Assembly: GCA_964418945.1 (NCBI GenBank)
Contig: CAYQNR010000005.1
Coordinates: forward strand, 5,771-69,770
From: an uncultured Desulfobacteraceae bacterium
Lineage (GTDB): Bacteria; Desulfobacterota; DSM-4660; Desulfatiglandales; HGW-15
Length of the DNA stretch: 64,000 nucleotides
Reading direction: 5' to 3'
Part shown: piece after piece, positions 1-64,000 of the stretch
How positions within the stretch are numbered: position 1 is the stretch's first letter
How the letters are laid out: each line of letters starts with the position of its first letter
Program-made: the position numbers and the translations under genes
Notes under the pieces: generated by a model
Told to the model about the DNA's origin: nothing
Databases searched by the model: none
Seen by the model: the letters and a program-made list of their open reading frames with translations, nothing else

Positions 1-458
1 CCTAAAAATATTTCAATTTCCGCATCAAAATTGGCCGTCAGATCCGGTAACTGACCGCCCAGGAAGAAGAGATATTCGTCGACATCGTGGTGATGTGATT
101 GCAGTTCCATCTTGAATGGTTTGACATAATAACGGAATCCCATATTTATGCCAGCGCCAGAAAGGTCACTGGCACCACGGAAACTGATCGTCGGACTCAG
201 TATGGTGTCGGTTAACGGTTTCTCTTTCAGCCTGGTGCAGAACAGGTGGTCGTATTTGTTACCGGTAGTTCCTTCGGGCCAGGGGGAAAGGTTGGGTGTC
301 TCCCGAAAATTATCCAGGGGCTTCTATTGCTCTTGCGCCATTGCAGCCGTTGGCGAACCTAATTGAGCCAATGCCATTGCCGCCAGAGCGGTAGAGGCTG
401 TTAAATCACTGAAAAATGCCCTGCGGGTTTGATTCTTTTTACTGGTAATAGAACTCAT
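1..458 (-). pseudogene. Tat-signal cupin-like protein, paralog A. The 3' end is cut by the window edge and there is an in-frame TAG at 324..326.
   Basis: ATG at 458..456 follows a GGAGAG RBS. The N-terminus reads MSSITSKKNQTRRAFFSDLTASTALAAMALAQLGSPTAAMAQEQ, then TAG, then KPLDNFRETPNLSPWPEGTTGNKYDHLFCTRLKEK...HHHDVDEYLFFLG. It is about 90% identical at nucleotide level to 2643..3134 by eye. The ORF track misses it because no Met follows the TAG. Confidence 0.55.
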
Positions 459-582
459 TGAATCTCTCCTTTCATGTTGCTGTTTACTGCGCATGATATG
501 AAGAAGGACGCTCGTTCATAGTTCAATATCTTTTTTCAATTGGATTATTAAAGAATCGTCCCGCTTATTACACAGCCGTAAA

Positions 583-621
583 GCCATGAATTCCATGAAC
601 CGGATCTTTGGAATTCATGGC
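583..621 (-). terminator. Hairpin (13-bp perfect arms) about 9 nt downstream of the selenoprotein stop codon
   Basis: GCCATGAATTCCA (583..595) and TGGAATTCATGGC (609..621) are exact reverse complements with a 13-nt loop. The U-tract on the minus strand is weak (TTTAC). Confidence 0.35.
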
Positions 622-629
622 ATTTGCTT

Positions 630-2345
630 CTAGTACTTCTCGTAAATCGGTTTGAGATTACTGTACTTCGCCACCAGCTTGTCCCAATTTTTCGGCAATT
701 CTATTTTTTTAGTGACAAGGGTATTATTGAAAAATCCGGGGCCAACGCTCCTAAGCAGGCCTATAAATGAGCCAGGCCCTCCGGCAACCAGAATTATAAG
801 GTTCTCGGTATCCATTTTTGAAGGAGTGGCGGCGTTTGAAAAACCGGCGATTTTCGAACCGCCAATGCTATGCTCCGCTATATATTCTTTGACTTTCTGC
901 TTCGTGTATCCTTCGCTCGATAAAACCCTGGCCCAGGAAGGAATAAGAATGACGCTGGACATGCTGGTGGTTCCAATGTTTACAAGCGTATCCAGAATCC
1001 CTTTTGCGTCTGTTCCGCCTGGAACCGTCTGAATAAAGGTGTTGGGAAAGAACACGGTCACGGTGTTGTCTTCTTTTGTGAAGCCGCGCTCGACGCTGAG
1101 AGGCTCCCAGGGGCTCGCCTCTTCATCCTCACCGATTACAAGGCTGTACTTGCCGGGATTGCCGATGACCCCCATGTCCTCGACAGCCTTTCTTGCTCCG
1201 CCGATGTTCTTGACGATAAGTCCCACGGCCCGGCCGATTGCAGAATTAGCGATATTTCCCGGACTTAGCGCGCCCGAGCTGCAATTGATGTGGATGTCTC
1301 TTCTTATCCGGCCGTTGATGGTAAGGGAGGGCGCCCAGGAACCTGTACTTACTTCAAATGTATCAAACCTGGCTTTCGGATCGGCAAAAGCCTGTACTGT
1401 AGCGATTAAAACCGGCATATGGGTTGGAAGCGCACCGGCCATCACCGCGTTAATCGCGATCTTTTCAATCGTGGCTTTTCCTTTTCTCGGGATGATCGTC
1501 GCCACAATATGGTCGGGCGGCAGATCCGTCCCGGTCAGCATCTCCGCGACGGCTTCCTCAGTCGGCGGAATAATGGGCATACCGTCGCCCCACCCCTTGC
1601 GGTAGTAGAACCGGTTTACCTCCTGAAGAGTTCCTTTAAACGCTACCCTTGGAGTCTTGCCTGTTTTCTGCTTCGGAGATTTCTCTTCGGGACTCAGCGG
1701 CCTGGTCAGGCCTTCAACCAGGTCTTTCATGGCTGCCGCTACGCCCTCTTCTATCTCGGATATGACAGTGGATTCACAAGCCACGGATTCTCCCACGATT
1801 CTGATTCCGGGCATTCCCTTACTCGATGCAGCTGAATGAGCATCGTCAACAAAACCATTATTAGCCAGTAGCACGACCGGCTTGCCAAAGTCCTCGACCG
1901 CTATTCCATTATAGACGAGGTACTTTGTACAGGACCCTCAGTCACCGACAACGGCGATTACCGCGTCAACTTCCCTGACCCAGGCAGTAAACTTTTCTTT
2001 GTTCTTTGTCTCGATCTCGTTGACATTCGGCTCTGTGGAATGGAACACGATTGTCTGGATATCGGGGTAAATATTCTTAAGTCTCTTATCGATTGATTCC
2101 GCGATCGGCATGGCTGCCCGCTTGGAATTGACGAATAATCCGATTTTCTTTCCCGCGAGGCTTTGGATTCTCGGGGAGATCCCTCTTAACGGGATCGGGT
2201 CTGCATCCGCCCATGGACTGAGAACTTCAAATGGAATTTCCTGCTTCTTCGGTTCGGAACCCCCGGCTGTTTGAGCCATGGATAAGTCCTGGACAGCTAT
2301 AACGGCAAAAATTCCGATAAAAAGCGCTATTAAAAATCTGTTCAT
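630..2345 (-). CDS. UGSC-family selenoprotein (571 aa if TGA 1938..1940 is Sec) with an N-terminal Sec-type signal peptide
   Basis: ORF-track entries 1938..2345 and 630..1874 are in the same frame. They are separated only by TGA plus 21 sense codons. The junction reads ...DAVIAVVGD-U-GSCTKYLVYNGIAVEDFGKPV-VLLANNGF. The signal peptide is MNRFLIALFIGIFAVIAVQDLSMA|Q. Confidence 0.8.
1892..1920 (-). other. Candidate SECIS-like stem-loop starting 17 nt 3' of the UGA
   Basis: On the minus strand the RNA reads CCUCG-U-CUAU-AAUGGA-AUAG-CGGU-CGAGG, giving 5-bp and 4-bp stems with a GG-containing loop. This was folded by eye only. Confidence 0.3.
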
Positions 2346-2449
2346 GGTAGTCTCATTCTCCTTTCAAAATGGTTTGGTAAAAGGGGACATCGCGCAGAGT
2401 GTGTAATGAAACTATAAATCCGTTTCTGCACGAATGTCCAATTAATTTA

Positions 2450-3097
2450 CTAATCGATCTTTTTATTACCGATAAATTGCATATAACCCGTCTGGTAGTA
2501 CCCGTTGAAATAGGGCGACAGAAGCAGGGGCATGAACAATAACGGTTTGCCCACCCTCTTAATATCCATCGGATTGTGCTCGAATCCTCTGGGAATATAG
2601 AGGATACAGGGTTTGGTAATGATATGTCTTTCATACTCCGGCCCCAAAAATATTTCAATTTCCGCATCGAAATTGGCCGTCAGATCCGGTAACTGGGCGC
2701 CAAGGAAGAAGAGATATTCATCGACATCGTGGTGATGTGATTGCAGTTCCATCTTAAATGGTTTGACATAATAGCGGAATCCCATATTGATGCCAGCGCC
2801 TGGAAGGTCGCTTGCACCGCGGAAACTGATCGTCGGACTGAGTATGGTATCTGTTAGCGGTTTCTCTTTCAGCCTGGTGCAGAACAGATGATCGTATTTG
2901 TTGCCGGTAGTTCCCTCAGGCCAGGGCGGAAGGTTGGATGGCATCCGAAAATTATCCGGAGGCTTCTTATCCTCTTGTGCCAGTGCCGCCGTTGGCGAGC
3001 CTAATTGGGCCATTGCTATTGCTGCCAGAGCGGTGGAGGCTGTTACATCGCTGAAAAATGCCCTGCGAGTTAGTTTCTTTTTATTGTTAATAGTCAT
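2450..3097 (-). CDS. Tat-exported cupin-like protein, paralog B (216 aa)
   Basis: ATG at 3097..3095 follows GGAGAGAT. The Tat signal is MTINNKKKLTRRAFFSDVTASTALAAIAMAQLGSPTAALA|QED. His-rich core motifs are HHHDVDEYLFFLG and IPRGFEHNPMDIKRVGKP. The longer track ORF (to 3331) overlaps the esterase and was trimmed. Confidence 0.8.
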   Translation of the reverse strand: MTINNKKKLTRRAFFSDVTASTALAAIAMAQLGSPTAALAQEDKKPPDNFRMPSNLPPWPEGTTGNKYDHLFCTRLKEKPLTDTILSPTISFRGASDLPGAGINMGFRYYVKPFKMELQSHHHDVDEYLFFLGAQLPDLTANFDAEIEIFLGPEYERHIITKPCILYIPRGFEHNPMDIKRVGKPLLFMPLLLSPYFNGYYQTGYMQFIGNKKID

Positions 3098-3180
3098 TGG
3101 ATCTCTCCTTTCATGTTGCTGCTTATTGCGCGTGTCTGATTGTGTGCTCTGGCCATGGGGACCGGAGTACCTGACCCGAC

Positions 3181-4800
3181 CTATTTCACAAAGGCTTCGC
3201 CCTCGGGAGTCCTCCGCCAGGCGAAATACCGATCCATGACCTTGAGCGCATCGGCACTGGGGACCGGCCCGGTGTGAGGCGTCCGGGCAAAGTGCATCAC
3301 CACGGGGTCGACGTCGCTGAACGCCGGCCACTCGGGGAGGCCCGGGCCGTTCGGGTCGCCGGATTTGGCGAAGTTTGTCCAGTAGGTGGCCATAGCCTCC
3401 GAAATTACCTCGTCCGACTTGGCAGGCTGCTGATTCGGATTCAGGTGCTGGAATACATAGGACACTTCCTGCCCATGCGGCGATCCTTGCCCGGCCTGCG
3501 GTGAATCAGCCGGATAATCCGGATGCTGATCGAAGTAATAGTAAAACACCCTGGATTTACCCGTCTTTGACTGCAACCGCGCCCAAATCCAGGTTTGCCA
3601 TCCGAACGCTGCGTCACGCATCAGGTCGCGTGCGGTCTTGGCCACGGTTTCTGTACCCGGGGGATAGGCCGCGATGAGTTTATCGGCGAACGGACCGAAG
3701 CGCGACTTCACGCTGGCAATGTAATCCTCCGGGGTCCGCGCGGGAGAGAAGCTCAGGCCCTCGTCGGAATTATAGCCAATCAGAACCGGAACGTCGTTGT
3801 AACGCTTCGCTTCATAGAGCTTGTATTGATCGTCAGGAATCACCCATCCATCGATGATCGGCCAATTGCTCAGGCCGGCTGGCCCGCCACCACCACGAGC
3901 AGCCTGACCGCCTTGACCACGGCCGCCGCTCGAAAGCTTATCTGGAGAGAGCTTCCGCGCTTTCTCTATGGATTCCACGCCGGACGCTTTGAGGGTTGCT
4001 ATACCCGAACGCTCAGCGTCGATCAACTTTTTCATGTTCTCACCGGGCATGGTTGCAGGCCTCGGAGGTCCAAACGACCCGCCACTCTCCGAGATCGCGC
4101 CGTGAAACAGCCCTTTTGCCAGCGGCGACGCGCACAACATGCTGACGGCGATTCCTCCGGCTGACTCGCCGAAGATGGTCACATGATTGGGATCCCCACC
4201 GAATGCGGAAATGTTGTTCTGTATCCACTTGAGACTGGCAATCATGTCAAGCAGACCGTAGTTTCCAGATACGTGGTTTTCAGTCTCGGCGCTCAACTCC
4301 GGATGAACGAAGAATCCCATTTGCCCTACGCGGTAGGCGATACTCACCAGCACTACCCCCTTCTTGGCAAGTTTCTCTCCGCTGAATATGGGATAGGATG
4401 TCGCACCGCCTGCGAATCCGCCACCGTAGATCCACACAAAAACGGGAACGCGATCGAGCTGCGATTTCGCCGGACTCCAGATATTCAAATATAAACAGTC
4501 CTCACACGGCGCAGGTCCGCTGCCGCCGGGACCCATCATCATGCCCTGTACGCACGCGGGAGCGAACTTGACGGTGTCTTTCACGCCGTCCCACTTCACC
4601 ACCGGCTGAGGGGCGCGCCAACGGAGGTCACCGACCGGAGGCGCTGCAAACGGGATGCCTCTGTAAACCGTGAGCCCATCCTCGACAGCACCTTGCACCA
4701 ATCCGCCCTCTACCCTGACAGGGGCGGGCGCAGGCTCCTGCGCGAAACAGATCCCGGCTATAAGAATTACGAATATTGCGACTAGAAAAGATCTCTTCAT
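3181..4800 (-). CDS. Secreted type-B carboxylesterase/lipase
   Basis: Signal peptide MKRSFLVAIFVILIAGICFA|QE. Family motifs present: YRGIPFAAPPVGDLRWRAPQP, EDCLYLNIW, GGGF, and the nucleophile elbow GESAGG. Confidence 0.9.
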   Translation of the reverse strand: MKRSFLVAIFVILIAGICFAQEPAPAPVRVEGGLVQGAVEDGLTVYRGIPFAAPPVGDLRWRAPQPVVKWDGVKDTVKFAPACVQGMMMGPGGSGPAPCEDCLYLNIWSPAKSQLDRVPVFVWIYGGGFAGGATSYPIFSGEKLAKKGVVLVSIAYRVGQMGFFVHPELSAETENHVSGNYGLLDMIASLKWIQNNISAFGGDPNHVTIFGESAGGIAVSMLCASPLAKGLFHGAISESGGSFGPPRPATMPGENMKKLIDAERSGIATLKASGVESIEKARKLSPDKLSSGGRGQGGQAARGGGGPAGLSNWPIIDGWVIPDDQYKLYEAKRYNDVPVLIGYNSDEGLSFSPARTPEDYIASVKSRFGPFADKLIAAYPPGTETVAKTARDLMRDAAFGWQTWIWARLQSKTGKSRVFYYYFDQHPDYPADSPQAGQGSPHGQEVSYVFQHLNPNQQPAKSDEVISEAMATYWTNFAKSGDPNGPGLPEWPAFSDVDPVVMHFARTPHTGPVPSADALKVMDRYFAWRRTPEGEAFVK

Positions 4801-5012
4801 TTGATGTTGCCTCCTTTCATTGCAAAGTTGCTTTTTTTAAACACATTCGGTAAAAAACGGCAGTACTCCCAACGATAGGAACTTGCTTTTATATTAATTG
4901 TGTCAATAAAATTATCTGCGCGGTATCCAGTGGAGTGACATTCCTTTTATGAAGAAAATTGGGGTGCTATCGGGTTTACCCGTTTTATTTAAACACCATT
5001 AGAAAACACTGA

Positions 5013-5210
5013 TGTAGAGAGACCATAAAACGGTATTTGACTACACTTGTATTGCTACTGATCGTGAATTCTGACGAATTGAGAAAGGCCGGTATTAACA
5101 GTGTATTCTACGTTTCCCCGAATACGGCCCACGAGTTCCTGTCATGGCTACGTAGCCTGCGCGAGTTCGCACACCTTCCGGGACTAGATGGGAACACGTT
5201 CTGCACGTAA
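5013..5210 (+). pseudogene. C-terminal remnant of an esterase-like gene (no start codon)
   Basis: The open frame reads ...LIVNSDELRKAGINSVFYVSPNTAHEFLSWLRSLREFAHLPG...*. This resembles the C-terminal His region of 'putative esterase' family proteins. There is a stop immediately upstream at 5010 and no ATG or RBS. Confidence 0.35.
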
Positions 5211-5241
5211 TCTTAAAATATTTTGATCTAAAATAAAGCTG

Positions 5242-5709
5242 CTATTGTCTTTCAAGCACCTTCATTATACTAATAGGCTTACCATCTTTACTACCTATCA
5301 AGGTCTGCCTCATCGTTTTACCGTCCTTGCTTACAACTTTATGGTATCTGGCAATTTGTTTACCATTTTTCATGATGTTCACGCACCAGTGACCTGGTTC
5401 AATTAATGTTTGAACATAGATCACTCCTTCATCGAGAGTCCTGGAAAGAACCTTGGCAAATCCTCCTTGTTTAGGCCATGTCCATAAAGCTGTATATAAA
5501 GAGCCATCCGGGTTAATAGTCTTTATAGATAATTCTATCAAATTTCCATCGATTTCACGGTATGTATTTGTATCTTCTTTTATCCCCTGTTGATCGGCAG
5601 GAAAACTTGATTTCTCAAAATTGGTCTTCCATGTGCCTATGATTGGGTCAGCAGCCCAAAGGATCCCAGGAAAAGAAAAAATAAAAAGAATAAAGATTAT
5701 TTTCCGCAT
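5242..5709 (-). CDS. Small secreted beta-barrel (lipocalin-like) protein
   Basis: ATG at 5709 follows GGAGGAAAC. Signal peptide MRKIIFILFIFSFPGILWA|AD. IIGTWK... is a typical lipocalin-like N-terminal strand. The function is unknown. Confidence 0.6.
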   Translation of the reverse strand: MRKIIFILFIFSFPGILWAADPIIGTWKTNFEKSSFPADQQGIKEDTNTYREIDGNLIELSIKTINPDGSLYTALWTWPKQGGFAKVLSRTLDEGVIYVQTLIEPGHWCVNIMKNGKQIARYHKVVSKDGKTMRQTLIGSKDGKPISIMKVLERQ

Positions 5710-5885
5710 AGTTTCCTCCAAGTGTGGTGTTGTGAATAGCTTAATTCCTACTTTACCGCTAAGCGTTTTGGATATGAATTCCTTTTTTGAGTAATTGATT
5801 ATATGGAGGTCCATCCTGTATGTCAATATTGAACCTGACACTGTTTTGTTTTCCATATCAACTATAATTTAGCCAACCGTTTTTT

Positions 5886-7373
5886 CTATTGTCCCAGCAA
5901 AGAATATCCTGATTTAACCTGGAAGGGATAACCTATATCGGCGTACTTATCCCCGGATGCATCCCAGGCCGGCCAGTCTATTAGATCCTTTACACTGGGA
6001 TTTCCCGTTTTCATGAACTGGGCCCATATAGTCATTACTTCATCAGCGTCCTGCATATCCTCATTCGTTACTCCTGCGTTTGTAGTTACTCCGGCAGGAC
6101 GTTTTTGACCGAAGGCTGATCCAATACGCATTTCACTCCAGGCCCAGGGAAGATCGATGAAACCAAAAACATAGGGCAGTTCATTCCCATGGCCGGTAGT
6201 GCCCCCAAGCTCTCTCCACCCCGCTGGTACCAGACCAAAAATACAGGTATAGCTTTTGGCTCCATTTTTAGTGTTGCCGTTGAAAATGTCCATATAAGCC
6301 GGAATTTGTTTAAGCATAGTAGGTCTAGCGCCGAATATTTCCCCGTAGTTGGCGACCCCCAATAGGGGAACAGCATTGTGATTGCCATCCCTGATGATTT
6401 TGTCATGGGATTCAGGAAATACATAACCATCTACTGTGTAGTTCCATACAGGACCAGCCGGTGTAAACATATTCAGTTCCGAGCCAAGTTCGCTGTTGGC
6501 CTTTTCTATGGTCTTCCAGTCGAGTGCCCGTGCCTCAGCCAGTGTGGTAACTCCCAGCTTGGCAAACAACTTAGCGCCTATAGCTTCCTGGTCCTTAAGG
6601 GGAGTTCCGGGAAACAACATATATAATGAGCCGCTCTCAATAATAGCCTTATGGAAAAGCCCTTTGGCTAAAGGGGAGGCGAGCATACCGATAACTTTAC
6701 CCCCGCCTCCGGAAAACCCGGCGATAGTGACGTTATTCGGATCGCCACCGAAAGCGGCGATGTTACTTTGTATCCATTTTAGGGATGCGATCAGGTCCAA
6801 GACCATGTAGTTCCCGGAGGCATTATGGGGTGACTCGCCGGATAGTTCCGATGCGGCCAAAAGGCCCATTACTCCTAGCCTGTGGGTCACCGAGACCAGG
6901 ACAATGCCATGTTCGGGTAGTGCCGGTGAGTTTGAGTCCGGGGTATTGCCGCTGCCCATATGGTAGCAACCGCCATGGAACCAGACCATTACCGGGAACT
7001 TATCGGAGACATTTTCAGCCGGTGTCTGGACGTTCAGGTATAAGCAGTCCTCGCCTATCTGCGTTGGTGATTCTCCCATGGGATTAGCTATGTCCTGGGA
7101 TGGTGTCAAACCGAAATCGGTGCACTCCCTGATACCAGACCAGGGTTTAACCGGCTGCGGCGGTTTCCAGCACAAATCACCTAATGGGGGGGCGGCATAG
7201 GGAATACCGCGAAAGATATGAACCGGATTGTCGCTGATTACCGTACCGGAAATATATCCGCTATCAATTTTTACTAACGCAGTAATTGGTTCTTCAGAGT
7301 TACAGGCCGGTGCTAGTAAGGCTGTTACACAAACCATGGCAACCAATAGTGTAATAATTAATGTCTTTCTCAT
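5886..7373 (-). CDS. Type-B carboxylesterase, lipoprotein form (second copy)
   Basis: ATG at 7373 follows AGGAG. The lipobox is LLAPAC. Family motifs: FRGIPYAAPPLGDLCWKPPQP and EDCLYLNV. The nucleophile elbow is the variant GFSGGG. Confidence 0.85.
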   Translation of the reverse strand: MRKTLIITLLVAMVCVTALLAPACNSEEPITALVKIDSGYISGTVISDNPVHIFRGIPYAAPPLGDLCWKPPQPVKPWSGIRECTDFGLTPSQDIANPMGESPTQIGEDCLYLNVQTPAENVSDKFPVMVWFHGGCYHMGSGNTPDSNSPALPEHGIVLVSVTHRLGVMGLLAASELSGESPHNASGNYMVLDLIASLKWIQSNIAAFGGDPNNVTIAGFSGGGGKVIGMLASPLAKGLFHKAIIESGSLYMLFPGTPLKDQEAIGAKLFAKLGVTTLAEARALDWKTIEKANSELGSELNMFTPAGPVWNYTVDGYVFPESHDKIIRDGNHNAVPLLGVANYGEIFGARPTMLKQIPAYMDIFNGNTKNGAKSYTCIFGLVPAGWRELGGTTGHGNELPYVFGFIDLPWAWSEMRIGSAFGQKRPAGVTTNAGVTNEDMQDADEVMTIWAQFMKTGNPSVKDLIDWPAWDASGDKYADIGYPFQVKSGYSLLGQ

Positions 7374-7512
7374 CAATTTCTCCTTTTGTAATTAAATATT
7401 ATCCTGATTCAATCTCTCATATTCTTAAGAAAGAATCTTCTGTTACCAGTTACGCACATTTGGGACTATGGACAACATTTAGAAGCTCTCGTTGTATCTC
7501 AATTTGGCGCTG

Positions 7513-7548
7513 GCAGAGCGTGTATTACTGTAATAAATTACGCTCTGC
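7513..7548 (-). terminator. Hairpin about 30 nt downstream of the 7579 stop
   Basis: GCAGAGCGT (7513..7521) pairs with ACGCTCTGC (7540..7548). The inner GTATTAC/GTAATA extends the stem. There is no clear U-tract. Confidence 0.35.
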
Positions 7549-7578
7549 ACAAACGTCACACCTACTCATTTTTAAAGC

Positions 7579-8496
7579 TTATTTAGATTTTGAGTGTTTA
7601 CTGAAAAATTCATAAACGCTCGGAAGAGCAGCCGTGATCACGGGACCATGGCTTATACCCTCCATTTCGTTGAATTCACAGGTCATATTCAATTCTTTGG
7701 CCTTTTCAACCCACCGGCGGGAAATGTCAACTGGTACCACCTCGTCAGCAGCGCCGTGAATAAATATCACCGGCATGCTTTTAATTTTAGCCAGGCTGTC
7801 GGGTTCGATGCCAAAAGCGGCCGGTGCAATGGACGCCAGAGCAGCCCATTTATTCGGGTATTTTGATCCAAGATAAAGTGTCCCGGCGCCGCCCATGGAA
7901 TGACCCATCAGGTATATCCGGTTCTCATCAACATTATACTCCCTGCGAACGATATCCAGAACGTTCATTACATCCTTTTCACTCAACTCGCGCAGGTTCG
8001 GCGGATCATTGGGGTCATAAAACAGTGATGCCTTTGGTTTTGGTTTGGGCACTGCATCGTCACCGGTCTGGGCCTTTTGGGGCGGAGTCTTGCCTTCGGG
8101 CCTGCCGAACGGCATCCCGTACCACCCCCGTTCGTTATAACCCATGGGCGCCACGAGGATGTATCCGCCTTCTTCCGCAAGATCCACAGCCTGTTTTGTA
8201 ACCATAATTGACGGACCTGCACCCAGACCATGCAGCGTAACAATGAGAGGGGCCTTTTTGTCCTGGCTTACCTTTGATGAAACAAACAGGCAGTATTTAA
8301 GGTCTTCCTTTGTATCCTCAAAGTGATAGGTCAGTTCCTTTGCCCTGGAATCCATCTGAAATGGATTGAAACCCATTTTTGGCCTGGGCTTGGGAGCGGT
8401 ATCCTGAGCCAGTGGAAACTGTGGCAGAAAAAGACTGATTACAAGACATAATACCGTTAAAAATATTTTGCTCCTTTTTCCGTACCTGCTTTTCAT
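7579..8496 (-). CDS. Secreted alpha/beta hydrolase (esterase/PHB-depolymerase-like)
   Basis: ATG at 8496 follows AAGGAGG. The signal reads MKSRYGKRSKIFLTVLCLVISLFLPQFPLA|QD. Motifs: LHGLGAG, nucleophile GHSMGG, and acid/His region IHGAADEVV...ISHG. Confidence 0.8.
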   Translation of the reverse strand: MKSRYGKRSKIFLTVLCLVISLFLPQFPLAQDTAPKPRPKMGFNPFQMDSRAKELTYHFEDTKEDLKYCLFVSSKVSQDKKAPLIVTLHGLGAGPSIMVTKQAVDLAEEGGYILVAPMGYNERGWYGMPFGRPEGKTPPQKAQTGDDAVPKPKPKASLFYDPNDPPNLRELSEKDVMNVLDIVRREYNVDENRIYLMGHSMGGAGTLYLGSKYPNKWAALASIAPAAFGIEPDSLAKIKSMPVIFIHGAADEVVPVDISRRWVEKAKELNMTCEFNEMEGISHGPVITAALPSVYEFFSKHSKSK

Positions 8497-8529
8497 TTGA
8501 GAACCTCCTTGTAAAAAATTATTAAAATT

Positions 8530-8673
8530 TATTCGCCTTCGCCAGAATACCCTGCGGCTTGCCGCAGGGATGAATGGCAAGGTGAACCGCGCCGAAGCTC
8601 GTTAGAGCGAAGGCGGGTTGGCTATGGCGCAATTCCGCTTGATACCCCACCGCTTGCGGTGGGGAGCTTCATT
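8530..8673. repeat. Composite of GC-rich hairpin (REP-like) repeats
   Basis: CCCTGCGGC-TTG-CCGCAGGG lies at 8550..8569 and CCCCACCGC-TTG-CGGTGGGG at 8645..8664. The 25-mer ACCGCTTGCGGTGGGGAGCTTCATT recurs at 59671..59695. Confidence 0.6.
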
Positions 8674-8779
8674 TAAGCATTCTTTAATTTCTATTAAATG
8701 GTTAACAGATGTAAATGATCATTAATTATATACCAGTGGAATTTCCAATCAAGTTGTAATAAAATTGAATATACTGCCA

Positions 8780-10816
8780 TTATTTTCGAGGCCCATAAAT
8801 GGGTAAAGGCATACCGGCTTCCAGCGCACCCAAATCCGGGGCTTTGCCGGCAAAATTATCATTTACATTGGGAATAACACATCCCGCATCAATTGTAGAT
8901 GCATCGTCAACTAGCTGAAAATCAGACGGTTTTACCTCATAATAAACCTGGGTGGGAGATTTGTAATCCGGTGCTTTTACATTTTGGAAAATATTAAAAT
9001 CAATCAACATACTGTGCGTGTCCCGCTTTGTAGCTTTTTGAAATTGTACCAGGTCAGTAAATTTGCGGTTTTTCTGTGGATTTGCATAGTCTTTCATTAC
9101 TTCAAATGGCGGTGAATTCCATGCAAATGAATAGGATGCTCCCGGATTTGGGCAAAAGCCATTATAATCGGAAGATGTATAATTGGTGAACGTATCGACT
9201 GAAAAAATAGGCTCTTCCGGCAGCCAATCCAAAATCAGATTGTTCCGGAAATGGTAGTTGGAACCCAGACCGGCCCTCACCTTTGAAATAGAGGTGTTAT
9301 GATAGTAATGAGATCCGGACGGATTTGATTGATGTTTTACAAAGCCGGATGAGCTGCTATGGTAGATGATATTGCGTATAAAATAAACCGGACCGCCGTA
9401 CAGGGTTTGAGAACTCAGGGCAGATGACGCTCCATCTATGCAAAAGTTCCGCAAAATCCGTCCGTTATACATGATACCGTCCGCTTCAATAGCATTGTCA
9501 TGAACATTTCTTATAATATTATTATAGATATCAATGGAAACGAACATTTGATCCTGTTTCAACACTTCTTCCACCGGATAGATATCCGGATGGCCATAAG
9601 CCGGATATCCTTCCGGCACACCATATGTGGCATGGCATATGCCGTTGTGAAAATTAGCCACGTAGTTATGACAGATAACATGCCCTGCCCCCGCGACCTT
9701 GACGGCATATTCCGATAGGCACTCTTCAAAGGGATAGGATGATTTACGCGGTGGTTTTAACCAGCCATGAATTCCATTGGGATCGTGCCGACCGATAAAA
9801 ACATTATCCGCGATGTAAAAATATTTTGAGCCTGACCACTCCGTGTGAATTCCTTTATCAATATTTTCAAACCGACAGTTTTTAACTGTCAATCCACTGG
9901 AACCGGTAATTCTTTTCTGCCCGGCCCAAAATCCAACGTCGGTATTCCGGATGGTCAATCCTTCAAAATAATTGTAATTGGCGGCCATGACATTAAAGAG
10001 ATTAAAGTTGCCGTTGCCATCGAAGATAACCTCTCCATCCCCTGCGCTTTTTATGACAATGGGTTTGTCGGGAGTACCGCTCTGAGTTAAAAAATAGGTT
10101 CCTGAAAATTTCGTTCCCTGGCCCTCTTTAAAATAAGTAGCACCATAGACAGTCCAGTTTGCTTTATAGAGACCGGCGTGTACTAAGATCGTATCACCGG
10201 GTTGTACGCGGGGCGGATGCAGATTCCACCAGTCTGCCGTGCAGCCGTAACCTAAATAATAGGCCCCCATAAGGTTATCAAAATGGGGCTCTTCCTTAGG
10301 CCCCTTATAGGTATAAGGGTATACATGATAGACTTTTCCGCCACCCGAAGGTTTGGGTTCGGGGCGAGTTCGGACGGTGACCGTTTTTTCGACCTCCCCA
10401 TGAACACCATCCGGGTCAGACATAACAAACCTACACTCATAGGCTGTATCGGGTTGAAGATCCATTATGCTACCGGCAAACAAATTGGGTGTTATATAAT
10501 CGATAGTATTACCATAAAAACTGTTGATACATTCCTCATTCTGTATGCGTAATAAGGGCAGCGCCTTTTCCCAGGTCTGATTTCCCTTTTTCCGGTAAGT
10601 GACTTCAACAGCGGCGTTATGATTTGCATCACCTTCGATATACCACTCAAAACCCAGACAGATCAGTGTTGAAGGTTCAATCACAAATTCCCCTGAGTGG
10701 ACTGCTAATTTTCGATCCATGGATCTGTCACTAGGGGATACCGTTATGCAAAAAGATAATAACGAAAATGATATAAGGAACATTAAGAAAATGATGTTAA
10801 AGATGGTTTTATTCAT
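8780..10816 (-). CDS. Secreted right-handed parallel beta-helix repeat protein with an N-terminal Fn3-like module
   Basis: ATG at 10816 follows AAAGGAG, and the N-terminus is hydrophobic. Repeated NxxFxG/IxN turns are present (TIRNTDVGF, VKNCRFENIDKGIH, IADNVFIG, IYNNIIRNVHDNAIE). Confidence 0.7.
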   Translation of the reverse strand: MNKTIFNIIFLMFLISFSLLSFCITVSPSDRSMDRKLAVHSGEFVIEPSTLICLGFEWYIEGDANHNAAVEVTYRKKGNQTWEKALPLLRIQNEECINSFYGNTIDYITPNLFAGSIMDLQPDTAYECRFVMSDPDGVHGEVEKTVTVRTRPEPKPSGGGKVYHVYPYTYKGPKEEPHFDNLMGAYYLGYGCTADWWNLHPPRVQPGDTILVHAGLYKANWTVYGATYFKEGQGTKFSGTYFLTQSGTPDKPIVIKSAGDGEVIFDGNGNFNLFNVMAANYNYFEGLTIRNTDVGFWAGQKRITGSSGLTVKNCRFENIDKGIHTEWSGSKYFYIADNVFIGRHDPNGIHGWLKPPRKSSYPFEECLSEYAVKVAGAGHVICHNYVANFHNGICHATYGVPEGYPAYGHPDIYPVEEVLKQDQMFVSIDIYNNIIRNVHDNAIEADGIMYNGRILRNFCIDGASSALSSQTLYGGPVYFIRNIIYHSSSSGFVKHQSNPSGSHYYHNTSISKVRAGLGSNYHFRNNLILDWLPEEPIFSVDTFTNYTSSDYNGFCPNPGASYSFAWNSPPFEVMKDYANPQKNRKFTDLVQFQKATKRDTHSMLIDFNIFQNVKAPDYKSPTQVYYEVKPSDFQLVDDASTIDAGCVIPNVNDNFAGKAPDLGALEAGMPLPIYGPRK

Positions 10817-10966
10817 CGTACAATCTCCTTTCAATTAAACGTTATATTTATATCGCCCTATTAGTTCCATTCGTTATATGGTATACAAAAAAAGGGGTCA
10901 TTCTTGGCAGAATCATGAAATATTTGTTAAAAGTGAAAACCGGATAATTCATAAAACAATTCACCT

Positions 10967-12019
10967 TCAATGCCTTGGTAAGTAGCCAATCCTGTCACCC
11001 GAAAAGGTCCCCACCCATATCTCATCATCAACCGGAACAGCCGAGCTGGCATTCTGCATTGCTGCTGTTTGACCGACTCCGGTTACCCGTTTTATTTCCA
11101 GGGTTTCAGGGTGGATACTCATTACGGACCATCCCGTTCCCCTCGCATTGTTATTGCCCGCAGTATAAAGCAATCCGTCATCACCCCAGTGGATGTTATC
11201 AGGGGTTATCGATATGGGAACCTTCTCCATTGCAACAGGACTTTTTGTTCGGTCAAAACGGGCTATCTCCCTTGATCCGAATGCAGCCACATAAACCCAC
11301 TTATCATCCTGGGACACGTCGATCCCGTTTGCCCCTGAAAGCTCAGTACCCTCTATTGCTTTAACACTGCCGCCGGGATGCCATTCATGAACACCGCCGG
11401 TGAGTTTACCCTGAACGATCGACATCATGGAATTTGGCACAGTCGGATCGTGAAACTTGGTTGTTACAAATCCGCCGTCTGAAAGAATTGCGACACTGTT
11501 CGCCATAATATCTTCGGGCAATGGAACACAACCCGTCCAGCTTATTGCAAGTTTAGCGCCCCCGGTATTAATATTAAATACTTCTATGGCTTCCCTTTCG
11601 CCATGGCTTGTCATATACAGGCGGTATTGTCCCGGTGACAGTTCTTTAAGGGCCAGACCATGGGATGAAAAATTTTCAGGATTTATCGGTCGCGGGCAGT
11701 CACTGAACATTTTTTTATCGTGATCAAAGGTCGGGTTTTCCCCAGGAAAGAATTCTTCAAATGTCTTTTCTTTGCGATTGACCAGATAGATATGGCCGTT
11801 AATATCCGAGTTTGAAACTTGGCCGTTCATGCCGGAAGTAACCAGCCATTGAGTATCACCAATGGGCAGAATATCCTCTGTGTTTTGCGGTCCTTTAATA
11901 ATCTTCAGGTCGCCGGAGTTCTGGCTATCATCGGCAATTGCAGCGTTTCCGCTAACCATCAGGATATAACTGATTAATATCACCAGTTTTGGCATCATGT
12001 TTAATTTTCGTTTTTTCAT
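10967..12019 (-). CDS. Secreted six-bladed beta-propeller (SGL/paraoxonase/strictosidine-synthase-like) protein
   Basis: A signal peptide with ...GNAAIA|DD is present. The pattern of repeated short beta-strand blades is visible. This is a fold-level call only. Confidence 0.5.
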   Translation of the reverse strand: MKKRKLNMMPKLVILISYILMVSGNAAIADDSQNSGDLKIIKGPQNTEDILPIGDTQWLVTSGMNGQVSNSDINGHIYLVNRKEKTFEEFFPGENPTFDHDKKMFSDCPRPINPENFSSHGLALKELSPGQYRLYMTSHGEREAIEVFNINTGGAKLAISWTGCVPLPEDIMANSVAILSDGGFVTTKFHDPTVPNSMMSIVQGKLTGGVHEWHPGGSVKAIEGTELSGANGIDVSQDDKWVYVAAFGSREIARFDRTKSPVAMEKVPISITPDNIHWGDDGLLYTAGNNNARGTGWSVMSIHPETLEIKRVTGVGQTAAMQNASSAVPVDDEIWVGTFSGDRIGYLPRH

Positions 12020-12047
12020 CTGCAGTACTCCCGATTAATAATTATTT

Positions 12048-12220
12048 TTATTCAACCACAACATCAGTTTCTTTATCCCATTTCAGAGCAGGAGCCATGT
12101 CCTGACTTATGGCAGGCTCAGCATTAAGCCCGACGATAGCTGATGCACCTATGCCGACTGAAGTTGCTTTTATGAAATCTCTGCTTGACAGATCCTTTTT
12201 TTACTACCAATTCGCTTCAT
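12048..12220 (-). pseudogene. N-terminal remnant of a Tat-exported flavoprotein (frameshifted and truncated)
   Basis: MKRIGSKK runs into an A7 run. In the shifted frame it continues DLSSRDFIKATSVGIGASAIVGLNAEPAISQDMAPALKWDKETDVVVE*. That is a Tat signal plus the start of a dinucleotide-binding DVVVxG motif, and then the gene ends. Confidence 0.55.
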
Positions 12221-12295
12221 TCTTTAACTCCTTGTTTCTTTATAATATATTTTCAAGCTGTTATTTTAGAACCAGGTGAACGGTTTTTTTCTTAT

Positions 12296-12706
12296 TTATC
12301 TGGAAGTAACTTTCTGCATGATGAAAATTATTAATATGACTACTAATGCCAGAACCGCATTTGTGGTACAAATTGCATTTACGCTCCAGTTTTCCGTAAG
12401 CATAATACCACCTACAACAGGTGCAAGCAGAGAGCCGGATCTACCTATTCCAGTTGCCCAGCCAAGCCCGGTGCCTCTGATATCTGCAGGATATGAAATA
12501 GTGGCGAGCCCCATGAGGCCAGAATTACTGCCGATTACAAAAAATCCCATTATAGCGGACACAACAGCCACTACAATAAATGTGCTGGAGGCAAAATAAC
12601 CGAAAATAAAAACACTCGCAAAGGCGAGGAAAAAGCCGATTTTTAATAAGAATCCCCTTTTAAGGAATGAAGTATATGTTTGAGTTGGTTGATAAGAATT
12701 CTTTTT
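12296..12706 (-). pseudogene. C-terminal fragment of an MFS transporter (no start codon)
   Basis: The frame is open only from the TAA at 12707..12709. It encodes ...GFFLAFASVFIFGYFASSTFIVVAVVSAIMGFFVIGSNSGLMGLATISYPADIRGTGLGWATGIGRSGSLLAPVVGG..., which matches the last MFS helices. The 5' boundary lies in a ~30-bp imperfect direct repeat (12647..12678 and 12691..12724). Confidence 0.6.
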
Positions 12707-12956
12707 TTAAGGAATGAAGTATACGGAGTGCGGTATTTTGTGTCAATATGTTTACCACACTGCTTTATCACACGCCGATAATTTTATTGACACATTATTG
12801 ATACAATTAAGCCTTTTGTATACCTAAATACATTATTAGTGGTGTTGGAGGAATTAGATTGCTGAAGTCTCAAGCCTGGACCGGAGGCTTTAGTGGACCT
12901 GCGGTGGTAATATATTTTTCAAGGACCATATTACAAAACTACTTAAGGAGGTTCCC

Positions 12957-13454
12957 ATGAATCGCGAATCAAGCGTGTACTTCGGCAAACTGGACACAGA
13001 CAGAGTCGCGGCCATTGGGATGTCATGCGGCGGGTTCCAGGCATTGGAGATTTCACCTGACCCGCGTATTGACACCTCGGTTATATGCAACAGCGGCATA
13101 CTGAAAGATCCGCCTCCGGCAGGACTGCCAATGCCGGTTGTATCCAAAGATACTCTCAAGCAATTACACGCACCCATAATCTATATTATCGGCGGGCCAA
13201 AGGATATAGCCTACCCCAATGCAATGGATGATTTCGCCCTGAGTCAAGGCGTTCCGGCATTTCTCGCGAATCTGGACGTCGGTCACATGGCCACTTATGC
13301 GGAACCGAACGGAGGCAAATTCGGCGAAGTCGTGAGCGCCTGGATGAAATGGCAGCTAAAGAACGATCAAAAAGCCGGGGCGATGTTTGTCGGCCCGCAA
13401 TGCGGCCTATGTACTGATCCGAAGTGGAAGATCGAATGGAAAAATCGACGCTGA
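12957..13454 (+). pseudogene. N-terminally truncated alpha/beta hydrolase (dienelactone-hydrolase/cutinase-like); may still be expressed
   Basis: The nucleophile elbow GMSCGG is only 22 residues from the Met, whereas it normally sits more than 100 residues in. AAGGAGG precedes the ATG. The C-terminus carries DVGH and a CxxC-like CGLC. Confidence 0.5.
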
Positions 13455-13684
13455 TTTTTAAAACCTAGCGATTCCGGAAGATAAAGATAATAGCCTGCTA
13501 GGGAGGACGGGCGCTTTAGTAACTTTCACCTTCGCTAAAGCTTCGGCGCGACAAGACGGCGCAGCAACAGTCGTAATCTTTAGACAGGATTTACAGGCCC
13601 GCCCTGGCGCAGATAACTAACCGAGCGATACATATTTACAATGCCAGTTCTGGGCCAGGGATGGACATTACCTCCTTTTGTCCG

Positions 13685-16129
13685 CTACAGGTTATGCTCG
13701 CTCCTGTTTATTACATCGTCCTGGATGCTGGGAGAAAGCTGTGTGAAATAGGCACTAAAGCCGCCTATTCGAACAATGAGATCCCTGTATTTTTCAGGAT
13801 GGCTTTTGGCAGCTCTCAACTCATTGGTGTCAACCATGTTGTACTGAATATGAGAGCCGTTATTCAGCATGAAGGCATTTGTGTAGGCAACAAGCTTATC
13901 AATGCTCTCTACACTTTGCACAATGGAAGCGGAGAACTTCTGATTAAGGACCGAAGCATAGGATTCTCTAAATCCTGCCTTTAGTGCTGAGCGTATTACA
14001 GAGGTGGGACCTTTCTTGTCAGCGCCTCTCATGGGTGACAATGCCCCGTCATTAAGGGGTTCAAATGCCTTCCGCCCGTTAGGTAAGGCTCCCACACCGA
14101 GTCCGCCGAAGTAATGCCAGGCAAGACCCTCTCTCGCAACAAGATATCTTCGAAACGGAGAGTTGTCATAACTCCTGATTATATTGTATGAATCTTTACT
14201 TAGCTTCCCGGCAAGGGTATCCACTTCATCGATATCATTACCGTATTTAGGCTGAGCAAGACACATCTGCCGTATCTCTTCACCCTGTACACCTTCAAAG
14301 TTATTATCCAGGGTATTAAGCAGTTCATCCATAGTCAGCTTTTTTTCATCAAATACCAGCTTCTTTATAGCAATAAGAGAGTCGGCAACATCGATGATAG
14401 CCCGGTCGGAAATACCGAACATGGAGTAATCGGGGTGGGGGATAAGTAAATCCTGCCCGTCATCCGTACATTTCTCAATACCCATTACTGATAAAAACGG
14501 CAATCTTAAGTATTTTGACTGTTCCTTTCTGGCGATCGCAGCCAGCCAGAAGATTCGGTGAGTGATGAATTTATGCTGCTCCATCAAGGCATTGTAGATT
14601 TCATCAAAGGTTTTGAATTTTCTTGGATCACCGGTTTGAACTCCCGTAAGCTTACCGTTAACATCAATCCCGTTATGGAGTACAAGGTGCAGCATGGCGG
14701 CCATATTACAGGCGGCTACTCCCTCTGCACCGTAATGTTCCGCCCTGGAAGGGAGACACGGATATACACAGCCCAAACCGCACCACTCACTGGCTTCCTC
14801 AAAGGGGATACCGTCCTCCAGGAAATGAGAGATTACCACTTCGTCATTCTCAAAAAGAGGGATGCCGCCTTTAGTAATTATATTTGTGCGGATGGCCTTG
14901 TTCATAAGCCAGTCGGGGGTTTCCTTGTTCCAGCGGAGCCCGACAGTAGGGGATGACAACTGTAAAAGACCTACAACATGCAGAAAAAGATAACTTAATT
15001 CGTTTGAAGAATCTGTCCCGTTCCTGTCAACACCGCCGATCATTAGATTATTAATGGCGAAATTTATCTGATGGGATTCCTTCAAACTCTCGGATGAGAC
15101 AAAGGTTTGTGTACCCCATCGACCAACAAGTTCCGCCAATAACTCAGCCGCTTTTTCCAGTGTGATAGTGCCGTTATTTATATCATTGATAAAGTATTGG
15201 TATAAATATTGATCACCTCGTCCCCACTGGGGATTGTTGTGCATGGGGTTCTCATAGTTTTTGCACACGCCGATAATAGACATGGACTGCAGCGCTTCAT
15301 GGAAGGTCCTGGCCGGATTTTCGGGTACGTGTTCACAGACACGGGCGATTTCAAAAAGCTCGGCTTTACGTTCTTCACTCGTTTCAATTTCCGCGATTTG
15401 CCTTGCCAGAGCCGCGTATCTGCGGGAATGGTTTATCGCCGCCTCGCATACAATGATGGCCGATCTCCAGAAATAAAGCTTATCCATGTCTGTTTCGTGG
15501 TTTTCGATAAAGGCATCTATATGGGCCTGGGCGTCATCAATAAAACTCCTGACTCCTTTTCTCAGAATCTTTTCCCACATCAGCACCGATGTGCACTGGG
15601 CGAATATCCCCGTATCCAGGGTTGGATCCTTTAGTTTTGCCTTTTCCGTATCCTTGACCCATGCACCCACGACCGCCTCCCATGCCTTGTATGTCATTTC
15701 GGGAGCTGTATTACCGCTAAATAAACGGGCGCTGTTGCGAAGGATCTCCATACTTTCATTATCCAGCCCGACATTCGCGTCCATCGTAATATTAAGCTCG
15801 GTGGTCTCATTCCATAGATCGGGTATATAGTCTCCGGATATGTCGAAGGAAGTAGCGCATCCTATAACTTCCGGAGTCAAACGCCCTACAATTACGTCAT
15901 AGTCCTGAATACGGATTTCAATATTATCCAGGATGCTTTTTAACAATTTGGCGCGTCGAATCTGAATATCTTCTCCTTCCGTCTCATGCCATGACGATAC
16001 CGTCCATTTCTCCCTGTCAGCAAACAGCTTCCAACCGGATGACTTCATGGCTTGTTTCCATTGCTGAATACGCTCGCTGAGTTTCAACTCATCAATCCGG
16101 TCAAGCAACCTTGTATTAACATCAGTCAT
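13685..16129 (-). CDS. Glycyl-radical enzyme (PFL fold), unassigned subfamily
   Basis: The protein is 814 aa. The C-terminal fingerprint is YRDLIVRIGGFSAYFTQLSPSIQDDVINRSEH. The Cys loop is WCGLGCVYPC (Cys454 = 14768..14770). An activase gene lies immediately upstream. Confidence 0.9.
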   Translation of the reverse strand: MTDVNTRLLDRIDELKLSERIQQWKQAMKSSGWKLFADREKWTVSSWHETEGEDIQIRRAKLLKSILDNIEIRIQDYDVIVGRLTPEVIGCATSFDISGDYIPDLWNETTELNITMDANVGLDNESMEILRNSARLFSGNTAPEMTYKAWEAVVGAWVKDTEKAKLKDPTLDTGIFAQCTSVLMWEKILRKGVRSFIDDAQAHIDAFIENHETDMDKLYFWRSAIIVCEAAINHSRRYAALARQIAEIETSEERKAELFEIARVCEHVPENPARTFHEALQSMSIIGVCKNYENPMHNNPQWGRGDQYLYQYFINDINNGTITLEKAAELLAELVGRWGTQTFVSSESLKESHQINFAINNLMIGGVDRNGTDSSNELSYLFLHVVGLLQLSSPTVGLRWNKETPDWLMNKAIRTNIITKGGIPLFENDEVVISHFLEDGIPFEEASEWCGLGCVYPCLPSRAEHYGAEGVAACNMAAMLHLVLHNGIDVNGKLTGVQTGDPRKFKTFDEIYNALMEQHKFITHRIFWLAAIARKEQSKYLRLPFLSVMGIEKCTDDGQDLLIPHPDYSMFGISDRAIIDVADSLIAIKKLVFDEKKLTMDELLNTLDNNFEGVQGEEIRQMCLAQPKYGNDIDEVDTLAGKLSKDSYNIIRSYDNSPFRRYLVAREGLAWHYFGGLGVGALPNGRKAFEPLNDGALSPMRGADKKGPTSVIRSALKAGFRESYASVLNQKFSASIVQSVESIDKLVAYTNAFMLNNGSHIQYNMVDTNELRAAKSHPEKYRDLIVRIGGFSAYFTQLSPSIQDDVINRSEHNL

Positions 16130-16148
16130 TTTTTCTCCTTATTTTATA

Positions 16149-17099
16149 TTACCGCGAGATCGTGCAGTCTATCCCGCGATCAATATAGGCCTTTTTTACA
16201 GCTTCCAGATCTTCATTATCCATAATGTCAAGATCAGCCATATGATATTCAATATTGAGTGCCTTATACTTATCCTTCCCCATTCTATGAAAGGGCATGA
16301 GTTCAAGCCTTAATGCCTTTTTGCCAAGATTCATTAAAAATCTCGCAGTCGCTTCAATATTTATGAGTGAATCATTTACGCCCGGTATCAACGGCTGGCG
16401 GAAAACAATATCCGCGTCATGTTCTAATATAAAGGCGGCATTCTTCAGGATTATATCATTGTGATGTCCGGTATATTCTTTGTGAGTGTCGGAATCCATA
16501 TGTTTCAGGTCAAACAGAAACCGGTCTGTTACCGGTATTACTTCCAGAAACGCATCCGAATCCACAAAACCGCATGTTTCAACACAGGTGCCGATCTGCT
16601 CTTTTCGGCATAACTCGAACAACTCCCGTACAAAAGGCGCGTAAAGCAACGGCTCCCCGCCGGAAACAGTCACGCCACCATTGGAGGTATCATAGAATAT
16701 CTTGTCACGTTTGACAGCGTCCCAGACCTCATCAACAGTCATCGGGTCTCCGTATTTGACCAAAGCGCCATAACTGCAATTATCCCTGCACTTTCCGCAT
16801 GCTACACAGCGGGAGTAATCGATACGGTGCTTATCCTCACCAAAGCTGATCGCGTTGTTCGGGCATGTGTCAATACATTTACCGCAGCCTTTACAAAGGA
16901 TTTCAAAAAAACCCATCTGTGGCTTCCCAGAAACACATTCGGGATTGGCGCACCATTTGCATGACAGGGGGCAGCCTTTAAAGAAAACAACCGTCCTGAT
17001 ACCCGGCCCGTCATGAATAGAATAATATTGTATGTTGGTAATAACAGCACTATCCATTTCAGGTAGAGAACCAACTTCGAAAATGTTATCAAGAATCAT
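16149..17099 (-). CDS. Glycyl-radical enzyme activating protein (radical SAM)
   Basis: Motifs: CPLSCKWCANPE (16950..16973) and two ferredoxin-like motifs, CKGCGKCIDTCP and CVACGKCRDNC. The GGEPLL motif is present. Confidence 0.9.
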   Translation of the reverse strand: MILDNIFEVGSLPEMDSAVITNIQYYSIHDGPGIRTVVFFKGCPLSCKWCANPECVSGKPQMGFFEILCKGCGKCIDTCPNNAISFGEDKHRIDYSRCVACGKCRDNCSYGALVKYGDPMTVDEVWDAVKRDKIFYDTSNGGVTVSGGEPLLYAPFVRELFELCRKEQIGTCVETCGFVDSDAFLEVIPVTDRFLFDLKHMDSDTHKEYTGHHNDIILKNAAFILEHDADIVFRQPLIPGVNDSLINIEATARFLMNLGKKALRLELMPFHRMGKDKYKALNIEYHMADLDIMDNEDLEAVKKAYIDRGIDCTISR

Positions 17100-17389
17100 T
17101 TGTTGGATAATTTTTAGAATAAAGCAGATATTATTATCATGTCAACTAAATATAAGTAATAAAATTCGCTGATTACGCAGTAATTTCCAAAAGTTATAGG
17201 AGCATCAATAACTTAGGATTGGTAATTTTCTATGGTGACAAACGTGATTTTTCCTTATATATTCGTAATAAGTACTTTAGAAATAGCAGAGGTTGTTACA
17301 CATATAGTCTAAAACCAAAAAGCAAGTCTTATCATTTCAACTGAATATGGGATATTTTACTGATATTAAAAAAATGAAAGGGGATTACC

Positions 17390-17812
17390 ATGGATGCTGA
17401 GAATAATAAAAAGGTCGTAAAGGAATTTTTTGAAGTGGTTTTCAAAAAACACGATCTTAGTGCGGTGAGTCGGTATATGCATGAAGATTACATTCAGCAC
17501 AATCCGGATGTTGATCAGGGGATGAAAGGATTTATAGATTTTCATGAGGGTTATTTCGCTGCTATCCCTGATTCCTGCGCGACTATTAACAGGATGGCTG
17601 CGGAAGATGATATTGTTTTTGTATATTACACCATTACAGGCACCCATACTGGTGGAGGTTTCCTTGATTATAAGCCTACCGGCAATAAGATAAATTTTGA
17701 TGTTGTCGATATTTATCGTCTCAGGGATGGAAAGCTTTGCGAGCATTGGGATGTCGCTGATACCAGAGCGCTTTTTACTCAGGTTGGTGGGCTTAAAGGA
17801 ATCAAAAGATAA
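17390..17812 (+). CDS. SnoaL-like (NTF2-fold) ester-cyclase family protein
   Basis: NKKVVKEFFEVVFKKHDLSAVSRYMHEDYIQHNP...DGKLCEHWDV is typical of SnoaL-like polyketide-cyclase-type proteins. Confidence 0.75.
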   Translation: MDAENNKKVVKEFFEVVFKKHDLSAVSRYMHEDYIQHNPDVDQGMKGFIDFHEGYFAAIPDSCATINRMAAEDDIVFVYYTITGTHTGGGFLDYKPTGNKINFDVVDIYRLRDGKLCEHWDVADTRALFTQVGGLKGIKR

Positions 17813-17898
17813 TGAAATCATGTTAAGGATACCGGTGTATGCGTGTAACCGGAACTTAGTACTTTGATAAAACCTCGTGTAAAACTATGGAGTATGGG

Positions 17899-17950
17899 AC
17901 GTTGTTGACTGGAATGACAAACTGTGGATAGTCACGATAGTCAACAACGT
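17899..17950. repeat. Perfect 12-bp inverted repeat with a 28-nt spacer
   Basis: ACGTTGTTGACT (17899..17910) and AGTCAACAACGT (17939..17950). It sits between the SnoaL stop and the promoter at 17983. Confidence 0.6.
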
Positions 17951-17982
17951 TATAGGTATCACGTTTTACGAATAGTATAATA

Positions 17983-18011
17983 TTGACACACAACCTCAGT
18001 TTCCCTATAGT
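17983..18011 (+). promoter_or_regulatory. Near-consensus sigma-70-type promoter for the 18062 gene
   Basis: TTGACA (17983..17988), a 17-nt spacer, then TATAGT (18006..18011), about 50 nt upstream of the ATG. Confidence 0.5.
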
Positions 18012-18061
18012 TTTTCACTAAAAAAGCAAGTTCTTATCAAATCAAATTAAAGGAGATACTT

Positions 18062-18550
18062 ATGGCAGGCATGGATAAACTAGAGAATGTTGTACGTGAA
18101 CCGAATGTCGTTGAACTAAAACCCTGGAAATCTATACACGATACTATTAAAGAGCCGATGGTTACCGGGCTGGGCACCATTGATATCCCGGAATCTGTCC
18201 TGGCAATGGGATTCGCCCGTATCACTGAACCTGATTCGCTGGGCAACCCGCCTCACAAACACCCCTTCGACCAGTGGATTTACCTCATCGGGGAGAGCAA
18301 TAACTTCGCCGACTTTGATGCGGATATTGAATTTACACTCGGCGATGAAATAATAAAAATCAATTATCCCTGTTATATCTTTGTTCCCAAGAACACAATG
18401 CATTGCCCGCTGGATATTAAACGCGTGGGCAAGCCGTTCATATTCATCGATGTCAGTATTACCCAGGAGGCGTCCGTTCGTCCGAAAAAGCTGGCAAAGG
18501 GCGGGCGGCCTAAATACGTCGCGAAAAAGAATAAAAAATCAAAAAAATAA
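18062..18550 (+). CDS. Cytoplasmic cupin-like protein, paralog C, with a Lys-rich tail
   Basis: It aligns with 2450..3097 (AMGFARI..HKHPFDQWIYLIGES..FDADIEFTLG..IFVPKNTMHCPLDIKRVGKPFIFI) but has no signal peptide. It ends KKLAKGGRPKYVAKKNKKSKK. Confidence 0.75.
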   Translation: MAGMDKLENVVREPNVVELKPWKSIHDTIKEPMVTGLGTIDIPESVLAMGFARITEPDSLGNPPHKHPFDQWIYLIGESNNFADFDADIEFTLGDEIIKINYPCYIFVPKNTMHCPLDIKRVGKPFIFIDVSITQEASVRPKKLAKGGRPKYVAKKNKKSKK

Positions 18551-18557
18551 GGAATCA

Positions 18558-18647
18558 GGGTCAGTTCTTCATTCTTGACAGATTCAGGCCTTTTAAAATC
18601 TCATTGATGTTCTTCTATACTATTTGTTAAATGTGAAGATCTGACCC
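18558..18647. repeat. Imperfect inverted-repeat element (REP/MITE-like)
   Basis: GGGTCAGTTCTTCATTCTTGACA (18558..18580) faces the reverse complement of TGTTAAATGTGAAGATCTGACCC (18625..18647). Confidence 0.45.
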
Positions 18648-18857
18648 CACTACTTCATAAGAACCGTTTAAAAGTGAAAATGCAGCATGGTAGCCTGATT
18701 CAGCCACAATTACTTTATTTGGCAATTTTTATCTTTATCTGAGTAAACGAGTGTGCAGGAAAGGAATAGACAATTTTGTTTCCTTTAACACTTATTTTTT
18801 TCATGTTTGTCCCCAACCAGCGTTTATTAATGTTGATCTATTATCAAAGGGTTTCGC

Positions 18858-20831
18858 TTAAAACGAAATCTTCCAGAGGTTAGCGCTGAGAGGTCCGGCC
18901 TTCAAACCGTTAACAATGGATACCGTACCCAAATCATGGATATCCACACCACGTTCCTTGCCTGGTGCGTTGTGGGAAGAATCGTTTTCACCGGTAATCA
19001 CATACTGTATCGCGCTTGAAGGAAGGTCCACACCTTCCAGGTTTAAGGTGATTTCCTCGTCCGTTGGGTTTACCAAACTAACGGTAAGAGTATCTGCTGT
19101 TTCATTCAAGGCGGCTATGATATCTAGGTGACCGATCTCTCCGTTTAATTTAAGCGGTTTTGAGCCAAAGTGGTTGCGATAGAGCTTCAGCACCAGGCCC
19201 GTTGAAGCAAACTCGGCTTCGGTATCGGTAGTCTTGATCGCGCCGATCACGTTCACGGTCTGAGCGTAGTTTGCCGCATGGATATATTCGCTCTGGCGAT
19301 AGAACTCATGCAGTCCCATGGCAATACCCAAGGCATCCTGCAGGTCGTAGATACAACCGAGCTCGCCATACACATAGTCACGGTGCCAGTAATTCCATTC
19401 ATCAAGGGCAATCGGTACAAAGCGTCCGTTCAGGCCTATGATTGAAGTCTGGAGTTTCTTATGGGTTTCGACGATGTCACGGATGGAGTCCTTGGCCATA
19501 GGTACATGTTCAAGAACAGGTTTACGCCCTTCCTGGCCCCAAGGCACGCGGCCGACATAAAAATGTTCGGACAACATGCTCATCCTATCCGCGCTGTCCT
19601 CCAGCATACCTCGTGACCAGGTTCGTTTGCGTTGTTTTGAATCCGGATCATAATCTTCATTAATCGTGTAGGCATTGCCGACTCCGACGAGCACGAGGTC
19701 AGGATCGGCTTCCCACATGGCTTTAGCCACGATGTTGTGTTTGATCGTGTAATGCTTGAGCTGCATGAAACCAAGCTGCCAGTTGCCGAACATCTCGTTG
19801 CCCACAGACCAGTATTTCACGTTGAACGGTTTCTTGTGACCGTTCGTAATGCGATATCTACCTCCGGTTGTATCTGCTCCGGAATTACAGTAATCCACCC
19901 ACTCGGCAGCGGAATGTGCATCTCCGAAACCGGTGTTAGCAGCGATCATGGGCTCTGCGTCGATCTCACGACAGAAGGCAATGAACTCATCGGTTCCAAA
20001 GTCATTATGTTCCACTCCAGTCCATGCTGGATTCTTCCGGGGAGGGCGGCGGTCGCGGTCACCGATACCGTCATACCAGTCGTATCCACTTACGAAGTTG
20101 CCTCCCGGCCATCGGTAAAGGGGAGCATTTAGTTCCTTTAGAAGTGTGATGGTATCCCTGCGCATCCCATCGATGTTGTCTCCCGGCATAAGAGACACAG
20201 TACCCACAAAAACTTCACCATCGAGGACTTCGATTCTCAATGTCGCCTTATTGGTATCTTCAAGTGCAACGAACTCAAACTCAGTCTTTTCATACTCACC
20301 CGCTCCGATGGAGATTACCTTGCTGGCACTGAGGTCGCCACTGAACTTGAGAGAGACTTTGACGCGTGCTCCTTCCTTGCTGTCTGACCTGAGCCAGATG
20401 TAGCCCACGTATTTTTTCCCGAATACAACACCCAGGTCGTGCTGCTGTATCGTCACTCCCGCCTTTAGGTGCGGGGTATGATCTCCCACAAAGGAATCTT
20501 CCTCAACCATGGTTACCAAAAAGGCGTCTCCGATGATCTCCCACGGAGAGGCGCCGACGACTGGATAATCTGTATCTGTAAGACTCACGTACGGTGCGTA
20601 GTCTTCAGTTATCGGGAAATAAAATTTCCGGTCCTCAAGCATCTCAGCCCAGATACCGCCATAAATACAGCGTCCCAGGTGCTCGATAAATTGACCGTAA
20701 ATGAATGGATTGATGTGCGCCCCCCGGTCTTTCAGGTCCAGTTTTACAGTTACGGTTTCGGCTTTCAAAACCGGAGTCATTAACAGACTCAGGGCCAATA
20801 ATTCAAGAAAGAATGCTCGTATGGTTTTCAT
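18858..20831 (-). CDS. Secreted GH51-type alpha-L-arabinofuranosidase with an N-terminal CBM-like extension
   Basis: ATG at 20831, with signal MKTIRAFFLELLALSLLMTPVLKA|E. GH51 motifs: YRWPGGNFVSGYDWYDGIG, WSVGNEMFGNWQLG (acid/base Glu) and ALDEWNYW (nucleophile Glu). Confidence 0.8.
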   Translation of the reverse strand: MKTIRAFFLELLALSLLMTPVLKAETVTVKLDLKDRGAHINPFIYGQFIEHLGRCIYGGIWAEMLEDRKFYFPITEDYAPYVSLTDTDYPVVGASPWEIIGDAFLVTMVEEDSFVGDHTPHLKAGVTIQQHDLGVVFGKKYVGYIWLRSDSKEGARVKVSLKFSGDLSASKVISIGAGEYEKTEFEFVALEDTNKATLRIEVLDGEVFVGTVSLMPGDNIDGMRRDTITLLKELNAPLYRWPGGNFVSGYDWYDGIGDRDRRPPRKNPAWTGVEHNDFGTDEFIAFCREIDAEPMIAANTGFGDAHSAAEWVDYCNSGADTTGGRYRITNGHKKPFNVKYWSVGNEMFGNWQLGFMQLKHYTIKHNIVAKAMWEADPDLVLVGVGNAYTINEDYDPDSKQRKRTWSRGMLEDSADRMSMLSEHFYVGRVPWGQEGRKPVLEHVPMAKDSIRDIVETHKKLQTSIIGLNGRFVPIALDEWNYWHRDYVYGELGCIYDLQDALGIAMGLHEFYRQSEYIHAANYAQTVNVIGAIKTTDTEAEFASTGLVLKLYRNHFGSKPLKLNGEIGHLDIIAALNETADTLTVSLVNPTDEEITLNLEGVDLPSSAIQYVITGENDSSHNAPGKERGVDIHDLGTVSIVNGLKAGPLSANLWKISF

Positions 20832-20986
20832 TAGAATGCCGGTTGAAGCTATGATGTTGTTAAAATTCAACAGTATTTTCGAATTAGTACTAGATAATGA
20901 ATTGCAGGACTCAGGCTGTAGAGCCAACGGCCTCAGTCCTGCTTCATGATATATAACGCCCTACCAAACCTGAATACGATTATAAA

Positions 20987-21379
20987 TCAGAATTTGACTA
21001 CCTCTGGTTCTCCTCCAAAAGAGTAAAAGGTAGCCGTGGCATCTTTAAGATATAAAACCTGGGTATTGTCGTCGTCAGCTGAATACATGGATTTTAACTG
21101 GGGATATGCATCCAGCATTTTCTGTTTTGGTTCAGTCCTGTCATCCTCAACAGCGATAGCTTCCACACGAACCCATTTGTCATCTGAAAAAGCGCAGATT
21201 TCAATCTTGGGGTTTTTCATAATCTGTTTTGAAACATTCTTTACCTTCCCGGTTTGGATATAGAGCTTATCCTCAAACATCAGCACAGTACCGAAGGGGC
21301 GTACTCTAGGTTGGTCGCCTTCTGTCGTTGCGAGATAGTATATTCCACACTTTTTTAAAAATTCATAGACTTCTTCCAT
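20987..21379 (-). CDS. Pyridoxamine-5'-phosphate-oxidase-like FMN-binding split-barrel protein
   Basis: The 130-aa protein reads YLATTEGDQPRVRPFGTVLMFEDKLYIQTGKVKNVSKQIMKNPKIEI. Confidence 0.7.
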   Translation of the reverse strand: MEEVYEFLKKCGIYYLATTEGDQPRVRPFGTVLMFEDKLYIQTGKVKNVSKQIMKNPKIEICAFSDDKWVRVEAIAVEDDRTEPKQKMLDAYPQLKSMYSADDDNTQVLYLKDATATFYSFGGEPEVVKF

Positions 21380-21589
21380 AGTCCATTCCTCCTTGTATTT
21401 TTAATTGACTTTCTATCTATGATAAAACTTATCAATACCGGCTATTCAGTTTTCATCTTTTCCCTGACCTTGGCAAAATATGTATCAAAGGCCATGATCT
21501 TGTCGAGATTCGGATGTTTCCTGGCACCGGACTCGCCATCAAAGTACATAAGCTGCTGTTCGTTTTCATCAAATGCAGGCCGTTTCGGG

Positions 21590-23527
21590 CTAGATAGTCA
21601 TAGCCGCGTCAAAAGCGCTGGTTGTGGCATTCCAGAGACCAGCCTGTTTGTCGTTGCTGTCACCGACAACATAACTCTCAATCACTGTAGCCCTTAACTG
21701 TCTGATGATTTCATAATTAGCGTTCGCTTTGATACCTAACGCCAGGATAACAGTGTCAAACACCGGATTTTCTTCTTTGTTGTCCTTTTTGATAACAACA
21801 TAATCTTTCGTTACATCAATCAACTTTGTCTCAGGCCTAAAGTCAACGTTATGCTTTTCTAATATGTCGAATAGTGCGTAAGCATTGATCGGTGAGGAAT
21901 CTGTCCCGAGCTTTTCCCGGGACAGAACATCGATTAAAGTCACAGTTTTGCCAGCCTGTAAAAGGTTCAAAGCCGTTTCACAGCCTGTCAAACCGGCACC
22001 GACGATTAAGATATTCCTGCCAATATGAATATTGTCCTTATCTATATCACCGACCCAAATAACTTTTGACCTATCTTGATAGGTGAACTTCGGAATGTTG
22101 GGGGGAGCCCCAACAGCTATAATAAGGGCGTCTGCGTTTTCTTTGGCAATCAGCTCGGGAGTCGCCTCGGTAGAAAGTCTCACATCAATATTCGCGCATT
22201 GTCCTGTCATTCGAACAGACCACTCAAGATATTCTCGCAAATCTGTTTTAAAAGAGGCTCTGCTAGCTTCATATAAGAGTCCACCTAATCGCGGATTCTT
22301 TTCAAACAAGATGACGTCATGCCCCCGTTCAGCTGCAGTTCTGGCGGCTTCCAGACCAGCCGGACCACCACCGACGACAACGACTTTTTTCTTGCTTTTT
22401 GACGCGGGAATATACTGATAATCCAGTTCACGTCCCAACACTGGATTAACCGCGCATCGAGGGGGTTTCATCTCAAAGTGGCTTCTACTGATACATATAT
22501 TACAGCGTATACATGGGCGAATCTTATCCTCCTGACCACGTTCCAATTTATTCACGGTTTCCGGATCAGCGATTAGTTGGCGACCTAAAGCGACCAAATC
22601 CACCTTTCCTTCCGCTATGGCCTTGTCAGCCGCTTCCAAAGTGACCGCGCCAACAACACTAACCGGGATATGCAGGGCTTTTTTAAACTTGGCGGCGTAC
22701 TCAATGTTAATGTTATGGTCCATGTAAGTCGGGGGGAAAATATATGGTGTTAGCTTATTGATAGCCAGATTACCCCTGGAGACATGTAAGATGTCGACTT
22801 TATCCTGGATGATCTTAGCGAATTCAATGACCTCCTGGATGTCCGGTGATCCGGGAACCATGTCAATGGCGCTGATACGGTACTCAATCGCCAACTTGTC
22901 ACCAACCTCGGCCCGAATGGCCTCAAGAACCTCAACCGCGAAACGACATCGATTCTCAAAAGACTGGGGACCATATTGATCTGTCCGTCGATTAAATACT
23001 TTTGAAAACAGAAGGGCGGGTAATTGGCAATGGGCACCGTGAACCAAAACCATATCTCCATCAGCCTTCAATACCGTGGCTGCCGCCTTCGCGTAGTCCT
23101 CGATAAGATCTTTAAGTTCTTTTTCGGTCAACAAATTACAGTCGATTTCCATTGGTATGCCGACGGAGCTCTCAACTTCGTGTGTGCCGAAGTATGAAGC
23201 GATTGGTACAAATTCAACACAAGCTTTTGAGCCAAAGCGTTTAACCGCTTCACACCATTCCGACAGATAGACGACCATAAAATCATCACTCATCCCAACA
23301 ATATGATGAGCTACAGGCGGCAACACTCGATTTATAAACCCGCAACCTAAAGTAACCGTTGCTGCCCCACCTTTACCGAATGGTTTGGAAAACTCTATCA
23401 TCTCTCGAGTAATGTGATTATCGTAGGAAGCCAGAAAGTTGTAAATTGGGGCATTAGTAATACGGTTTTTAAGAATCAAATTTCCTATTTTGATGGGTTT
23501 AAGTAGATTTGGATATTTGGTAATCAT
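21590..23527 (-). CDS. OYE-type flavin/Fe-S/FAD oxidoreductase (2-enoate reductase / 2,4-dienoyl-CoA reductase family)
   Basis: An N-terminal TIM-barrel OYE region is followed by the cluster motif CIRCNICISRSHFEMKPPRC and then VVVVGGGPAGLEAARTAAERGHDVILFEK. Confidence 0.85.
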   Translation of the reverse strand: MITKYPNLLKPIKIGNLILKNRITNAPIYNFLASYDNHITREMIEFSKPFGKGGAATVTLGCGFINRVLPPVAHHIVGMSDDFMVVYLSEWCEAVKRFGSKACVEFVPIASYFGTHEVESSVGIPMEIDCNLLTEKELKDLIEDYAKAAATVLKADGDMVLVHGAHCQLPALLFSKVFNRRTDQYGPQSFENRCRFAVEVLEAIRAEVGDKLAIEYRISAIDMVPGSPDIQEVIEFAKIIQDKVDILHVSRGNLAINKLTPYIFPPTYMDHNINIEYAAKFKKALHIPVSVVGAVTLEAADKAIAEGKVDLVALGRQLIADPETVNKLERGQEDKIRPCIRCNICISRSHFEMKPPRCAVNPVLGRELDYQYIPASKSKKKVVVVGGGPAGLEAARTAAERGHDVILFEKNPRLGGLLYEASRASFKTDLREYLEWSVRMTGQCANIDVRLSTEATPELIAKENADALIIAVGAPPNIPKFTYQDRSKVIWVGDIDKDNIHIGRNILIVGAGLTGCETALNLLQAGKTVTLIDVLSREKLGTDSSPINAYALFDILEKHNVDFRPETKLIDVTKDYVVIKKDNKEENPVFDTVILALGIKANANYEIIRQLRATVIESYVVGDSNDKQAGLWNATTSAFDAAMTI

Positions 23528-23734
23528 CGTTTTTTCTCTTTTTCTTTTTGTCAGTTAGGATGGACTGCTCTGTCAATGTCCTGGTATATTACGACTAGAT
23601 ATTCTAATCTTCACTTTCGCCAAAGTGTAGATTACCAAAATAATACTTCAACTCGATCAATTCTGAAAGCGTTCATATAAATTCTAAACTGGACTACTTA
23701 TCGAACTCTATAGAATTTAGGTATAAGATTGTTT

Positions 23735-23950
23735 TTATGTGATTTGATCCAGTTTTTTGGCCACTTCCTGCATCTGCGGTCGAGAAAGAATTCCCTGGTC
23801 TAATAGTATCGATCCGATACGTCTGTGTTTTCCTGTAAATAAATTCTCTTTAACCTGAATATCCAGTGCATCCACAATCTGATCGGGAGAAGCGAATCCC
23901 ATTCTTACAGCTAACACACCAAATCTAATTTCAATATCTTCTGTTTCCAT
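23735..23950 (-). CDS. Stand-alone T2SSE_N/MshEN-like domain protein (71 aa)
   Basis: Two copies of the RxGxxLLxxGxL....L...L..Q-type motif are present: RFGVLAVRMGFASPDQIVDALDIQ and RIGSILLDQGILSRPQMQEVAKKL. Confidence 0.6.
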   Translation of the reverse strand: METEDIEIRFGVLAVRMGFASPDQIVDALDIQVKENLFTGKHRRIGSILLDQGILSRPQMQEVAKKLDQIT

Positions 23951-24036
23951 TTTCCCCTCTAATAAAGCAATATCTTATAAAAGGTGGAGTCTGTTCAAGG
24001 ATTATGCCAGTAATAGGATTTTCTATAATCAAGATA

Positions 24037-24999
24037 TTAGTGCTTAGTGACGGGGTTATTCAGATATTCGGGGAAATTGGCTAAGTCCGCCCTTAAGCTA
24101 TGACCCCTCTGTACGGACAAACTATCCATAGCAAAAGCAACACGACCGCTTACGTCTTTCAAGAGGAGAAGGTCATTTTTTCTGAATCCTTTTGGTCTTG
24201 AAAGGGAGTCAACATAGATCACGCCTCTGATACTATAACGGCTGGTTATGGGCACACACATGGCCGACCTTATATTCATTAACTGTAAGGATTCGGTGAT
24301 TTTATCATCTTCATCTTCCTTTTCATCTGAATCTTGAACCATTACAGGTTTATCCATAATCAGGGCCTTCTCTACTAATTCCCTGTTATAAATCTTCTTT
24401 GGATGATCAACCGGTTTCCTTGATCGATATGTTATATTAATAAAATCTCCTGTTTGATCGTCAATTGTAATAATGACGCACCGATCAACCCTCTTGAAAA
24501 GATCAAATATACCATCCAATAATTTATTGAATATTCCCTTGAGATCTTTCGATTCCATGAGGGACCTGTTCATGTTATAAATAAATTCCAGATTCTTTTT
24601 AATGGTCAGAACCCTGTTCGGGTTAACAAACTCTCCGTGTTCATCTACTTCGTTGCTAAAACCTGCTGAATCCAGAAACGGCTTAAGAGTTGATTCGGAC
24701 ATCTTGCCAAGGCCGAGGATTGTCATCCCGATCACTATGGGAACGCCCTCTTTTACCTCAGTTTCAACTCCAGGATTTAAGTCTTTACCGTCCACAAAGG
24801 TCCCGTTTTTGCTGCCCAGATCTGTTATAAAATACCTGTTACCTTCGATGCGGATCTTGAAGTGATTTCGGGAAATATTTCTATCCGCTATTTTTATGTC
24901 ATTTGCGGAATGCCTGCCTACAAGGTATACTTTACCCGGCTTCAATTTGAAACATTCGCCCTGTCCTTTTCCAACCAGTATAAACAGATTGAATTCCAT
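24037..24999 (-). CDS. FHA-domain plus GAF-domain signalling protein
   Basis: The FHA core is GKVYLVGRHSANDIKIADRNISRNHFKIRIEGNRYFITDLGSKNGTFVDG. The C-terminal half is GAF-like (...AMCVPITSRYSIRGVIYVDS...). Confidence 0.8.
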   Translation of the reverse strand: MEFNLFILVGKGQGECFKLKPGKVYLVGRHSANDIKIADRNISRNHFKIRIEGNRYFITDLGSKNGTFVDGKDLNPGVETEVKEGVPIVIGMTILGLGKMSESTLKPFLDSAGFSNEVDEHGEFVNPNRVLTIKKNLEFIYNMNRSLMESKDLKGIFNKLLDGIFDLFKRVDRCVIITIDDQTGDFINITYRSRKPVDHPKKIYNRELVEKALIMDKPVMVQDSDEKEDEDDKITESLQLMNIRSAMCVPITSRYSIRGVIYVDSLSRPKGFRKNDLLLLKDVSGRVAFAMDSLSVQRGHSLRADLANFPEYLNNPVTKH

Positions 25000-25225
25000 T
25001 TGGGTCTTTACCCTGCGTGTATTAAAGAATAAGGAATCTTTAGATAAATAGAACTAACATATATTATACATTAATTTTTGTGGCTTGAAAACATTTTAAG
25101 ATACCGGCATCCAAGAAAAAATGCCAAGAATTGTTGCTGAGTGTTCCGGGCTGTGAAAAAGGTATAGATCAGGTAGAAATAGAGATTATTGAACTCAAAT
25201 CCAGTTCTGTTAGAATGTCAACTGA

Positions 25226-25608
25226 TCATTTGTCTGCGTTCTTCCTCATTTTCTCCTTGAGAATAAGGATGACGTTGGCTGCCGCTCCGATCAGAAACAA
25301 GGCTGGGAAGACGATAACAGCTAGGACAAAAAAAGCGGTTCATCCCCGCCGGGACCCCAGAATTCTTCACCAAACAAGGCGATAAAAAGACCATACACGA
25401 AATTGTGTACTATCACGCAGACCGGCATGCCTGTGGCTGAAACGCCGGTCAATATGAACAGCCTCTTCTGTGTTTTGCTCTCGCCATATCTGCCTGTCAG
25501 CACCGTAAGCACCACCCCCAGGACACCGAATGCAATCGCGAGGGCAGCAAGGAGGGGAAACGGAAGTCTTATGCCTCGCCCGACCGCCAGCGCGAGAACA
25601 ATATGCAG
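25226..25608 (-). pseudogene. Small membrane protein interrupted by a frameshift in a homopolymer
   Basis: The frame ...LTGVSATGMPVCVIVHNFVYGLFIALFGEEFWGPGGDEPLF runs into a T7 run (forward A7 at 25328..25334). It continues in the next frame as FVLAVIVFPALFLIGAAANVILILKEKMRKNADK*. The start codon is unclear. Confidence 0.3.
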
Positions 25609-25922
25609 CTATTTATGATTATTAGCAGTAATTGGATGATATCACAATCAGTTCTTGATTCTAAATTATATTTTAATCGAAGGAACGGGGGACTCGGTTT
25701 TAGCAAGTGAAGGTATTCCGTGATGTTATCCGCCATGCTTTTTCTCTGGACACTAGAGTGAGGCCTATAGTATGTAAATTATACGCGATTGGTGGATAGA
25801 ACAGGTTAAATATTTCTCACCATTGTTTTTTAAATAATATCATTTTCGGAGTTACCCATCAGATTGGCAAAATCTCCCACAGAGTATTGGCGGCCCGCTG
25901 TGGTTAATAAAAGAGGTTATTG

Positions 25923-26972
25923 ATGGATACAGAGAAGGTATCTACCCTGACGGGAAGTAAAGGTGGTTCGGACAGGCTGGAATCCGTAATAAGCGGATCT
26001 ATTCTTTTTTTCCTGGTCATAATAGGCATCTTGATATTTTTTCAGCAGTTCCGTTACGACGAGGATAAGTTCAGTGCTTCGGTCATACAGCCTGGATCAG
26101 CTATTGATACAACGGCCTCTTCGTCAGAGGCAAAGGTTTCCCTCAAAATTCTCGGTCTGGAGCCTGAAAATTATATCTCCATGTCCGACCTGGAATCTTT
26201 CGACCAATATACCTTATCCGATAAAATAAACGGAAAGGCCGACGGGTATCTGGCTTCCGGCTTTGTTCAACTGGTTTGCACACGATTTGTCCATTCCTCG
26301 AATCAGGAAAACTGGTTTGAATTCTTTCTTTACAATATGGGTTTCCCGAGAAACTCGTTCTCCGTCTACAGCAAGCAAAAACGTGAAGGGGTTACGGAAC
26401 AGGATTTTACGAAATTTGCATATTCCACTGAAAACGCGGTTTTTTTTGTCCATGGCAAATATTACATTGAAATCGTCGCGGCTGTGGAGGATGAAGCCGT
26501 CATCCAAGATATGATTTTAATGGCCAAAAACTTTATGGATAAATTCCCGGGAGGCACTGTTGAGTTGCCGGAGTTGGAATATCTACCGGCCGATAATCTG
26601 GATCGAGAGAGTTTAAGCCTAATACTTAATAACGGATTCGGTTTCAAGGATTTCGATAACATTTTTACCGGGACTTATAGGTTGGAAGGCCATAGAATAC
26701 TGGCCTTTGTATCCTTGAGGGAAACCGCTGAAGAGGCAGAATCTCTCGCCATTGCTTATGATAGGTTTCTGTCCGAGTTTATAGGCCAGGAAAGGCTTGA
26801 ACCGGAAAGGGATCAAATCCCTGGAGTGAAGATAGCGGATCTATTCGGTGAGTATGAGATCTTTTTTGTAAAGGGTAATGTCCTCGCAGGCATCCACGCC
26901 GCCTCGGACAAGGCAATTGGAGAAGAAATAGCCTTTCAACTTTATACGAGAATAAGCGAGCTGGTGAAATGA
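25923..26972 (+). CDS. Membrane-anchored hypothetical protein (possibly DUF6599-like)
   Basis: There is a single N-terminal TM helix (ISGSILFFLVIIGILIFF). LSDKINGKADGYLASGF resembles the INGGAExY motif I associate with DUF6599, from memory and unverified. The stop overlaps the next start (ATGA). Confidence 0.6.
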   Translation: MDTEKVSTLTGSKGGSDRLESVISGSILFFLVIIGILIFFQQFRYDEDKFSASVIQPGSAIDTTASSSEAKVSLKILGLEPENYISMSDLESFDQYTLSDKINGKADGYLASGFVQLVCTRFVHSSNQENWFEFFLYNMGFPRNSFSVYSKQKREGVTEQDFTKFAYSTENAVFFVHGKYYIEIVAAVEDEAVIQDMILMAKNFMDKFPGGTVELPELEYLPADNLDRESLSLILNNGFGFKDFDNIFTGTYRLEGHRILAFVSLRETAEEAESLAIAYDRFLSEFIGQERLEPERDQIPGVKIADLFGEYEIFFVKGNVLAGIHAASDKAIGEEIAFQLYTRISELVK

Positions 26973-27952
26973 ACACGGTGATAAAGCACGGAAAAATCAG
27001 CCGTCGCCGATTTATAAATCGTTTGATCAAGGCGGGTCTGTCTATTGCCGGTGCCGGTGCCCTGGGCTACTTCTTCTATGATCCGGTCGGACCTTCGGGT
27101 TCACTGGAGGGAGAATTGGTATCGATCCCTGATTTTTCAATGCCCCGGGCCGGGAAAAAGATGGCGGTGGTGAGGGGATCTGTCCGGAAGGAAACCTTAA
27201 ACAGGGCCTTTAAGGCCCTCGGCGGCATGGAGAGTTTTGTTAAAAAAGGAGATCGGGTATTGCTTAAGGTAAACGCGGCATTTGCTTCGCCTCCCATGCT
27301 GTCAGCCACCAGTCATCCCGAACTTATTACCGCTTGCATAGATCTCTGTTACCGGGCCGGAGCAGAAATGGTTCGGGTAACCGATAATCCGATCAACGAT
27401 CCTGCCGCCTGTTTCAGGTTGACCGGAATCGAGGCCGCGGTTAAATCCGCAGGTGGTGAACTGGTCTTTCCCAGGGATAGTCTTTTCAGACGGACAACCG
27501 TGAAGGGAGGCAGTTTAATAACAAACTGGCCCTTGCTTTTTTCGCCTCTTGAGGGGATTACAAAATTGATAGGGATTTCTCCGGTTAAGGGTCACCAGAG
27601 AAGCGGGGCGTCGATGGCTATGAAAAACTGGTACGGCCTTCTGGGCGGACAAAGAAATATCTTTCACCAGGATATTCACAATGCCATCAAGGAGTTGTCC
27701 ATGATGGTAAGACCGACCCTGGTAATCCTCGACGGCACGACAAGCATGATGACCAACGGACCCACAGGAGGGTCCCTGTCTGATCTGAAGAACACGGATA
27801 CGATGATCGTCAGCACGGACCAGGTGGCGGCCGATGCCTTTGGGTGTTCTTTGCTCGATAAAGAGGTACGGGACCTGCCGTTCATATCCAAGGCTGCTGA
27901 AGCCGGATCAGGGACGGCGGAGTATGAATCATTAAAACCGATTTTTATTTAG
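26969..27952 (+). CDS. Tat-signal DUF362 domain protein
   Basis: The Tat signal is KISRRRFINRLIKAGLSIAGAGALG. DUF362-type blocks are GDRVLLKVNAAF, SHPELITACIDLCYRAGA, MAMKNWYGLLGG and LVILDGTTSMMTNGPTGG. Confidence 0.8.
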   Translation: MNTVIKHGKISRRRFINRLIKAGLSIAGAGALGYFFYDPVGPSGSLEGELVSIPDFSMPRAGKKMAVVRGSVRKETLNRAFKALGGMESFVKKGDRVLLKVNAAFASPPMLSATSHPELITACIDLCYRAGAEMVRVTDNPINDPAACFRLTGIEAAVKSAGGELVFPRDSLFRRTTVKGGSLITNWPLLFSPLEGITKLIGISPVKGHQRSGASMAMKNWYGLLGGQRNIFHQDIHNAIKELSMMVRPTLVILDGTTSMMTNGPTGGSLSDLKNTDTMIVSTDQVAADAFGCSLLDKEVRDLPFISKAAEAGSGTAEYESLKPIFI

Positions 27953-28002
27953 ACAGGGTTTTCCCGGTTGTAAGTGAAGGGAAGGAAATTCTATTCACAA
28001 AT

Positions 28003-29766
28003 TTGATAGGGTCAGGATCTAAAGTGAGAATAGTAACCGTCAGAAGGATAAGCCAGGTATTCTTCTTTTGTCTATTTATATGGTTCTGTGTGGTCTCCAC
28101 CTTCGGCACGGAGTGGTGGCAATTAAGGGGCTGGCCGGTCAACTTGATCCTCCATCTGGACCCTCTCGTGGCAATCGGGACATTACTTACCACTCATACT
28201 ATATATAGAGGAGTGTCTTGGGCTTTGCTGACTATTGTCCTGACAGTCATATTCGGCAGATTCTTTTGCGGATGGGTATGCCCCTTCGGGGCATTGCATC
28301 AGTTTGTAGGGTATCTCGCAAACAGGGGGAGGAAATTAAAAGACAGGGTCAACTCTAACAGGTATCGAAAAGCGGCTTCACTAAAATATCTTTTTTTGAT
28401 CGCTTTTCTGGTCGCAGCGGCCATACCGCTGGGGAATAAAACTATGCTGTTTACCGGTCTGCTGGACCCTATCCCTTTCCTCCACCGTTCAATCAACATA
28501 ATCCTCCTTCCCATAGTTGATCAATTTGTCCATATGCTTTCGGTGGATGCCCGTATCTATGAAGGGGCCTTCTTGATAGGTGTCTTATTTGTGGCTGCTG
28601 TATCTATGAACCTGCTGATCCCGCGCTTTTATTGTCGTTTTATCTGTCCCGCCGGAGCCCTGATGGCTCTTATCAGCAGATACTCCATCTGGCGGATAGG
28701 AAAGACGGAGGCTGTCTGCTCCAATTGCATGCAGTGTGAAAAGGCCTGCGAGGGCGGCTGTGAACCTTCCGGAGTGATCAAGATTAGTGAGTGTGTCTTG
28801 TGTTTTAATTGCTATGACCAGTGCAAGGACAGGGTAGTGAAATACCGGACAGTCGCGTCCGAAGGCGGTGAAATATCAAACCCCGACCTTACCCGTCGGG
28901 GATTGATCCTGTCTTCATTGTCGGGGCTTATGGCCGTACAGTTGTTCCCGTTGAGCAGGGGAACCGCTACTACCGGAGATAATACCATGGTGAGGCCGCC
29001 GGGGGCGCTTCCGGAAGAGGAGTTTTTGCAGAGGTGTATCAAATGCGGTCAGTGCATGCGAATTTGCCCTACCAATATCATCGTGCCTTCTGGCCTATTC
29101 GGAGGCCTGGAAAATCTCTGGACTCCGGTGCTGGACTTTACGGGGGGCACCAGTGGGTGTCAATTGAATTGCACTGCCTGCGGCCATATTTGCCCCACTT
29201 CTGCAATAAGGCCCATCAATCTTGAAGAGAAGCTGGGTATTGATGAATTTGCAAAAAAGGGACCGATAAGGATGGGAAGCGCTTATGTGGACCGCACCCG
29301 TTGCCTGCCCTGGGCCATGCGCAGGCCCTGCATTGTATGCCAGGAGAATTGTCCTTTGACACCAAAGGCCATATATGTTACGGAGGCATATGAGACCGCC
29401 CGTTCGGGTATAATGTATATAGTCTCAGCGGAAGGGAAAGAAATCCGTGTCTCAGGAACACGAATGGAGACGGGGCAGTACGCTACGGGTGACTATTATG
29501 TGCTGGCAGGAAAGACTGAAGGAAAACCGGCCAGATACAGGATATCTTCCAACAGCAAAGATAGTTTGACAGTCAACACGGAGGATCCACCGAATCTTAA
29601 GAATGATGACAGGATAGAGATACAGGTCCGTCTTCAACAGCCGCATATCGACCTTGAAAGGTGTACAGGATGCGGTATATGTGTGCACGAGTGTCCGGTG
29701 GGCGGAAATAGGGCCATCAGGGTAACATCCGACAACGAATCAAGGAGCGCGAAAAAATTGGCCTAA
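28003..29766 (+). CDS. NapH-like membrane polyferredoxin fused to a NapG-like periplasmic ferredoxin
   Basis: The N-terminal half has TM helices with FFCGWVCPFG and YCRFICPAG plus CSNCMQCEKAC/CVLCFNCYDQC. The junction reads TRRGLILSSLSGLMAV...VRPPGALPEEEFLQRCIKCGQCMRICP, followed by CTACGHICP, CIVCQENCP and CTGCGICVHECP. The start codon is uncertain (TTG at 28003 or GTG at 28024). Confidence 0.8.
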   Translation: MIGSGSKVRIVTVRRISQVFFFCLFIWFCVVSTFGTEWWQLRGWPVNLILHLDPLVAIGTLLTTHTIYRGVSWALLTIVLTVIFGRFFCGWVCPFGALHQFVGYLANRGRKLKDRVNSNRYRKAASLKYLFLIAFLVAAAIPLGNKTMLFTGLLDPIPFLHRSINIILLPIVDQFVHMLSVDARIYEGAFLIGVLFVAAVSMNLLIPRFYCRFICPAGALMALISRYSIWRIGKTEAVCSNCMQCEKACEGGCEPSGVIKISECVLCFNCYDQCKDRVVKYRTVASEGGEISNPDLTRRGLILSSLSGLMAVQLFPLSRGTATTGDNTMVRPPGALPEEEFLQRCIKCGQCMRICPTNIIVPSGLFGGLENLWTPVLDFTGGTSGCQLNCTACGHICPTSAIRPINLEEKLGIDEFAKKGPIRMGSAYVDRTRCLPWAMRRPCIVCQENCPLTPKAIYVTEAYETARSGIMYIVSAEGKEIRVSGTRMETGQYATGDYYVLAGKTEGKPARYRISSNSKDSLTVNTEDPPNLKNDDRIEIQVRLQQPHIDLERCTGCGICVHECPVGGNRAIRVTSDNESRSAKKLA

Positions 29767-29839
29767 CCATATTATTGGATTATGAAATCCAAAGGTACAT
29801 GGTTCCCATAATCCTGATCAGGGCAGGTAAGGAAAATAC

Positions 29840-31087
29840 ATGAAGACAGAAGAGAAGAGAATGGACCGGAGGACATTCTTAAGGACCACAGGCATAGGGG
29901 GTGCCTCTCTGGCGCTTTCCGCCGGGTTTGGCGGAAAAGTCTTGGCTGCTGAAATCGAGGATCACATTTCGTCAAAGGAGATGCCCAGTCGCATTCTGGG
30001 GAAGACAGGTGTCCCCGTGTCTATCCTCGGCATGGGTGGTAGTATTGATACCACCGGGTACCAGCTACTATTAAGGATTGGTCTTAATATGGGTGTTAAT
30101 TATTGGGATACTTCTCATAATTACGGAAACGGCAGAAACGAGGAGGTGATCGGTCAGTTTTACAGCAAATATCCGGAAGACAGGAAAAAGGTTTTCCAGG
30201 TTACCAAGGCCTCCAGGACAACTGAACCGGAAGGAATGACCAGGCAGCTAAATCTTTCGCTTGAACGCATGCAGACAGACTATGTAGACCTCTATCTTAT
30301 GCATATGCTGCAAGATCCCGGACTGCTCACGCCTGAAATAAAGGCGTGGGCTAAGCAGAAAAAGAAGGAAGGCAAAATAAGATTCTTTGGATTCAGTTGC
30401 CATGGCAACATGGCCAGGCTGCTTATGCATGCGGTATCTCTAGGCTGGATAGACGTGGTAATGTCATCCTATAATTATCAACTAATGAAGGATGATGATA
30501 TAAAAAGAGGGATTGAGTCCTGCGCCAGAGCCAACATAGGTCTGGCAGCCATGAAAACACAGGGACAGCGATTTGCGCCGCCCGGGATTCGGGCCCCGGG
30601 TGAAATCCAGGGGTGGGAGAACCTTCGGATCATGAACCATTTCATGGATAAAGGTTACACACCGGAGCAGGCAAAATTGAAGGCGGTATGGGAAGACAAA
30701 AGAATAACCACTTGTGTATCGGAAATGACTAACCTTACCATGTTGAAGGATAATGTGGCTGCAGCTACCGATGGTGCGCAATTGTCAGGTAGAGACAAGG
30801 AGATGCTGGATAATCTCGCTCGGAATAATCGCAACCTTTACTGTCAGGGCTGTATGCGTTGCGAATCGGTTCTGGGCTCAGAAAGCAGGGTCCCGGATGT
30901 CCTGCGGTACATGATGTATTATAACAGCTATGGAAAAACCAATGACGCCAGGAGATTGTTCAGAGAGTTGCCCGAGATCGTAAGAAACAGTCTGGCTTCA
31001 AGAGATTATTCGCGTGCGGAACGGGTATGTCCTAATCATGTTGAGATAGGCAAGGCAATGAGACGAGCTGTCAATCTGCTGGCTTAG
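29840..31087 (+). CDS. Tat-exported aldo/keto reductase with a C-terminal Cys cluster (COG1453-like), copy 1
   Basis: The Tat signal is MDRRTFLRTTGIGGASLALSAGFGGKVLA|AE. AKR residues lie in WDTSHNYGNG, VTKAS and LMHM. The C-terminus carries YCQGCMRCE...CPNH. Confidence 0.85.
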   Translation: MKTEEKRMDRRTFLRTTGIGGASLALSAGFGGKVLAAEIEDHISSKEMPSRILGKTGVPVSILGMGGSIDTTGYQLLLRIGLNMGVNYWDTSHNYGNGRNEEVIGQFYSKYPEDRKKVFQVTKASRTTEPEGMTRQLNLSLERMQTDYVDLYLMHMLQDPGLLTPEIKAWAKQKKKEGKIRFFGFSCHGNMARLLMHAVSLGWIDVVMSSYNYQLMKDDDIKRGIESCARANIGLAAMKTQGQRFAPPGIRAPGEIQGWENLRIMNHFMDKGYTPEQAKLKAVWEDKRITTCVSEMTNLTMLKDNVAAATDGAQLSGRDKEMLDNLARNNRNLYCQGCMRCESVLGSESRVPDVLRYMMYYNSYGKTNDARRLFRELPEIVRNSLASRDYSRAERVCPNHVEIGKAMRRAVNLLA

Positions 31088-31248
31088 ACAGTCCCTATTC
31101 CCTGTTTAACATTTTGTGGTTCACATTCTTGAATCCCGGAATCTTTGGCCCTCTTCTCTTACGTAATGGGGAGGAAGAATATTTCATGTGAATAATCACG
31201 AATTCAGCAATCTCTTATAAAAACTTTTAGATGTGGAGGTGAATTACA

Positions 31249-32472
31249 ATGTCGCCTGAAAAGAAAAAGATGGATCGAAGGGCATTCTTAAAGACTGCTG
31301 GGATAGGGAGCGCCTCCCTGGCCCTTTCGGCCGGGCTTTCGAATAGGGCCCTGGCCTTTGAAGATACGAACAAGAGTTCATCGAAAGAAATACCCACTCG
31401 CGTTCTGGGGAAGACGGGTGTACGGGTACCTATCCTTGCCCTGGGGGGTATTATTGACTGGACTATAAACCAGAATATCTTAAGGATGGCTTTTAATATG
31501 GGTGTCCATTACTGGGATACGGCCCCTGTCTATGGAAATGGCAAAAGCGAGATAGGAATAGGCCAATACTTCGCCAAGTATCCTGAAGACAGGAAAAAGA
31601 TATTTCTCGCATCAAAGGCCTCCGGTGCGAATAACCCCGAAGGAATGACCCGATGTCTGGAACTGTCTTTTGAAAGGATGAACACCGATTATATTGATCT
31701 ATATTTGATGCATGGTCTGCGAAGCCCGGAATTGCTTACACCTGAGGTAAAGGCATGGGCAGAGCAGAAAAAAAATGAAGGAAAGATAAGATTCTTCGGA
31801 TACACCACCCATGTCAATAATTCCGAGATGTTTGTCCAGACATCAACCCTGGGCTGGATAGATGCTGTAATGGCGATCTATAATTATCGAATAATGACTG
31901 ACGGTGATATCTCCAAGGGTATAGAGGCATGCAAAAAGGCAGGTATCGGATTTGTTGCTATGAAAGTGTTCGGCCACAGATTTATGTCCGCTGAATCTCC
32001 TGAGGACCTCGAGGTTACAAATTATTTCATGGAAAAGGGTTACACGCCGGAACAGGCAAAACTAAAGGCGGTGTGGAAAGATGAAAGGATTGCCTCATCT
32101 TGTGTGTTAATGAAGAATCTTACTATGTTAAAGGATAACGTCGCGGCCGCCACTGATAACTTGGAATTGTCCAAGCGTGAAATAAATATGCTTAAAAGGC
32201 TGGCTGAAAGCACACGTAATTCTTATTGCCAAGGGTGCGGGCGATGTTTATCCGTCATGGGATCGGAGAGCGGGATACCTGATGTGCTTCGCTATATGAT
32301 GTATTACAACGGCTATGGAGAAAGGGATCGGGCCAGGGAACAATTCAGGCACCTGCCTGAGTCTGTTAAGAAGGACCTGGCGTCAAGAGACTATTCCCAT
32401 GCCGAATGCGCATGTCCTCACAATATTGAAATCGGCAAGGCGATGAGGGAAGCCGTAAAGATACTGGGATAA
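31249..32472 (+). CDS. Tat-exported aldo/keto reductase with a C-terminal Cys cluster, copy 2
   Basis: The Tat signal is MDRRAFLKTAGIGSASLALSAGLSNRALA|FE. AKR residues lie in WDTAPVYGNG, ASKAS and LMHG. The C-terminus carries YCQGCGRCL...CACPHN. It shares long identical blocks with copy 1. Confidence 0.85.
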   Translation: MSPEKKKMDRRAFLKTAGIGSASLALSAGLSNRALAFEDTNKSSSKEIPTRVLGKTGVRVPILALGGIIDWTINQNILRMAFNMGVHYWDTAPVYGNGKSEIGIGQYFAKYPEDRKKIFLASKASGANNPEGMTRCLELSFERMNTDYIDLYLMHGLRSPELLTPEVKAWAEQKKNEGKIRFFGYTTHVNNSEMFVQTSTLGWIDAVMAIYNYRIMTDGDISKGIEACKKAGIGFVAMKVFGHRFMSAESPEDLEVTNYFMEKGYTPEQAKLKAVWKDERIASSCVLMKNLTMLKDNVAAATDNLELSKREINMLKRLAESTRNSYCQGCGRCLSVMGSESGIPDVLRYMMYYNGYGERDRAREQFRHLPESVKKDLASRDYSHAECACPHNIEIGKAMREAVKILG

Positions 32473-32492
32473 GAATGTCTTCCAGGTGAGCA

Positions 32493-33365
32493 TTAACTCA
32501 AATTGTGTTCAGCAGCCCACTCCGCGACATGGATGGGGGTTTCGAGCACTGTGGCTCCTGCGGCCCTCAGGGCCTCCTGCTTGCTTGGTACCGTCCCTGA
32601 GGCGCCGCGCACGATGGCACCCGCGTGGCCCATGCGTTTTCCCTGCGGTGAATAACGCCCCGCGATGTACACTGCTACAGGCTTGGTCATCCTCCTTGCT
32701 ATGAATCCGGCGGCCTTCTCTTCCTGTTCTCCGCCTACCTCGCCCACTATAATAACTGCATCGGTGCCTTCATCTTCCTCAAACAGCTCAAGTATATCCA
32801 CGAGATTTCTCAGTACAACCGGATCGGCACCCATGCCGACAACGGTGCTCTGCCCGACCTTTTTTTCCGATAGTATGCCCGCGAATTCATAGGAGAGGGT
32901 CCCGCTTCGTGAAATAATACCGACCCGGCCGGGCGCAAACATTGAGGCCGGCATGATGCCCATCTTTCCTTTGCCTGGAACGAGGATGCCGGGGGTGTTG
33001 GGACCCAGGGCGAACACGCCCAAGTCAATGGCATAGCCGCGCATCTTCATCACATCCCTGACAGGGATATTTTCGGGGACAACGACAATGAGCTTGATCC
33101 CCGCCTCAATAGTCTCCATAAAGGCGTCCAGGACAAAGGCTGCGGGGACGAAGAATACGGAGGCGTTAGCCCCTGTTTCCTTTACGGCCTCATGGACGTT
33201 GTTGAAGACGGGAAGTCCCTCCACGGTGGCCCCACCTTTGCCCGGGGTGACGCCGCCCACGGTCTTTGTGCCGTATTCAAGCATCCAGTGGGTTTGGGTG
33301 CTTCCTTGGCGGCCCGTGATTCCTTGCACCAGGACACGTGTTGAATCGTTTATAAGGATACTCAT
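32493..33365 (-). CDS. sucD: Succinate--CoA ligase (ADP-forming) alpha subunit-like
   Basis: Motifs: VLVQGITGRQG, SRSGTLSYE, and the phospho-His loop GKRMGHAGAIV. Confidence 0.85.
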   Translation of the reverse strand: MSILINDSTRVLVQGITGRQGSTQTHWMLEYGTKTVGGVTPGKGGATVEGLPVFNNVHEAVKETGANASVFFVPAAFVLDAFMETIEAGIKLIVVVPENIPVRDVMKMRGYAIDLGVFALGPNTPGILVPGKGKMGIMPASMFAPGRVGIISRSGTLSYEFAGILSEKKVGQSTVVGMGADPVVLRNLVDILELFEEDEGTDAVIIVGEVGGEQEEKAAGFIARRMTKPVAVYIAGRYSPQGKRMGHAGAIVRGASGTVPSKQEALRAAGATVLETPIHVAEWAAEHNLS

Positions 33366-33367
33366 CG

Positions 33368-34507
33368 TTAACCTCGTCCTACAATTTTATATAGGCGCTC
33401 TATGGCCTTTTCGGTAGCGGCTTCAGTCACCACGTGGATACCGGCTGAGCGCAAGATCTCCCATGTCTCCTCCTGGCGGTTTCCAAGGGCCTTTGCTACG
33501 ACAGGGATCTTTACGTTGTGTTCCTTTATGTAACGGGCCACGCCTTTAGCACCTTCGTGGATGGGATTGATGCCTCCGTACACATTAATGAATACGGCTC
33601 TAAGGTCAGGTTTCATCATGACAAGCTCCATACATTTATAGAGCAGATCAGCGGTAATCCCGCCGCCTGTCTCCATAAAGTTGGCAGGTTTCATATTTTG
33701 GCCGATGATGTCCGTGGAGGCCATACCGAGCCCGGCACCCGAGGCGATGAGTCCGATATCACCCTCAAGGTCCACGTAAGTGACTCCTATCTCCCTGCCC
33801 CTGCGTTCAAGAGGGTTCTCTATCCTATCGATACGATCAGGCAGGGGAAAGCTTATCCTGGATATGGCAGAATCGTCTATCTCCAATACGGCGTCAACCG
33901 CGATGAGTCCGCCGTTCGGGAGAACCACAAGGGGATTTATTTCGCAGATAAGGGCCTCATAGCTCATGGCGATGTTGTATAAGCGGGTGATCACACCTGT
34001 CCAGGAGGTGACGAGTTGAGGCTTGGTATCCAGCATCCTTAAGAGGGCACGTGCTTGATACGGGTAAAAACCGAAAGACGGGTCGATATGGATTGAGGCG
34101 ATGTTTTCCGGCGAGGTCCTCGCGACCTCTTCGATAAGCATGCCGCCTTGAGTGCTTACCACTATAACCGGCGTTCCCGAATATCCGTCTACCGTGATGC
34201 CCAGATAAAGCTCATTCGCGATCTCCACCTTCTCACACACCAAGATCTTCTGAACCGGATATCCTTTTATTTCGCTTGAGAACAGCTCTTCCCATACCCT
34301 GTCCAGTTCTTCGGGAGAGGCGGCCTCCTTAATGCCGCCTGCCAGGCCTCGGCCTCCTACCAGGACCTGGGCCTTGAGAATCACCGGATATCCAATGCCA
34401 TCCGCTATATTCTGGGCGTCTTCCACGCTCTCAGCGATACTGCGGCGGGGAACAGGGATGCCGTTCTGTCCGAAAATATCCAAAGCCTCGTATTCATGAA
34501 GTCTCAT
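33368..34507 (-). CDS. sucC: Succinate--CoA ligase beta subunit-like (ATP-grasp)
   Basis: Motifs: MRLHEYEALDIFGQNGIPVP and VILKAQVLVGGRGLAGGIK. It lies directly upstream of the alpha subunit with a 2-nt gap. Confidence 0.85.
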   Translation of the reverse strand: MRLHEYEALDIFGQNGIPVPRRSIAESVEDAQNIADGIGYPVILKAQVLVGGRGLAGGIKEAASPEELDRVWEELFSSEIKGYPVQKILVCEKVEIANELYLGITVDGYSGTPVIVVSTQGGMLIEEVARTSPENIASIHIDPSFGFYPYQARALLRMLDTKPQLVTSWTGVITRLYNIAMSYEALICEINPLVVLPNGGLIAVDAVLEIDDSAISRISFPLPDRIDRIENPLERRGREIGVTYVDLEGDIGLIASGAGLGMASTDIIGQNMKPANFMETGGGITADLLYKCMELVMMKPDLRAVFINVYGGINPIHEGAKGVARYIKEHNVKIPVVAKALGNRQEETWEILRSAGIHVVTEAATEKAIERLYKIVGRG

Positions 34508-34728
34508 AATGTTTTTCCTTTAGCTTGAGTCCTTGAACCCTAATCAAATTCTTGATGCAAGATACCAAACGGACGATGTTCGAAATATTCGATCGTGAAG
34601 GATAAAATGGCTATGCATATATGTCAATGAGAATAATTATATATTTAATCAAAATGTAATTCTATTGTGTTTTGTGTAAAAGACAATATTTGATTGCATA
34701 TTTAATTTATTTTTTGTAAAATATTTGC

Positions 34729-35430
34729 ATGAGCAAAGATAAGAAAAAGAACAACAAAAAGCGACATGAAGACAGCACCCAGATTGCCTATCATGGCATC
34801 AGGCACATGCTTTACAATAAGGAGCTTGTGCCGGGCCAGAGAATAGCCTACAGAGATCTGGCTGAAAGGCTTGAATTGAGTCCCACACCGATTATTCAAG
34901 CCCTGAAATGGCTGGAATTACAGGGTTATGTGCTGCATGAACCGAACCGTGGTTATGTCCTGGCGCCTTTCAGCGTAAAAGAGTTAGAGGAGCTTTATGA
35001 GATAAGGGAGCTTATCGAACCTTCTCTTGTCCCGGCCGCTATCGAGAAGATTGATAAACAAGGTCTCAGCAAACTCAAGGCGGCGCTTGAGGCTCACCTT
35101 TCTGCGGAAAGGGATTACTACCTGAAGGAAAGGCTGTTTAAAAACAGGGAATTCCATATGTCCCTTGCCTCTCTTTCCGGTAAAGCTACGCAGGTCCGGA
35201 TCCTGCAAAACGTCTTTGATATGCTTTTCCTCAAATACGGGGGCAACTATTTTCCCATAGCTTCAATATCGGCCACCGACCAGGCTCACCAAGAGGTGTA
35301 TGACGCCTTCGCGCTGCGTAGTATGGAAAGGGCGCAGTCCGTGCTCAAGAATCACTTGGCAAATGTGAAAATACAGGTGATGTCCAGTATCAAAAAGATA
35401 CTCGCGGAGCAAGAACGGACTGAGTTCTGA
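34729..35430 (+). CDS. GntR-family (FCD-type) transcriptional regulator
   Basis: The wHTH reads LVPGQRIAYRDLAERLELSPTPIIQALKWLELQGYVLHEPNRGYVLAP, and the C-terminus is helical and FCD-like. It is divergent from sucC. Confidence 0.85.
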   Translation: MSKDKKKNNKKRHEDSTQIAYHGIRHMLYNKELVPGQRIAYRDLAERLELSPTPIIQALKWLELQGYVLHEPNRGYVLAPFSVKELEELYEIRELIEPSLVPAAIEKIDKQGLSKLKAALEAHLSAERDYYLKERLFKNREFHMSLASLSGKATQVRILQNVFDMLFLKYGGNYFPIASISATDQAHQEVYDAFALRSMERAQSVLKNHLANVKIQVMSSIKKILAEQERTEF

Positions 35431-35532
35431 GGCACCGGGGCCTGTTATTACCTAAATCCAGGGGATGTTCAAAAAGGCAGGCTGTTTCTGTTGTTTAGAA
35501 TCAGGGCTAATGGTAGAAGGCACAAGGTTTTT

Positions 35533-35577
35533 TATCCGCCTTCGCAGAAGACCACGTGCTTGCCCGAGGGGCTCCAT
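35533..35577. repeat. ~44-bp dispersed repeat, copy 1
   Basis: TATCCGCCTTCGCAGAAGACCA...GGGGCTCCAT also occurs at 41131..41174. Confidence 0.6.
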
Positions 35578-35793
35578 CAATCACTGGGTTCTAAAGTGGA
35601 TTTTAACTTGCGCCCCGCACCATTAGGCTTTAATCTGTGGTCTCAACTAGACAGGCATAGCCATATTTTCGATGACTATTGAAACAGGGCTGCTTAGAAT
35701 CGCCGGCAGGCCTTTATTGACTGTTAATCTTTGATACCCCGTGAATGCTACGGGGTAATTTATTCAAAAACGAAAAAAGGTTTTTAAGATAAG

Positions 35794-37254
35794 ATGTCAG
35801 ACCATTATGATGTCCTTATTATCGGGGCGGGCGTAGTCGGAAACGCCATAGCTCGGGAATTATCACGCTACAGACTGAAAATAGCCGTTGTTGAAAGAGA
35901 GCAGGATGTAGGAATGGGGAGCAGTTCCCGTAACAGCGGGGTGCTTCATTCCGGTATCAATTATAAACCCGGTACCCTGCGGGCAATGCTTGATGTGCAG
36001 GGCAATTCGCTTATGGAGGGATTGTGCCGTGAACTGAAGGTCAAAATAGATTATATCGGCAAGCTGACCATAGCCCAAGACAAGGATGATATTAAGACCC
36101 TGCAAAGGCTTAAGGAGCAGGGAGAGGCAAACGGCGTTCCCGGCCTTGAAATACTTAATGCCGATCAGATGAGGAAAAAACAGCCCGACGTAGGGGGTAT
36201 CGCAGCCCTCTGGTCACCTACTAGCGGTATAATCTGTCCTTATGGTCTAACCATCGCCCTTGCTGAGAATGCGTTTATGAACGGTGTGAGATTTTTCCTG
36301 GGCCATGAGGTCACCTCGATACAAAGGAAAGAAGAAGGGTTTCTGGTCAATACCGGCAATGGGCACAGATTTACTACCACCATTCTGATAAACGCGGCAG
36401 GTCTTTTCTCAGACCGTGTCTGCAGGATGTTGGGGATAAATGAATACAGGATTTACCCGTGCAGGGGGGAATACCTTATCCTTGACAAAAGGCTTAAAGG
36501 GAGCCTCTCCGTTCTGGTATATCCGGCGCCGAAGGAAAATATGCCCGGTCTGGGAATCCATCTTACCAACACGGTTGACGGCAATATCCTGATAGGCCCC
36601 AGCAACGAATATATAGATGACCACGATGACTGCGCCTCCACGTCGAATATAATGGCACTGCTTAGAAAGGAGGGCCATGAACTCCTCCCCATGCTTTCCA
36701 CTTCCGATTTTATACGCAGTTTCTCAGGCTTGAGAGCGAAGCAGACATCCCCGGAAGAAAAAGGGTATAAGGATTTTGTGATTGAGAGTCGTAAAGATGT
36801 GCCAGGATTTATCAACCTGGTAGGCATAGAGAGCCCGGGTCTGACATGCGCCCCGGCTATCGGCCTAATGATAAAAGATATGGTTGCAGAGAGGATTGCG
36901 CTGGAGGAAAAGAAATCGTTTATTTCTGAACGACCTGGAAGACTTGGAATGTTTTCGGAATTGCCGGCCGAAGAGAGGGCCGATCTAGCGTCACAGGATC
37001 CTGATTACGGAGAGATAGTGTGCCGTTGCGAGCAGGTGACAAAAAGGGAAATCCTGGAAGCCATTCAGAACCCTTTGGGCTGCAAAACTATCGCCGGAAT
37101 AAGGTACAGGGCAAGGGCAACGATGGGCCGATGCCAGGGCGGATTCTGTCTTCCCAGGATAGTGGAGATACTGGAAAAAGATTTCGGGTACAGGCTGGAA
37201 GATTTTATTTTGAACAGGCCGGAATCGAGGCTTTTTACAGGGAGGGCGAGATAA
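35794..37254 (+). CDS. FAD-dependent oxidoreductase (GlpA/LhgO-like) with a C-terminal BFD-like [2Fe-2S] domain
   Basis: Motifs: YDVLIIGAGVVGNAIARELS and the C-terminal CRCEQVTKREILEAI...MGRCQGGFC. Confidence 0.85.
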   Translation: MSDHYDVLIIGAGVVGNAIARELSRYRLKIAVVEREQDVGMGSSSRNSGVLHSGINYKPGTLRAMLDVQGNSLMEGLCRELKVKIDYIGKLTIAQDKDDIKTLQRLKEQGEANGVPGLEILNADQMRKKQPDVGGIAALWSPTSGIICPYGLTIALAENAFMNGVRFFLGHEVTSIQRKEEGFLVNTGNGHRFTTTILINAAGLFSDRVCRMLGINEYRIYPCRGEYLILDKRLKGSLSVLVYPAPKENMPGLGIHLTNTVDGNILIGPSNEYIDDHDDCASTSNIMALLRKEGHELLPMLSTSDFIRSFSGLRAKQTSPEEKGYKDFVIESRKDVPGFINLVGIESPGLTCAPAIGLMIKDMVAERIALEEKKSFISERPGRLGMFSELPAEERADLASQDPDYGEIVCRCEQVTKREILEAIQNPLGCKTIAGIRYRARATMGRCQGGFCLPRIVEILEKDFGYRLEDFILNRPESRLFTGRAR

Positions 37255-37271
37255 TTGAGTGGAGAGATTTT

Positions 37272-38513
37272 ATGCAGACTTTGAAACACGACCTGGTGGT
37301 TATAGGCGGCGGCCCTGCTGGCCTTGCCGCTGCAATAGCGGCAAAGGAAGCCGGATGCGATGACGTCCTTTTAATCGAACGGGATAGAAGGCTGGGGGGT
37401 ATCCTGAACCAGTGCATCCATGATGGATTCGGATTGCATAGATTCGGCAAGGCCCTTACCGGCCCGGAATACGCACAGCATTTCATCGACAGATTAGATG
37501 CGCTGGCTATCCAGAGGATGCTAGGAACCATTGTTCTCTCCATGGAGGGGGGACATGTCCTTCATATAAGCTCCAAAACGGGATTTAGAAGGATAAGTGC
37601 GGGCGCAGTGATACTCGGCATGGGATGCAGGGAGAGGACCGCAGGCGCGATTTGCCTACCGGGCACCAGGCCGGCAGGGATATATACGGCGGGAGCGGCG
37701 CAGACCTTTATTAATCTGCAAAATATCATGATTGGGAAAAGGATTGTTATCCTGGGTTCCGGCGATATAGGCCTGATAATGGCCAGAAGACTGACCTTGG
37801 AAGGCGCTGAAGTAGAGGCTGTTTTCGAGATATTACCCTATGCCAGCGGGTTGCCCAGAAATATACAACAGTGTCTGAATGACTATGGAATCCCCCTCTA
37901 TTTAAGTACTTCCGTGATAGACATACATGGTAAAGAAAGAGTGACAGGAGTCACCGTAGCCGAAATAGGGCCTGACAGAAGACCTGTTCCGGGCACGGAA
38001 AGACATGTAGCATGCGACACTCTCCTGTTATCGGTAGGCCTGATACCGGAAAATGAGTTGACAAGGGGCGCGGACATCTTAATAGAATCGAGGACCAGTG
38101 GGGCTTATGTTGATGATGCATTCATGACCAGCAGACCGGGCGTATTTTCCTGCGGCAATGTGCTGCATGTACATGATCTGGTTGATTATGTCTCTGAAGA
38201 GGCTGAAACGGTCGGTCGGAACACCGCGGCCTTTTTGAAGGGCGATATGAGGCCGGCCGAATCACATATCGATATCAAGCCCGGAAACGGCGTGGGATAT
38301 GTACTGCCCCAGAGGGTAGGTGGGGAAAAAGACTTTGTGCTTTCCCTTCGTGTGAGCGAGCCTTTCCGGAATAGAGCTGTTCTAGTCCGGGAGGGGAAAA
38401 GAAAGGTAAAAAGAAAAAAGATGGTTCGCCTGCATCCGGCGGAGATGATTCGAATGAATGTTAAGGTCGATAAAATTCAGGATGCCATGTCACTGGAGGT
38501 CTCCGTGGAATGA
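37272..38513 (+). CDS. NAD(P)/FAD-dependent (pyridine nucleotide-disulfide family) oxidoreductase
   Basis: The ATG at 37272 gives MQTLKHDLVVIGGGPAGLAAAIAAKEAG. A second GxGxxG is present (VILGSGDIGLIMA). The longer track ORF from 37020 overlaps the upstream gene. Confidence 0.85.
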   Translation: MQTLKHDLVVIGGGPAGLAAAIAAKEAGCDDVLLIERDRRLGGILNQCIHDGFGLHRFGKALTGPEYAQHFIDRLDALAIQRMLGTIVLSMEGGHVLHISSKTGFRRISAGAVILGMGCRERTAGAICLPGTRPAGIYTAGAAQTFINLQNIMIGKRIVILGSGDIGLIMARRLTLEGAEVEAVFEILPYASGLPRNIQQCLNDYGIPLYLSTSVIDIHGKERVTGVTVAEIGPDRRPVPGTERHVACDTLLLSVGLIPENELTRGADILIESRTSGAYVDDAFMTSRPGVFSCGNVLHVHDLVDYVSEEAETVGRNTAAFLKGDMRPAESHIDIKPGNGVGYVLPQRVGGEKDFVLSLRVSEPFRNRAVLVREGKRKVKRKKMVRLHPAEMIRMNVKVDKIQDAMSLEVSVE

Positions 38514-38887
38514 GCAAAAAGGAACTGACATGTGTTTTATGCCCCAATGGATGCCGGTTGGAGGTTGAGATTGAAGAGGGGCAACAGATTATTATAAAGG
38601 ATGTCAGCGGTAATCTGTGCGAAAAAGGGGTTGAATGGGCCAGGCAGGAGATAGTCAATCCTATGAGGACCATTTCCAGTAGTATATTAGTGGAAAAAGG
38701 CGAACTTCCATTGGTGAGTGTGAGGACGGAGACCCCGATACCTCTTAAGAATATATTTGATGTTATGAAGGAGATCAAGGCCTTCAGGGTGAAGGCCCCT
38801 GTCAACATAGGGGATATAATAATAGAGGAGGTTGCGGGTCTTTCCTGCAACATAATTGCAACGAGAAACGTCCGAAAAATATCCTAA
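38510..38887 (+). CDS. DUF1667 domain protein
   Basis: ELTCVLCPNGCRLEV...GNLCEKG. The start overlaps the upstream stop (ATGA). This is the usual third member of the flavoprotein trio. Confidence 0.8.
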   Translation: MSKKELTCVLCPNGCRLEVEIEEGQQIIIKDVSGNLCEKGVEWARQEIVNPMRTISSSILVEKGELPLVSVRTETPIPLKNIFDVMKEIKAFRVKAPVNIGDIIIEEVAGLSCNIIATRNVRKIS

Positions 38888-39017
38888 CAGCTTACCCCTA
38901 TCAAAGCAAGTCTGATAGAGGATGAAAGGGGAGGGGGTATAAGAAGATGGAGGCGTTTTTGTTAGAAAGATTTAGTATTCATATATTCTCTGAGATGAAA
39001 GAAAAGCGTTTAAATCT

Positions 39018-40391
39018 ATGGATAAAAATCCCAGTGTGCTTGATGATGATCGAATAGGCAAGTTATTGCTCAAGCTGGCCTTTCCGGCATTTATAGGTAT
39101 ATTTGTTACCGCCCTTTATAATATTGTAGACACCTTTTTTATCGGGAGATTTGTGGGTTCCCTGGGAATTGCCGGGATATCCATTGTTTTTCCGGTTCAA
39201 ATGTTTTGCATGGGAATCGGTTTGATGTTCGGGGTGGGCGGCGCATCTCTTATATCAAGGTCTATAGGAGCCGGGAATATAGACAAGGCCGAACGCGCTC
39301 TCGGGAATGCCATATTCTCCATTGTGGTACTGTTGATCATTTTGATAATAGTCGCACTGTCAAATGAAGATTCCCTGTTGAGTATGATGGGTGCGTCGGA
39401 AAAGGTCCTCCCCTATTCCAGGGACTACTTTACTATTATTCTTTTCGGACTCCCCTTTCAGACACTGGCCATGGCCACGAATGGTCTTATAATGTCGGAA
39501 GGAAACGGCCGTGTCGCGATGGCAGGGACGACTATAGGCGCCTTCTCCAATATCTTTTTTGATCTGGTGTTTATCGTGTTGTTGGATATGGGAGTTAGGG
39601 GGGCCGCTATCGGCACCTTAATAGCACAGCTTCTGGCGGTCTCGTTTTTGCTCGGCTATTATTATCTCGGCAAGAGTTTCATCAACATCCGCTTGAATAG
39701 CCTGATTATTAAATGGGATATATTCAGAGAAATCCTTGCCGTGGGTTCCTCGTCGTTTCTGACCGTAGGTGCCTCGAGTCTGTCCATATTGTTTATAAAC
39801 AGGATGCTTGTTGCCTACGGTGGTGATATCGCTGTATCCGCCTATGGAATAGTCAATCGGCTGATGATCTTCGTAGCCATGCCTGGGATTTCCGTGGGCC
39901 AGGGGCTCCAGCCGATACTGGGATTTAATTACGGTGTGGGGCGATATGACCGAGCGCTCAAGCTTATAAAAATTGTACTGATTACTATGACTTGCTTTGG
40001 TCTTGCCTTATTCGGGCTTCTTTTCTTTAATCCTGGGTTTATCGTTCGTATCTTTACAACTGAAAAGGATCTTATCGTCATGACCAATTACGCTGCCAAG
40101 TTCGTGTTTTCCTCTGTCTTTTTTACAGGATTCATCATCTCCGGCATATCCATGTTCCAGGCTTTGGGAAAGGCTAAAACAGCTTTCATTATTACCCTGA
40201 GACCGGTAATATTCCTGTTACCCCTAATAGTTATACTGCCGAGGTTCTTTCATTTGGAAGGTGTATTTCTGGCTTGGCCTCTTACGGAGATCCTTGGTTT
40301 TATCCTTGCTATGAGTATGGTTATACCCCAGATAATGGAGTTTAGAGGCTTGGCAAGATCCGAGCTCGACCAACCTATGGAACATATATAA
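39018..40391 (+). CDS. MATE-family efflux transporter
   Basis: The protein is about 12 TM helices, with LLKLAFPAFIGIFVTALYNIVDTFFIGRFVG typical of a MATE N-terminus. Confidence 0.85.
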   Translation: MDKNPSVLDDDRIGKLLLKLAFPAFIGIFVTALYNIVDTFFIGRFVGSLGIAGISIVFPVQMFCMGIGLMFGVGGASLISRSIGAGNIDKAERALGNAIFSIVVLLIILIIVALSNEDSLLSMMGASEKVLPYSRDYFTIILFGLPFQTLAMATNGLIMSEGNGRVAMAGTTIGAFSNIFFDLVFIVLLDMGVRGAAIGTLIAQLLAVSFLLGYYYLGKSFINIRLNSLIIKWDIFREILAVGSSSFLTVGASSLSILFINRMLVAYGGDIAVSAYGIVNRLMIFVAMPGISVGQGLQPILGFNYGVGRYDRALKLIKIVLITMTCFGLALFGLLFFNPGFIVRIFTTEKDLIVMTNYAAKFVFSSVFFTGFIISGISMFQALGKAKTAFIITLRPVIFLLPLIVILPRFFHLEGVFLAWPLTEILGFILAMSMVIPQIMEFRGLARSELDQPMEHI

Positions 40392-40429
40392 TAATAATTG
40401 TTGTCCAAAAACAGATTTGCAAAACCCTA

Positions 40430-40632
40430 GGTCACGGGTGTTCTTTTCAAGACGACATCTCCAAAAGGATCCCACCCAAGGTATGCAGTGGGCTGATTTT
40501 CAAGGGTTTGCTCCACCAGGACACCATGTAGAATGTACCATTGCGAACAGGAAAAGGCTTGCCAAACCCCTGAAAATAAGACCACGTCCACTGAACGCCA
40601 TAGATGTCGTCTTGAAAAGAATGGCCGTGAGC
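40430..40632. mobile_element. Palindromic MITE-like element, copy 1 (~203 bp)
   Basis: The ~31-bp terminal inverted repeats are GGTCACGGGTGTTCTTTTCAAGACGACATCT and AGATGTCGTCTTGAAAAGAATGGCCGTGAGC. The interior is also self-complementary (TTTTCAAGGGTTTGC / GCCAAACCCCTGAAAA). Confidence 0.6.
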
Positions 40633-40842
40633 GGAGGGCTGTCCCTTTTCTTAGTTCCGTATCTCCCGGGCTGGTCATTTCAAGAGGTTACGGCCGTGGG
40701 ATGCCTACCCCCTCCGCTGTTCCCCTCGGTTCCCTTCGGGGCCAGGGGGTCCCCCACCCGTAACCCCCTGAAATAACAGCGCCCTCCCGATAGTTACTCC
40801 AAAAAGGAACAGCCCTTCGCCGCAGTGCCAAGCCTTACCTGA

Positions 40843-41047
40843 GGTCACGGCTGTTCTTGGAAAGACGACATCTCAAAAAGAATTCCACCCAAGGCATGCA
40901 GTGGGCTTATTTTCAAGGGTTTGCTCCACCAGAACCCCTGGCAGAATATGCCGTTGCCACCAGGAAAAGGTTTGCCAAACCCTTGAAAATAAGACCACGT
41001 CCACGGAATACTATAGATGTCGTATTGAAAAGAACAGGTGTGACCGG
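40843..41047. mobile_element. Palindromic MITE-like element, copy 2 (~205 bp)
   Basis: It has the same architecture and orientation as 40430..40632. The two copies differ mostly in the central ~35 nt. Confidence 0.6.
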
Positions 41048-41084
41048 ATATTAGCGATACCTTTATGCAGCCATGATATTTCTT

Positions 41085-41128
41085 GGTTCATCCGATTAAT
41101 GAGTATATAAAGAAGTAAAAGATTAAAC
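41085..41128. repeat. Solo 'left-end' unit of the GGTTCATCCGGTTAATGAG repeat family
   Basis: GGTTCATCCGATTAATGAGTATATAAAGAAGTAAAAGATTAAAC matches 46282..46326. Confidence 0.6.
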
Positions 41129-41130
41129 GT

Positions 41131-41174
41131 TATCCGCCTTCGCAGAAGACCAAGGGTTTACCCGTGGGGCTCCA
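41131..41174. repeat. ~44-bp dispersed repeat, copy 2
   Basis: TATCCGCCTTCGCAGAAGACCAAGGGTTTACCCGTGGGGCTCCAT; compare 35533..35577. Confidence 0.6.
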
Positions 41175-41386
41175 TTTGAAACAACCTTGCCTTTGGCCGA
41201 ACACCTAATCTTGATGATTATCCACATAGGGTTCGAGGACTCCATGATTCAAGGGTTGATCGACCCCTGAAGGGACTTGTAATGTTGATAGATATCAGAT
41301 AATATCGGCGTAAACCTCGCAGACATCGGATCCTAATTATTTAAAGCGCTGGCTGGTGATAATTGTGTAAAAAGGTAAAGAAAAAT

Positions 41387-42325
41387 ATGCCAATCGATCC
41401 AAAGGCCGAATATGTACTGAAAAAAATGGGGGACATGGGAATGAAACCCGTGTCGGGCATGTCTCCTGAAAAGGCGAGACAAATGATTCTGAACTCGATG
41501 CGGGAGACCGGCCCTCCCAGACCTGTGGCGTCAGTCGCTGACCGTATGATTCCCGGTCCTGCAGGAGATATAATGATACGTGTCTATTCGCCTAATGGAA
41601 CAGGTCCTTTTCCTCTTGTTGTATTTTTTCATGGGGGAGGTTTCGTACTGGGCGATCTTAATACCCATGACCCGATATGTCGTGAGCTTTGTGACGGCAC
41701 GGGCTGTGTGGTGATGTCGGTGGAATACCGGCTGGCTCCGGAGAATAAGTTTCCTGCCGCGACAGATGATGCCTTGGCAGCGACCCGATGGGCGGCCGAA
41801 CACGCCTCTCATATGGGGGCAGATCCGGAACGCATGGCGGTTGCCGGTGATAGCGCCGGAGGCACCCTGTCCGCCGTGACTGCGCTGCGAATCCGTGATC
41901 AAGGGGGCCCTTCCCTTTGCGGTCAGCTATTGATATATCCTGCTACCGATTTCTACAAGCCAGGCACCCCTTCACTTAGGGAAAATTCGGGGTATTTTAT
42001 TACTATTGAAGATATGGAATGGTTCATAGGTCACTACCTTAATGACGAGTCCGAGGCTGATAATCCCTACGCATTCCCCATGCGCGCCGAGGATTTATCA
42101 AACCTGCCGCCGGCCCTTGTGATCACCGGTGAGTGCGACCCCCTGCGCGATGAGGGTGAGATGTATGCAGCACGTCTGAAATCGGCAGCTGTTCCGGTCA
42201 GGCTCACTCGTTATGAAGGCATGATTCATGGCTTTTTCAATTTTGTCGGTCTCCTTGATCAGTCCCGCGAAGCTATGTCCGAAGCGTGTTCATGGTTGAA
42301 AGATGTATTTTCAGTCAAAACTTGA
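41387..42325 (+). CDS. Alpha/beta hydrolase, hormone-sensitive-lipase (family IV) esterase
   Basis: Oxyanion HGGGF, nucleophile GDSAGG, and the acid/His region DPLRDEG...IHGF. The ATG at 41387 is preferred over the TTG at 41363. Confidence 0.85.
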   Translation: MPIDPKAEYVLKKMGDMGMKPVSGMSPEKARQMILNSMRETGPPRPVASVADRMIPGPAGDIMIRVYSPNGTGPFPLVVFFHGGGFVLGDLNTHDPICRELCDGTGCVVMSVEYRLAPENKFPAATDDALAATRWAAEHASHMGADPERMAVAGDSAGGTLSAVTALRIRDQGGPSLCGQLLIYPATDFYKPGTPSLRENSGYFITIEDMEWFIGHYLNDESEADNPYAFPMRAEDLSNLPPALVITGECDPLRDEGEMYAARLKSAAVPVRLTRYEGMIHGFFNFVGLLDQSREAMSEACSWLKDVFSVKT

Positions 42326-42422
42326 GTTAACAGAAACCATGCCCGGTTGGAATCTTTGCTTATAAGATATCAACAAGAAAGTTGCGTGTTAGGGGGATGA
42401 GCTTCCATCATGGCGGAGGAAA

Positions 42423-42902
42423 ATGAAGATAGAATATACACAGATAGGGATCATCCACTCGCCATTTATTGGACGCGAAGACATGCCGATCCAGCCGAGC
42501 GGCGCCATAGGGGTAAAAGGAACAGTTGAGGTTTTCGAGGCTTTCCGTCCCGGGCTCAGGGATCTTGACGGCTTTTCACATGTTATCCTGCTGTATCACT
42601 TCCACCGAAGCCGTTCACCCAAACCCCGTGTCGTGCCCTTTATGGATTCGGAGCCCCGGGGACTATTTGCCACCCGTGCTCCCAACCGTCCGAACCCCAT
42701 AGGCATCTCCGTGGTCCAACTGGACAGGATAGAACAGGGCGTGTTGTATATCCGGAACGTAGACATACTGGAGGGCACTCCACTTCTGGACATCAAGCCT
42801 TATGTCCCTGAATTTGGCGACCAGGTGGAAATACGCACAGGGTGGCTTGAAAAGGCCAAGGGAATCGTCTCGGGCAGAAAATCAGATGATAGGTTCAAAT
42901 AG
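42423..42902 (+). CDS. trmO: tRNA (t6A37-N6)-methyltransferase TrmO (TsaA/YaeB family)
   Basis: Motifs: IGIIHSPF, FSHVILLYHFH, RPNPIGISVVQL and GTPLLDIKPY. Confidence 0.85.
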   Translation: MKIEYTQIGIIHSPFIGREDMPIQPSGAIGVKGTVEVFEAFRPGLRDLDGFSHVILLYHFHRSRSPKPRVVPFMDSEPRGLFATRAPNRPNPIGISVVQLDRIEQGVLYIRNVDILEGTPLLDIKPYVPEFGDQVEIRTGWLEKAKGIVSGRKSDDRFK

Positions 42903-42945
42903 AAGCGGCGCCAGGCTCGTGCAGGAGGGCAGGGGATAAGCGTGT

Positions 42946-45630
42946 TCAATGGGCCTCATCCCAGTTCCTCCCGCTGTGGATATCGACCTTTAAAGGGACC
43001 TCCAGTTCGTGAACTTCCTCCATCTCCTTTTTGATAACAGGAGTGATTATATCCACCTCGTCTTCAGGCACTTCAAAGAGCAGTTCATCGTGGACTTGCA
43101 GGATCATCTTGCTTCTGAAGCCCTCTTTTTGTATTCTCAAGTGGATGTTTATCATGGCCTTTTTGATAAGGTCGGCGGCGGTTCCCTGAATGGGCGTGTT
43201 AACTGCTACGCGCTCGGCCTCTGAACGGAGCCTGTTATTTTCACTCTTGATATCCGGCAGATATCTCCTTCTGTTAAACAGGGTCGTAGTGTAACCTTTT
43301 TCCAGGGCAATCTTTGTCATCTCTTCCCTGTATCTTGCTACTCCCTCGTATCTTTTATAATAGGAGTCAATATATTCTTTAGCGGTACTGGTATCTATAC
43401 CCAGCTCATCACTCAGCTTGCGATACCCCATGCCATATATGATTCCGAAGTTAATGGCCTTTGCTATCCTGCGCATATCGCTTGTTATATCGTCCATGGG
43501 GACACCCAGGAGCTCGGAGGCGGTGCGGGAATGGATGTCTTCCCCTTGTCTGAATGCCTCGATAAGGGTCTTATCTCCGGAGTAATGGGCAAATATTCTC
43601 AATTCCACCTGGCTGTAGTCCGCCGAGACAAAAAGATGACCGCTTTCTGCCACAAAGCCCTTTCGTGTCTCCCTTCCCTCTTTCCCCCTTATGGGGATGT
43701 TTTGGAGATTGGGGTTGCTACTGCTGAGGCGACCGGTTGCAGTTACGGTCTGATTAAAGGAGGTATGTATCCTGCCTGTTGAGGGATTTATCATTTTTAT
43801 CAGGGCGTCCAGATATGTGGACTTGAGTTTGGACAGGGTCCGATACTTCAGGATAAGCTTTGGTATAACAAAGTCGGATAGGGCCAGCTTATTAAGCACC
43901 CTTACATCTGTGGAGAGGGATTTAGTCCGGGAAGTTTTTCTCTGGCCTGGCAGCCGGAGCTTTTCAAAGAGGACAAAACCCAGTTGCCGGGGAGAGTTTA
44001 TGTTGAATTCCATGCCTGCTTCTTCAAAGATCTTCTTTTGTGTTTCATTAATCTTTTTAGCAAAACGCTCCGACATCTCCTTAAAGAACGGGACGTTGAT
44101 CTTTATCCCTGTAAATTCCATTTCCTTCAGCACCGGCAACAGCCTCATTTCCAGGTTATAAAAAAGGTCCTTATTCATATCCTCCTCAAGCTTTTGATCC
44201 AGGATAGACATCAGTCTTAAAGTGATATCCGCGTCTTCGCAGGAATATACCCTTGCCAGATCCACATCGACTCCGGAGAAATTCTCCTCGGCCTTTCCCT
44301 TCCTCACGACATGGTGGTAAGGAATCATTTTATGGTTCAAGTAATGCCCGGCGAGATAGTCGAGGTTATGCTGTCTGAGTCCGGGATTAATGACATAGGA
44401 AGCGATCATAGTGTCAAAATGGATACCATTGAGGTTTATCCCATGGTGTTTGAGGACAAGGGCATCGTATTTTATGTTCTGCCCCACCTTACTGATCCTG
44501 CCGTCTTCCAGGACACTTTTGAGTATTTCAAGAACCATTTCGATATTTAACTGCTGGGGCGCTCCAAGATACACATGACCCATGGGGATATAAAAGGCCT
44601 GCCCTTCGCTCAGGGAGAATGATATCCCGACCAGTTTAGCCTGGTGTGGGTCGATGCTGGTGGTTTCGGTATCCATGGAGACCATGCCCTTGCTTTTAAT
44701 CATATCTACCAATTCCAGGACATCCTCCTTGGAAATGCACAGCCTGTAGTCCTCATCAATATTATCCTGACGCTGAGCAAATTGATCCCATAGCCCTTTG
44801 AATTCCATCTCCCTGAAAATCTCGGACAGTTCATCCCTTCTCGGTGTCCCTACCTTCAACCGTTCTATATCCTCATTAAGGGGTACGTGTCTTTCAATGG
44901 TAACAAGTTTCTTGCTCAGCACGGCGTCCTGATAAGATTTTTGCAGATTTTCCTTCAGTTTCTTTTTATTTATCTCATCCAGGTTCTGATAGACATTTTC
45001 AAGGGTCCCGAAATCTTTTATAAGGGAGGCGGCGGTCTTTTCTCCTACTCCGGGAACTCCCGGTATGTTATCCGAACTGTCACCGGCTAGTCCCATCAGG
45101 TCCACCATCTGGCCTGGTTCGATCCCGTATTCCTGGATTAAGGTGTCGTAGTCCGTGTATTTGTCTTTCATCGTATCCCACAGAGACGTCTTGTGGGATA
45201 CCACCTGCCTGAAGTCTTTATCACCGGTCACGATTACTACATTGTAATCCCTTTCTTCTGCCACTCTTGCCAGTGTGCCTATGATGTCATCCGCTTCATA
45301 TCCCGGCTTTTCAAAAATGTTGATACTTAGGCCCTGAACAATTTTATTGATATAGGGTAATTGCTCCACCAGTTCTTCGGGCATGGGGGGTCTTGTAGCT
45401 TTATAGTCCTTATATATCTTGTGTCTGAAGGTGGGTTCTTTGCTGTCAAGGACAACCGCAAGGTATTCAGGCTTTTTTTCCTCGAATAGTCTGAGCAGCA
45501 TCTTGGTGAAGCCGAATATGGCGTTTGTTCTCAATCCCCGTGAATTTGAGAGTGTGGTTATGGCATGATAGGCACGGTGGATATAAGAATTTCCGTCCAA
45601 CAGGTAAATGGTTTTTACCGTATTGGTCAT
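42946..45630 (-). CDS. polA: DNA polymerase I
   Basis: A 5'-nuclease N-terminus (LLDGNSYIHRAYHA) is followed by a 3'-5' exo-like region. Pol motifs: DYSQVELRI, RRIAKAINFGIIYG and QVHDELLFE. Confidence 0.95.
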   Translation of the reverse strand: MTNTVKTIYLLDGNSYIHRAYHAITTLSNSRGLRTNAIFGFTKMLLRLFEEKKPEYLAVVLDSKEPTFRHKIYKDYKATRPPMPEELVEQLPYINKIVQGLSINIFEKPGYEADDIIGTLARVAEERDYNVVIVTGDKDFRQVVSHKTSLWDTMKDKYTDYDTLIQEYGIEPGQMVDLMGLAGDSSDNIPGVPGVGEKTAASLIKDFGTLENVYQNLDEINKKKLKENLQKSYQDAVLSKKLVTIERHVPLNEDIERLKVGTPRRDELSEIFREMEFKGLWDQFAQRQDNIDEDYRLCISKEDVLELVDMIKSKGMVSMDTETTSIDPHQAKLVGISFSLSEGQAFYIPMGHVYLGAPQQLNIEMVLEILKSVLEDGRISKVGQNIKYDALVLKHHGINLNGIHFDTMIASYVINPGLRQHNLDYLAGHYLNHKMIPYHHVVRKGKAEENFSGVDVDLARVYSCEDADITLRLMSILDQKLEEDMNKDLFYNLEMRLLPVLKEMEFTGIKINVPFFKEMSERFAKKINETQKKIFEEAGMEFNINSPRQLGFVLFEKLRLPGQRKTSRTKSLSTDVRVLNKLALSDFVIPKLILKYRTLSKLKSTYLDALIKMINPSTGRIHTSFNQTVTATGRLSSSNPNLQNIPIRGKEGRETRKGFVAESGHLFVSADYSQVELRIFAHYSGDKTLIEAFRQGEDIHSRTASELLGVPMDDITSDMRRIAKAINFGIIYGMGYRKLSDELGIDTSTAKEYIDSYYKRYEGVARYREEMTKIALEKGYTTTLFNRRRYLPDIKSENNRLRSEAERVAVNTPIQGTAADLIKKAMINIHLRIQKEGFRSKMILQVHDELLFEVPEDEVDIITPVIKKEMEEVHELEVPLKVDIHSGRNWDEAH

Positions 45631-45828
45631 AGGTATTGGCCTTTCCAAAATGATTTGATAATAGGAACCTTATATCACTAAATTGATAATCCTGTAAACA
45701 TCTAAGAGAGGGATAGTCCTTTAATGATTCTAGTCTGCTGATGGGATCCAAAAATTCTCCTGATACAGGGTAGATGTTCAATTAATAGATATTTTCAGGA
45801 TTGGGCAGACACCAACTCCAGGGGCAGG

Positions 45829-46245
45829 TCATTGGATATCACCTTGGGATTTTTCTGATGATTCTTTTTTCGGCGACGGGATAGGCTCTCCCTCTCTGAG
45901 CAGTTCAGTTAAATCCTGTTCAGCCAAATTGAAATCCAGTTTTGGAAAAGGTGGGGCCTTCCAGCGAGGCTGTATCTCACTCCTTATCATCTTCTCCGCC
46001 TTCTGTGGCTCCTTAGCGATGGAGACAGGACAAGCCCCTGCTGTAAAACCTATCCTTTCGCCGTTATCGGTAAATAGGATATTGCCTGTAAACCAGCCCA
46101 GATGACGACCGTTTATCCCGTATACGTGCTCATCATCATACAGATAGGCAACAGGGGAGCCGTCCCATAGGTATATGGTGTTATGATAATCGTCGGTAAC
46201 ATAGGCTGCTGCTTCCCCGTTTTTATTATATAGAGTCGTTTGCAT
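45829..46245 (-). CDS. Hypothetical protein with repeated short beta-hairpin motif (possibly '4-fold beta flower' type)
   Basis: The motif x-G-x-aromatic-x4-G recurs (NGEAAAYV, DGSPVAYL, NGRHLGWF, NGERIGFT). The family name is from memory only. Confidence 0.5.
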   Translation of the reverse strand: MQTTLYNKNGEAAAYVTDDYHNTIYLWDGSPVAYLYDDEHVYGINGRHLGWFTGNILFTDNGERIGFTAGACPVSIAKEPQKAEKMIRSEIQPRWKAPPFPKLDFNLAEQDLTELLREGEPIPSPKKESSEKSQGDIQ

Positions 46246-46281
46246 AGAGTTTAGTTCCCCCTTATCAAGGTTGATAAATAC

Positions 46282-46613
46282 GGTTCATCCGGTTAATGAG
46301 TCCGTAAAGAAGTAAAAGATTAAACCTTATTATAAATACCTTAATGGCCCATGGGGTTCTCTTTTAGGCGGCGAAAACATTAACAGCATGCTGATTACGT
46401 AAGGTGCCACCCAGGCGGGCGGAATACTTATGAGGTAATACAAAACTCTCGAGTACAGCCAAGTGTAGAAAAGGCTACCCGCCCGCCTCGTTTGGTTTTT
46501 ATGCGGAGTCATTGCACATAAACGAGTTCGCCTTTTAAAAGAGAACCCCATGGCCCATATAGCGAAAAATAATCAGATATTGTTAACTAGCGTACTCATT
46601 AACCGGATGAACC
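46282..46613. repeat. Composite palindromic repeat bounded by a perfect 20-bp inverted repeat
   Basis: GGTTCATCCGGTTAATGAGT (46282..46301) faces ACTCATTAACCGGATGAACC (46594..46613). Confidence 0.7.
46353..46549. mobile_element. Nested ~197-bp MITE with 14-bp TIRs and a 9-bp target-site duplication
   Basis: The TIRs are GGGGTTCTCTTTTA (46353..46366) and TAAAAGAGAACCCC (46536..46549). They are flanked by the direct repeat ATGGCCCAT (46344..46352 and 46550..46558). An empty-site paralog, CCTTAATGACCCATATAGC, lies at 57693..57711. Confidence 0.6.
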
Positions 46614-46659
46614 ACAAATACTAAGCACAAATTCTTGGCTCTTTTACCTCACCCTACTC

Positions 46660-48222
46660 CTACCTGGCATAATCCACCGCCCTTGTCTCGCGGATTACCG
46701 TTACCTTTATCTGACCGGGATAGGAGAGTTCCTTTTCTATCTTCTTTGTGATGTCCCGGCAAAGGATAACGGATTGATCATCAGAGACATTTTCCCCTTC
46801 AACCATTATTCTGATTTCACGGCCAGCCTGGATTGCGAATGATCTGCTGACTCCCTTGAAGGACATGGCGATTTTTTCAAGATCCTCCAGTCGTTTTATA
46901 TAGGATTCCAGCATTTCTCGTCGAGCTCCCGGTCTCGCACCCGACAAGGTATCTGCAGCCTGGACAAGAATGGCAAGGATGCTCTCCGGGGTTATATCCT
47001 CATGATGGGCGGCCAGGGCGTGGACAACATCGTTTGACTCGCCATATTTCTTGGTCAGATCCGCCCCTATTAAGGCATGGGGACCTTCCACCTCATGATC
47101 CACCGCCTTTCCAATATCATGTAGTAATCCCGCCCTTTTGGCCTTTTTAACATTAACTCCCAGTTCCGATGCCATAACCCCGCAGATAAAACTCACCTCT
47201 TTTGAATGCTGAAGGACATTCTGGCCATAGCTGGAACGGTATTTCAACCTGCCGAGCAGCTTGATAAGATCTGGATCTATACCGTGGACCCCGACATCGA
47301 AGGTCGCTTGTTCTCCCGCCTCCTTGATGTTGGCTTCTATCTCCTTATCCACCTTTTTTACAATTTCCTCTATCCGGGCGGGGTGGATTCTTCCATCTTC
47401 TATCAATCTCTCCAAGGAGACCTTCGCCACTTCCCTGCGCACAGGGTTAAAGCCGGAAAGTATTACTGCCTCAGGGGTGTCATCTATAATAAGGTCAATT
47501 CCCGTAGCCGCTTCAATCGCCCTGATGTTTCTTCCTTCCCTCCCAATGATCCTGCCCTTCATTTCTTCATTAGGCAAGGCAACCACCGACACGGTTTTTT
47601 CGGCCACGTATTCACCAGCATACCTCTTTACCGCCAGAGCAATAATTTCCTGAGCTTTTCGTTTGGCCATCTCTCTGGCATCGTTTTCGATCTTTCGGAT
47701 AGATTTTGCTGAATCATGCTTTGCTTCATTCTCCATTGATTGGATTAGCAACCTTTTAGCATCTTCGCTGGATACCCCGGCTGTCCTTTCCAATTGCTTG
47801 CGTTGCTGAATTATCAGGTCTTCATATTCAGCATGTTTCTTCTTTAGATCATTCTCATTCTGTATGGTGTCTTTTTCACGTTTTAACAGCGAAGCCTCCC
47901 TGCTTTCATACAGATGGATCTTCTTATCTAAACTCTCCTCCTTATTAAACAGCCGCTTCTCCTGTGCCTGTAGCAGGGATTGTTTTTCCTTTGTCTCCTT
48001 TTCAAGGTCAAGTTTTATCTGGTAAATGGTATCCTTGGCATGAAGGATAGCCTCTTTTTTGATTGTTTTGGCCTGTCGGTGGGCGTCGTTAATAATATTC
48101 TTTGAATAGTTATTTAAGGAATCCAATCTTTTTTCCGTTATCCTTTTGTACAGCCAGAAACCCAGAATTATGCCTAAAATGATCCCCGTGGAAGCGGAGA
48201 TAATCATTTGGGTTGTTATCAT
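46660..48222 (-). CDS. rny: Ribonuclease Y
   Basis: An N-terminal TM helix and long coiled coil are followed by a KH domain ([15 protein letters not shown]) and an HD domain (LLHDIGKA). Confidence 0.95.
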
Positions 48223-48376
48223 AATTAATTATCCTCCTTTGTATCAGACACGCGCAAGTCAATAAGACATATTATTGTCTAAAGGCTTGATGCCTGGTAA
48301 CCAGCGCTCATGTATAGACTAAGTTTTTACGGGTGCGCTGTCAGACTTCGAAAAGTATCTCGGCCATGAACGACTC

Positions 48377-48480
48377 ATGAGTCCTTCGACAATACTCAGG
48401 ACCGTGAGTCCTTCGACTTTGCCTCTCGGCCATGAGCTCGAGGCCGAATGGCTCAGGACCGTGAGCTTGTCGAACGGCTT
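48377..48480. repeat. REP-like tandem unit pair (source of a spurious 74-aa ORF)
   Basis: CGGCCATGA and CTCAGGACCGTGAG each occur twice (48361/48427 and 48395/48452), followed by TCGAC or TCGAA. Confidence 0.5.
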
Positions 48481-48520
48481 GCCGGATGGCTCAATCGAGG
48501 CGCAATCAGCCTTCAGCTAT

Positions 48521-48556
48521 CACAAAAAAAACATAAAGAACAAAGGGCTCTTTGTT
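48521..48556 (-). terminator. Rho-independent-type terminator on the minus strand
   Basis: The minus strand reads AACAAAG-AGCC-CTTTGTT followed by CTTTATGTTTTTTTT. Confidence 0.5.
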
Positions 48557-48877
48557 GATTCAATGAACCAGAGGGATGGCCAAGGAAGTGATAAAAGATA
48601 GTAAAGGATGGACCTGATTGTAAAAAGAAAGGGATATTTAAAGTACCGAATTAATACAGTACATAGCTTAATATCTATTATTATGTTTTAAAATATTTAC
48701 TCATAGTTTAAATATATTTTAAATAATATTTAAGCTATATTAATAGGTCATTCACCCTAGCACTATCAGTAAAACACATTCCTCAAACTCCCCCTCTCGC
48801 TATCACTTTTTCCCCGACATATTACATAAATTTAGCTTATCTATAAAAACATCTTTTTGAGAAAATGAGGGGACTAT

Positions 48878-49168
48878 TCAGCCTATCAGGGAATCAATAT
48901 TATAGATCAATGCCTCTGAACGTTTACGGACAGTGATCAAAAGGTCATCTCGCTCTTTCAAAACCTGGAAATAATCGCCGGCAATATTGAGGGCAGCCAA
49001 AATAACCGTCTTTTTGTCAGAAAGACCCTCACTGCTGTCATCAATCTCTTTGATCTTTTTATTAACATATTCCGCTATCTTATAAACCTTTTCAGGATCC
49101 TTCTCATCACTCCTAATGAGGTATTCATTATCAAGGATCTTTACTTTTACTGGCTTATCCAATGCCAA
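48878..49168 (-). CDS. zapA: Cell division protein ZapA
   Basis: The 96-aa protein reads VKVKILDNEYLIRSDEKDPEKVYKIAEYVNKKIKEI...ILAALNIAGDY. Confidence 0.85.
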   Translation of the reverse strand: MALDKPVKVKILDNEYLIRSDEKDPEKVYKIAEYVNKKIKEIDDSSEGLSDKKTVILAALNIAGDYFQVLKERDDLLITVRKRSEALIYNIDSLIG

Positions 49169-49180
49169 CGCTCCGTATCA

Positions 49181-49417
49181 CTATATGTCCATCTGTTCAA
49201 TCTTCTGCAAGATAGACGCTATCCTTTCCTTTGCCTTATCCCTGGAACCCTTTAATCTTGCCATATCCCCGGAAAGATCCGAGATATTCTTTTCCTGTTG
49301 ACGGATCTTTTCCTTCAATGATTCCCTTTCTCCTCTTAACGATTTTATTTCCGCTATAAGTGCGCCCACTTTTTCTTCCAAGGCCTTGAAATAGTCCATT
49401 TCATTTAGTTCTGCCAT
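49181..49417 (-). CDS. Small coiled-coil protein (ZapB-like) upstream of zapA
   Basis: The 78-aa protein is a heptad-rich coiled coil throughout and is 12 nt from zapA. Confidence 0.6.
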   Translation of the reverse strand: MAELNEMDYFKALEEKVGALIAEIKSLRGERESLKEKIRQQEKNISDLSGDMARLKGSRDKAKERIASILQKIEQMDI

Positions 49418-49595
49418 CCTGCTCCTTCTATTTCCTGAGCCTAATCATGTGTCTTTTCCCGCGAACGGGAAATAACAATGTCATTCCAAAATCAGAAAAA
49501 CTTTTACCTCGCAAAAACTTTGATTTTAACCACATCGTCACGCTTGGAGTTAAACCATTTTATTAATGTTATCTTTTAATAGGTAAAAAAGTCAA

Positions 49596-49622
49596 TAAAA
49601 AAGGCAAGCTAACCGCTTGCCT
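49596..49622 (-). terminator. Rho-independent terminator downstream of atpC
   Basis: The minus strand reads GGCAAGC-GGTTA-GCTTGCC followed by TTTTTT. Confidence 0.65.
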
Positions 49623-49717
49623 CCTTTTTGCTATCATTTCTGAATCATCCGGCAAATAAGTACACCTAATGATAAAATTATAGCAAGATTGGTGATTATT
49701 TATATAAAGTCCTTTCC

Positions 49718-49739
49718 GTACTCATTAACCGGATGAACC
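49718..49739. repeat. Solo 'right-end' unit of the repeat family
   Basis: GTACTCATTAACCGGATGAACC is identical to 46592..46613. Confidence 0.6.
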
Positions 49740-49761
49740 TTATTTTTATAGGACGGGTTAC

Positions 49762-50172
49762 TTATTGTACTTTCTCCGTGACCTCTATTCTGGATATCGC
49801 CCTCTTTAAGGCTGTCTCAGCCCTCTGGAAATCAATAGCCTTAGAACTTCTGTCTTTTTCCAGTCTTTTTTTTGCCCTTTCCATGGCTCGTTGGGCCCGC
49901 TCAATATCAATATCAAAAGCCTTTTCAGCGGAATCTGCAAGGATTGATAATCTACCGCTCGAGACTTCGGCAAAGCCTGAGCTGACTGCCACGTATTCAC
50001 TTTTGCCCCCGTAATCGAAACGGAGTTTTCCCGGGACAATGGCTGAAAGGAAATTTATATGCCCCGGCAGGACCCCAAACTCCCCCTCGGCTCCGGGAGC
50101 AATCACCATATCAACGTTATGGCTCACCAGAACACCTTTTGGTGTTACGACCTCTAGAAGTAGCGTCCCCAT
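49762..50172 (-). CDS. atpC: F1 ATP synthase epsilon subunit
   Basis: LLLEVVTPKGVLVSHNVDMVIAPGAEGEFGVLPGH. It lies downstream of atpD. Confidence 0.9.
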   Translation of the reverse strand: MGTLLLEVVTPKGVLVSHNVDMVIAPGAEGEFGVLPGHINFLSAIVPGKLRFDYGGKSEYVAVSSGFAEVSSGRLSILADSAEKAFDIDIERAQRAMERAKKRLEKDRSSKAIDFQRAETALKRAISRIEVTEKVQ

Positions 50173-50187
50173 ATCCTTACATATCCT

Positions 50188-51606
<1,419 letters not shown>

Positions 51607-51636
51607 TTAAACAAGACCTCCTTCTTATTAAGACAT

Positions 51637-52515
51637 TTAGGCCTTTTTAATAGCCTCGGCACCACCAACGATATCCATAAGCTCAGCCGTGATAGCCGCC
51701 TGTCGTGCCTTATTGTAGATCAATGTAAGATCCCGGACTATTTCTTTGCAGTTCTTGGTAGCATTATCCATTGCTGCCATCCTGGCCGCATACTCGCTGA
51801 CTTCATTTTGCAGAAAGGCGTTTAGTATCTGGACACCAATGTGTTTGGGCAGAATCTGTATAAGGAGATCTTCTGCGCTGGGTTCACAAAGATACTCCGC
51901 TGCCTGCTCTTCGACAGGTTCCTCGCTCTGTAGAGGTTCCACGGGAATCAGCTTGAGGAGGATTGGCTCCTGTTGCATTATATTGATAAAAGTGGTGTAG
52001 ATTATGTAGAGTTCATCCATCTCACCATGCATGAATCTTGTTGTAAAGTCCTTGGTCATATGATTGATAAAGGAGATGTCTACCTTTTCATAGATCTGTA
52101 TATGACTGTTAATTATATTAAAGCCCCTTTTCTTAAAATATTCTTTTCCCTTTTTCCCGATCAGGGTCATACCATATTCTCTACCTTTCTTTTTTTGTTC
52201 ATCGACCCATTTTTTAGCCATAAGAATACTGCTATTATTGAAGCTTCCACAAAGGCCCCTGTCAGCTGTAAAATGAAGTAATTCAACCTTGTGAATGTCA
52301 TCTCTTTTTATCATTAAAGGGTGCGCCTCAGGATCTATGCGACTGGAAAGGTGACCCAGTAATTCATGGAATTTGGCGGCGTAGGGAGCGAAATTTTGCA
52401 TTCTGGTCTGAGTGCTTCTCAACTTCGAAGCTGCCACCATATTCATGGCCCGTGTTATCTGCTGTGTTTTTTTTACGGCGCCTATCTTCCTTAGTATATC
52501 TCTCAGTGTTGCCAT
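51637..52515 (-). CDS. atpG: F1 ATP synthase gamma subunit
   Basis: N-terminus IGAVKKTQQITRAMNMVAASKLR and C-terminus ITAELMDIVGGAEA. Confidence 0.95.
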   Translation of the reverse strand: MATLRDILRKIGAVKKTQQITRAMNMVAASKLRSTQTRMQNFAPYAAKFHELLGHLSSRIDPEAHPLMIKRDDIHKVELLHFTADRGLCGSFNNSSILMAKKWVDEQKKKGREYGMTLIGKKGKEYFKKRGFNIINSHIQIYEKVDISFINHMTKDFTTRFMHGEMDELYIIYTTFINIMQQEPILLKLIPVEPLQSEEPVEEQAAEYLCEPSAEDLLIQILPKHIGVQILNAFLQNEVSEYAARMAAMDNATKNCKEIVRDLTLIYNKARQAAITAELMDIVGGAEAIKKA

Positions 52516-52630
52516 CTATATCTCTGTCCAGGTAAAGCCGGTTTAAGGATTTTAGCAGTTAAGATGTTAAATCATGTAAAGGCATTAATAATCTGATTAT
52601 GAATTAATGTGACTATTTAACAGCACACCG

Positions 52631-54145
52631 TCAACTAGAAGGCTGAAATACTGACTTAAAATCATCTAGGACATTCTTTAATTTCTCTCCCAGATCATCG
52701 CTGATGACACCGGCTTCTTTGATTTCTTTTAAAAGCTCCGGGTGCTTGGCCTCCATATTTTCAAGCATCTGGCTCTCATATTCAGATACCGCGTTTTCAG
52801 GCCACTCATCGAGATACCCGTTGGCTGCTGAAAAGAGAATCATTACCTCCTTCTCAGCGGGCATGGGCTGATATTGGGATTGTTTCAGCACCTCAACCAG
52901 GCGTCGTCCCCTGTTTAGCTGTTGCTGTGTCGCCTTATCCAGATCGCTTCCGAATTGGGCAAAGGCCTCCAATTCCCGGAACTGGGCCATTTCCGTTCGA
53001 AGCGTCCCCGCAACCGTTTTCATTGCTTTTGTCTGGGCGGCGCCTCCCACTCTGGATACGGAGAGTCCGACGTTTATAGCGGGTCGCACCCCGGAAAAGA
53101 AAAGACCAGGTTCAAGGTAGACCTGGCCGTCAGTGATGGATATTACATTTGTGGGGATGTAGGCGGAGACATCACCTGCCTGGGTTTCAATAATGGGGAG
53201 AGCGGTGAGCGAGCCAGCCCCCAGTTCATCATTCAACTTGCAGGCGCGTTCCAGAAGACGGGAATGATTATAAAAGATGTCACCAGGGAATGCCTCTCGG
53301 CCCGGCGGTCTTCTCAGCAGAAGCGAGACCTGGCGGTAGGCTACCGCTTGTTTAGAAAGATCATCATATACGATCAGGGCGTGCTTCCCACTATCTCTAT
53401 AATACTCCGCTATAGAACATCCCGCATAAGGGGCCATGAACTGCTGAGTAGCAGGATCGCTGGCACAGGCTGCTACGATAGTAGTATATTCCATTGCCCC
53501 CTCACGGCGGAGTATATCCACAACCTGGGCTACGGTGGATTTTTTCTGTCCTATGGCCACATAGACACAATATATGTCGCTGTTTTTCTGATTCAGAATA
53601 GCATCGACCGCAATCGCTGTTTTACCGGTCTGCCTGTCGCCTATGATAAGTTCGCGCTGCCCTCTGCCTATGGGGGTCATGGCATCAATGGCCTTGATGC
53701 CCGTGTATATAGGTTCATTAACGGGTTGCCGGGCTATGACTCCTGGCGCAACCATTTCGAGCCTTCTATATTCAGTGGCATTAATAGGTCCCTTGCCGTC
53801 CAAGGGGTTTCCGACGGCATCGATAATCCTCCCCAGAACTGCCTCTCCTATGGGTATTTCAGCTATCCTTCCGGTTCGTTTTACAATGTCCCCTTCTTTT
53901 ATGTGTGTATCATCTCCCATAATAGCAACACCGACATTGTCCTCTTCCAGATTCAGACACAGACCGAATATCCCACCGGGGAATTCGAGCATTTCCATGG
54001 CCATGGCATTCTCTACCCCGTGGACCCGGGCAACGCCATCGCCTACCGATAGAACTATCCCGGTCTCGCTTACCTCTATCTTTTTCTCATAATTCTTGAT
54101 TTGTTCCCTTATTACCTGACTTATCTCTTCGGCTCTTATGTCCAT
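52631..54145 (-). CDS. atpA: F1 ATP synthase alpha subunit
   Basis: Walker A GDRQTGKT, and the protein shows typical alpha-subunit sequence along its full length. Confidence 0.97.
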
Positions 54146-54150
54146 CAGTC

Positions 54151-54696
54151 CTATTCACCCCTCTTAAAAGATTCTTTAAGCCCCTCAAGCTGGGCTTTCA
54201 CACTTCCATCCAAAACCAGGTCGCCTATCTTCACGATAATGCCTCCGATAAGGTCCGGGATAATTTTCACATCCGGTATAATTTTTCTGGATGTTAACTC
54301 CTCTAGTGTTTTCAATACCTTTTCCAGCGTTTTCTTTTTAAACGGTCTGGCGGTAATTATCTCCGCATGTGCGATATTTGATACCTCATCGGTTAAACGA
54401 TTATAATAGAGGGATATTTCTTCTATATTTCCCATCCTGTCTTTATCCAAGAGGAGTTTTAAAAAACTTTTTACCACAACGGAGAAGTCACTCCGGTCCA
54501 ACACGAACTGAAGTACTTTTTTTCTATCTTCCACTGCAAAAATGGGATTAGAGACCGCTTGCCGGAATTCGGGGTTTTCCCTGCAGTACCTGGTAAACTC
54601 CTCAAGTTCTGTACCGTACTCCTGTATAGAGTCTTCCTCCTTTCCCAAAGTAAACAGGGCCCTTGCATATCGCTTGGATAGTCTCCAGTTGCTCAA
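54151..54696 (-). CDS. atpH: F1 ATP synthase delta (OSCP) subunit
   Basis: [13 protein letters not shown]... The TTG start overlaps the atpF stop. Confidence 0.85.
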
Positions 54697-55358
54697 TTTG
54701 CTTTACCCACTTTTTCTATAAATTCATTAACCAAATTGTCCTGATCCTTTTCATCCAGTTCTTTATCGATTATCTTTCCGGCCCTCTGCGCGGCAAGTCC
54801 GGCAACTTCCCGTTTCAATCGATCCCTAGCGGACTGTATCTCCTGCCGTATAGTAAGCTCCGATTGTTCAAGGATCTGTTTTACACTCTCTCTTGCCTGG
54901 GAAATGATCTTATCCTTTTCGGCCAATCCTTCCTTTTTATATTGCTCGAGGATCTCTTTCCTGTCTATCTCGAAGGCCTTGAGTCTTGCTTCTGTCTCAC
55001 GATACCTGTTTTCTGCGTCCTCTTTTTCCCTCTGCAGGTCAGACAATCTCTGTCTTATTTCCTCACCACGCATCGACAACTGGTCTGTTAATTTGGTCTT
55101 TTTTACAACAATAAAGAGGATGACCACCAACAGAGTGAAATTGATGAATCGGTAAAAAAGGTCGGTTAGGTCTCCCCTATTATCCTCATTAGCGCCGGTT
55201 TTATGGGTTCCTTCGTTGTTTTCGGAGTTTTGAACGGTATGGCTGTCGTTTGACTGTTCTGTTCCTTGGGCAATAGCTGGAGTGATTTGGAAAGATGATA
55301 AGGTAATGACCAAGATTACGGAAAAGATCAATCTTTTAAATGCATATGTACCTGACAT
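54693..55358 (-). CDS. atpF: F0 ATP synthase b subunit with a signal-like N-terminal extension
   Basis: The ATG at 55358 shares one base with the upstream TGA. The order of regions is a hydrophobic N-terminus, then a polar low-complexity stretch (QGTEQSNDSHTVQNSENNEGTHKTGANEDNRGD), then a TM helix, then a long coiled coil. Confidence 0.8.
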   Translation of the reverse strand: MSGTYAFKRLIFSVILVITLSSFQITPAIAQGTEQSNDSHTVQNSENNEGTHKTGANEDNRGDLTDLFYRFINFTLLVVILFIVVKKTKLTDQLSMRGEEIRQRLSDLQREKEDAENRYRETEARLKAFEIDRKEILEQYKKEGLAEKDKIISQARESVKQILEQSELTIRQEIQSARDRLKREVAGLAAQRAGKIIDKELDEKDQDNLVNEFIEKVGKAN

Positions 55359-55783
55359 CAAATTCCCCTTCCAAGGATCTTTTCCGCCAGTTCACGGGAA
55401 AAGGTTTCCATCTCTTTCTGGAGGGATTGCCTAACTTGCGCGATTCTTCCCCGCATATCCGACTTGGCTCTTACTATCTCCTCTTCGCCAGACGCATTCG
55501 CCTCCATCAGCATCTGCTTTTTCTTCTCTTTGCCTTGGGACTTGAGATTTCCCTTTTCCATCAAACCCTCATTCCTTGTCTCTGTTAATCTCCCTTCAAA
55601 TTCCATGGAATTCTTATCAGCCTTTTGTCTCCAGTTCCTGGCAAGTTCCTCGGTGGAAGACATCATCTCCTTCCGCTTGTTCAGTATGCCTCGAATAGGA
55701 CGGTATACGACAATATTTAATAATAGAAGAAGGAGAAGGAAATTTGCTATCTGGATGAGTATTGTGTGATCTATGCTTAACAT
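55358..55783 (-). CDS. F0 ATP synthase b' subunit
   Basis: A TM helix (ILIQIANFLLLLLLLNIVVYRPI) is followed by a charged coiled coil. It lies directly upstream of atpF. Confidence 0.8.
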   Translation of the reverse strand: MLSIDHTILIQIANFLLLLLLLNIVVYRPIRGILNKRKEMMSSTEELARNWRQKADKNSMEFEGRLTETRNEGLMEKGNLKSQGKEKKKQMLMEANASGEEEIVRAKSDMRGRIAQVRQSLQKEMETFSRELAEKILGRGI

Positions 55784-55855
55784 AGCAACATACTTTCCTT
55801 TTTCTATTGTTCTTTTTATGCGGTAATGACCGTGGGGGTAAAGAGAATGATCGAG

Positions 55856-56224
55856 TCAGCTGATTACACTTATTTTTTTCTCTTTGTCATTATCCATTTT
55901 TTGCATCCTGCAGTTCCCTTCAAATATAACGCCTTCCTCAATAATCACCACAGGTGCCTGGATATTACCAAAGACCTTTCCCGGCGCATGTATCTCGATT
56001 CTGCTATCAGCAATAATATCACCCCGGATCTCCCCGCTGACAATTAGATGTGAGACGTGGATATTAGACTTTATGATTGCTGACTCGCCGACAATGAGGG
56101 TGCCTTCGGTGAATATCTCACCGCTGAAGACTCCGTCTATGCGTACAGCGCCTTTGAAGGACAATTTGCCCTCAAATTCGGTATTCTTACCCAAGAATGC
56201 GTTGATTTCGTCCCGTTTTTTCAT
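55856..56224 (-). CDS. Bactofilin (polymer-forming cytoskeletal protein)
   Basis: Beta-helical repeats FEGKLSFKGAVRIDGVFSGEI...GTLIVGESAIIKSNI...HLIVSGEIRGDI. Confidence 0.85.
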   Translation of the reverse strand: MKKRDEINAFLGKNTEFEGKLSFKGAVRIDGVFSGEIFTEGTLIVGESAIIKSNIHVSHLIVSGEIRGDIIADSRIEIHAPGKVFGNIQAPVVIIEEGVIFEGNCRMQKMDNDKEKKISVIS

Positions 56225-56392
56225 GTCCTTTACTCTAATAAAGTTATAGGGGAGATATCATATCATATTTTTGTTTGCAAGAAAAATCACCAGTATTATT
56301 CTGTAACAACTTGACTTTATGTAAATAACCAATAGCACGCCAATACTTTCCATGACCGAATTATGGCAGGAAGAGGCGGGGTAAAAGACTAT

Positions 56393-57517
56393 TTATTGAA
56401 ACATAAATCGCCTCATACTTATATTCATTAGCAGACCCATGCATAGCATAGTCGAGATAATAGATGAGCCCCCGGAACTGAATAATACAAGAGGGATGCC
56501 AACAACGGGCAAAAGCCCGATCGTCATGCCCACATTTATGACAACCTGCCAGAAAACAATAGAGGTGATTCCTATAGCCAAAACAGTTCCGAATATGTCT
56601 TTTGAGTTCTTGGCGATATTTGTTCCCCATAATATGAGTAAAAGATACAGTATCAAGAGAAAGGCCGAACCTATAAATCCCCATTCCTCGGCCATAACAG
56701 AAAAAGCAAAGTCGGAATGCTGTTCAGGCAGGAAGTGTAATCTGGTTTGGGTGCCTTTCAAAAAGCCTTTTCCCCATAAGAGGCCTGATCCGACAGCTAT
56801 TTTGGACTGGATAATATGATAACCAGCCCCCAGGGGGTCTGAATCCGGGTCCAGGAAGGTGAGTACCCGTCTCTTTTGATACCCTTCAAGGTTGAACCAT
56901 ATAAAAGGGGCAGATAATAGTGATGCGGTGATAAAAACCAGGAATGATTTCCAATTAACTTTCATAAACAGGATAACGGAAAGGGAGATTATGACCAGAA
57001 TCAAGGCGGTTCCTAGGTCGGGTTCTTTCAGTACTAATAGAAAAGGGACTGCAATGAGTAGAAATGGCTGCCAAAGGTCTCTTAATCTGTAACCTGTAGA
57101 GTTGATATGGTCGGTAAAATATCTGGAGAGCACAATTATTAAAGCTATCTTGGAGAATTCCGAGGGCTGAAAAGACATGCCCCCTAAACTCAGCCATCTC
57201 TGGGAACCGGAGTAAATCTCTCCTTTTAGTAAAACAAGGACAAGCATGGCTACGGATAACAAATATATAGGATAGGCCATTCTTTCCAAGGCATGGTAAT
57301 CAAAAGTGGTCATCATCAGAAATAACACAAAACCTATCAGAAAAAAATAGAGCTGCTTGTTAAAGATATGCGAGCCACCCGCATCCCATATGGAGAAGGA
57401 AGCACTATACATGTTAGCCGTGCTTATTATTCCAATCAGGACTAAAAGGAGAAGCAGGACCCAGTCAAAATTTTGCAGTAATCTTCTATCAAATAACATT
57501 CTTTGCCCGTTTACCAA
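56393..57517 (-). CDS. rodA: Rod shape-determining protein RodA (SEDS family)
   Basis: The protein is about 10 TM helices. Motifs: SEFSKIALII and LPEQHSDFAFSV. It is adjacent to mrdA. Confidence 0.9.
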   Translation of the reverse strand: MVNGQRMLFDRRLLQNFDWVLLLLLVLIGIISTANMYSASFSIWDAGGSHIFNKQLYFFLIGFVLFLMMTTFDYHALERMAYPIYLLSVAMLVLVLLKGEIYSGSQRWLSLGGMSFQPSEFSKIALIIVLSRYFTDHINSTGYRLRDLWQPFLLIAVPFLLVLKEPDLGTALILVIISLSVILFMKVNWKSFLVFITASLLSAPFIWFNLEGYQKRRVLTFLDPDSDPLGAGYHIIQSKIAVGSGLLWGKGFLKGTQTRLHFLPEQHSDFAFSVMAEEWGFIGSAFLLILYLLLILWGTNIAKNSKDIFGTVLAIGITSIVFWQVVINVGMTIGLLPVVGIPLVLFSSGGSSIISTMLCMGLLMNISMRRFMFQ

Positions 57518-57557
57518 TGACCGGCAGGCCTTTACCCCGTAGGAAAGCCCCGTGTGG

Positions 57558-57645
57558 AAGCACGGGGATGATGAATTTGGAATTTTGCCGCTTTTTCGCG
57601 CGGGGTCTAATGCCCCGTGCGAAATTCCAACGGGGTTTACGCTGA
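57558..57645. repeat. GC-rich hairpin (REP-like) repeat cluster
   Basis: Hairpins: CCCCGTG-TGGAAG-CACGGGG (57558..57577) and CGGGG-TCTAATG-CCCCG (57611..57627). The latter is enclosed by TTGGAATTT/AAATTCCAA. Confidence 0.5.
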
Positions 57646-57690
57646 TTTATTATCAAGATATCATCCCTGCTTTACCAGGGACACGCCAAA

Positions 57691-57761
57691 AACCTTAATG
57701 ACCCATATAGCACAAGATATTTAGATATCATTAACTAGCGTACTTATTAACCAGATGAACC
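57691..57761. repeat. 'Right-end' unit of the repeat family without the nested MITE (empty site)
   Basis: AACCTTAATGACCCATATAGCACAAGATATTTAGATATCATTAACTAGCGTACTTATTAACCAGATGAACC parallels 46339..46352 plus 46550..46613. Confidence 0.6.
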
Positions 57762-57784
57762 GAAAATGAACGGTGGATTCTGTT

Positions 57785-59611
57785 TTATTGATGGATGTCC
57801 ATGTATTCCGCAATAAGATCCCTGGCAATTGGGGCAGCGACGGTACCCCCGTGTCCGGCGTTTTCTATAAGTACTGAAATGGCAATTTTCGGATACTCCA
57901 CCGGTGCAACCGATACAAACCATGCATGATCTTTGAATTCCTCTGGTGTTTCGCCTTCCGAACCTATAGCCCTTGAGGTATCAATGCCAATGACCTGAGC
58001 AGTCCCTGTCTTTCCTGCGATGGACACTCCGTCGACAGAGGCGCTGAACCCGGTGCCTTGAGGATCGTTAACAGCCGCAAAAAGGCCTTTCTTCAGAAGT
58101 TCAAGGTTTTCCTCACGGACGCCGATTTCCCCCACTAATGTAGGTGTAAATTGATACACATAGTCCTTATCATCTGCAATTCGTAGTACAATCTTGGGCT
58201 GATATAACCTTCCGCCGTTGAATACAGCCGAGATCAATCTTGCCATTTGTAGGGGTGTTACTAGCACAAAGCTCTGACCGATTGAGGCCGAAATGGTCTC
58301 ACCAGCCTGCCAGGCAACGCCCCATCTCTTTAGCTTCCATTCTGTTGTAGGTATCAGCCCCTCCTTTTCGTTATCCAGTTCAAACCCTGTCTTTTGGCCT
58401 AGACCACACAGCTTCGCATAATAAGCTATTGTATCTATTCCCAGGCGGTTGCCGGTTTTATAAAAGTAAACATCGCAAGATTCCTTTAATGCCCTATGCA
58501 GTTTGACAGCGCCGTGTCCTGTTTCTTGCCAGCAATTATATGTACGGTTACCTAGTATATAGTACCCCGGACATTCAATCTCTTCCTCGGGATCAACAAC
58601 CCCCTCCTCCAATCCGGCCAGGGCCACAACAATCTTGAATACGGACCCAGGAGGATACTGTCCGGAAATGGCCCTGTTCTGAAGGGGAAAACTATGGCTG
58701 GAGATCATCTTTTCCCATTCGCTTTTCTCCACACCCTTGATGAATATGGTAGGGTCGAAGGCCAGACTGCTCGCCATGGCCAGAACCTGTCCGTTGTTGG
58801 GATTGAGCACCACAATAGCACCTTTTTTGCCCTCCAGTTTCTCTTCAGCCAGTAGTTGAAGATCTTTGTCGATAGTAAGCGTTATATCCAGTCCGGGTAC
58901 AGCCGGTTTATTGGATATAACCCGCAACCTCCGACCGGCCGCGTCTACTTCAACCTGCATACCGCCTGCTATACCATTTAAGTAGCTCTCCCATTGTGCC
59001 TCAACCCCTGATTTTCCGATAAAGTCTCCCGAATTGTTATCCGGATACTTTCCGCTTTTTAGTTCCTTTTCACTTATTTCTCCGAGATATCCAATGACAT
59101 GAGAAGCGAAATTCCCAAATATGTAGTTCCTCTGGGGACTAACCTCTACCATTACCCCGGGCAAGTTAAACAGATTGCTCTCAATAACAGCCAATTCATC
59201 TCGCTCCATATCCTTTTTGATTAATTTAGGTTTATACGCATATCTCCTGGGGATACCTTTCAATTTGTCCTCAACCTGTTCTGGGTTAATATTCACGAGG
59301 AGTTTCAGGGTTTTCAAAAGCTCCTTTTTATCATTGATATCCTCAGGCAGGAGGTAAAGATCATAGGAGGGACGATTATTAACCAGCAACTCTCCGTTAC
59401 GATCCAGGATCATTCCCCTGAAGGGTGGGATCTTCAGAAGATGTATCCTGTTATTCTCCGACTGAGATCTATAGCCCGGACCATTTACTATCTGGATAAA
59501 CCACAATCTTAACATCAAGGCGGAAATGATCACTATGGCAGTGAACATAGCTATCCTAAGTCGCCTGTTCAAGATCTCTACCAAAACTGGATCAAAGCCT
59601 GAGCTTCTCAA
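57785..59611 (-). CDS. mrdA: Penicillin-binding protein 2 (elongasome transpeptidase)
   Basis: An N-terminal TM anchor is present. Motifs: active-site Ser PPGSVFK, then SCDVYF, then KTGTAQ. Confidence 0.92.
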   Translation of the reverse strand: MRSSGFDPVLVEILNRRLRIAMFTAIVIISALMLRLWFIQIVNGPGYRSQSENNRIHLLKIPPFRGMILDRNGELLVNNRPSYDLYLLPEDINDKKELLKTLKLLVNINPEQVEDKLKGIPRRYAYKPKLIKKDMERDELAVIESNLFNLPGVMVEVSPQRNYIFGNFASHVIGYLGEISEKELKSGKYPDNNSGDFIGKSGVEAQWESYLNGIAGGMQVEVDAAGRRLRVISNKPAVPGLDITLTIDKDLQLLAEEKLEGKKGAIVVLNPNNGQVLAMASSLAFDPTIFIKGVEKSEWEKMISSHSFPLQNRAISGQYPPGSVFKIVVALAGLEEGVVDPEEEIECPGYYILGNRTYNCWQETGHGAVKLHRALKESCDVYFYKTGNRLGIDTIAYYAKLCGLGQKTGFELDNEKEGLIPTTEWKLKRWGVAWQAGETISASIGQSFVLVTPLQMARLISAVFNGGRLYQPKIVLRIADDKDYVYQFTPTLVGEIGVREENLELLKKGLFAAVNDPQGTGFSASVDGVSIAGKTGTAQVIGIDTSRAIGSEGETPEEFKDHAWFVSVAPVEYPKIAISVLIENAGHGGTVAAPIARDLIAEYMDIHQ

Positions 59612-59668
59612 ATGGCACCCCTTTTATTGTCCAGATTCCGTGAATAGTAGAAAATCCTTCACTACACT

Positions 59669-60133
59669 CTACCGCTTGCGGTGGGGAGCTTCATTCTTAA
59701 AATTTATCAATAGCAATCTGCTTTCGAAATCTTCATCGTATCCCAGAAAAAGACGGTCCAAAAGATCCAGAAAATAGAAAAAAAACGGTGCAGTCACACC
59801 CGAACATATCATTGAGACCACGAATAACAAAAAATCAGAGACGGAAAAAACTATTTCCATGGAAAAAAGGTATAACAAACCGATCATCAAGCATTTCTTT
59901 ATTAGGACAATCAAGGATATAATGGTAATTTGACCTCCAGTGGAATAGAGATTCAGAGGCCCGGAAACGAGCCTAAGGCATATGAATGCTACCAGATAGA
60001 GGAGGGTAAAAAGCCCAGGTATACCCCCCGAAAAAATGTCGACAATAAACCCCTGGCCGAATGCAAAGATCCCGGCGCCTGTTTCCCCATGGAACGCCAG
60101 GAGATAGGCAATAAGAACTATAATAATATCCAC
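59669..60133 (-). CDS. mreD: Rod shape-determining protein MreD (start probably further upstream)
   Basis: This is a polytopic small membrane protein between mreC and mrdA. The frame stays open to 60262 and encodes a further TM helix (SFYILCWFISIVFILL) with no ATG/GTG/TTG in that stretch. The last ~9 codons run into the repeat at 59669..59695. Confidence 0.7.
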   Translation of the reverse strand: MDIIIVLIAYLLAFHGETGAGIFAFGQGFIVDIFSGGIPGLFTLLYLVAFICLRLVSGPLNLYSTGGQITIISLIVLIKKCLMIGLLYLFSMEIVFSVSDFLLFVVSMICSGVTAPFFFYFLDLLDRLFLGYDEDFESRLLLINFKNEAPHRKR

Positions 60134-60222
60134 ATCGATGGATTTAAAGATGGTATAGTTCCCAATGCCTCCTTTTAGCAGAATAAATACTATGGAGATA
60201 AACCAGCACAGGATATAAAAGC

Positions 60223-61086
60223 TTAATCTTTTTCTGTTAATTGACCGGCTAATGGGTCCTCCTTAAGTATCACCAACAACTCTTCCAATTTTGAGAAGTT
60301 GACTCTTGGGGTTATCTTAACATCCTTAAAGAGTTCTCCGGGCGGGTCTTTAACCTCAATAACATCACCGACCGGGATGCCCTTTGGAAATATTCGGTCC
60401 AGACCAGAAGTTACCACTACATCTCCCACCCTCACATCACTGGACTTAAGCACATAATCGAGCAGGCAGACTTTCGATGATAATCCTTTAACTATACCGG
60501 TGTCTCGGGAACGCTGTATTATGCAATCCACGGAACTGTTTTGGTCTATCACCAAAAGGACCTTAGCATAGTTGTATGAAACAGCGACAAGTTTTCCTAC
60601 AACACCCTCAGCGTTTACCACGGGCATATTCATTTTTATCCCCGCGTTTTCTCCTTTGTCTATTATCACGGATTGAAACCATCCGGTAGGGTCCTTCCCT
60701 ATAACTTGGGCGGCGATTACCGGTTGGTCGGTGCTTTCCTTGAATTGTAAGAGGCTTTGGAGCCGCTGATTGGTTCTAAGTAGCTCCTGGTATCGATACT
60801 TCACGCTTCTCAGGGAGTCGTTTTCCCTGTTCAGCCTTATGTTTTCATTGTGAGTATTTATCAATCCAAAATACTTTAACCATAATCCTTCAGTAACGTT
60901 GACGGTTTGTTTTATGAATTTTTGGAAGGGGGCTACCACTTCGATAATAGACTTTTCACAGGGGTTCCAATATCTCTCACCCTGCAAATGGGATGAGATA
61001 AAAAAAAGGGCGAAGAATAAGAGTAGTATCCATATCCAGAATATTTTAATCCGTTTGATAAACAGCAATGATTCTATAAGCCCCAA
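60223..61086 (-). CDS. mreC: Rod shape-determining protein MreC
   Basis: An N-terminal TM helix and coiled coil are followed by MPVVNAEGVVGKLV and VVTSGLDRIFPKGIPVG. Confidence 0.92.
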   Translation of the reverse strand: MGLIESLLFIKRIKIFWIWILLLFFALFFISSHLQGERYWNPCEKSIIEVVAPFQKFIKQTVNVTEGLWLKYFGLINTHNENIRLNRENDSLRSVKYRYQELLRTNQRLQSLLQFKESTDQPVIAAQVIGKDPTGWFQSVIIDKGENAGIKMNMPVVNAEGVVGKLVAVSYNYAKVLLVIDQNSSVDCIIQRSRDTGIVKGLSSKVCLLDYVLKSSDVRVGDVVVTSGLDRIFPKGIPVGDVIEVKDPPGELFKDVKITPRVNFSKLEELLVILKEDPLAGQLTEKD

Positions 61087-61096
61087 GGATAAACTG

Positions 61097-62251
<1,155 letters not shown>

Positions 62252-62303
62252 TCAATTTTTAATCAACAAAAAAATCCGATAGAAGGCATATAGATAACAT
62301 AAA

Positions 62304-62438
62304 ATGAAAAGGACATTTCAGCCAAGCAATATAAAAAGAGCACGTGCCCATGGTTTCAGGGCTAGAATGAGTTCCTCAGGCGGTATAAAGGTTATAAAAC
62401 GGAGAAGGGCCAAGGGACGAAAACGGTTATCAGTGTAA
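62304..62438 (+). CDS. rpmH: 50S ribosomal protein L34
   Basis: [44 protein letters not shown]. It is below the ORF-track length cutoff and was found by hand. Confidence 0.95.
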
Positions 62439-62786
62439 TTGCATTTCATGGAGTCTCTTTCATTCCCTAAAAGCCGAAGGTTATTGAAACGAAAGGATTT
62501 TGTCAATCTAAATCGATTTGGGGAAAGGTATAACGCTGCACATTTTACCATTATTTTTAAAGAGAACCGATTAAACGATACCAGGCTGGGGATAACCGTA
62601 AGTAAAAAAATCGGGAAAGCGGTAAAAAGGAACAGGATTAAAAGGCATCTAAGGGAATTTTTCAGATTAAATAAACAATTGTTTCCCAAAGGTTATGATA
62701 TCGTCATCGTTGCAAAAAAAGGTGCCGAAAGTCTTGGTTACTGGAAAATAAACGAGGAGCTTAGTGAGATTAGCCTTGATAAATAA
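62439..62786 (+). CDS. rnpA: Ribonuclease P protein component
   Basis: [16 protein letters not shown]...[23 protein letters not shown]. The start is TTG at 62439 or ATG at 62448. Confidence 0.9.
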
Positions 62787-63009
62787 TTCTTTGTTCAATT
62801 TAAGATATATACCTGTTTGTCTGATATTAATATACCAGAAGATAATCTCTCCCTTTATCCCCCCTTCCTGCCGTTTTTATCCCTCTTGCTCCGTGTATGC
62901 CCGCCTGGCTATCGAGAGGTATGGAATGCTCAAGGGAGGAGTAATGGCATTGATCAGGCTATCCAAGTGCCATCCCTTGCACCCCGGAGGATATGATCCC
63001 CTTGACTAG
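62764..63009 (+). CDS. yidD: Membrane protein insertion efficiency factor YidD
   Basis: [31 protein letters not shown]...[15 protein letters not shown]. Confidence 0.9.
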
Positions 63010-63069
63010 AAGTGGTGGGTATTCGGACTCAAAGTCTGTCATTCTACATCTCTGGAGACGGTTTGATAA

Positions 63070-64000
63070 ATGGAACAAAGGTTAGTTTTGGCTTTTGCCT
63101 TATCTTTTTTGGTTCTTGTTATATGGTCATATATATATGCCCCTAGACAGGAGCCTGGAGTTCCAGAGGGCGCGGATATTCAGGAGGAAAAGAAAGAAGA
63201 AATACCCGCTGCCACAAAATCTCCGGTCATTGATCTGCCAGTTTTGCAGGATATTGGTGAACCGATAACAGAAGCACAGGAAGGGGCTTTGGTCAGAGAG
63301 AAGGGGATCCTTGTAGAGACGCCTCTGTATCAGGCCATGTTTTCTAATAAAGGGGCGTCGATAAACAGTTTTAGATTAAAAAACTATCGAACCACAACAG
63401 ATCCTGAATCACCCCCCGTACAACTAGTCAACCTGGAAAATAATAACAGAGATTCTTTTTTCATAGGATTTTATGAAGACATGGCCTCTGGAGAAGAAAA
63501 GGTCTCTTACCGTGTCAGTGAGGAGTCCTTGGTCCTCACACCCGAGTCCGAGCCAAAGGATCTGACCTTCAAGGTTTTAAGGTCGGATGGTATTGGAATC
63601 GATCAGACTTTTCGGTTCTATGCCGATAGATATTATATTGATATATTTCTCAAGATTACCAATTACTCCGATTCATTATGCGATGGCAGTATTATGGTTT
63701 ACCTTAGAAACCTTCCCCCTGAAGATAAAAGCAGTTATTACGCATTTTCCGGAATAGCCCTTTTGCTGGAGAATGAACTTGAAGAGATCAAGCCGAAAAA
63801 GCTGAAAGAGGATAAATACCTTTCGGGCAGGATAGAATGGGTGGCCTATGAGAACGGTTATTTTATATCCGCCATCATCCCGGAGGATCAAAAAAAGGGT
63901 GATTTTAAAGGAAGCCTCTTGCCTTCGGGTATTGTTAAAGCGGTTTATGCAGCGCCTGCTACTTCCCTGCAACCCTATGAGAGTATCCCATCACGGTTCA
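63070..64000 (+). CDS. yidC: Membrane protein insertase YidC (5' part; runs off the window)
   Basis: The ATG at 63070 gives MEQRLVLAFALSFLVLVIWSYIY, followed by a periplasmic domain (ETPLYQAMFSNKGASINSFRLKNY). The frame is open to the window end, and it is absent from the track because no stop is reached. Confidence 0.9.
   Translation, partial: MEQRLVLAFALSFLVLVIWSYIYAPRQEPGVPEGADIQEEKKEEIPAATKSPVIDLPVLQDIGEPITEAQEGALVREKGILVETPLYQAMFSNKGASINSFRLKNYRTTTDPESPPVQLVNLENNNRDSFFIGFYEDMASGEEKVSYRVSEESLVLTPESEPKDLTFKVLRSDGIGIDQTFRFYADRYYIDIFLKITNYSDSLCDGSIMVYLRNLPPEDKSSYYAFSGIALLLENELEEIKPKKLKEDKYLSGRIEWVAYENGYFISAIIPEDQKKGDFKGSLLPSGIVKAVYAAPATSLQPYESIPSRF

Follow-up and report, generated by a model that had tools for sequence, protein, structure and literature searches.

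An interrupted gene and its neighbours

The window, by which we mean the whole 64-kb stretch of DNA analysed here, carries two adjacent ORFs on its minus strand, 2345..1938 (135 aa) and 1874..630 (414 aa), which together form one frame of 571 codons, 2345..630. The single internal stop of this frame is a TGA at 1940..1938. The 135-aa ORF ends with ...AVIAVVGD immediately before it, the frame continues after it with GSCTKYLVYNGIAVEDFGKPV, 21 open codons that reach the GTG of the 414-aa ORF, and codons 135-139 at the junction read D-U-G-S-C. An earlier note on this DNA had taken the two ORFs for one gene running across an in-frame TGA, with 21 stop-free codons between the TGA and the start of the second ORF, and the minus-strand frame confirms both points. 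Reading the sequence, we found a Shine-Dalgarno-like AAAGGAG upstream of the ATG and no comparable ribosome-binding site before the GTG at 1874. The same layout, one frame with one internal TGA, is repeated in 76 homologous loci. The features of the gene are as follows.

630..2345, minus strand: predicted selenoprotein precursor, complete CDS in one frame, with ATG 2345..2343, Sec codon 136 and stop TAG 632..630
2358..2364, minus strand: Shine-Dalgarno-like AAAGGAG, 12 nt 5' of ATG 2345..2343
2274..2345, minus strand: predicted Sec-type signal peptide, residues 1-24, MNRFLIALFIGIFAVIAVQDLSMA, with predicted cleavage after S-M-A
1704..2222, minus strand: UGSC domain, residues 42-214 (PF24696, 88.8 bits), alpha/beta with parallel strands in a homologue model
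1938..1940, minus strand: in-frame TGA, presumed selenocysteine codon U136; TGA in homologous loci, Cys in the homologues P0124, P0133 and L141
1929..1940, minus strand: U-G-S-C motif, codons 136-139, proposed U-x-x-C redox pair at a helix N-terminus
1883..1931, minus strand: SECIS-like hairpin, UGA+10 to UGA+58, -15.1 kcal/mol, z -2.9
1863..1882, minus strand: second small hairpin, AGCCGGU-CGUGCU-ACUGGCU, -9.6 kcal/mol, z -2.6, directly after the first
633..1682, minus strand: C-terminal 'UGSC-partner' domain, residues 222-571 (350 residues), with the motifs GWGDGMPIIPPT and EKIAINAVMAGA

Three further genes on the same strand surround it.

2450..3097, minus strand: intact upstream gene for a 215-aa protein with the twin-arginine signal TRRAFFSD and the cupin-type motifs HHHDVDE..G and PRGFEHN
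3181..4800, minus strand: exported type-B carboxylesterase (PF00135, COesterase) with signal peptide MKRSFLVAIFVILIAGICFA
1..458, minus strand: broken paralogue of the Tat/cupin-like gene, interrupted by TAG 326..324 and a frameshift and running off the window

The PF00135 match and the signal peptide bear out the exported carboxylesterase that had been proposed upstream, and 12 loci have carboxylesterases close to the selenoprotein gene. The earlier note had also placed Tat-exported cupin-like paralogues on both sides of the gene. This stands for the upstream copy (3097..2450), which is intact, but not for the downstream one (458..<1), which is broken, and the term 'cupin-like' refers to motifs read in the sequence and to one PDB match, a cupin, at E 0.3. 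Among the homologous loci, 11 close ones and 6 that are more distant have a Tat/cupin-like gene adjoining the selenoprotein gene. This neighbour was considered as the counterpart of the SnoaL_4 neighbours of the cytoplasmic homologues and rejected, as the two have no similarity. The broken paralogue has the same 44-aa and 102-aa gene calls in the contigs L001-L004.

The TGA lies inside a conserved UGSC domain

The Pfam UGSC family (PF24696), whose gathering score is 25, matched the protein with 88.8 bits over residues 42-214 and profile positions 3-171 of 172. The match spans the TGA and upholds the claim that the family signature extends across the junction. The NCBIfam UGSC equivalog cut-off (NF041046) was missed, at 70.6 vs 125 bits, because the protein is diverged and fused; stand-alone UGSC proteins encoded next to a gene for the partner domain scored 120-136 bits against the same cut-off. 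Judged from these profile scores, the 630..2345 protein is a diverged, fused relative of the family and not an NF041046 equivalog.

The U136 codon is TGA in all 76 homologous genomic loci, which come from three phyla; the relatives are Desulfobacterota, Acidobacteriota and Chloroflexota MAGs. It is never TAA or TAG, so the conservation of the TGA is far above chance. Coding is conserved on both sides of it in these loci, and the 21 codons that follow are among the most conserved of the gene, also at the nucleotide level. Among the metagenome UGSC loci the codon is TGA in 64 of 65 and TGT in the remaining one (L141), giving a ratio of Sec to Cys of 64 to 1. Uninterrupted Cys orthologues, which the earlier note had proposed looking for, do exist: P0124 and P0133, at 45-48% identity, read GD-C-GSC. 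The opposite case that it had named, orthologues that end at the TGA and are followed by an independent start, was not seen.

Full-length homologues with Cys at the U136 position bear Tat or Sec signals. U136 and C139 are invariant in 71/71 members of the clade, in which conserved Cys of the partner domain are absent. Ala takes the place of U in many of the cytoplasmic homologues, so the family as a whole can do without the first residue of the pair.

For the structure, a full-length homologue with 50% identity was modelled with AF2, as was the C-terminal domain of the 630..2345 protein itself. The homologue model (pLDDT 87.7) shows the pattern E38-43/H49-63/E68-72/H90-98/E102-108/H111-126/E131-136, and its UGSC part consists of five alternating strand-helix units. 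The residue equivalent to U136 comes after strand E102-108 and before helix H111-126, centrally placed in a domain that was modelled with confidence and not at a domain border. No thioredoxin fold carrying the U-x-x-C was seen in this model; the nearest PDB folds were flavodoxin-like, all with E > 1e-3, and Foldseek with the full-length model returned generic alpha/beta matches only. Sequence searches of the PDB with protein and profile queries gave no match.

A hairpin follows the TGA

The earlier note had described a stem-loop at 1920..1892. It is present, as the inner part of a longer conserved hairpin, 1931..1883. The lower helix of this hairpin, UGU.CAAAGU/ACUUUG.GCA, is followed by a bulged A and by the helix CCUCG/CGAGG, and the apex consists of CUAU/AUAG closing the loop AAUGGA. 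Only 2 of 200 shuffled sequences fold as stably. RNAalifold on all 76 sequences returned the second small hairpin only and not the main one, and pairs were therefore counted on a named structure. Over the 76 sequences 87% of pair cells were kept (89% for the 14-bp helix), compared with 30-44% in slid controls; this test favours the structure, since the structure was taken from the window sequence. The apical stem was paired in just 70%, and true compensatory changes were few. The mean folding z at the site was -2.81, against about 0 in control windows elsewhere in the genes. Synonymous codon entropy over codons +1 to +26 was 0.85 vs 1.39 bits (p 5e-7), indicating that variation is suppressed there. 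In the second hairpin 94% of cells were paired, and pairs had changed from GC to AU and from UA to CG. No SECIS or other family was reported by Rfam, whether the gathering threshold or permissive ones were applied. The hairpin at 1931..1883 is as far from the UGA as a bacterial SECIS element should be and is a putative binding site for SelB.

The N-terminus resembles a Sec signal peptide

The N-terminus, MNRFLIALFIGIFAVIAVQDLSMA followed by QT, is arranged in n, h and c regions like a Sec signal peptide, the three being MNR, FLIALFIGIFAVIAV and QDLSMA, with Q as the first residue after the predicted cut. In 58/71 homologues the N-terminus is built likewise: the n-region is basic, the hydrophobic core has 12 residues or more, and S-x-A precedes Q. 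The assignment was made by rule and conservation and not by a trained predictor; on this basis the Sec-type signal peptide claimed in the earlier note is predicted here as well.

The C-terminal domain is a partner of UGSC proteins

The UGSC domain makes up only one third of the protein, and the rest includes the 350-residue C-terminal domain, which the earlier note had overlooked. This domain had no match in Pfam, NCBIfam or PDB sequences, and its AF2 model was confident (pLDDT 88.5, pTM 0.91). We found that 65 of 80 metagenome loci encoding the domain, stand-alone or fused, have a UGSC gene adjoining or fused to it on the same strand. In these 65 loci the UGSC gene carries the TGA in 64, is fused in 15, and lies directly upstream of the C-domain gene in 36, often with a 4-nt overlap. 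By gene arrangement, the C-terminal domain regularly accompanies the classical stand-alone UGSC selenoproteins as their partner. Because its C-domain matches the protein encoded beside stand-alone UGSC genes, the 630..2345 gene can be read as a fused two-part enzyme.

Cytoplasmic relatives have three nearly invariant Cys in the partner domain, where the 630..2345 protein has A305, V332 and V403; its whole clade is without C305, C332 and C403. In the wider family, Sec and the partner residues C332 and H540 exclude one another.

Few selenoproteins in aquatic metagenomes are as abundant as those of the UGSC family, for which, to our knowledge, neither a function nor a partner has been named in about twenty years. 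The fusion at 630..2345 names that partner and makes of the two a defined two-component unit. There are natural variants for comparison too: the key residue may be Sec, Cys or Ala, the partner Cys present or absent, and the protein exported or cytoplasmic.

A possible mechanism and its alternatives

We are confident, although short of certain, that 2345..630 on the minus strand is one gene for the 571-residue precursor of an exported selenoprotein in which UGSC and its partner are fused, and the TGA at 1940..1938 most likely encodes selenocysteine. In the mechanism that we propose, SelB and Sec-tRNA would bind the hairpin 1931..1883 and insert selenocysteine at codon 136. Residues 1-24 would direct the chain, still unfolded, through the Sec translocon and be cut off after S-M-A. 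The mature protein would then hold U136 and C139 at a helix start of the alpha/beta UGSC domain, and the two may alternate between selenol/thiol and selenenylsulfide states. The redox centre so formed would serve the 350-residue C-terminal domain, which would hold the substrate. The exported esterases and the Tat-exported cupin-like metalloprotein encoded nearby may indicate that small organic molecules are processed outside the cytoplasm. A U-x-x-C redox centre serving a partner domain is our best guess.

The alternative that survives best, though we think it unlikely, is that Sec136 is not part of a U-x-x-C redox pair and acts instead as a nucleophile, attacking a partner-held substrate as selenoprotein B of glycine reductase and D-proline reductase (GrdB/PrdB) does, or as a ligand of a metal or cluster shared with the partner. 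GrdB and PrdB are cytoplasmic U-x-x-C selenoproteins that act on a substrate held by a partner. The resemblance of the 630..2345 protein to them is one of logic and not of membership, and its partner domain is unrelated to GrdE/PrdA as far as tested. In favour of the alternative, one stand-alone UGSC protein, not the 630..2345 protein, gave a single faint GrdB match near the Sec region (TIGR01917, 15.5 bits vs a cut-off of 602, E 0.006). Against it, the Pfam GRDB profile (PF07355) found no match at E up to 10. The alternative is also favoured by the mutual exclusion of Sec and C332/H540, as if Sec had replaced a ligand or catalytic residue, and by the fold matches of the partner domain. The best of these, though weak, are class I [4Fe-4S] fumarate hydratases (5l2r, 7xky; E about 1e-3, TM 0.23-0.31), and the three nearly invariant Cys of the cytoplasmic relatives are what cluster-binding hydro-lyases have. 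However, hhalign of the partner domain against E. coli FumA gave a probability of 0.3%, which is not significant, and export by the Sec pathway is hard to square with a cluster built in the cytoplasm. The three Cys ligands expected of a class I fumarate hydratase-type [4Fe-4S] hydro-lyase are missing from the 630..2345 protein, which has A305, V332 and V403 at the Cys positions of its cytoplasmic relatives. A cluster in the partner domain is unlikely because the clade has lost all three Cys. Moreover, C139 is invariant beside U136, as expected of a resolving cysteine.

A wider scenario, tentative as a whole and more doubtful than not, takes UGSC and its partner of about 350 residues for an obligate two-part enzyme of an undescribed kind. 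The partner domain of its cytoplasmic ancestors would have contained three Cys and one His, possibly as a metal or Fe-S site with a faint likeness to that of class I fumarate hydratase. Once selenium was in use, the part played by C332 and H540 would have passed to Sec. In the exported clade, which has lost all partner Cys, Sec136 and C139 would be the sole catalytic centre, giving a cofactor-free periplasmic selenoenzyme, and its substrates may be the products of the neighbouring esterases.

That 2345..630 comprises two separate genes, one for a 135-residue exported protein and one for a 394-414-residue cytoplasmic protein starting at a GTG or ATG, is very improbable. The databases have it so: the 120 closest entries are annotated as 392-427-residue proteins starting after the TGA, and the JGI annotation calls a separate 135-aa gene. 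Yet the Pfam domain spans the stop, which falls inside a folded domain; the 21 codons from stop to start are strongly conserved at the protein and the RNA level alike; the stop is TGA throughout, and Cys homologues read straight through; and the annotated starts vary with the caller between GTG and ATG and have no ribosome-binding site before them. In all its annotations the gene is thus wrongly given as two hypothetical proteins.

There is as little chance that near-cognate or reassigned decoding makes the UGA a codon for Cys, Trp or Gly and not for selenocysteine. Sec machinery was not found in the window, where Pfam scans of 24 ORFs did not find selA, selB or selD and ARAGORN detected no tRNA-Sec (selC). 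Nevertheless, homologues without the TGA have Cys, and a conserved hairpin stands at the distance of a bacterial SECIS. Elsewhere in the 64 kb no other ORF pair is convincingly split by a TGA, and we know of no UGA reassignment in Desulfobacterota, Acidobacteriota or Chloroflexota. The motif is also the signature of a recognised selenoprotein family (PMC2398784). A recent nonsense mutation or assembly error that left a pseudogene, which the broken downstream paralogue of the neighbouring gene might bring to mind, is refuted by conservation, as independent assemblies agree on TGA at this codon in all 76 genomic loci and in 64 of the 65 from metagenomes, 19 contigs contain the same sequence, and neither side shows decay.

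Relation to known selenoproteins

The UGSC family of Zhang and Gladyshev (PF24696, NF041046), with ABI76733.1 of Hyphomonas neptunium as an example, has been known since about 2005. The 630..2345 protein shares with it the domain, the D-U-G-S-C motif, a Sec form far commoner than the Cys form, and a hairpin that starts about 13 nt after the UGA. Unlike the classical protein of about 180 residues, it is fused to a 350-residue domain and has a signal peptide. The hairpins also differ, the classical one having an 8-bp GUCGUGGA/UCCACGAC stem and a 3-nt loop and that of 630..2345 a long interrupted stem.

The Global Ocean Sampling survey of 2008 (PMC2398784) counts 255 Sec forms vs 21 Cys forms of UGSC and shows a 'UGSC/Unknown_1' fusion in its reads (Figure S1A). 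The same survey guesses a thioredoxin-like fold for UGSC, whereas the homologue model of 630..2345 has alternating parallel strands and helices. The fused domains described there (PMC2398784) have at least one conserved Cys; in contrast, the partner domain of the 630..2345 clade has none of the family's conserved Cys.

An exported selenoprotein is not unprecedented. MccSep of Geobacter sulfurreducens, a periplasmic multihaem selenoprotein (10.1101/2025.11.18.688581), likewise consists of two annotated ORFs joined by an in-frame UGA. Its gene has a SECIS-like hairpin, its N-terminal signal peptide is cleaved, and its location in the periplasm has been demonstrated. MccSep is an unrelated cytochrome c with CxxCH motifs and is a precedent for the architecture only; the 630..2345 protein would be a widespread, non-haem addition to the few selenoproteins that are known to use the Sec translocon for export.

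Two open reading frames joined by an in-frame TGA

The earlier note had read two adjacent ORFs as one exported UGSC selenoprotein translated through an in-frame TGA. The ORFs are as follows.

2345..1938, minus strand: 5' ORF of 135 codons, ending ...AVIAVVGD at the TGA (1940..1938)
1874..630, minus strand: 3' ORF of 414 codons, with a GTG start

The frame stays open between them, with GSCTKYLVYNGIAVEDFGKPV linking the TGA to the 414-codon ORF. The joined frame (2345..630) has 571 codons with the TGA as its sole internal stop, and the junction reads D-U-G-S-C (U136 to C139). A Shine-Dalgarno sequence, AAAGGAG (2364..2358, minus strand), precedes the ATG at 2345, and nothing comparable was found in the sequence upstream of the internal GTG. 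The Pfam UGSC family, PF24696, covers residues 42-214 including the TGA (88.8 bits; gathering score 25), which is the family match that the earlier reading called for; the NCBIfam equivalog NF041046 scored 70.6 bits over the same stretch, below its cut-off of 125.

Each of the 120 closest database proteins (77-100% identity) is a fragment, 392-427 residues long, with its start right after the TGA, showing that gene callers truncated 120 of 120 entries at this codon. We took 80 related loci from species-representative genomes (Desulfatiglans, other Desulfobacterota, Acidobacteriota and Dehalococcoidia MAGs), with 3 or 4 paralogues in several of them. In all 76 loci with sufficient upstream DNA the frame extends upstream into a conserved N-terminal half and is interrupted by TGA in 76 of 76, never by TAA or TAG. 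A search of 1.8 billion cluster representatives yielded full-length relatives, 530-620 residues long, that lack the interruption. Two of these proteins, P0124 (twin-arginine signal) and P0133 (Sec-type signal), read GD-C-GSC and are thus Cys orthologues of the kind the earlier note had proposed to look for; in others the Sec position is occupied by Ser, Ala, Gly or Phe. In an AlphaFold model (pLDDT 87.7, pTM 0.91) of a full-length relative with 50% identity, the position equivalent to U136 lies mid-domain, between strand 102-108 and helix 111-126, and not at a domain border.

The Pfam match across the TGA, the conservation of this codon in 76 of 76 loci, the uninterrupted relatives and the mid-domain position together exclude, for practical purposes, an assembly error, a pseudogene and two separate genes. 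The observation and the reading of the earlier note both hold: judged from its sequence, the window's gene, though annotated wrongly, most likely encodes a selenoprotein of the known UGSC family, in a variant that is fused to a further domain and predicted to be exported.

The partner domain and its pairing with UGSC proteins

Residues 222-571, the partner domain, matched no sequence in Pfam, NCBIfam or PDB, and were modeled confidently on their own (pLDDT 88.5, pTM 0.91). Stand-alone versions of 340-370 residues exist, and six of them served as queries that retrieved 80 metagenome loci. Of the 80, 67 have a UGSC-domain ORF beside the partner on the same strand; the U/C-G-S-C motif was legible in 65 of these, with TGA as the motif codon in 64 and TGT in one. 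Fifteen of these 65 are fused in frame as in the window; the UGSC gene is directly upstream in 36, often with a 4-nt overlap with the partner start, and downstream in 14. Three of four UGSC neighbors passed the NF041046 cut-off (130-136 bits; the fourth scored 120), which identifies them as the classical UGSC selenoproteins, a family abundant in ocean metagenomes and of no known function (PMC2398784, PMC1976440, PMC13188914). The window's gene is therefore a widespread two-gene unit in fused form. Mention of a 'UGSC/Unknown_1' fusion goes back to 2008, and Unknown_1 may be the partner domain described here. The present analysis adds two points: UGSC selenoproteins are strictly paired with this partner domain, which no family model covers, and a pattern of cysteine loss accompanies Sec.

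Cysteine states and a possible mechanism

Three states were found (window numbering). In state (a), members of a large family of cytoplasmic UGSC-partner fusions of about 560 residues from many phyla, including archaea, have D-A-G-S-C, with Ala in place of Sec, and their partner domain carries three nearly invariant cysteines (305, 332 and 403) and a GGGDHGG motif; these fusions are candidates for binding a metal or Fe-S cluster. In state (b), the classical Sec forms keep C305 and C403 and lack C332 and the His. In state (c), the clade of the window has Sec together with Ala305, Val332 and Val403; every member keeps U136 and C139, and 65 of 71 have C190. Sec and the C332/H540 pair are thus mutually exclusive. 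The state (a) members (P0271-P0386, alignment A3; loci L085-L088) come from Chloroflexota, Clostridia, Actinobacteria, WOR-3 and Bathyarchaeia, and all are annotated as hypothetical.

The best structural matches of the partner domain were class I [4Fe-4S] fumarate hydratases, and these were weak (E 8e-4 to 1.6e-3, TM 0.23-0.31). Profile comparison with E. coli FumA was not significant. The sole stretch that hhalign aligned (alignment A5 against FumA, L169 6732-8378; probability 0.3%) placed AVMAGC-LPTYMP of the partner domain on GTAAC-PPYHI of FumA, the region of one cluster-binding cysteine of FumA; this may be coincidence.

In the model, the UGSC domain looks parallel alpha/beta and flavodoxin-like rather than thioredoxin-like. 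On our best reading, U136 and C139 would form a selenol/thiol to selenenylsulfide center at a helix N-terminus, acting on a substrate held by the partner domain; the main rival is that Sec would serve instead as a nucleophile or a ligand. A stand-alone UGSC protein (L119 3447-3977) showed a faint match of residues 77-150 to TIGR01917 positions 330-397 (E 0.006), which cover GrdB's own Sec region; Pfam GRDB did not match this protein.

The hairpin after the UGA

The stem-loop at 1920..1892 that the earlier note described is real, and is the inner part of a longer, interrupted hairpin possible in the mRNA (1931..1883, minus strand), 10 to 58 nt past the U of the UGA. It is built from UGU.CAAAGU and CCUCG, separated by a bulged A, then an internal loop and an apical CUAU/AUAG stem with the loop AAUGGA, and the return strand is CGAGG-ACUUUG.GCA. 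Folded alone, this segment gave -15.1 kcal/mol (z -2.9). Among 76 distinct sequences, pair cells were standard in 87% versus 30-44% when the 3' partners were slid by 1-3 columns, a count biased toward structure because the structure was derived from the window sequence. The lower and middle helix (14 bp) was paired in 89% and the apical stem in only 70%, and compensatory changes were few. In an independent test on the 76 loci, a 56-nt segment from 6 nt after the UGA start had a mean z of -2.81 (86% below -1), versus averages of -0.6 to +0.3 for segments at six positions elsewhere in these genes. Codon entropy at conserved residues reached its minimum for the gene across codons +1 to +26, at 0.85 bits versus 1.39 elsewhere (p 5e-7). 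Another feature follows directly, and no Rfam family matched.

1882..1863, minus strand: second small hairpin (-9.6 kcal/mol, z -2.6, 94% paired)

The SECIS of the classical stand-alone UGSC genes differs from this long hairpin. It has an 8-bp stem, GUCGUGGA/UCCACGAC, and a 3-nt loop, with clear covariation (for example GUCGUGCA/UGCACGAC and AUCCUGC/GCAGGAU). The form GUCGUGGA-GUG/GUA-UCCACGAC is sharply conserved in L089-L168 and starts about 14 nt past the UGA (for example L094 654-720 and L131 70-135).

Predicted export

Residues 1-24, MNR-FLIALFIGIFAVIAV-QDLSMA, are arranged like a Sec signal peptide, S-x-A standing ahead of the cut, in agreement with the earlier prediction. A Sec-type peptide was predicted in 58 of 71 homologues with a complete N-terminus, all 58 from Desulfobacterota and Acidobacteriota; the other 13, mostly Dehalococcoidia, begin straight at the conserved YEVLSPWA, suggesting that Sec-containing forms are both exported and cytoplasmic. 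Exported selenoproteins have precedents. In Geobacter, MccSep was shown to be a single polypeptide from two annotated ORFs joined by UGA, periplasmic and with its signal peptide cleaved (10.1101/2025.11.18.688581); it shares with the window's gene the UGA-joined ORF pair and the N-terminal signal peptide, predicted in our case. Selenium-containing binding proteins with signal sequences were described earlier (10.1101/2022.07.06.499078).

Genomic neighborhood

Upstream on the same strand are an alpha/beta hydrolase, two type-B carboxylesterases with signal peptides, in keeping with the exported carboxylesterase noted before, and a 215-residue Tat-signal protein. Tat-exported cupin-like paralogs had been claimed on both flanks; the upstream copy stands and the downstream copy is broken.

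2450..3097, minus strand: 215-residue protein that carries a twin-arginine signal and His/Glu motifs of cupin type (HHHDVDE...G, PRGFEHN)
1..458, minus strand: downstream Tat/cupin-like paralogue, its frame disrupted by a TAG (326..324) and a frameshift of one base

Four other metagenome contigs carry this paralogue in the same disrupted form (44-aa and 102-aa gene calls), so it is no read error. Pfam gave no family for the 215-residue protein, which adjoins the selenoprotein gene in 11 close loci, with relatives at 25-38% identity in 6 more; copies outside the window are, for example, those in L007 (5350-5997), L017, L019, L020, L021 and L009. Carboxylesterases are close to the selenoprotein gene in 12 loci. 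The neighbors of the state (a) relatives are transporters (TRAP, GntP, ABC), SnoaL_4 proteins, a lactonase-like protein, an amidohydrolase and glycyl-radical enzymes, which suggests catabolism of small organic acids.

The window itself contains a glycyl-radical enzyme (PFL-like and Gly_radical) followed by a 316-codon ORF (13685..17099, minus strand), with the enzyme 11 kb from the selenoprotein gene, and such enzymes lie near homologues in two more loci (L172 9107-11509; L085 2936-5302 and 15906-17689). Five loci (L170 3970-5901, L171 11629-13873, L172 1478-3733, L016 and L022) encode a 643-residue FAD_binding_2 flavoprotein at a distance of a few kb from the selenoprotein gene, beside a small 4Fe-4S ferredoxin (about 100 residues) in four of them; this pair is absent from the window.

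Gene copies, Sec machinery and another TGA

Genomes often carry several copies of the selenoprotein gene, each with its own TGA, as in OY761556.1 (L024, L063, L075) and CAXXKH01 (L012, L022, L043, L046), and tandem copies occur on one contig (L172 4049-5827 and 6473-8182). No tRNA-Sec, selA, selB or selD was found within the 64-kb window. Elsewhere in the window, a 233-codon ORF (34729..35430, plus strand) ends in a TGA at 35428 that is followed by 83 more in-frame codons (...ERTEF-TGA-GTGACYYLNPGD); this TGA is probably an ordinary stop.

What the first reader, a model, noticed from the sequence alone, without database searches (positions are those of the whole stretch)
13685..17099. Orphan glycyl-radical enzyme plus activase whose thiyl loop reads GCVYP rather than GCVE or CC
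16149..17099 encodes a radical-SAM activase with CPLSCKWC (16950..16973) and two ferredoxin-type Cys motifs. Nineteen nt downstream on the same strand lies an 814-aa PFL-fold protein ending in the glycyl-radical fingerprint LIVRIGGFSAYF (Gly790 = 13760..13762). The only plausible Cys loop is WCGLGC(454)VYPC (Cys454 = 14768..14770). PFL has Cys418-Cys419 at this position. Characterised eliminases, dehydratases and decarboxylases have Cys-x-Glu (CutC C489/E491, glycerol dehydratase C433/E435, HPAD C503/E505). A Tyr in the general-base position, plus an extra Cys four residues later, argues for chemistry outside those classes. No small subunits, shell proteins, transporter or regulator accompany the pair. 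It sits among exported esterases and is divergent from SnoaL-like and cupin-like genes.
Basis: partly seen in the sequence, partly recalled or inferred. Interest (0 to 1): 0.8.

Follow-up and report, generated by a model that had tools for sequence, protein, structure and literature searches.

The report
Uncharacterised glycyl-radical enzyme and activase
This two-gene operon encodes an oxygen-sensitive radical enzyme and its activator from a widespread but unstudied branch of a known family, in which tyrosine replaces the usual glutamate beside the catalytic cysteine; the substrate is unknown, so it is a good lead for enzyme discovery rather than a surprise.

Summary
16149..17099(-) encodes a glycyl-radical-enzyme (GRE) activase. 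13685..16129(-) encodes an 814-aa GRE with glycyl site G790 and thiyl Cys454 in the loop WCGLGC(454)VY(456)PC.

C454 aligns with the catalytic Cys of CutC, glycerol dehydratase and IseG, so Tyr456 replaces their Glu. Y456 is invariant in 121 family members that are 78-94% identical. They come from Desulfobacterota, Acidobacteriota and Spirochaetota metagenome-assembled genomes (MAGs). The protein fails every curated equivalog cutoff, and its nearest non-family clusters are only 39-47% identical. It is a distinct, uncharacterised clade.

- Non-Glu loops are not exceptional. 79 of the 146 nearest 50%-identity clusters lack Glu, PhdB has C-x-Q, and PFL and BSS have Ser.
- A Dehalococcoidia sister group has Thr at this position.
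- An invariant Glu667 aligns with IslA Val680, which lies ~3 Å from the catalytic Cys, and with glycerol dehydratase Tyr640. The acid/base residue may be relocated, not lost.
- The pair is not orphan. Cupin-like proteins (22 of 56 loci), Fe-S flavoenzyme ene-reductases (11), SDRs (10), tannase/feruloyl esterases (9) and SnoaL-type genes (8) recur nearby.

The substrate is unknown; a compound released from plant esters is a guess. I rate it a new variant of a known kind, of moderate interest.

The parts
13685..16129 (-). Glycyl radical enzyme, 814 aa, of an uncharacterised clade in the PFL2/glycerol-dehydratase-like group
   Evidence: It has the Pfam PFL-like and Gly_radical domains. It scores below all NCBIfam cutoffs. 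The AF2 model has pLDDT 92.1 and TM 0.90 (query-normalised; 0.94 target-normalised) to 1r8w. The listed family members are 78-94% identical.
14756..14782 (-). Cys loop C450-G-L-G-C454-V-Y456-P-C458; C454 is the predicted thiyl-radical Cys and Y456 replaces the canonical Glu
   Evidence: The loop aligns to the CutC, GD and IseG Cys loops. C454 and Y456 are invariant in 121/121 members. C450 is Ile in 7 members and C458 is Ser in 1. The sister clade reads YGQGCVTPI.
13745..13771 (-). Glycyl-radical loop R787-IGG(790)FSAYF
   Evidence: The Gly_radical domain covers residues 697-796. RIGGFSAYF is present in 120/120 homologues. G790 is nearly invariant (90% or more) across 108 diverse GREs.
14123..14137 (-). 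Beta-strand A665-R-E667-G-L669; E667 is the candidate relocated acid/base residue
   Evidence: E667 aligns with IseG V678 (equivalent to IslA V680, ~3 Å from the catalytic Cys), GD Y640 and a CutC Leu. A665 aligns with the sulfonate-binding Arg of IseG. E667 is invariant in the family and the sister clade. Its orientation in this protein was not measured.
16149..17099 (-). GRE-activating radical-SAM enzyme with CX3CX2C (16950..16973) and two ferredoxin-like clusters; the true start may be M15 (ATG at 17057)
   Evidence: It hits TIGR02494 at 340.7 bits against 174.35 and is below every substrate-specific activase equivalog. An activase homologue lies within the fetched flank in 40 of 56 loci, at a median gap of 22 nt from the GRE. 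Homologues are 302-311 aa.
17390..17812 (+). SnoaL/NTF2-like protein, divergently transcribed; a recurrent neighbour
   Evidence: It matches PF07366 at E 3e-32. Orthologues lie next to the GRE in L004, L042 and L045, and a second SnoaL_2 type in L006, L012, L024 and L057.
18062..18550 (+). Cupin-like protein of unknown function (HxHxxDQ...H motif, Lys-rich tail); the most frequent neighbour after the activase
   Evidence: The cupin-like cluster is present in 22 of 56 loci and comprises several subfamilies. A profile hits PDB cupins 6j4b and 7eqk at E 1.5e-7 and 4.6e-6. Cupin_2 matches 13 of 29 members weakly. It also occurs without a GRE elsewhere.
21590..23527 (-). Fe-S flavoenzyme ene-reductase (Oxidored_FMN + Pyr_redox_2); a recurrent neighbour
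   Evidence: Pfam assignment. The best NCBIfam hits are BaiCD at 406 of 825 bits and bilirubin reductase at 369 of 750, both below cutoff. Homologues lie within 10 kb of the GRE in 11 of 56 loci.
3181..8580 (-). Context: two signal-peptide carboxylesterases (3181..4800, 5886..7376) and an alpha/beta hydrolase (7579..8580); an unannotated 204-aa ORF (5242..5856) lies between the carboxylesterases
   Evidence: COesterase matches at E 4e-109 and 2e-80. N-termini are MKRSFLVAIFVILIAGICFAQEP and MRKTLIITLLVAMVCVTALLAPAC. Esterases of other families (tannase/feruloyl esterase, GDSL, DLH, PF00756) recur at related loci.

Best explanation
A two-gene operon encodes a functional glycyl radical enzyme and its dedicated radical-SAM activase. 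Both belong to a tightly conserved, widespread and so far uncharacterised GRE clade.

The activase installs the radical on Gly790. [quoted passage not shown] These steps are inferred from family membership.

The canonical Cys-loop Glu is replaced by an invariant Tyr456. The acid/base role is most likely taken by an invariant Glu667 on the neighbouring barrel strand, with Tyr456 as hydrogen-bond or proton-relay partner. This amounts to an apparent Glu/Tyr swap relative to glycerol-dehydratase-like enzymes. The enzyme would then still perform base-assisted radical elimination, ring opening or isomerisation, but on a differently oriented substrate (inferred; about 40% likely).

The substrate is unknown. 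Recurrent neighbours are cupin-like proteins, Fe-S ene-reductases, SDRs, SnoaL/NTF2 proteins and secreted esterases including tannase/feruloyl esterases. They suggest catabolism of an oxygenated acid or alcohol released from plant-derived esters, phenolic or alicyclic, in anoxic sediment and peat bacteria (speculative; about 25%).
For: GRE and activase identity:
- Domains and family scores are given.
- The AF2 model has pLDDT 92.1 and TM 0.87-0.92 to all solved GREs.
- The genes are 19 nt apart, and the GRE has an AGGAG ribosome-binding site.

Catalytic residues:
- C454 aligns with the catalytic Cys of CutC, GD and IseG.
- C454 is invariant and G790 nearly invariant (90% or more) in a 108-sequence superfamily alignment.

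Distinct clade under strong constraint:
- The 120 listed homologues are 78-94% identical, nearly all are 814 aa, and Y456 is present in all 120; the exact WCGLGCVYPCL string is in 111.
- The next cluster representatives are 39-47% identical.
- There are 55 genomic loci in at least 4 phyla, all from MAGs.
- No curated equivalog is reached: HpsG 468 of 1000 bits, HypD 395 of 1100, CutC 363 of 1050, IAD 343 of 1100.

E667:
- It is invariant in 121/121 family members and 6/6 sister sequences.
- It aligns without gaps, anchored on the conserved His672, to IseG V678, which equals IslA V680. That residue lies ~3 Å from Cys468, and V680A is inactive (PMC8473560).
- It aligns to GD Y640.
- Among clusters with Cys+2 = Glu, the commonest residue at this column is Tyr (14 of 67). 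This family has the reverse pair.

Neighbourhood:
- Counts come from clustering the neighbour ORFs of 56 loci. The tannase assignment is PF07519 at E 3e-102.
Against: - No distance between Y456, E667 and C454 was measured, so the pocket orientation rests on pairwise alignment only.
- The statistical link between loss of the Cys-loop Glu and a polar residue at column 667 (Fisher p = 0.004) is matched or exceeded at neighbouring columns 664-666. It therefore reflects relatedness and is no evidence of compensation.
- The role of GD Y640 as an active-site residue is recalled from memory and was not verified in the paper library.
- The sister clade keeps E667 but has Thr at Cys+2 and differs at other presumed pocket positions. 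Tyr456 may be a specificity residue, not a catalytic one.
- The neighbourhood is variable. No partner other than the activase is present in even half of the loci. No transporter or regulator is conserved. The window-type cupin also occurs far from any GRE.
- The substrate guess has no direct support.
Confidence: 0.5

Rival explanations
1. It is a PhdB-like radical decarboxylase. The enzyme removes CO2 from a carboxylic acid, for example an aryl- or alkyl-carboxylate released by the neighbouring esterases. Tyr456 acts as the proton donor that PhdB is proposed to find in Tyr691, and no Cys-loop base is needed.
For: - PhdB is a characterised GRE with a non-Glu Cys loop (C-x-Q) and an essential active-site Tyr (PMC7079210).
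- PhdB comes from Acidobacteria (from memory, not checked here), a phylum rich in this family.
- Several of the nearest clusters carry C-x-Q loops, such as P0122 GCVQPV at 60% identity.
- Esterases that release carboxylic acids recur next to the gene.
Against: - No sequence with PhdB's residue pattern was found among the 150 nearest cluster representatives, so the family is not close to PhdB.
- Scores against the arylacetate decarboxylase models are far below cutoff: IAD 343 of 1100 bits and HPAD 269 of 1150.
- The invariant E667 next to the Cys is unexplained by this model.
- The PhdB sequence itself was not available for direct comparison.
Confidence: 0.2
2. It is an ordinary 1,2-eliminase or dehydratase acting on an already known substrate class, such as a diol, amino alcohol or sulfonate. 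The loop change would be a neutral rearrangement of the same active site.
For: - The best structural and sequence matches are glycerol and propanediol dehydratases, CutC and IseG.
- The best NCBIfam hit is the sulfopropanediol dehydratase HpsG.
- A Glu (E667) is still predicted beside the Cys.
Against: - All characterised eliminases and isomerases keep C-x-E (PMC13450708), and E-to-Q mutants are dead in HypD and CutC.
- Substrate-binding residues of the known enzymes are not kept. GD H164 aligns to S181, IseG R187 and R676 align to A177 and A665, and CutC D216 aligns to A177.
- No microcompartment shell genes, aldehyde dehydrogenase or sulfite reductase lie nearby.
Confidence: 0.12
3. It is an X-succinate-synthase-like C-C bond-forming enzyme that adds a hydrocarbon to fumarate.
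For: XSS enzymes also lack the Cys-loop Glu (Ser in BssA). The host lineages, Desulfatiglans and Desulfobacteraceae, include hydrocarbon degraders (from memory).
Against: - No small beta or gamma subunit genes or BssE-like chaperone were seen beside the pair in the window or in the 8 related loci whose called genes were listed.
- BSS and MASS are among the weaker PDB matches, at 23-26% identity.
- The activase scores 206 bits against a cutoff of 496 for BssD.
Confidence: 0.03
4. It is a catalytically dead or decaying GRE paralogue.
For: Gene remnants (an MFS fragment and a hydrolase fragment) lie directly downstream.
Against: Both ORFs are intact. All catalytic motifs are kept. The listed homologues are 78-94% identical across phyla, with invariant G790, C454, Y456 and E667, which indicates strong purifying selection.
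Confidence: 0.02

Closest known systems
B12-independent glycerol dehydratase and 1,2-propanediol dehydratase (PDB 1r8w, 5i2g, 9rco)
   Same: They share the ten-stranded barrel GRE fold, with TM 0.90-0.92 and 27-31% identity. The Gly loop and the Cys-loop Cys are in register. A TIGR02494-type activase with extra ferredoxin clusters is present. His297 aligns with GD His281.
   Different: The Cys-loop Glu435 is Tyr456 here, and GD Tyr640 is Glu667 here, an apparent swap. GD His164 aligns to Ser181. There are no microcompartment or downstream aldehyde-processing genes. The TIGR01774 score is 483 bits against a cutoff of 678.
C-S lyases IseG/IslA and HpsG
   Same: HpsG is the best NCBIfam equivalog hit (468 bits). 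IseG is among the top PDB hits (E 8e-103). Both occur in Desulfobacterota.
   Different: The score is far below the cutoff of 1000. The sulfonate-binding Arg/Gln/Arg triad is absent, with A177, a gap and A665 at those positions. It has C-x-Y instead of C-x-E.
Phenylacetate decarboxylase PhdB
   Same: PhdB is a characterised GRE whose Cys loop lacks Glu (C-x-Q) and that depends on an active-site Tyr. It has no small subunit and is an environmental Acidobacteria enzyme (the last two points are from memory).
   Different: PhdB has Gln, not Tyr, on the loop, and its Tyr is on the barrel strand. It is not among the 150 nearest cluster representatives. The substrate and reaction of the present family are unknown.
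Uncharacterised neighbour clades (P0121 GCAIVN 47%, P0122 GCVQPV 60% over a fragment, Dehalococcoidia GCVTP 51-58%)
   Same: They share the R-x-G-L-x-W-H-Y strand, the SPMRG motif and the RxGGFSAYF Gly loop. The Dehalococcoidia clade shares E667 and neighbours of the cupin, SDR and SnoaL types and the Pfam UGSC family (PF24696, named for a selenocysteine-containing UGSC motif).
   Different: The residue at Cys+2 differs (I, Q, T), as do several presumed pocket residues (Q178, S181, H297, Y466). They probably act on different but related substrates.

Membership tests
Glycyl radical enzyme superfamily | PFL-like barrel domain plus C-terminal glycine-radical domain | tested here: met
   PF02901 at E 5e-133 and PF01228 at E 3e-24. 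The AF2 model has pLDDT 92 and TM 0.87-0.92 to solved GREs.
Glycyl radical enzyme superfamily | Conserved Gly in an RVxG[FY]-type motif and a catalytic Cys on the Cys loop | tested here: met
   The Gly motif is RIGG(790)FSAYF. C454 aligns with the catalytic Cys of CutC, GD and IseG. C454 is invariant and G790 nearly invariant (90% or more) in 108 diverse GREs.
Glycyl radical enzyme superfamily | Cognate radical-SAM activase | tested here: met
   The adjacent gene hits TIGR02494 at 340.7 bits against 174.35 and carries CPLSCKWC. An activase homologue lies within the fetched flank in 40 of 56 loci, at a median gap of 22 nt from the GRE.
Glycyl radical enzyme superfamily | Formation of a stable glycyl radical (EPR) | not testable with these tools
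   Needs anaerobic co-expression and EPR.
NCBIfam TIGR01774 PFL2-3 subfamily (formate C-acetyltransferase/glycerol dehydratase family) | Score at or above the curated cutoff | tested here: not met
   482.7 bits against a cutoff of 678.2.
GRE 1,2-eliminases and isomerases (GD, PD, CutC, HypD, HpyG, HpzG, IslA/IseG, HpsG, HpfG, HplG, YbiW, PflD) | C-x-E motif on the Cys loop | tested here: not met
   The loop reads C454-V-Y456 and is invariant. The review states that all these enzymes keep CXE.
GRE 1,2-eliminases and isomerases | Equivalog-level sequence similarity to a characterised member | tested here: not met
   HpsG 468 of 1000 bits, HypD 395 of 1100, PRK09983 367 of 1109, CutC 363 of 1050, HpfG 339 of 1000.
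GRE arylacetate decarboxylases (HPAD, IAD, PhdB, AAD) | Equivalog score; C-x-E (HPAD, IAD) or C-x-Q (PhdB); Fe-S small subunit for HPAD | tested here: not met
   IAD 343 of 1100 bits and HPAD 269 of 1150. The loop is C-x-Y. No small-subunit gene is adjacent. The PhdB residue pattern is absent from the nearest 150 clusters. A direct alignment to PhdB was not possible.
X-succinate synthases | Beta and gamma small subunits; BssD-type activase; Ser at Cys+2 | tested here: not met
   No small ORFs of that kind flank the pair in the window or in the 8 related loci whose called genes were listed. The BssD model scores 206 bits against 496. The residue is Tyr, not Ser.
Pyruvate/2-ketobutyrate formate-lyases | Cys-Cys pair; TIGR01255 score | tested here: not met
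   There is no CC at the loop. TIGR01255 scores 76.7 bits against 994.

The most novel reading that the evidence does not exclude
The clade catalyses a GRE reaction type not yet described, in anaerobic breakdown of plant-ester-derived phenolic or alicyclic compounds in peat and sediment Acidobacteriota and Desulfobacterota. It would use a Tyr456/Glu667 dyad beside the thiyl radical, for example proton-coupled electron transfer or a transient tyrosyl radical, in place of the canonical Cys-loop Glu. The recurrent cupin-like, SnoaL and ene-reductase partners would form the rest of a new pathway.
Probability: 0.12. Interest if true: 0.8.

Novelty: new variant of a known kind. Interest (0 to 1): 0.45.

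Why it matters
GREs carry out chemically difficult anaerobic reactions, and only a few dozen of the thousands of sequences have known functions.

This clade is a well-defined target:
- It is abundant in environmental metagenomes. 1482 proteins scored E <= 1e-50, although only the best 120, all 78-94% identical, were inspected.
- It is unusually conserved across phyla.
- It has a dedicated activase and a re-arranged active site (Tyr on the Cys loop, Glu on the adjacent strand).

If its substrate proves to be a plant-ester-derived compound, it would add a radical step to anaerobic carbon turnover in peat and sediments. If the Glu/Tyr swap is real, it would show how GRE active sites re-position their acid/base machinery.

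The finding is a lead rather than a discovery. Non-canonical Cys loops are common among uncharacterised GREs.

Tried and rejected
1. Looking for a canonical C-x-E or CC elsewhere: none aligns to the Cys loop.
2. Placing the family in a characterised clade: it fails all NCBIfam equivalogs and shows no more than 31% identity to the PDB chains listed.
3. Finding PhdB among the nearest clusters by its published residue pattern: not found. The PhdB sequence itself was unavailable.
4. Measuring C454/Y456/E667/G790 distances: the AF2 model is good, but its coordinates are not exposed to the sandbox.
5. Structure of the cupin-like neighbour: AF2 failed with pLDDT 46, so no fold search was run. A profile search against PDB sequences confirmed only a cupin relationship.
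6. Testing for compensation between Cys+2 and column 667: the result is significant, but so are the neighbouring control columns, so it was rejected as evidence.
7. Looking for a riboswitch or regulatory RNA upstream: no Rfam match. Promoter-like sites numbered 18, against a shuffle mean of 11.0 (sd 3.1), and terminator-like sites were at shuffle level; these are consensus matches only.
8. Literature searches for this clade, or for any GRE linked to tannase, polyphenol, lignin or Acidobacteria/Desulfatiglans contexts: nothing relevant. The limonene GRE is an X-succinate synthase, and the phloroglucinol pathway has no GRE or cupin.
9. Pfam census of neighbours: only the first 133 of 333 neighbour ORFs were scanned. 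The result showed a variable neighbourhood, so I relied on BLAST clustering instead.
10. Compositional anomaly suggesting recent transfer into this genome: none.

Full report
**Observation**

The ORF table and translations confirm the finding. An 814-aa protein is encoded on 13685..16129(-) and a 316-aa protein on 16149..17099(-), 19 nt apart.

- The large protein has the PFL-like barrel (PF02901, E 5e-133) and the glycine-radical domain (PF01228, E 3e-24).
- The small one is a GRE-activating radical-SAM enzyme. It hits TIGR02494 at 340.7 bits against a cutoff of 174.35, carries CPLSCKWC at 16950..16973, and has two ferredoxin-type clusters.
- The stated codon positions for Cys454 (14768..14770) and Gly790 (13760..13762) recompute correctly.
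- HMMER alignments to solved structures put C454 exactly on the catalytic Cys of CutC, glycerol dehydratase (GD) and IseG. They put Tyr456 on their Glu, so GCVEP / GCTEA becomes GCVYP.
- The GRE has an AGGAG ribosome-binding site. The activase ORF may start at Met15, because homologues are 302-311 aa.
- No Rfam element is present. Promoter-like sites were somewhat above the shuffle mean (18 against 11.0, sd 3.1) and terminator-like sites at shuffle level; these are consensus matches only.

**The family**

A search of 5.8 billion proteins returned 1482 hits at E <= 1e-50. The best 120 are 78-94% identical, and nearly all are exactly 814 aa.

- Their loop reads WCGLGCVYPCL in 111 of 120. Seven have WIGLGC, one has C-I-Y, and one has C458S. 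All 120 have RIGGFSAYF.
- In an exhaustive search of 50%-identity cluster representatives, the next full-length relatives are only 39-47% identical. They carry other non-canonical loops such as GCAIVN, GCVQPV, GCSQ.. and GCLPP.
- The protein is below every curated NCBIfam cutoff: PFL2-3 subfamily 483 of 678 bits, HpsG 468 of 1000, HypD 395 of 1100, CutC 363 of 1050, IAD 343 of 1100, HPAD 269 of 1150, PFL 77 of 994.
- It is 21-31% identical to the solved GREs listed, all of which now have names or are known orphans.
- An AlphaFold2 model built on 108 diverse sequences is confident (pLDDT 92.1, pTM 0.92). It superposes on all GRE structures with TM 0.87-0.92, and GD and propanediol dehydratase are the best matches.
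- A scan of one genome per species found 55 loci, all in MAGs. Most are Acidobacteriota and Desulfobacterota (Desulfatiglans, Desulfobacteraceae), and two are Spirochaetota. A Dehalococcoidia sister group is 51-58% identical.
- The window's own protein is in public data on 13 contigs under generic names only. Its closest genomic relatives are uncultured Desulfobacteraceae / delta-proteobacterial MAGs.
- The rest of the window is ordinary chromosome, including DNA polymerase I, RNase Y, ATP synthase and PBP2. There is no compositional anomaly around the operon.

**How unusual is Cys-x-Tyr?**

A 2026 review states that all characterised eliminases (C-O, C-N, C-S) and isomerases keep C-x-E, with the Glu hydrogen-bonded to substrate (PMC13450708).

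- PhdB (phenylacetate decarboxylase) has an essential C-x-Q, and Q484E is dead. PflB and BssA have Ser at this position (PMC7079210).
- Among the 146 nearest 50%-identity clusters with an aligned Cys, only 67 have Glu. The others have Q (13), H (11), D (11), T/N/S/G (6 each), R (5), and Tyr in three unrelated clusters.
- The Dehalococcoidia sister group reads WYGQGCVTPILP. It has Thr at Cys+2 and neither of the flanking Cys residues.

So the loop is a real, invariant signature of this clade. Non-Glu loops are common in uncharacterised GRE sequence space, and the two extra Cys residues are not conserved beyond the clade.

**A candidate relocated base**

The family-invariant residues include Q178, T180, S181, H297, Y456, E464, H465, Y466, R666, E667, H672, Y673 and R701.

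The alignment to IseG uses chain numbering that is offset by +20 from the published numbering. I checked this offset on C466, E468, R187, Q191 and R676 of the review.

- In that alignment A665 falls on the sulfonate-binding Arg676 and E667 on Val678, with no gaps up to the conserved His672.
- IseG Val678 corresponds to IslA Val680. That residue is described as ~3 Å from the catalytic Cys468, and the V680A variant is inactive (PMC8473560).
- The same column is Tyr640 in GD and a Leu in CutC.
- Across the cluster representatives that have Glu on the Cys loop, Tyr is the commonest residue in this column (14 of 67). This family has the reverse pair, Tyr on the loop and Glu on the strand.

I therefore think the acid/base function is relocated rather than lost. 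This is inference, for three reasons:

- GD Tyr640 as a substrate-contacting residue is from memory and could not be verified.
- A test for compensation between the two columns was no stronger than at neighbouring control columns, so it reflects relatedness.

Known substrate-binding residues of GD, IseG and CutC are not retained. GD H164 aligns to S181, IseG R187 and CutC D216 both align to A177, and IseG R676 aligns to A665. This argues against any of their substrates.

**Genomic context**

I called ORFs in 56 loci (55 plus the window, up to 10 kb each side where available) and clustered them by BLASTP. Counts are loci with a member of the family in the fetched flanks.

| Neighbour | Loci (of 56) | Note |
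|---|---|---|
| Activase | 40 | Median gap 22 nt |
| Cupin-like small proteins | 22 | Window 18062..18550+ |
| Fe-S flavoenzyme ene-reductases (Oxidored_FMN + Pyr_redox_2) | 11 | Window 21590..23527-; nearest NCBIfam models BaiCD and bilirubin reductase, below cutoff |
| SDRs | 10 | |
| Tannase/feruloyl esterases (PF07519, E 3e-102) | 9 | Often as a tandem pair directly after the GRE |
| SnoaL/NTF2 proteins, two types | 4 + 4 | Window 17390..17812+ counted by orthology to L042 |

- The cupin-like proteins fall into several subfamilies that share an HxHxxD/E...H motif.
- Other esterase families also recur: GDSL, DLH and PF00756 elsewhere, and two signal-peptide carboxylesterases plus an alpha/beta hydrolase in the window.
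- The window also holds a GH51-like arabinofuranosidase homologue, a beta-helix protein and an SGL-type protein. A beta-helix/SGL fusion is seen in one other locus.
- No partner is present in most loci, and no transporter or regulator is conserved.
- The window-type cupin also occurs far from any GRE in Firmicutes and Chloroflexi.
- A profile of the cupin cluster matches PDB cupins 6j4b and 7eqk at E 1.5e-7 and 4.6e-6. From memory these are small-molecule epimerases, MarH and StnK3, but this was not verified. The AF2 model of the cupin failed.

The context is therefore suggestive of catabolism of something released from plant esters, followed by C=C or C=O reduction and isomerisation. It is not diagnostic.

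**Mechanism and rivals**

- Shown: a GRE fold with intact Gly and Cys sites, a dedicated activase, strong purifying selection, and a clade-specific active-site signature.
- Inferred from the family: radical installation on G790, transfer to C454, hydrogen-atom abstraction from substrate, and return of the hydrogen atom.
- Inferred here (about 40%): E667 and Y456 form the acid/base pair, so base-assisted elimination, ring opening or isomerisation remains likely.
- Speculative (about 25%): the substrate is a plant-ester-derived phenolic or alicyclic compound.

The rivals are as follows:

- A PhdB-like decarboxylase using Tyr as proton donor (0.2). It is supported by the PhdB precedent and the esterase context. 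It is weakened by the lack of closeness to PhdB and by the unexplained E667.
- A plain eliminase on a known substrate (0.12), disfavoured by the loss of all known binding residues.
- An X-succinate synthase (0.03), for which no small subunits were found and the BssD score is 206 of 496 bits.
- A dead paralogue (0.02), contradicted by the conservation.

**Verdict**

This is a new variant of a known kind: an uncharacterised, environmentally widespread GRE clade with a Cys-x-Tyr loop and a probable relocated Glu. Interest is moderate (0.45). It is a clean candidate for function discovery, but non-canonical Cys loops are frequent among orphan GREs and nothing here yet shows new chemistry.

Noticed in passing
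L014:6532-8256, L027:6665-8443, L049:3013-4275, L053:4651-6375: Next to the GRE/activase in four related loci, two adjacent ORFs (~120 aa and ~430 aa) match the N- and C-terminal parts of Pfam UGSC (PF24696). This probably is one selenoprotein gene interrupted by an in-frame TGA (the U of UGSC).
   Followed up: no
window 18062-18550 (+): This cupin-like 'hypothetical protein' family has no Pfam match above threshold. Sampled members from Desulfobacterota, Firmicutes and Chloroflexi are 73-96% identical to the window protein, with invariant H65, H67, D70, Q71 and H114. It has a Lys-rich C-terminal tail that becomes long AKP/KAAK repeats in some members (P0337, P0390).
   Followed up: partly
window 12296-12571 (-) and 12957-13454 (+): The gap between the SGL-like gene and the GRE holds a C-terminal fragment of an MFS transporter and a C-terminal part of a DLH/PETase-like hydrolase. 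They look like gene remnants. Intact MFS transporters lie near the GRE in other loci.
   Followed up: partly
window 16149-17099 (-): The activase ORF is 316 aa, whereas homologues are 302-311 aa. No ribosome-binding site precedes the first ATG, so Met15 (ATG at 17057) may be the real start.
   Followed up: no
L044:1-2331 (-): One Desulfatiglans locus carries a second, different GRE paralogue about 7.7 kb upstream of the family member.
   Followed up: no
family-wide (loci): Orthologues from Desulfobacterota, Acidobacteriota and Spirochaetota are 73-83% identical and of identical length. This is unusually high across phyla and suggests horizontal spread plus strong constraint. Several long-read MAG copies (L052, L055, L057) are broken by frameshifts.
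   Followed up: no
window 25920-32472 (+): A cluster of DUF6599, DUF362 and a 587-aa polyferredoxin is followed by two tandem aldo/keto-reductase-domain proteins of 415 and 407 aa with N-terminal extensions. An FHA-GAF protein lies at 24037-24999(-).
   Followed up: no
window 18858-20927 (-) and 8780-12019 (-): Secreted-looking plant-cell-wall-type genes flank the operon. They are a GH51-like arabinofuranosidase homologue (ArfA model 233 of 625 bits), a 684-aa protein with a weak, sub-threshold Beta_helix match (E 0.009, 16.1 of 25.9 bits) and an SGL/lactonase-like protein. One Acidobacteriota locus has a beta-helix/SGL fusion near its GRE.
   Followed up: partly

Follow-up and report, generated by a model that had tools for sequence, protein, structure and literature searches.

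A five-gene cluster combining a NapH–NapG-type polyferredoxin with Tat-signal aldo/keto reductases that have a putative nickel-pincer pocket

The five-gene cluster described here, found in a 64-kb stretch of DNA analysed as a whole (the window), is best explained, with moderate confidence on our part, as encoding a NapGH-type electron module in the membrane to which Tat-exported nickel-pincer hydride enzymes with an Fe–S cluster are attached. The aldo/keto reductases (AKRs) of the cluster have a pocket in which the residues for binding NAD(P)H are replaced by the nickel-pincer signature, a sign of undescribed hydride chemistry outside the cytoplasm. The original prediction had described the composition of the cluster and suggested that an Fe–S motif of the AKRs takes the place of pyridine-nucleotide chemistry; the observation is confirmed, and the interpretation is partly supported. 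In line with its claim that the composition has no characterised counterpart, no described system of this kind was found in the literature.

Gene cluster and conservation of gene order

The ORF check of the window found all five genes on the plus strand at positions 25923–32472, and profile searches with Pfam and NCBIfam models yielded the proposed composition.

g1: 25923–26972, plus strand, DUF6599 protein, 349 aa
g2: 26969–27952, plus strand, DUF362 protein, 327 aa
g3: 28003–29766, plus strand, NapH–NapG fusion polyferredoxin
g3, NapH-like N-terminal half: 28003–28878, plus strand, four TM helices
g3, internal RR and TMD5: 28879–28962, plus strand, R298–R299 (nt 28894–28899), TMD5 (aa 300–318), R319
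g3, NapG-like C-terminal half: 28963–29766, plus strand, four CxxCxxCxxxCP-type motifs
g4: 29840–31087, plus strand, Tat-signal AKR, 415 aa
g4, putative nickel-pincer mononucleotide (NPMN)-type motif by mapping to NphT: plus strand, S186, H188 (nt 30401–30403), M238, K239 (nt 30554–30556)
g5: 31249–32472, plus strand, second Tat-signal AKR, 407 aa
g5, putative NPMN-type motif by mapping to NphT: plus strand, T186, H188 (nt 31810–31812), M238, K239 (nt 31963–31965)

The junctions are short or overlapping, as had been claimed: g1 and g2 overlap by 4 nt, and the following gaps are 50, 73, and 161 nt. No convincing plus-strand terminator was seen between the genes from g1 to g5, and a convergent gene has its end 20 nt past g5. 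The ATG start of g1 at 25923 is preceded by an in-frame TTG at 25920; for g3, GTG at 28024 is the likelier start, since an identical cluster representative in the database (P0121) has 580 aa.

Co-occurrence of the five genes in relatives, also part of the original prediction, holds, with the same gene order repeated at homologous loci in at least five phyla, a recurrence beyond chance. The neighbourhood set comprised 48 close polyferredoxin loci, with denominators of 44 or 40 depending on the gene, and Desulfobacterota, Planctomycetota, Verrucomicrobiota, Sumerlaeota, and Myxococcota are represented in it. The DUF362 gene lies directly upstream of the polyferredoxin gene in 41 out of 44 close loci, and in most distant loci too; the DUF6599 gene precedes this pair in 36 out of 40. 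At least one AKR is encoded near the polyferredoxin, immediately downstream, in 36 of the 40 close loci (four or five phyla), and at least two AKRs at nine close loci; the AKRs encoded after the polyferredoxin in other phyla score best against g5, not g4. DUF362–polyferredoxin pairs without any AKR occur in Myxococcota and Acidobacteriota. Seen from the AKR side, a polyferredoxin is nearby at only four out of 14 well-flanked loci; the AKR paralogues are mostly stand-alone, several of them amid unrelated genes, and two-gene units of DUF6599 and AKR are present at other loci. The cluster would encode an envelope redox module composed of two conserved pairs, the polyferredoxin with DUF362 and one or more soluble AKRs with DUF6599. 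The proposed tie between AKRs and polyferredoxin is not obligate. At one locus (L005), tatA and tatC adjoin the cluster.

The polyferredoxin

The g3 protein unites in a single polypeptide the parts of NapGH, known from Escherichia coli and Wolinella succinogenes. Its N-terminal half has the traits of NapH, namely four TM helices, two CX3CP motifs (C89–P94 and C211–P216), and two cytoplasmic ferredoxin-type ([4Fe-4S]) Cys motifs (aa 239–274); its C-terminal half, like NapG, has an RR signal and, on the predicted periplasmic side, four [4Fe-4S] motifs (aa 345–355, 386–397, 434–450, and 554–564), and differs from it by an extra Cys-free insertion of about 90 aa (aa 455–545) that splits the third and fourth motifs. 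There are many Fer4 matches, and all motif cysteines of both halves are invariant in 28 homologues. The NCBIfam models match at aa 7–285 for NapH (E = 1e-19, 70.7 bits against a cut-off of 234) and at aa 311–461 for NapG (E = 4e-19, 68.7 bits against a cut-off of 269). These scores are far below the equivalog cut-offs, so quinol dehydrogenase activity of g3 is assumed by analogy with NapH-type membrane modules, which are proposed to be quinol-oxidising domains. No napA, napB, or napC gene was found near the cluster; the presumed clients of g3 are the DUF362 and AKR-fold proteins, whereas the client of NapGH is a molybdoenzyme.

The topology of g3 can be compared with that of the polyferredoxin (PFD) of delta proteobacterium MLMS-1 (Q1NSB0; 32% identity, E = 5e-40), a protein studied for its biogenesis, with no function reported and no gene context (DUF362, DUF6599, AKR) given, whose TMD5 directed the export of reporter proteins, an effect that depended on Tat and on the RR (Tooke et al., eLife 2017, PMC5449189). 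The g3 protein is collinear with aa 40–360 of the MLMS-1 PFD, i.e., with the whole NapH half and TMD5, and its RR region aligns with the segment PDLGRRRLL and TMD5. Both are NapH–NapG fusions with five TM helices, cytoplasmic and extracytoplasmic Fe–S motifs, and an RR directly ahead of a weakly hydrophobic TMD5; the MLMS-1 PFD is longer between TMD3 and TMD4 and in the cytoplasmic Fe–S region. In g3, the hydrophobicity of TMD5 is far below that of TMD1 (summed Hessa-scale scores +4.3 and +0.5, respectively), and the RR ahead of it is invariant in 28 out of 28 homologues. Given the homology to a protein with a Tat-exported TMD5, the NapG-like half is predicted to be periplasmic, in agreement with the earlier placement of this half outside the cytoplasm, and Sec is predicted to hand over to Tat at the RR with TMD5.

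The aldo/keto reductases

Both AKRs, 61% identical to each other, match the Pfam family Aldo_ket_red (E = 2e-27 for g4 and 2e-29 for g5). Their proposed Tat targeting is supported by the Tat-signal model TIGR01409 (18.0 and 21.2 bits, respectively, above the cut-off of 16.7) and by the twin arginines in 135 out of 136 homologues. In g4 the signal spans aa 1–36, with RR at nt 29867–29872 and, by eye, a cleavage site VLA|AE; in g5 RR is at nt 31276–31281, with a cleavage site ALA|FE, also by eye. The g4 model (pLDDT 82.7, aa 1–45 disordered) has the AKR fold (target-normalised TM-score 0.75–0.79), with the TIM barrel at about aa 47–315 followed by a confidently modelled helical C-terminal domain (aa 317–415). 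The catalytic tetrad is D90, Y95, K123, and H155 in both proteins.

The C-terminal domain contains the previously noticed Cys motif, C335xxC338xxC341...C397–P398 in g4 and C327xxC330xxC333...C389–P390 in g5. Its four cysteines and the proline are invariant in 129 out of 129 homologues, stand-alone copies included, and the domain may hold one [4Fe-4S] cluster.

Cofactor pocket and NPMN biosynthesis genes

The original prediction that these AKRs are not normal users of NAD(P)H is borne out at the sequence level. The canonical nicotinamide ligands (SN, Q, and YS) are lost, as in nickel-pincer AKRs: in 129 out of 129 homologues, the position equivalent to Asn160 is never N, that of Gln183 never Q, and that of Tyr209 is M or I. 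The equivalent of Asn272 (N305) is kept in 128 out of 129.

A nickel-pincer cofactor in an AKR fold was first described in 2026, in the NPMN-dependent hydride transferase NphT (PDB 9YEB), where H144 ligates nickel and K200 is the covalent thioamide tether of NPMN, the K200A substitution abolishing binding (Semersky et al., Nat Chem 2026, PMC13524815). The same study treats this His/Lys motif as a marker for nickel-pincer AKRs and reports that AKRs characterised as NAD(P)H-dependent lack it; the paper mentions no periplasm, twin-arginine, signal peptide, iron–sulfur, or ferredoxin. In the hmmalign alignment of g4 and g5 to NphT, covering residues 1–204 (paper numbering; PDB sequence positions 4–207), with the contacts W218, Y219, and G248 lying outside, H188 corresponds to H144, K239 to K200, M238 to I199, and S/T186 to T142. 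H188 is kept in 128 and K239 in all of the 129 homologues; at the four NphT positions, the residues of the NADP-binding AKR Tm1743 are F, S, Y, and S, respectively.

Thus, g4 and g5 share with NphT the AKR TIM-barrel fold and the Asp/Tyr/Lys/His tetrad, the defining His and Lys, and Ser/Thr and Met/Ile at the positions of T142 and I199, and the remodelled pocket resembles an NPMN-type His/Lys pocket that may bind NPMN. Their overall identity to NphT, 26.5%, does not exceed that to a canonical AKR, 27%. NphT has 291 aa, no Fe–S domain, and, as far as its sequence was available, no signal peptide; a Tat signal, a four-Cys C-terminal domain of about 100 aa, and a membrane polyferredoxin as a neighbour set g4 and g5 apart from it.

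The genes around related AKRs also point to this cofactor. One locus (L042) is a seven-gene operon DUF6599–DUF362–PFD–AKR–LarE–LarB–LarC, and another (L151) has the order AKR–LarE–LarB–LarC; all Lar calls in both exceed the NCBIfam equivalog cut-offs, and the two AKRs, 46% identical and thus divergent, have every hallmark of the family. The adjacency is seen in only two out of about 166 loci, and no lar genes were found in the window or, on related contigs, in about 18 kb past its ends; both the rarity and the absence count against the NPMN reading. Taken together, the NPMN-type pocket and the larE, larB, and larC genes beside the AKR in two lineages suggest that AKR hydride chemistry is probably kept, by means of a cofactor that is bound in the cytoplasm; the proposal that the Fe–S motif replaces pyridine-nucleotide chemistry is not supported by these data.

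Proposed mechanism and alternatives

In the mechanism that we favour, the first four helices of the polyferredoxin would be inserted by Sec, with Fe–S sites in the cytoplasm, and the fifth helix with the four-cluster NapG-like domain would be exported by Tat. Both AKR cofactors would be inserted in the cytoplasm, the Fe–S cluster and NPMN, the latter by LarB, LarE, and LarC, with the His as nickel ligand and the Lys as covalent thioamide tether, and the folded holo-AKR would cross the membrane via Tat. Once in the periplasm, it would use the bound cofactor to transfer hydride between carbonyls and alcohols, with sugars or aldehydes as possible substrates. Its Fe–S cluster would contact the NapG-like domain and exchange electrons with it, and then with the quinone pool via the NapH-like domain; this path with its quinone link, the direction of flow, and the substrates are inferred. 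Electron exchange between a nickel-pincer cofactor and an Fe–S cluster is without precedent, which counts against the mechanism.

The same facts can be read without electron exchange. NphT chemistry is redox-neutral and needs no partner, 10 out of 14 well-flanked AKR loci have no polyferredoxin nearby, several AKR genes stand alone, AKR–DUF6599 two-gene units are known, and the DUF362–polyferredoxin pair is conserved more deeply and also without AKRs. The AKRs might accordingly be self-contained periplasmic nickel-pincer hydride shuttles for disproportionation, transhydrogenation, or epimerisation; we regard this as unlikely, since an AKR lies by the polyferredoxin in most close loci of four or five phyla, the four cysteines are kept in all 129 AKRs, and a redox cluster beside a multi-cluster ferredoxin domain would be the usual signature of electron exchange. 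Here the AKR cluster would be structural or regulatory, the polyferredoxin would serve DUF362, and their adjacency would reflect shared regulation or shared Tat dependence. An opposite scheme leaves the AKRs without any hydride cofactor, the [4Fe-4S] cluster passing quinol electrons singly, via the NapGH-like protein, to a carbonyl held by the tetrad. The missing nicotinamide ligands, the invariant Cys motif, the conserved position beside the polyferredoxin, and the absence of lar genes from the window agree with it; it is nevertheless improbable, as the pocket is not degenerate but fixed to the NPMN-binding set of NphT, His/Lys/(Ser or Thr)/(Met or Ile), and larEBC follow the AKR in two lineages. 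Moreover, quinol-driven reduction of ordinary carbonyls is thermodynamically uphill (about -0.2 to -0.3 V for aldehydes and ketones, -0.07 V for menaquinol), and very low potentials are required for one-electron ketyl chemistry.

Carbonyls could feasibly be reduced with low-potential electrons, which would be available if the polyferredoxin were not a quinol dehydrogenase but a conduit from the cytoplasm to the periplasm, fed by ferredoxin or an NAD(P)H-linked reductase. This alternative bears only on where the electrons come from, and nickel-pincer AKRs would fit with it. In its favour, two ferredoxin-type and two CX3CP motifs of the NapH-like half lie on the cytoplasmic side, g3 is below both equivalog thresholds, and at one locus (L003) a gene for a PyrK-like reductase with FAD, NAD, and [2Fe-2S] domains lies directly upstream of the polyferredoxin–AKR genes. 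Such a neighbour is seen at that locus only, NapH-type modules are proposed to oxidise quinol, and the polyferredoxin appears to have no haem or other intramembrane cofactor to bridge about 30 Å, so a conduit is doubtful. Finally, there is a known Tat-exported periplasmic redox enzyme, like the AKRs proposed here: glucose–fructose oxidoreductase (GFOR) of Zymomonas mobilis, exported with non-dissociable NADP and, due to this tightly bound hydride-carrying cofactor, independent of free NAD(P)H. It differs by its Rossmann fold, its bound NADP, and the lack of an Fe–S cluster and a membrane partner. That the AKRs are still pyridine-nucleotide enzymes, exported GFOR-like with tightly bound NAD(P)(H), is consistent with the conserved tetrad, the retained Asn272 equivalent, and a fold matching NAD(P)-dependent AKRs; yet the carboxamide ligands (Asn160, Gln183) and the ring-stacking Tyr209 are missing throughout, the His/Lys motif reportedly does not occur in AKRs characterised as NAD(P)H-dependent, and lar genes adjoin the AKR in two lineages, making this highly improbable.

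The DUF6599 and DUF362 proteins

We infer a role in the module for both remaining proteins. The first, g1 (PF20244, E = 6e-41), has one TM segment, in agreement with the single anchor originally described, in the form of an N-terminal signal-anchor helix (about aa 17–43), followed by a disordered linker and two alpha/beta modules (AlphaFold model, pLDDT 85.4) predicted to face the periplasm. Its homologues have the conserved TM segment followed by FxQFxYDP, and none of 46 has an RR motif.

The second, g2, matches PF04015 (E = 1e-37), a family with no characterised protein found in the literature. Its proposed Tat targeting agrees with the N-terminal SRRRF (aa 11–15) and the RR motif in 67 out of 77 homologues. 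DUF362 belongs to the same Pfam clan (CL0471) as DUF2088/Lar_N of the lactate racemase LarA, a nickel-pincer nucleotide enzyme, and H209, K219, and H233, among the invariant polar residues of g2 in the homologue alignment, form a pattern H209-x9-K219-x13-H233 that mirrors H174-x9-K184-x15-H200 of LarA. For LarA H108, no counterpart could be assigned in g2. The best local hhalign alignment places H209 on H174 and K219 on K184, at a non-significant E = 0.1; g2 differs from LarA by being about 100 aa shorter and by its Tat signal.

The gene cluster and its surroundings

The five open reading frames g1–g5 are present in the window on the + strand, and the five-gene composition that had been predicted is borne out by Pfam and NCBIfam matches and by the motifs found in the encoded proteins; the models of DUF6599, DUF362, NapH, NapG and Aldo_ket_red, proposed for checking it, all match.

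25923–32472, + strand: g1 (DUF6599), g2 (DUF362), g3 (NapH–NapG polyferredoxin), g4 and g5 (aldo/keto reductases, AKRs)
25000–25919: intergenic region upstream of g1, ~920 nt
21590–24999 and 32493–37254: flanking genes, encoding an OYE-type flavoenzyme fused to a FAD/NAD domain (like 2,4-dienoyl-CoA reductase), an FHA–GAF protein, the alpha and beta subunits of succinyl-CoA ligase, a GntR/FCD regulator, and a DAO-family FAD oxidoreductase with a BFD [2Fe–2S] domain

g1 and g2 overlap by 4 nt, and the later junctions are gaps of 50, 73, and 161 nt. The end of g5 lies 20 nt from that of a convergent succinyl-CoA ligase gene. The GTG at 28024 is the likelier start of g3, because the identical database representative has 580 aa. 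Nothing evident links the flanking genes to the cluster. The intergenic region upstream of g1 is unusually long and holds only weak promoter-like sites; a search of positions 24900–26100 for riboswitches and other RNA elements yielded no Rfam match at E ≤ 1, and a promoter and terminator scan was uninformative, with counts near the shuffled expectation.

Active site of the AKRs

Both g4 and g5 match PF00248 (Aldo_ket_red) above the Pfam cut-off. In the AlphaFold model of the AKR (pLDDT 82.7), residues 1–45 are disordered, as a signal peptide would be, and are followed by a barrel (approximately aa 47–315) and a helical domain (aa 317–415) with four cysteines. Foldseek comparison with solved AKRs gives target-normalised TM-scores of 0.75–0.79, and no meaningful solved structure covering the C-terminal domain was found. 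The CxxCxxC...CP motif of this domain (C335, C338, and C341 in 129/129 homologues, C397 in 128/129, P398 in 127/129) forms a putative single-cluster [4Fe–4S] site. The AKR tetrad is retained, with Asp, Tyr, and Lys in 129/129 homologues and His in 113/129.

As the canonical nicotinamide ligands we considered S159, N160, Q183, and the stacking Y209 of AKR1B1. Across all 129 homologues, the equivalent of Asn160 is T, C, A, S, V, or G and never Asn, that of Gln183 is T or S, rarely V, I, A, or R, and never Gln, and that of Tyr209 is M or I. The original prediction suggested that these AKRs work independently of NAD(P)H, and the absence of the nicotinamide ligands from 129 of 129 homologues supports it. 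A bound NAD(P) of the GFOR type was rejected as well, since both the carboxamide ligands and the stacking residue are lost. Two other pocket residues are fixed, H188 (128/129) and K239 (129/129).

A variable Pro/Gly/Gln-rich low-complexity insertion of up to ~45 aa is located shortly downstream of the K239 strand, in the position of AKR loop B. It is short and disordered in g4 (window 30575–30610, g4 aa 246–257), is also seen in the homologue representatives P0006, P0017, P0037, and P0042, and is long in many stand-alone AKR paralogues.

Similarity to the nickel-pincer enzyme NphT

A profile search of the PDB with the AKR family retrieved 9YEB, which shares the unusual pocket motifs. This is NphT (Semersky et al., Nat Chem, June 2026; PMC13524815), an AKR-fold enzyme in which the nickel-pincer mononucleotide (NPMN) is bound instead of NAD(P)H, and which transfers hydride with sugars and aldehydes as substrates (PMC13524815). 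According to that study, K200 forms the covalent thioamide tether and its replacement (K200A) abolishes binding, H144 coordinates the nickel, which is solvent-exposed, I199 lies against the pyridine ring, and polar contacts come from T142, D47, and H106 (PMC13524815). The NphT family was discovered by adjacency to larBCE; its hallmarks are covalent NPMN (+450 Da), nickel content, and a small cavity without room for AMP, and its His/Lys motif, absent from characterised NAD(P)H-dependent AKRs, nominated 798 putative nickel-pincer AKRs (PMC13524815).

The residues of NphT, g4, g5, and the NADP-binding Tm1743 were mapped by hmmalign; the NphT contacts W218, Y219, and G248 fall outside the NphT sequence that was mapped.

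Correspondence of pocket residues (NphT; g4 and g5; Tm1743)
H144; H188 in both; F (F150)
K200; K239 in both; S (S200)
I199; M238 in both; Y
T142; S186 in g4, T186 in g5; S
D47, Y52, K75, H106; D90, Y95, K123, H155 in both; D, Y, K, H

The pocket carries the NphT-type His/Lys motif (H188, K239); the likely cofactor was missed by the original prediction. By residue tests read from the alignment, g4 and g5 fail as NAD(P)H binders and pass as candidate nickel-pincer AKRs of the His/Lys type. What sets them apart from NphT is a Tat signal, an Fe–S domain, and a putative membrane partner, none of which the NphT paper mentions (PMC13524815).

Our literature search found no paper that links nickel-pincer enzymes with export, the periplasm, or Tat, and nothing relevant on AKRs with Tat signals or on COG1453. 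Few nickel-pincer enzymes are known, namely, LarA racemases and epimerases, one ornithine cyclodeaminase, and, since June 2026, NphT; to our knowledge, none has been described as exported, Fe–S-bearing, or coupled to an electron-transfer chain.

lar genes adjacent to AKR genes

The homologous loci were searched for lar genes by a motif scan and then with NCBIfam. In two of them, L042 and L151, larE, larB, and larC, responsible for NPMN biosynthesis, lie directly downstream of the AKR gene, all Lar matches scoring above the NCBIfam equivalog cut-offs. The former, from a Verrucomicrobiae MAG (CAWHOL010000019.1; L042:7712–15651), is a same-strand operon of seven genes, DUF6599–DUF362–polyferredoxin–AKR–LarE–LarB–LarC, with a short polyferredoxin of 515 aa, and it is the only one among ~166 loci to join the full module to nickel-pincer cofactor biosynthesis; in the latter the order is AKR–LarE–LarB–LarC. 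The two loci are divergent (46% identity between the AKRs, 37–50% between the Lar proteins), and the Tat RR, tetrad, Ser/His and Met/Lys motif, and all four cysteines are present in each AKR. Such adjacency is seen in only 2 of ~166 loci, the other ~164 being without lar genes within the locus sequence. Neither the window nor ~18 kb past its ends on related contigs yielded lar genes, and purE is the only AIRC-family gene in or near the window.

Predicted export and membrane topology

A Tat signal combines an S/T-R-R-x-F-L-K motif, an h-region of moderate hydrophobicity, and an AxA-type cleavage site. The N-termini of g4 (DRRTFLR...VLA/AE) and g5 (DRRAFLK...ALA/FE) score 18.0 and 21.2 bits, respectively, with the Tat-signal model TIGR01409 (cut-off 16.7), and the twin arginine is present in 135/136 AKR homologues; g2 starts with SRRRFI, and RR is found in 67/77 DUF362 homologues. 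Consistent with the Tat targeting proposed originally for these three proteins, g2, g4, and g5 are predicted to be exported as Tat substrates. In the locus L005:4648–5766 (JGI 3300036766, Ga0373622_0000631), divergent tatC and tatA genes lie immediately upstream of a cluster with the order DUF6599–DUF362–polyferredoxin–AKR–AKR.

In g3, the NapH model covers aa 7–285 and the NapG model aa 311–461, with many Fer4 matches, and there are two CX3CP and six ferredoxin-type Cys motifs. The features listed for NapH, that is, four TM helices, two CX3CP motifs, and two C-terminal cytoplasmic 4Fe–4S motifs (PMC5928378), have their counterparts in g3 (four TM helices; CGWVCP at aa 89–94 and CRFICP at aa 211–216; C239xxCxxCxxxC and C264xxCxxCxxxC), and all NapH-type Cys motifs are invariant in the family. 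The NCBIfam equivalog scores are 70.7 for NapH (cut-off 234) and 68.7 for NapG (cut-off 269), and no nap genes occur in the window flanks or in the related loci inspected. Since the scores are far under the cut-offs and the nap context is lacking, g3 is not a Nap orthologue; as judged by its motifs, it is a member of the polytopic polyferredoxin family with every sequence feature of NapH and NapG.

A studied member of this family, PFD (Q1NSB0) from delta proteobacterium MLMS-1, is a NapH–NapG fusion that has five TM helices, the last of them (TMD5) immediately preceded by a twin-arginine motif (Tooke et al., 2017; PMC5449189). Export of reporters fused after its TMD5 depends on Tat and on the RR, and the published signature of Sec-to-Tat hand-over comprises an even number of Sec-inserted TMs, RR, a final TM of low hydrophobicity, and an Fe–S domain (PMC5449189). 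Alignment with residues 1–364 of PFD, taken from the supplement of that paper (PMC5449189), shows g3 to be collinear with it (32% identity, E = 5e-40) through both CX3CP motifs, both cytoplasmic ferredoxin motifs, and "PDL-RR" with TMD5. The order in g3 is four TM helices, R298–R299, TMD5 (aa 300–318), and R319; RR precedes TMD5 in 28/28 polyferredoxin homologues, where TMD5 is far less hydrophobic than TMD1 (summed Hessa-scale scores +4.3 and +0.5, respectively). The RR and the weakly hydrophobic TMD5 of g3 constitute, at the level of sequence, the published hand-over signature. Moreover, the positive-rich loops after TM2 and TM4, adjoining the CX3CP motifs, fit the known NapH topology with both termini cytoplasmic (PMC5928378). 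The homology to PFD, the RR with TMD5, and the loop charges therefore predict that the NapG-like half, with its four cluster motifs, is periplasmic; a cytoplasmic placement had been named as the outcome that would speak against the original prediction. With the cluster, a polyferredoxin family that has so far been only a curiosity of Sec/Tat biogenesis would gain a physiological context.

The NapG-like half of g3 contains, between its third and its fourth ferredoxin motif, a Cys-free insertion of ~90 aa with a conserved GDYY (window 29365–29637, g3 aa 455–545), which matches no Pfam family. Judged by length, the short 515-aa polyferredoxins of L042 and L084 appear to lack such an insertion.

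Conservation of the cluster

Among the candidates scored, 3350 proteins match the polyferredoxin and 2975 the AKR at E ≤ 1e-10, their names being generic at best. Gene order was analysed, and the five families scored, in two sets of 80 loci each: genome loci chosen around the polyferredoxin and metagenome loci chosen around the AKR.

Partners of polyferredoxin genes (DUF362 upstream; DUF6599 upstream; at least one AKR nearby)
Close homologues (n = 48); 41/44; 36/40; 36/40
Distant homologues (n = 32); 20/28 (an undercount, nearly all by single-sequence phmmer); 7/28; 1/30

The close set spans Desulfobacterota, Planctomycetota (Pirellulales, Phycisphaerae, Ca. Kuenenia), Verrucomicrobiota, Sumerlaeota, and one Myxococcales genome, and two to four AKRs are present in nine of its loci; the distant set comprises Polyangia, Bryobacterales, and some Planctomycetota. 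The co-occurrence analysis that had been called for hence finds the cluster conserved among the close loci, and we conclude that it is real, conserved, and uncharacterised.

Obligate coupling of the AKR to the polyferredoxin, as originally implied, proved overstated: the latter is found in only 4/14 AKR-anchored loci with at least 3.5 kb on both sides and in 11/37 with at least 2 kb upstream, and several AKR genes are solitary among unrelated genes. In three loci (L145:10001–12199, L141:3538–5851, L156:4440–6683) AKR and DUF6599 form two-gene units, in either order, with no polyferredoxin or DUF362 gene nearby within the locus sequence covered; these units suggest that DUF6599 works directly with the AKR. 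Taken from both anchors, the synteny data therefore identify DUF362 and the polyferredoxin as the deepest pair. The polyferredoxin has DUF362 as its constant partner; the AKR, frequently together with DUF6599, often joins this pair, in many cases in several copies, and also occurs elsewhere in genomes.

Individual loci show further variation. In a Pirellulales MAG (L038:11746–16985), four tandem AKR paralogues follow the polyferredoxin, which suggests several substrate specificities sharing one membrane module. Three acidobacterial Bryobacterales MAGs (L084:8196–11425, L081, L085) have DUF6599, DUF362, and a short polyferredoxin and no AKR; thus, the three-gene core can stand alone. A search of AKR-free polyferredoxin loci for other clients revealed no common theme among the neighbours, which include a methyltransferase, a sulfite-oxidase-family Mo enzyme, an M64 peptidase, and a Band 7 protein. 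In L028:12258–14266 (Deltaproteobacteria bin85 chromosome, CP070652.1), DUF6599–DUF362–polyferredoxin is followed by an ORF combining a Tat-like N-terminus with a CMAS-type SAM methyltransferase, which may be a frameshifted remnant of an AKR signal peptide, and then by a sulfite-oxidase-family Mo enzyme.

DUF362 and DUF6599

The DUF362 model matches g2 with E = 1e-37 (Pfam), and the invariant polar residues of the family are K100, N102, D139, C148, K207, H209, K219, H233, D255, D284, and D289. DUF362 and LarA belong to one Pfam clan, CL0471 (PMC11770544). We compared DUF362 with nine LarA sequences, one of them with the published residues D72, R75, H108, H174, K184, and H200, of which K184 is the tether, H200 the nickel ligand, and H174 and H108 are catalytic. 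The invariant H209, K219, and H233 of DUF362 have a LarA-like spacing: the best local hhalign alignment, which is not significant (E = 0.1, probability < 1%; E = 0.1–0.19 across the comparisons), places H209 on H174 and K219 on K184, with H233 two residues closer than H200 of LarA would be. DUF362 as a putative second nickel-pincer protein is a lead, not a result. Neither sequence nor profile searches retrieved solved relatives of DUF362, and no paper linking it with nickel-pincer enzymes, export, or Tat was found in the literature.

For g1, the DUF6599 model (PF20244) scores 140.4 bits with the cut-off of 27 (E = 6e-41, Pfam). The confident structural model consists of a TM helix, a linker, and two alpha/beta modules, with weak fold similarity to periplasmic lipid-binding or sensor folds. 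The N-terminus is a plain signal anchor, and there are ~30 invariant polar or aromatic residues and no Cys ligands; in L084, the N-terminus looks by eye like a cleavable signal peptide rather than a signal anchor. At E ≤ 1e-3 the family counts 3827 representatives, of which 701 remain at E ≤ 1e-30; no paper mentioning it and no solved relatives, by sequence or profile, were found. Possible roles of DUF6599 are those of an anchor, an adaptor, or in substrate presentation.

Proposed mechanism and direction of electron flow

Most likely, NPMN and the [4Fe–4S] cluster would be inserted into the AKR in the cytoplasm, followed by Tat export; such loading would explain the strict Tat dependence and would remove the problem of a periplasm devoid of NAD(P)H. 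The exported AKR would shift hydride between carbonyl and alcohol on the bound cofactor, and its Fe–S cluster would couple the enzyme to the NapG-like domain and then, via the NapH-like domain, to quinone. The C-terminal Fe–S domain could plausibly cap the solvent-exposed nickel of an NphT-type site.

It is possible, if rather doubtful, that these AKRs are the first extracytoplasmic and the first electrically wired nickel-pincer enzymes, connected by the polyferredoxin to quinone, with DUF362 perhaps as a second one. In such a chain, the nickel-pincer cofactor would take or give hydride at the AKR active site, two electrons would pass singly to the [4Fe–4S] cluster of the AKR, the cofactor acting as a flavin-like converter between two- and one-electron steps, and the electrons would then move via the Sec/Tat-assembled NapH–NapG polyferredoxin to the quinone pool; the LarA-related DUF362 may likewise be a nickel-pincer protein exported by Tat, and the original client of the polyferredoxin. 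Such a chain would constitute a new kind of respiratory branch, with its dehydrogenase or reductase in the periplasm.

More generally, the cluster would define an envelope redox module that is widespread among sulfate reducers, Planctomycetes (anammox bacteria among them), Verrucomicrobia, and other groups, and would provide the first functional leads for DUF362 and DUF6599 (~3,800 cluster representatives for the latter). If the AKRs of the window do carry the cofactor, exporting the hydride carrier by Tat in covalently loaded form would account for AKR-type chemistry in a compartment lacking NAD(P)H. The nickel-pincer predictions are directly testable by the published NphT cofactor-loading protocol (PMC13524815).

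The direction of electron flow can be considered from redox potentials. Menaquinol is at about -0.07 V and aldehydes and ketones at -0.2 to -0.3 V, so that their reduction by menaquinol is hard, and sugar or alcohol oxidation with electrons going to quinone is downhill. Quinol-driven reduction of ordinary carbonyls is thermodynamically unfavourable by these values and was not adopted; the reductase direction of the original prediction is probably the harder one, and the system is therefore no less likely to be a periplasmic dehydrogenase that feeds the quinone pool than a reductase. Alternatively, low-potential electrons could enter via the cytoplasmic clusters of the polyferredoxin. This agrees with the locus L003:6981–7829 (ENA k141_1305682), where a PyrK-like reductase is encoded directly upstream of polyferredoxin–AKR and may be the cytoplasmic electron donor for these clusters. 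The L003 locus has no DUF362 or DUF6599, and its PyrK-like reductase is composed of FAD_binding_6, NAD_binding_1, and DHODB [2Fe–2S] domains.
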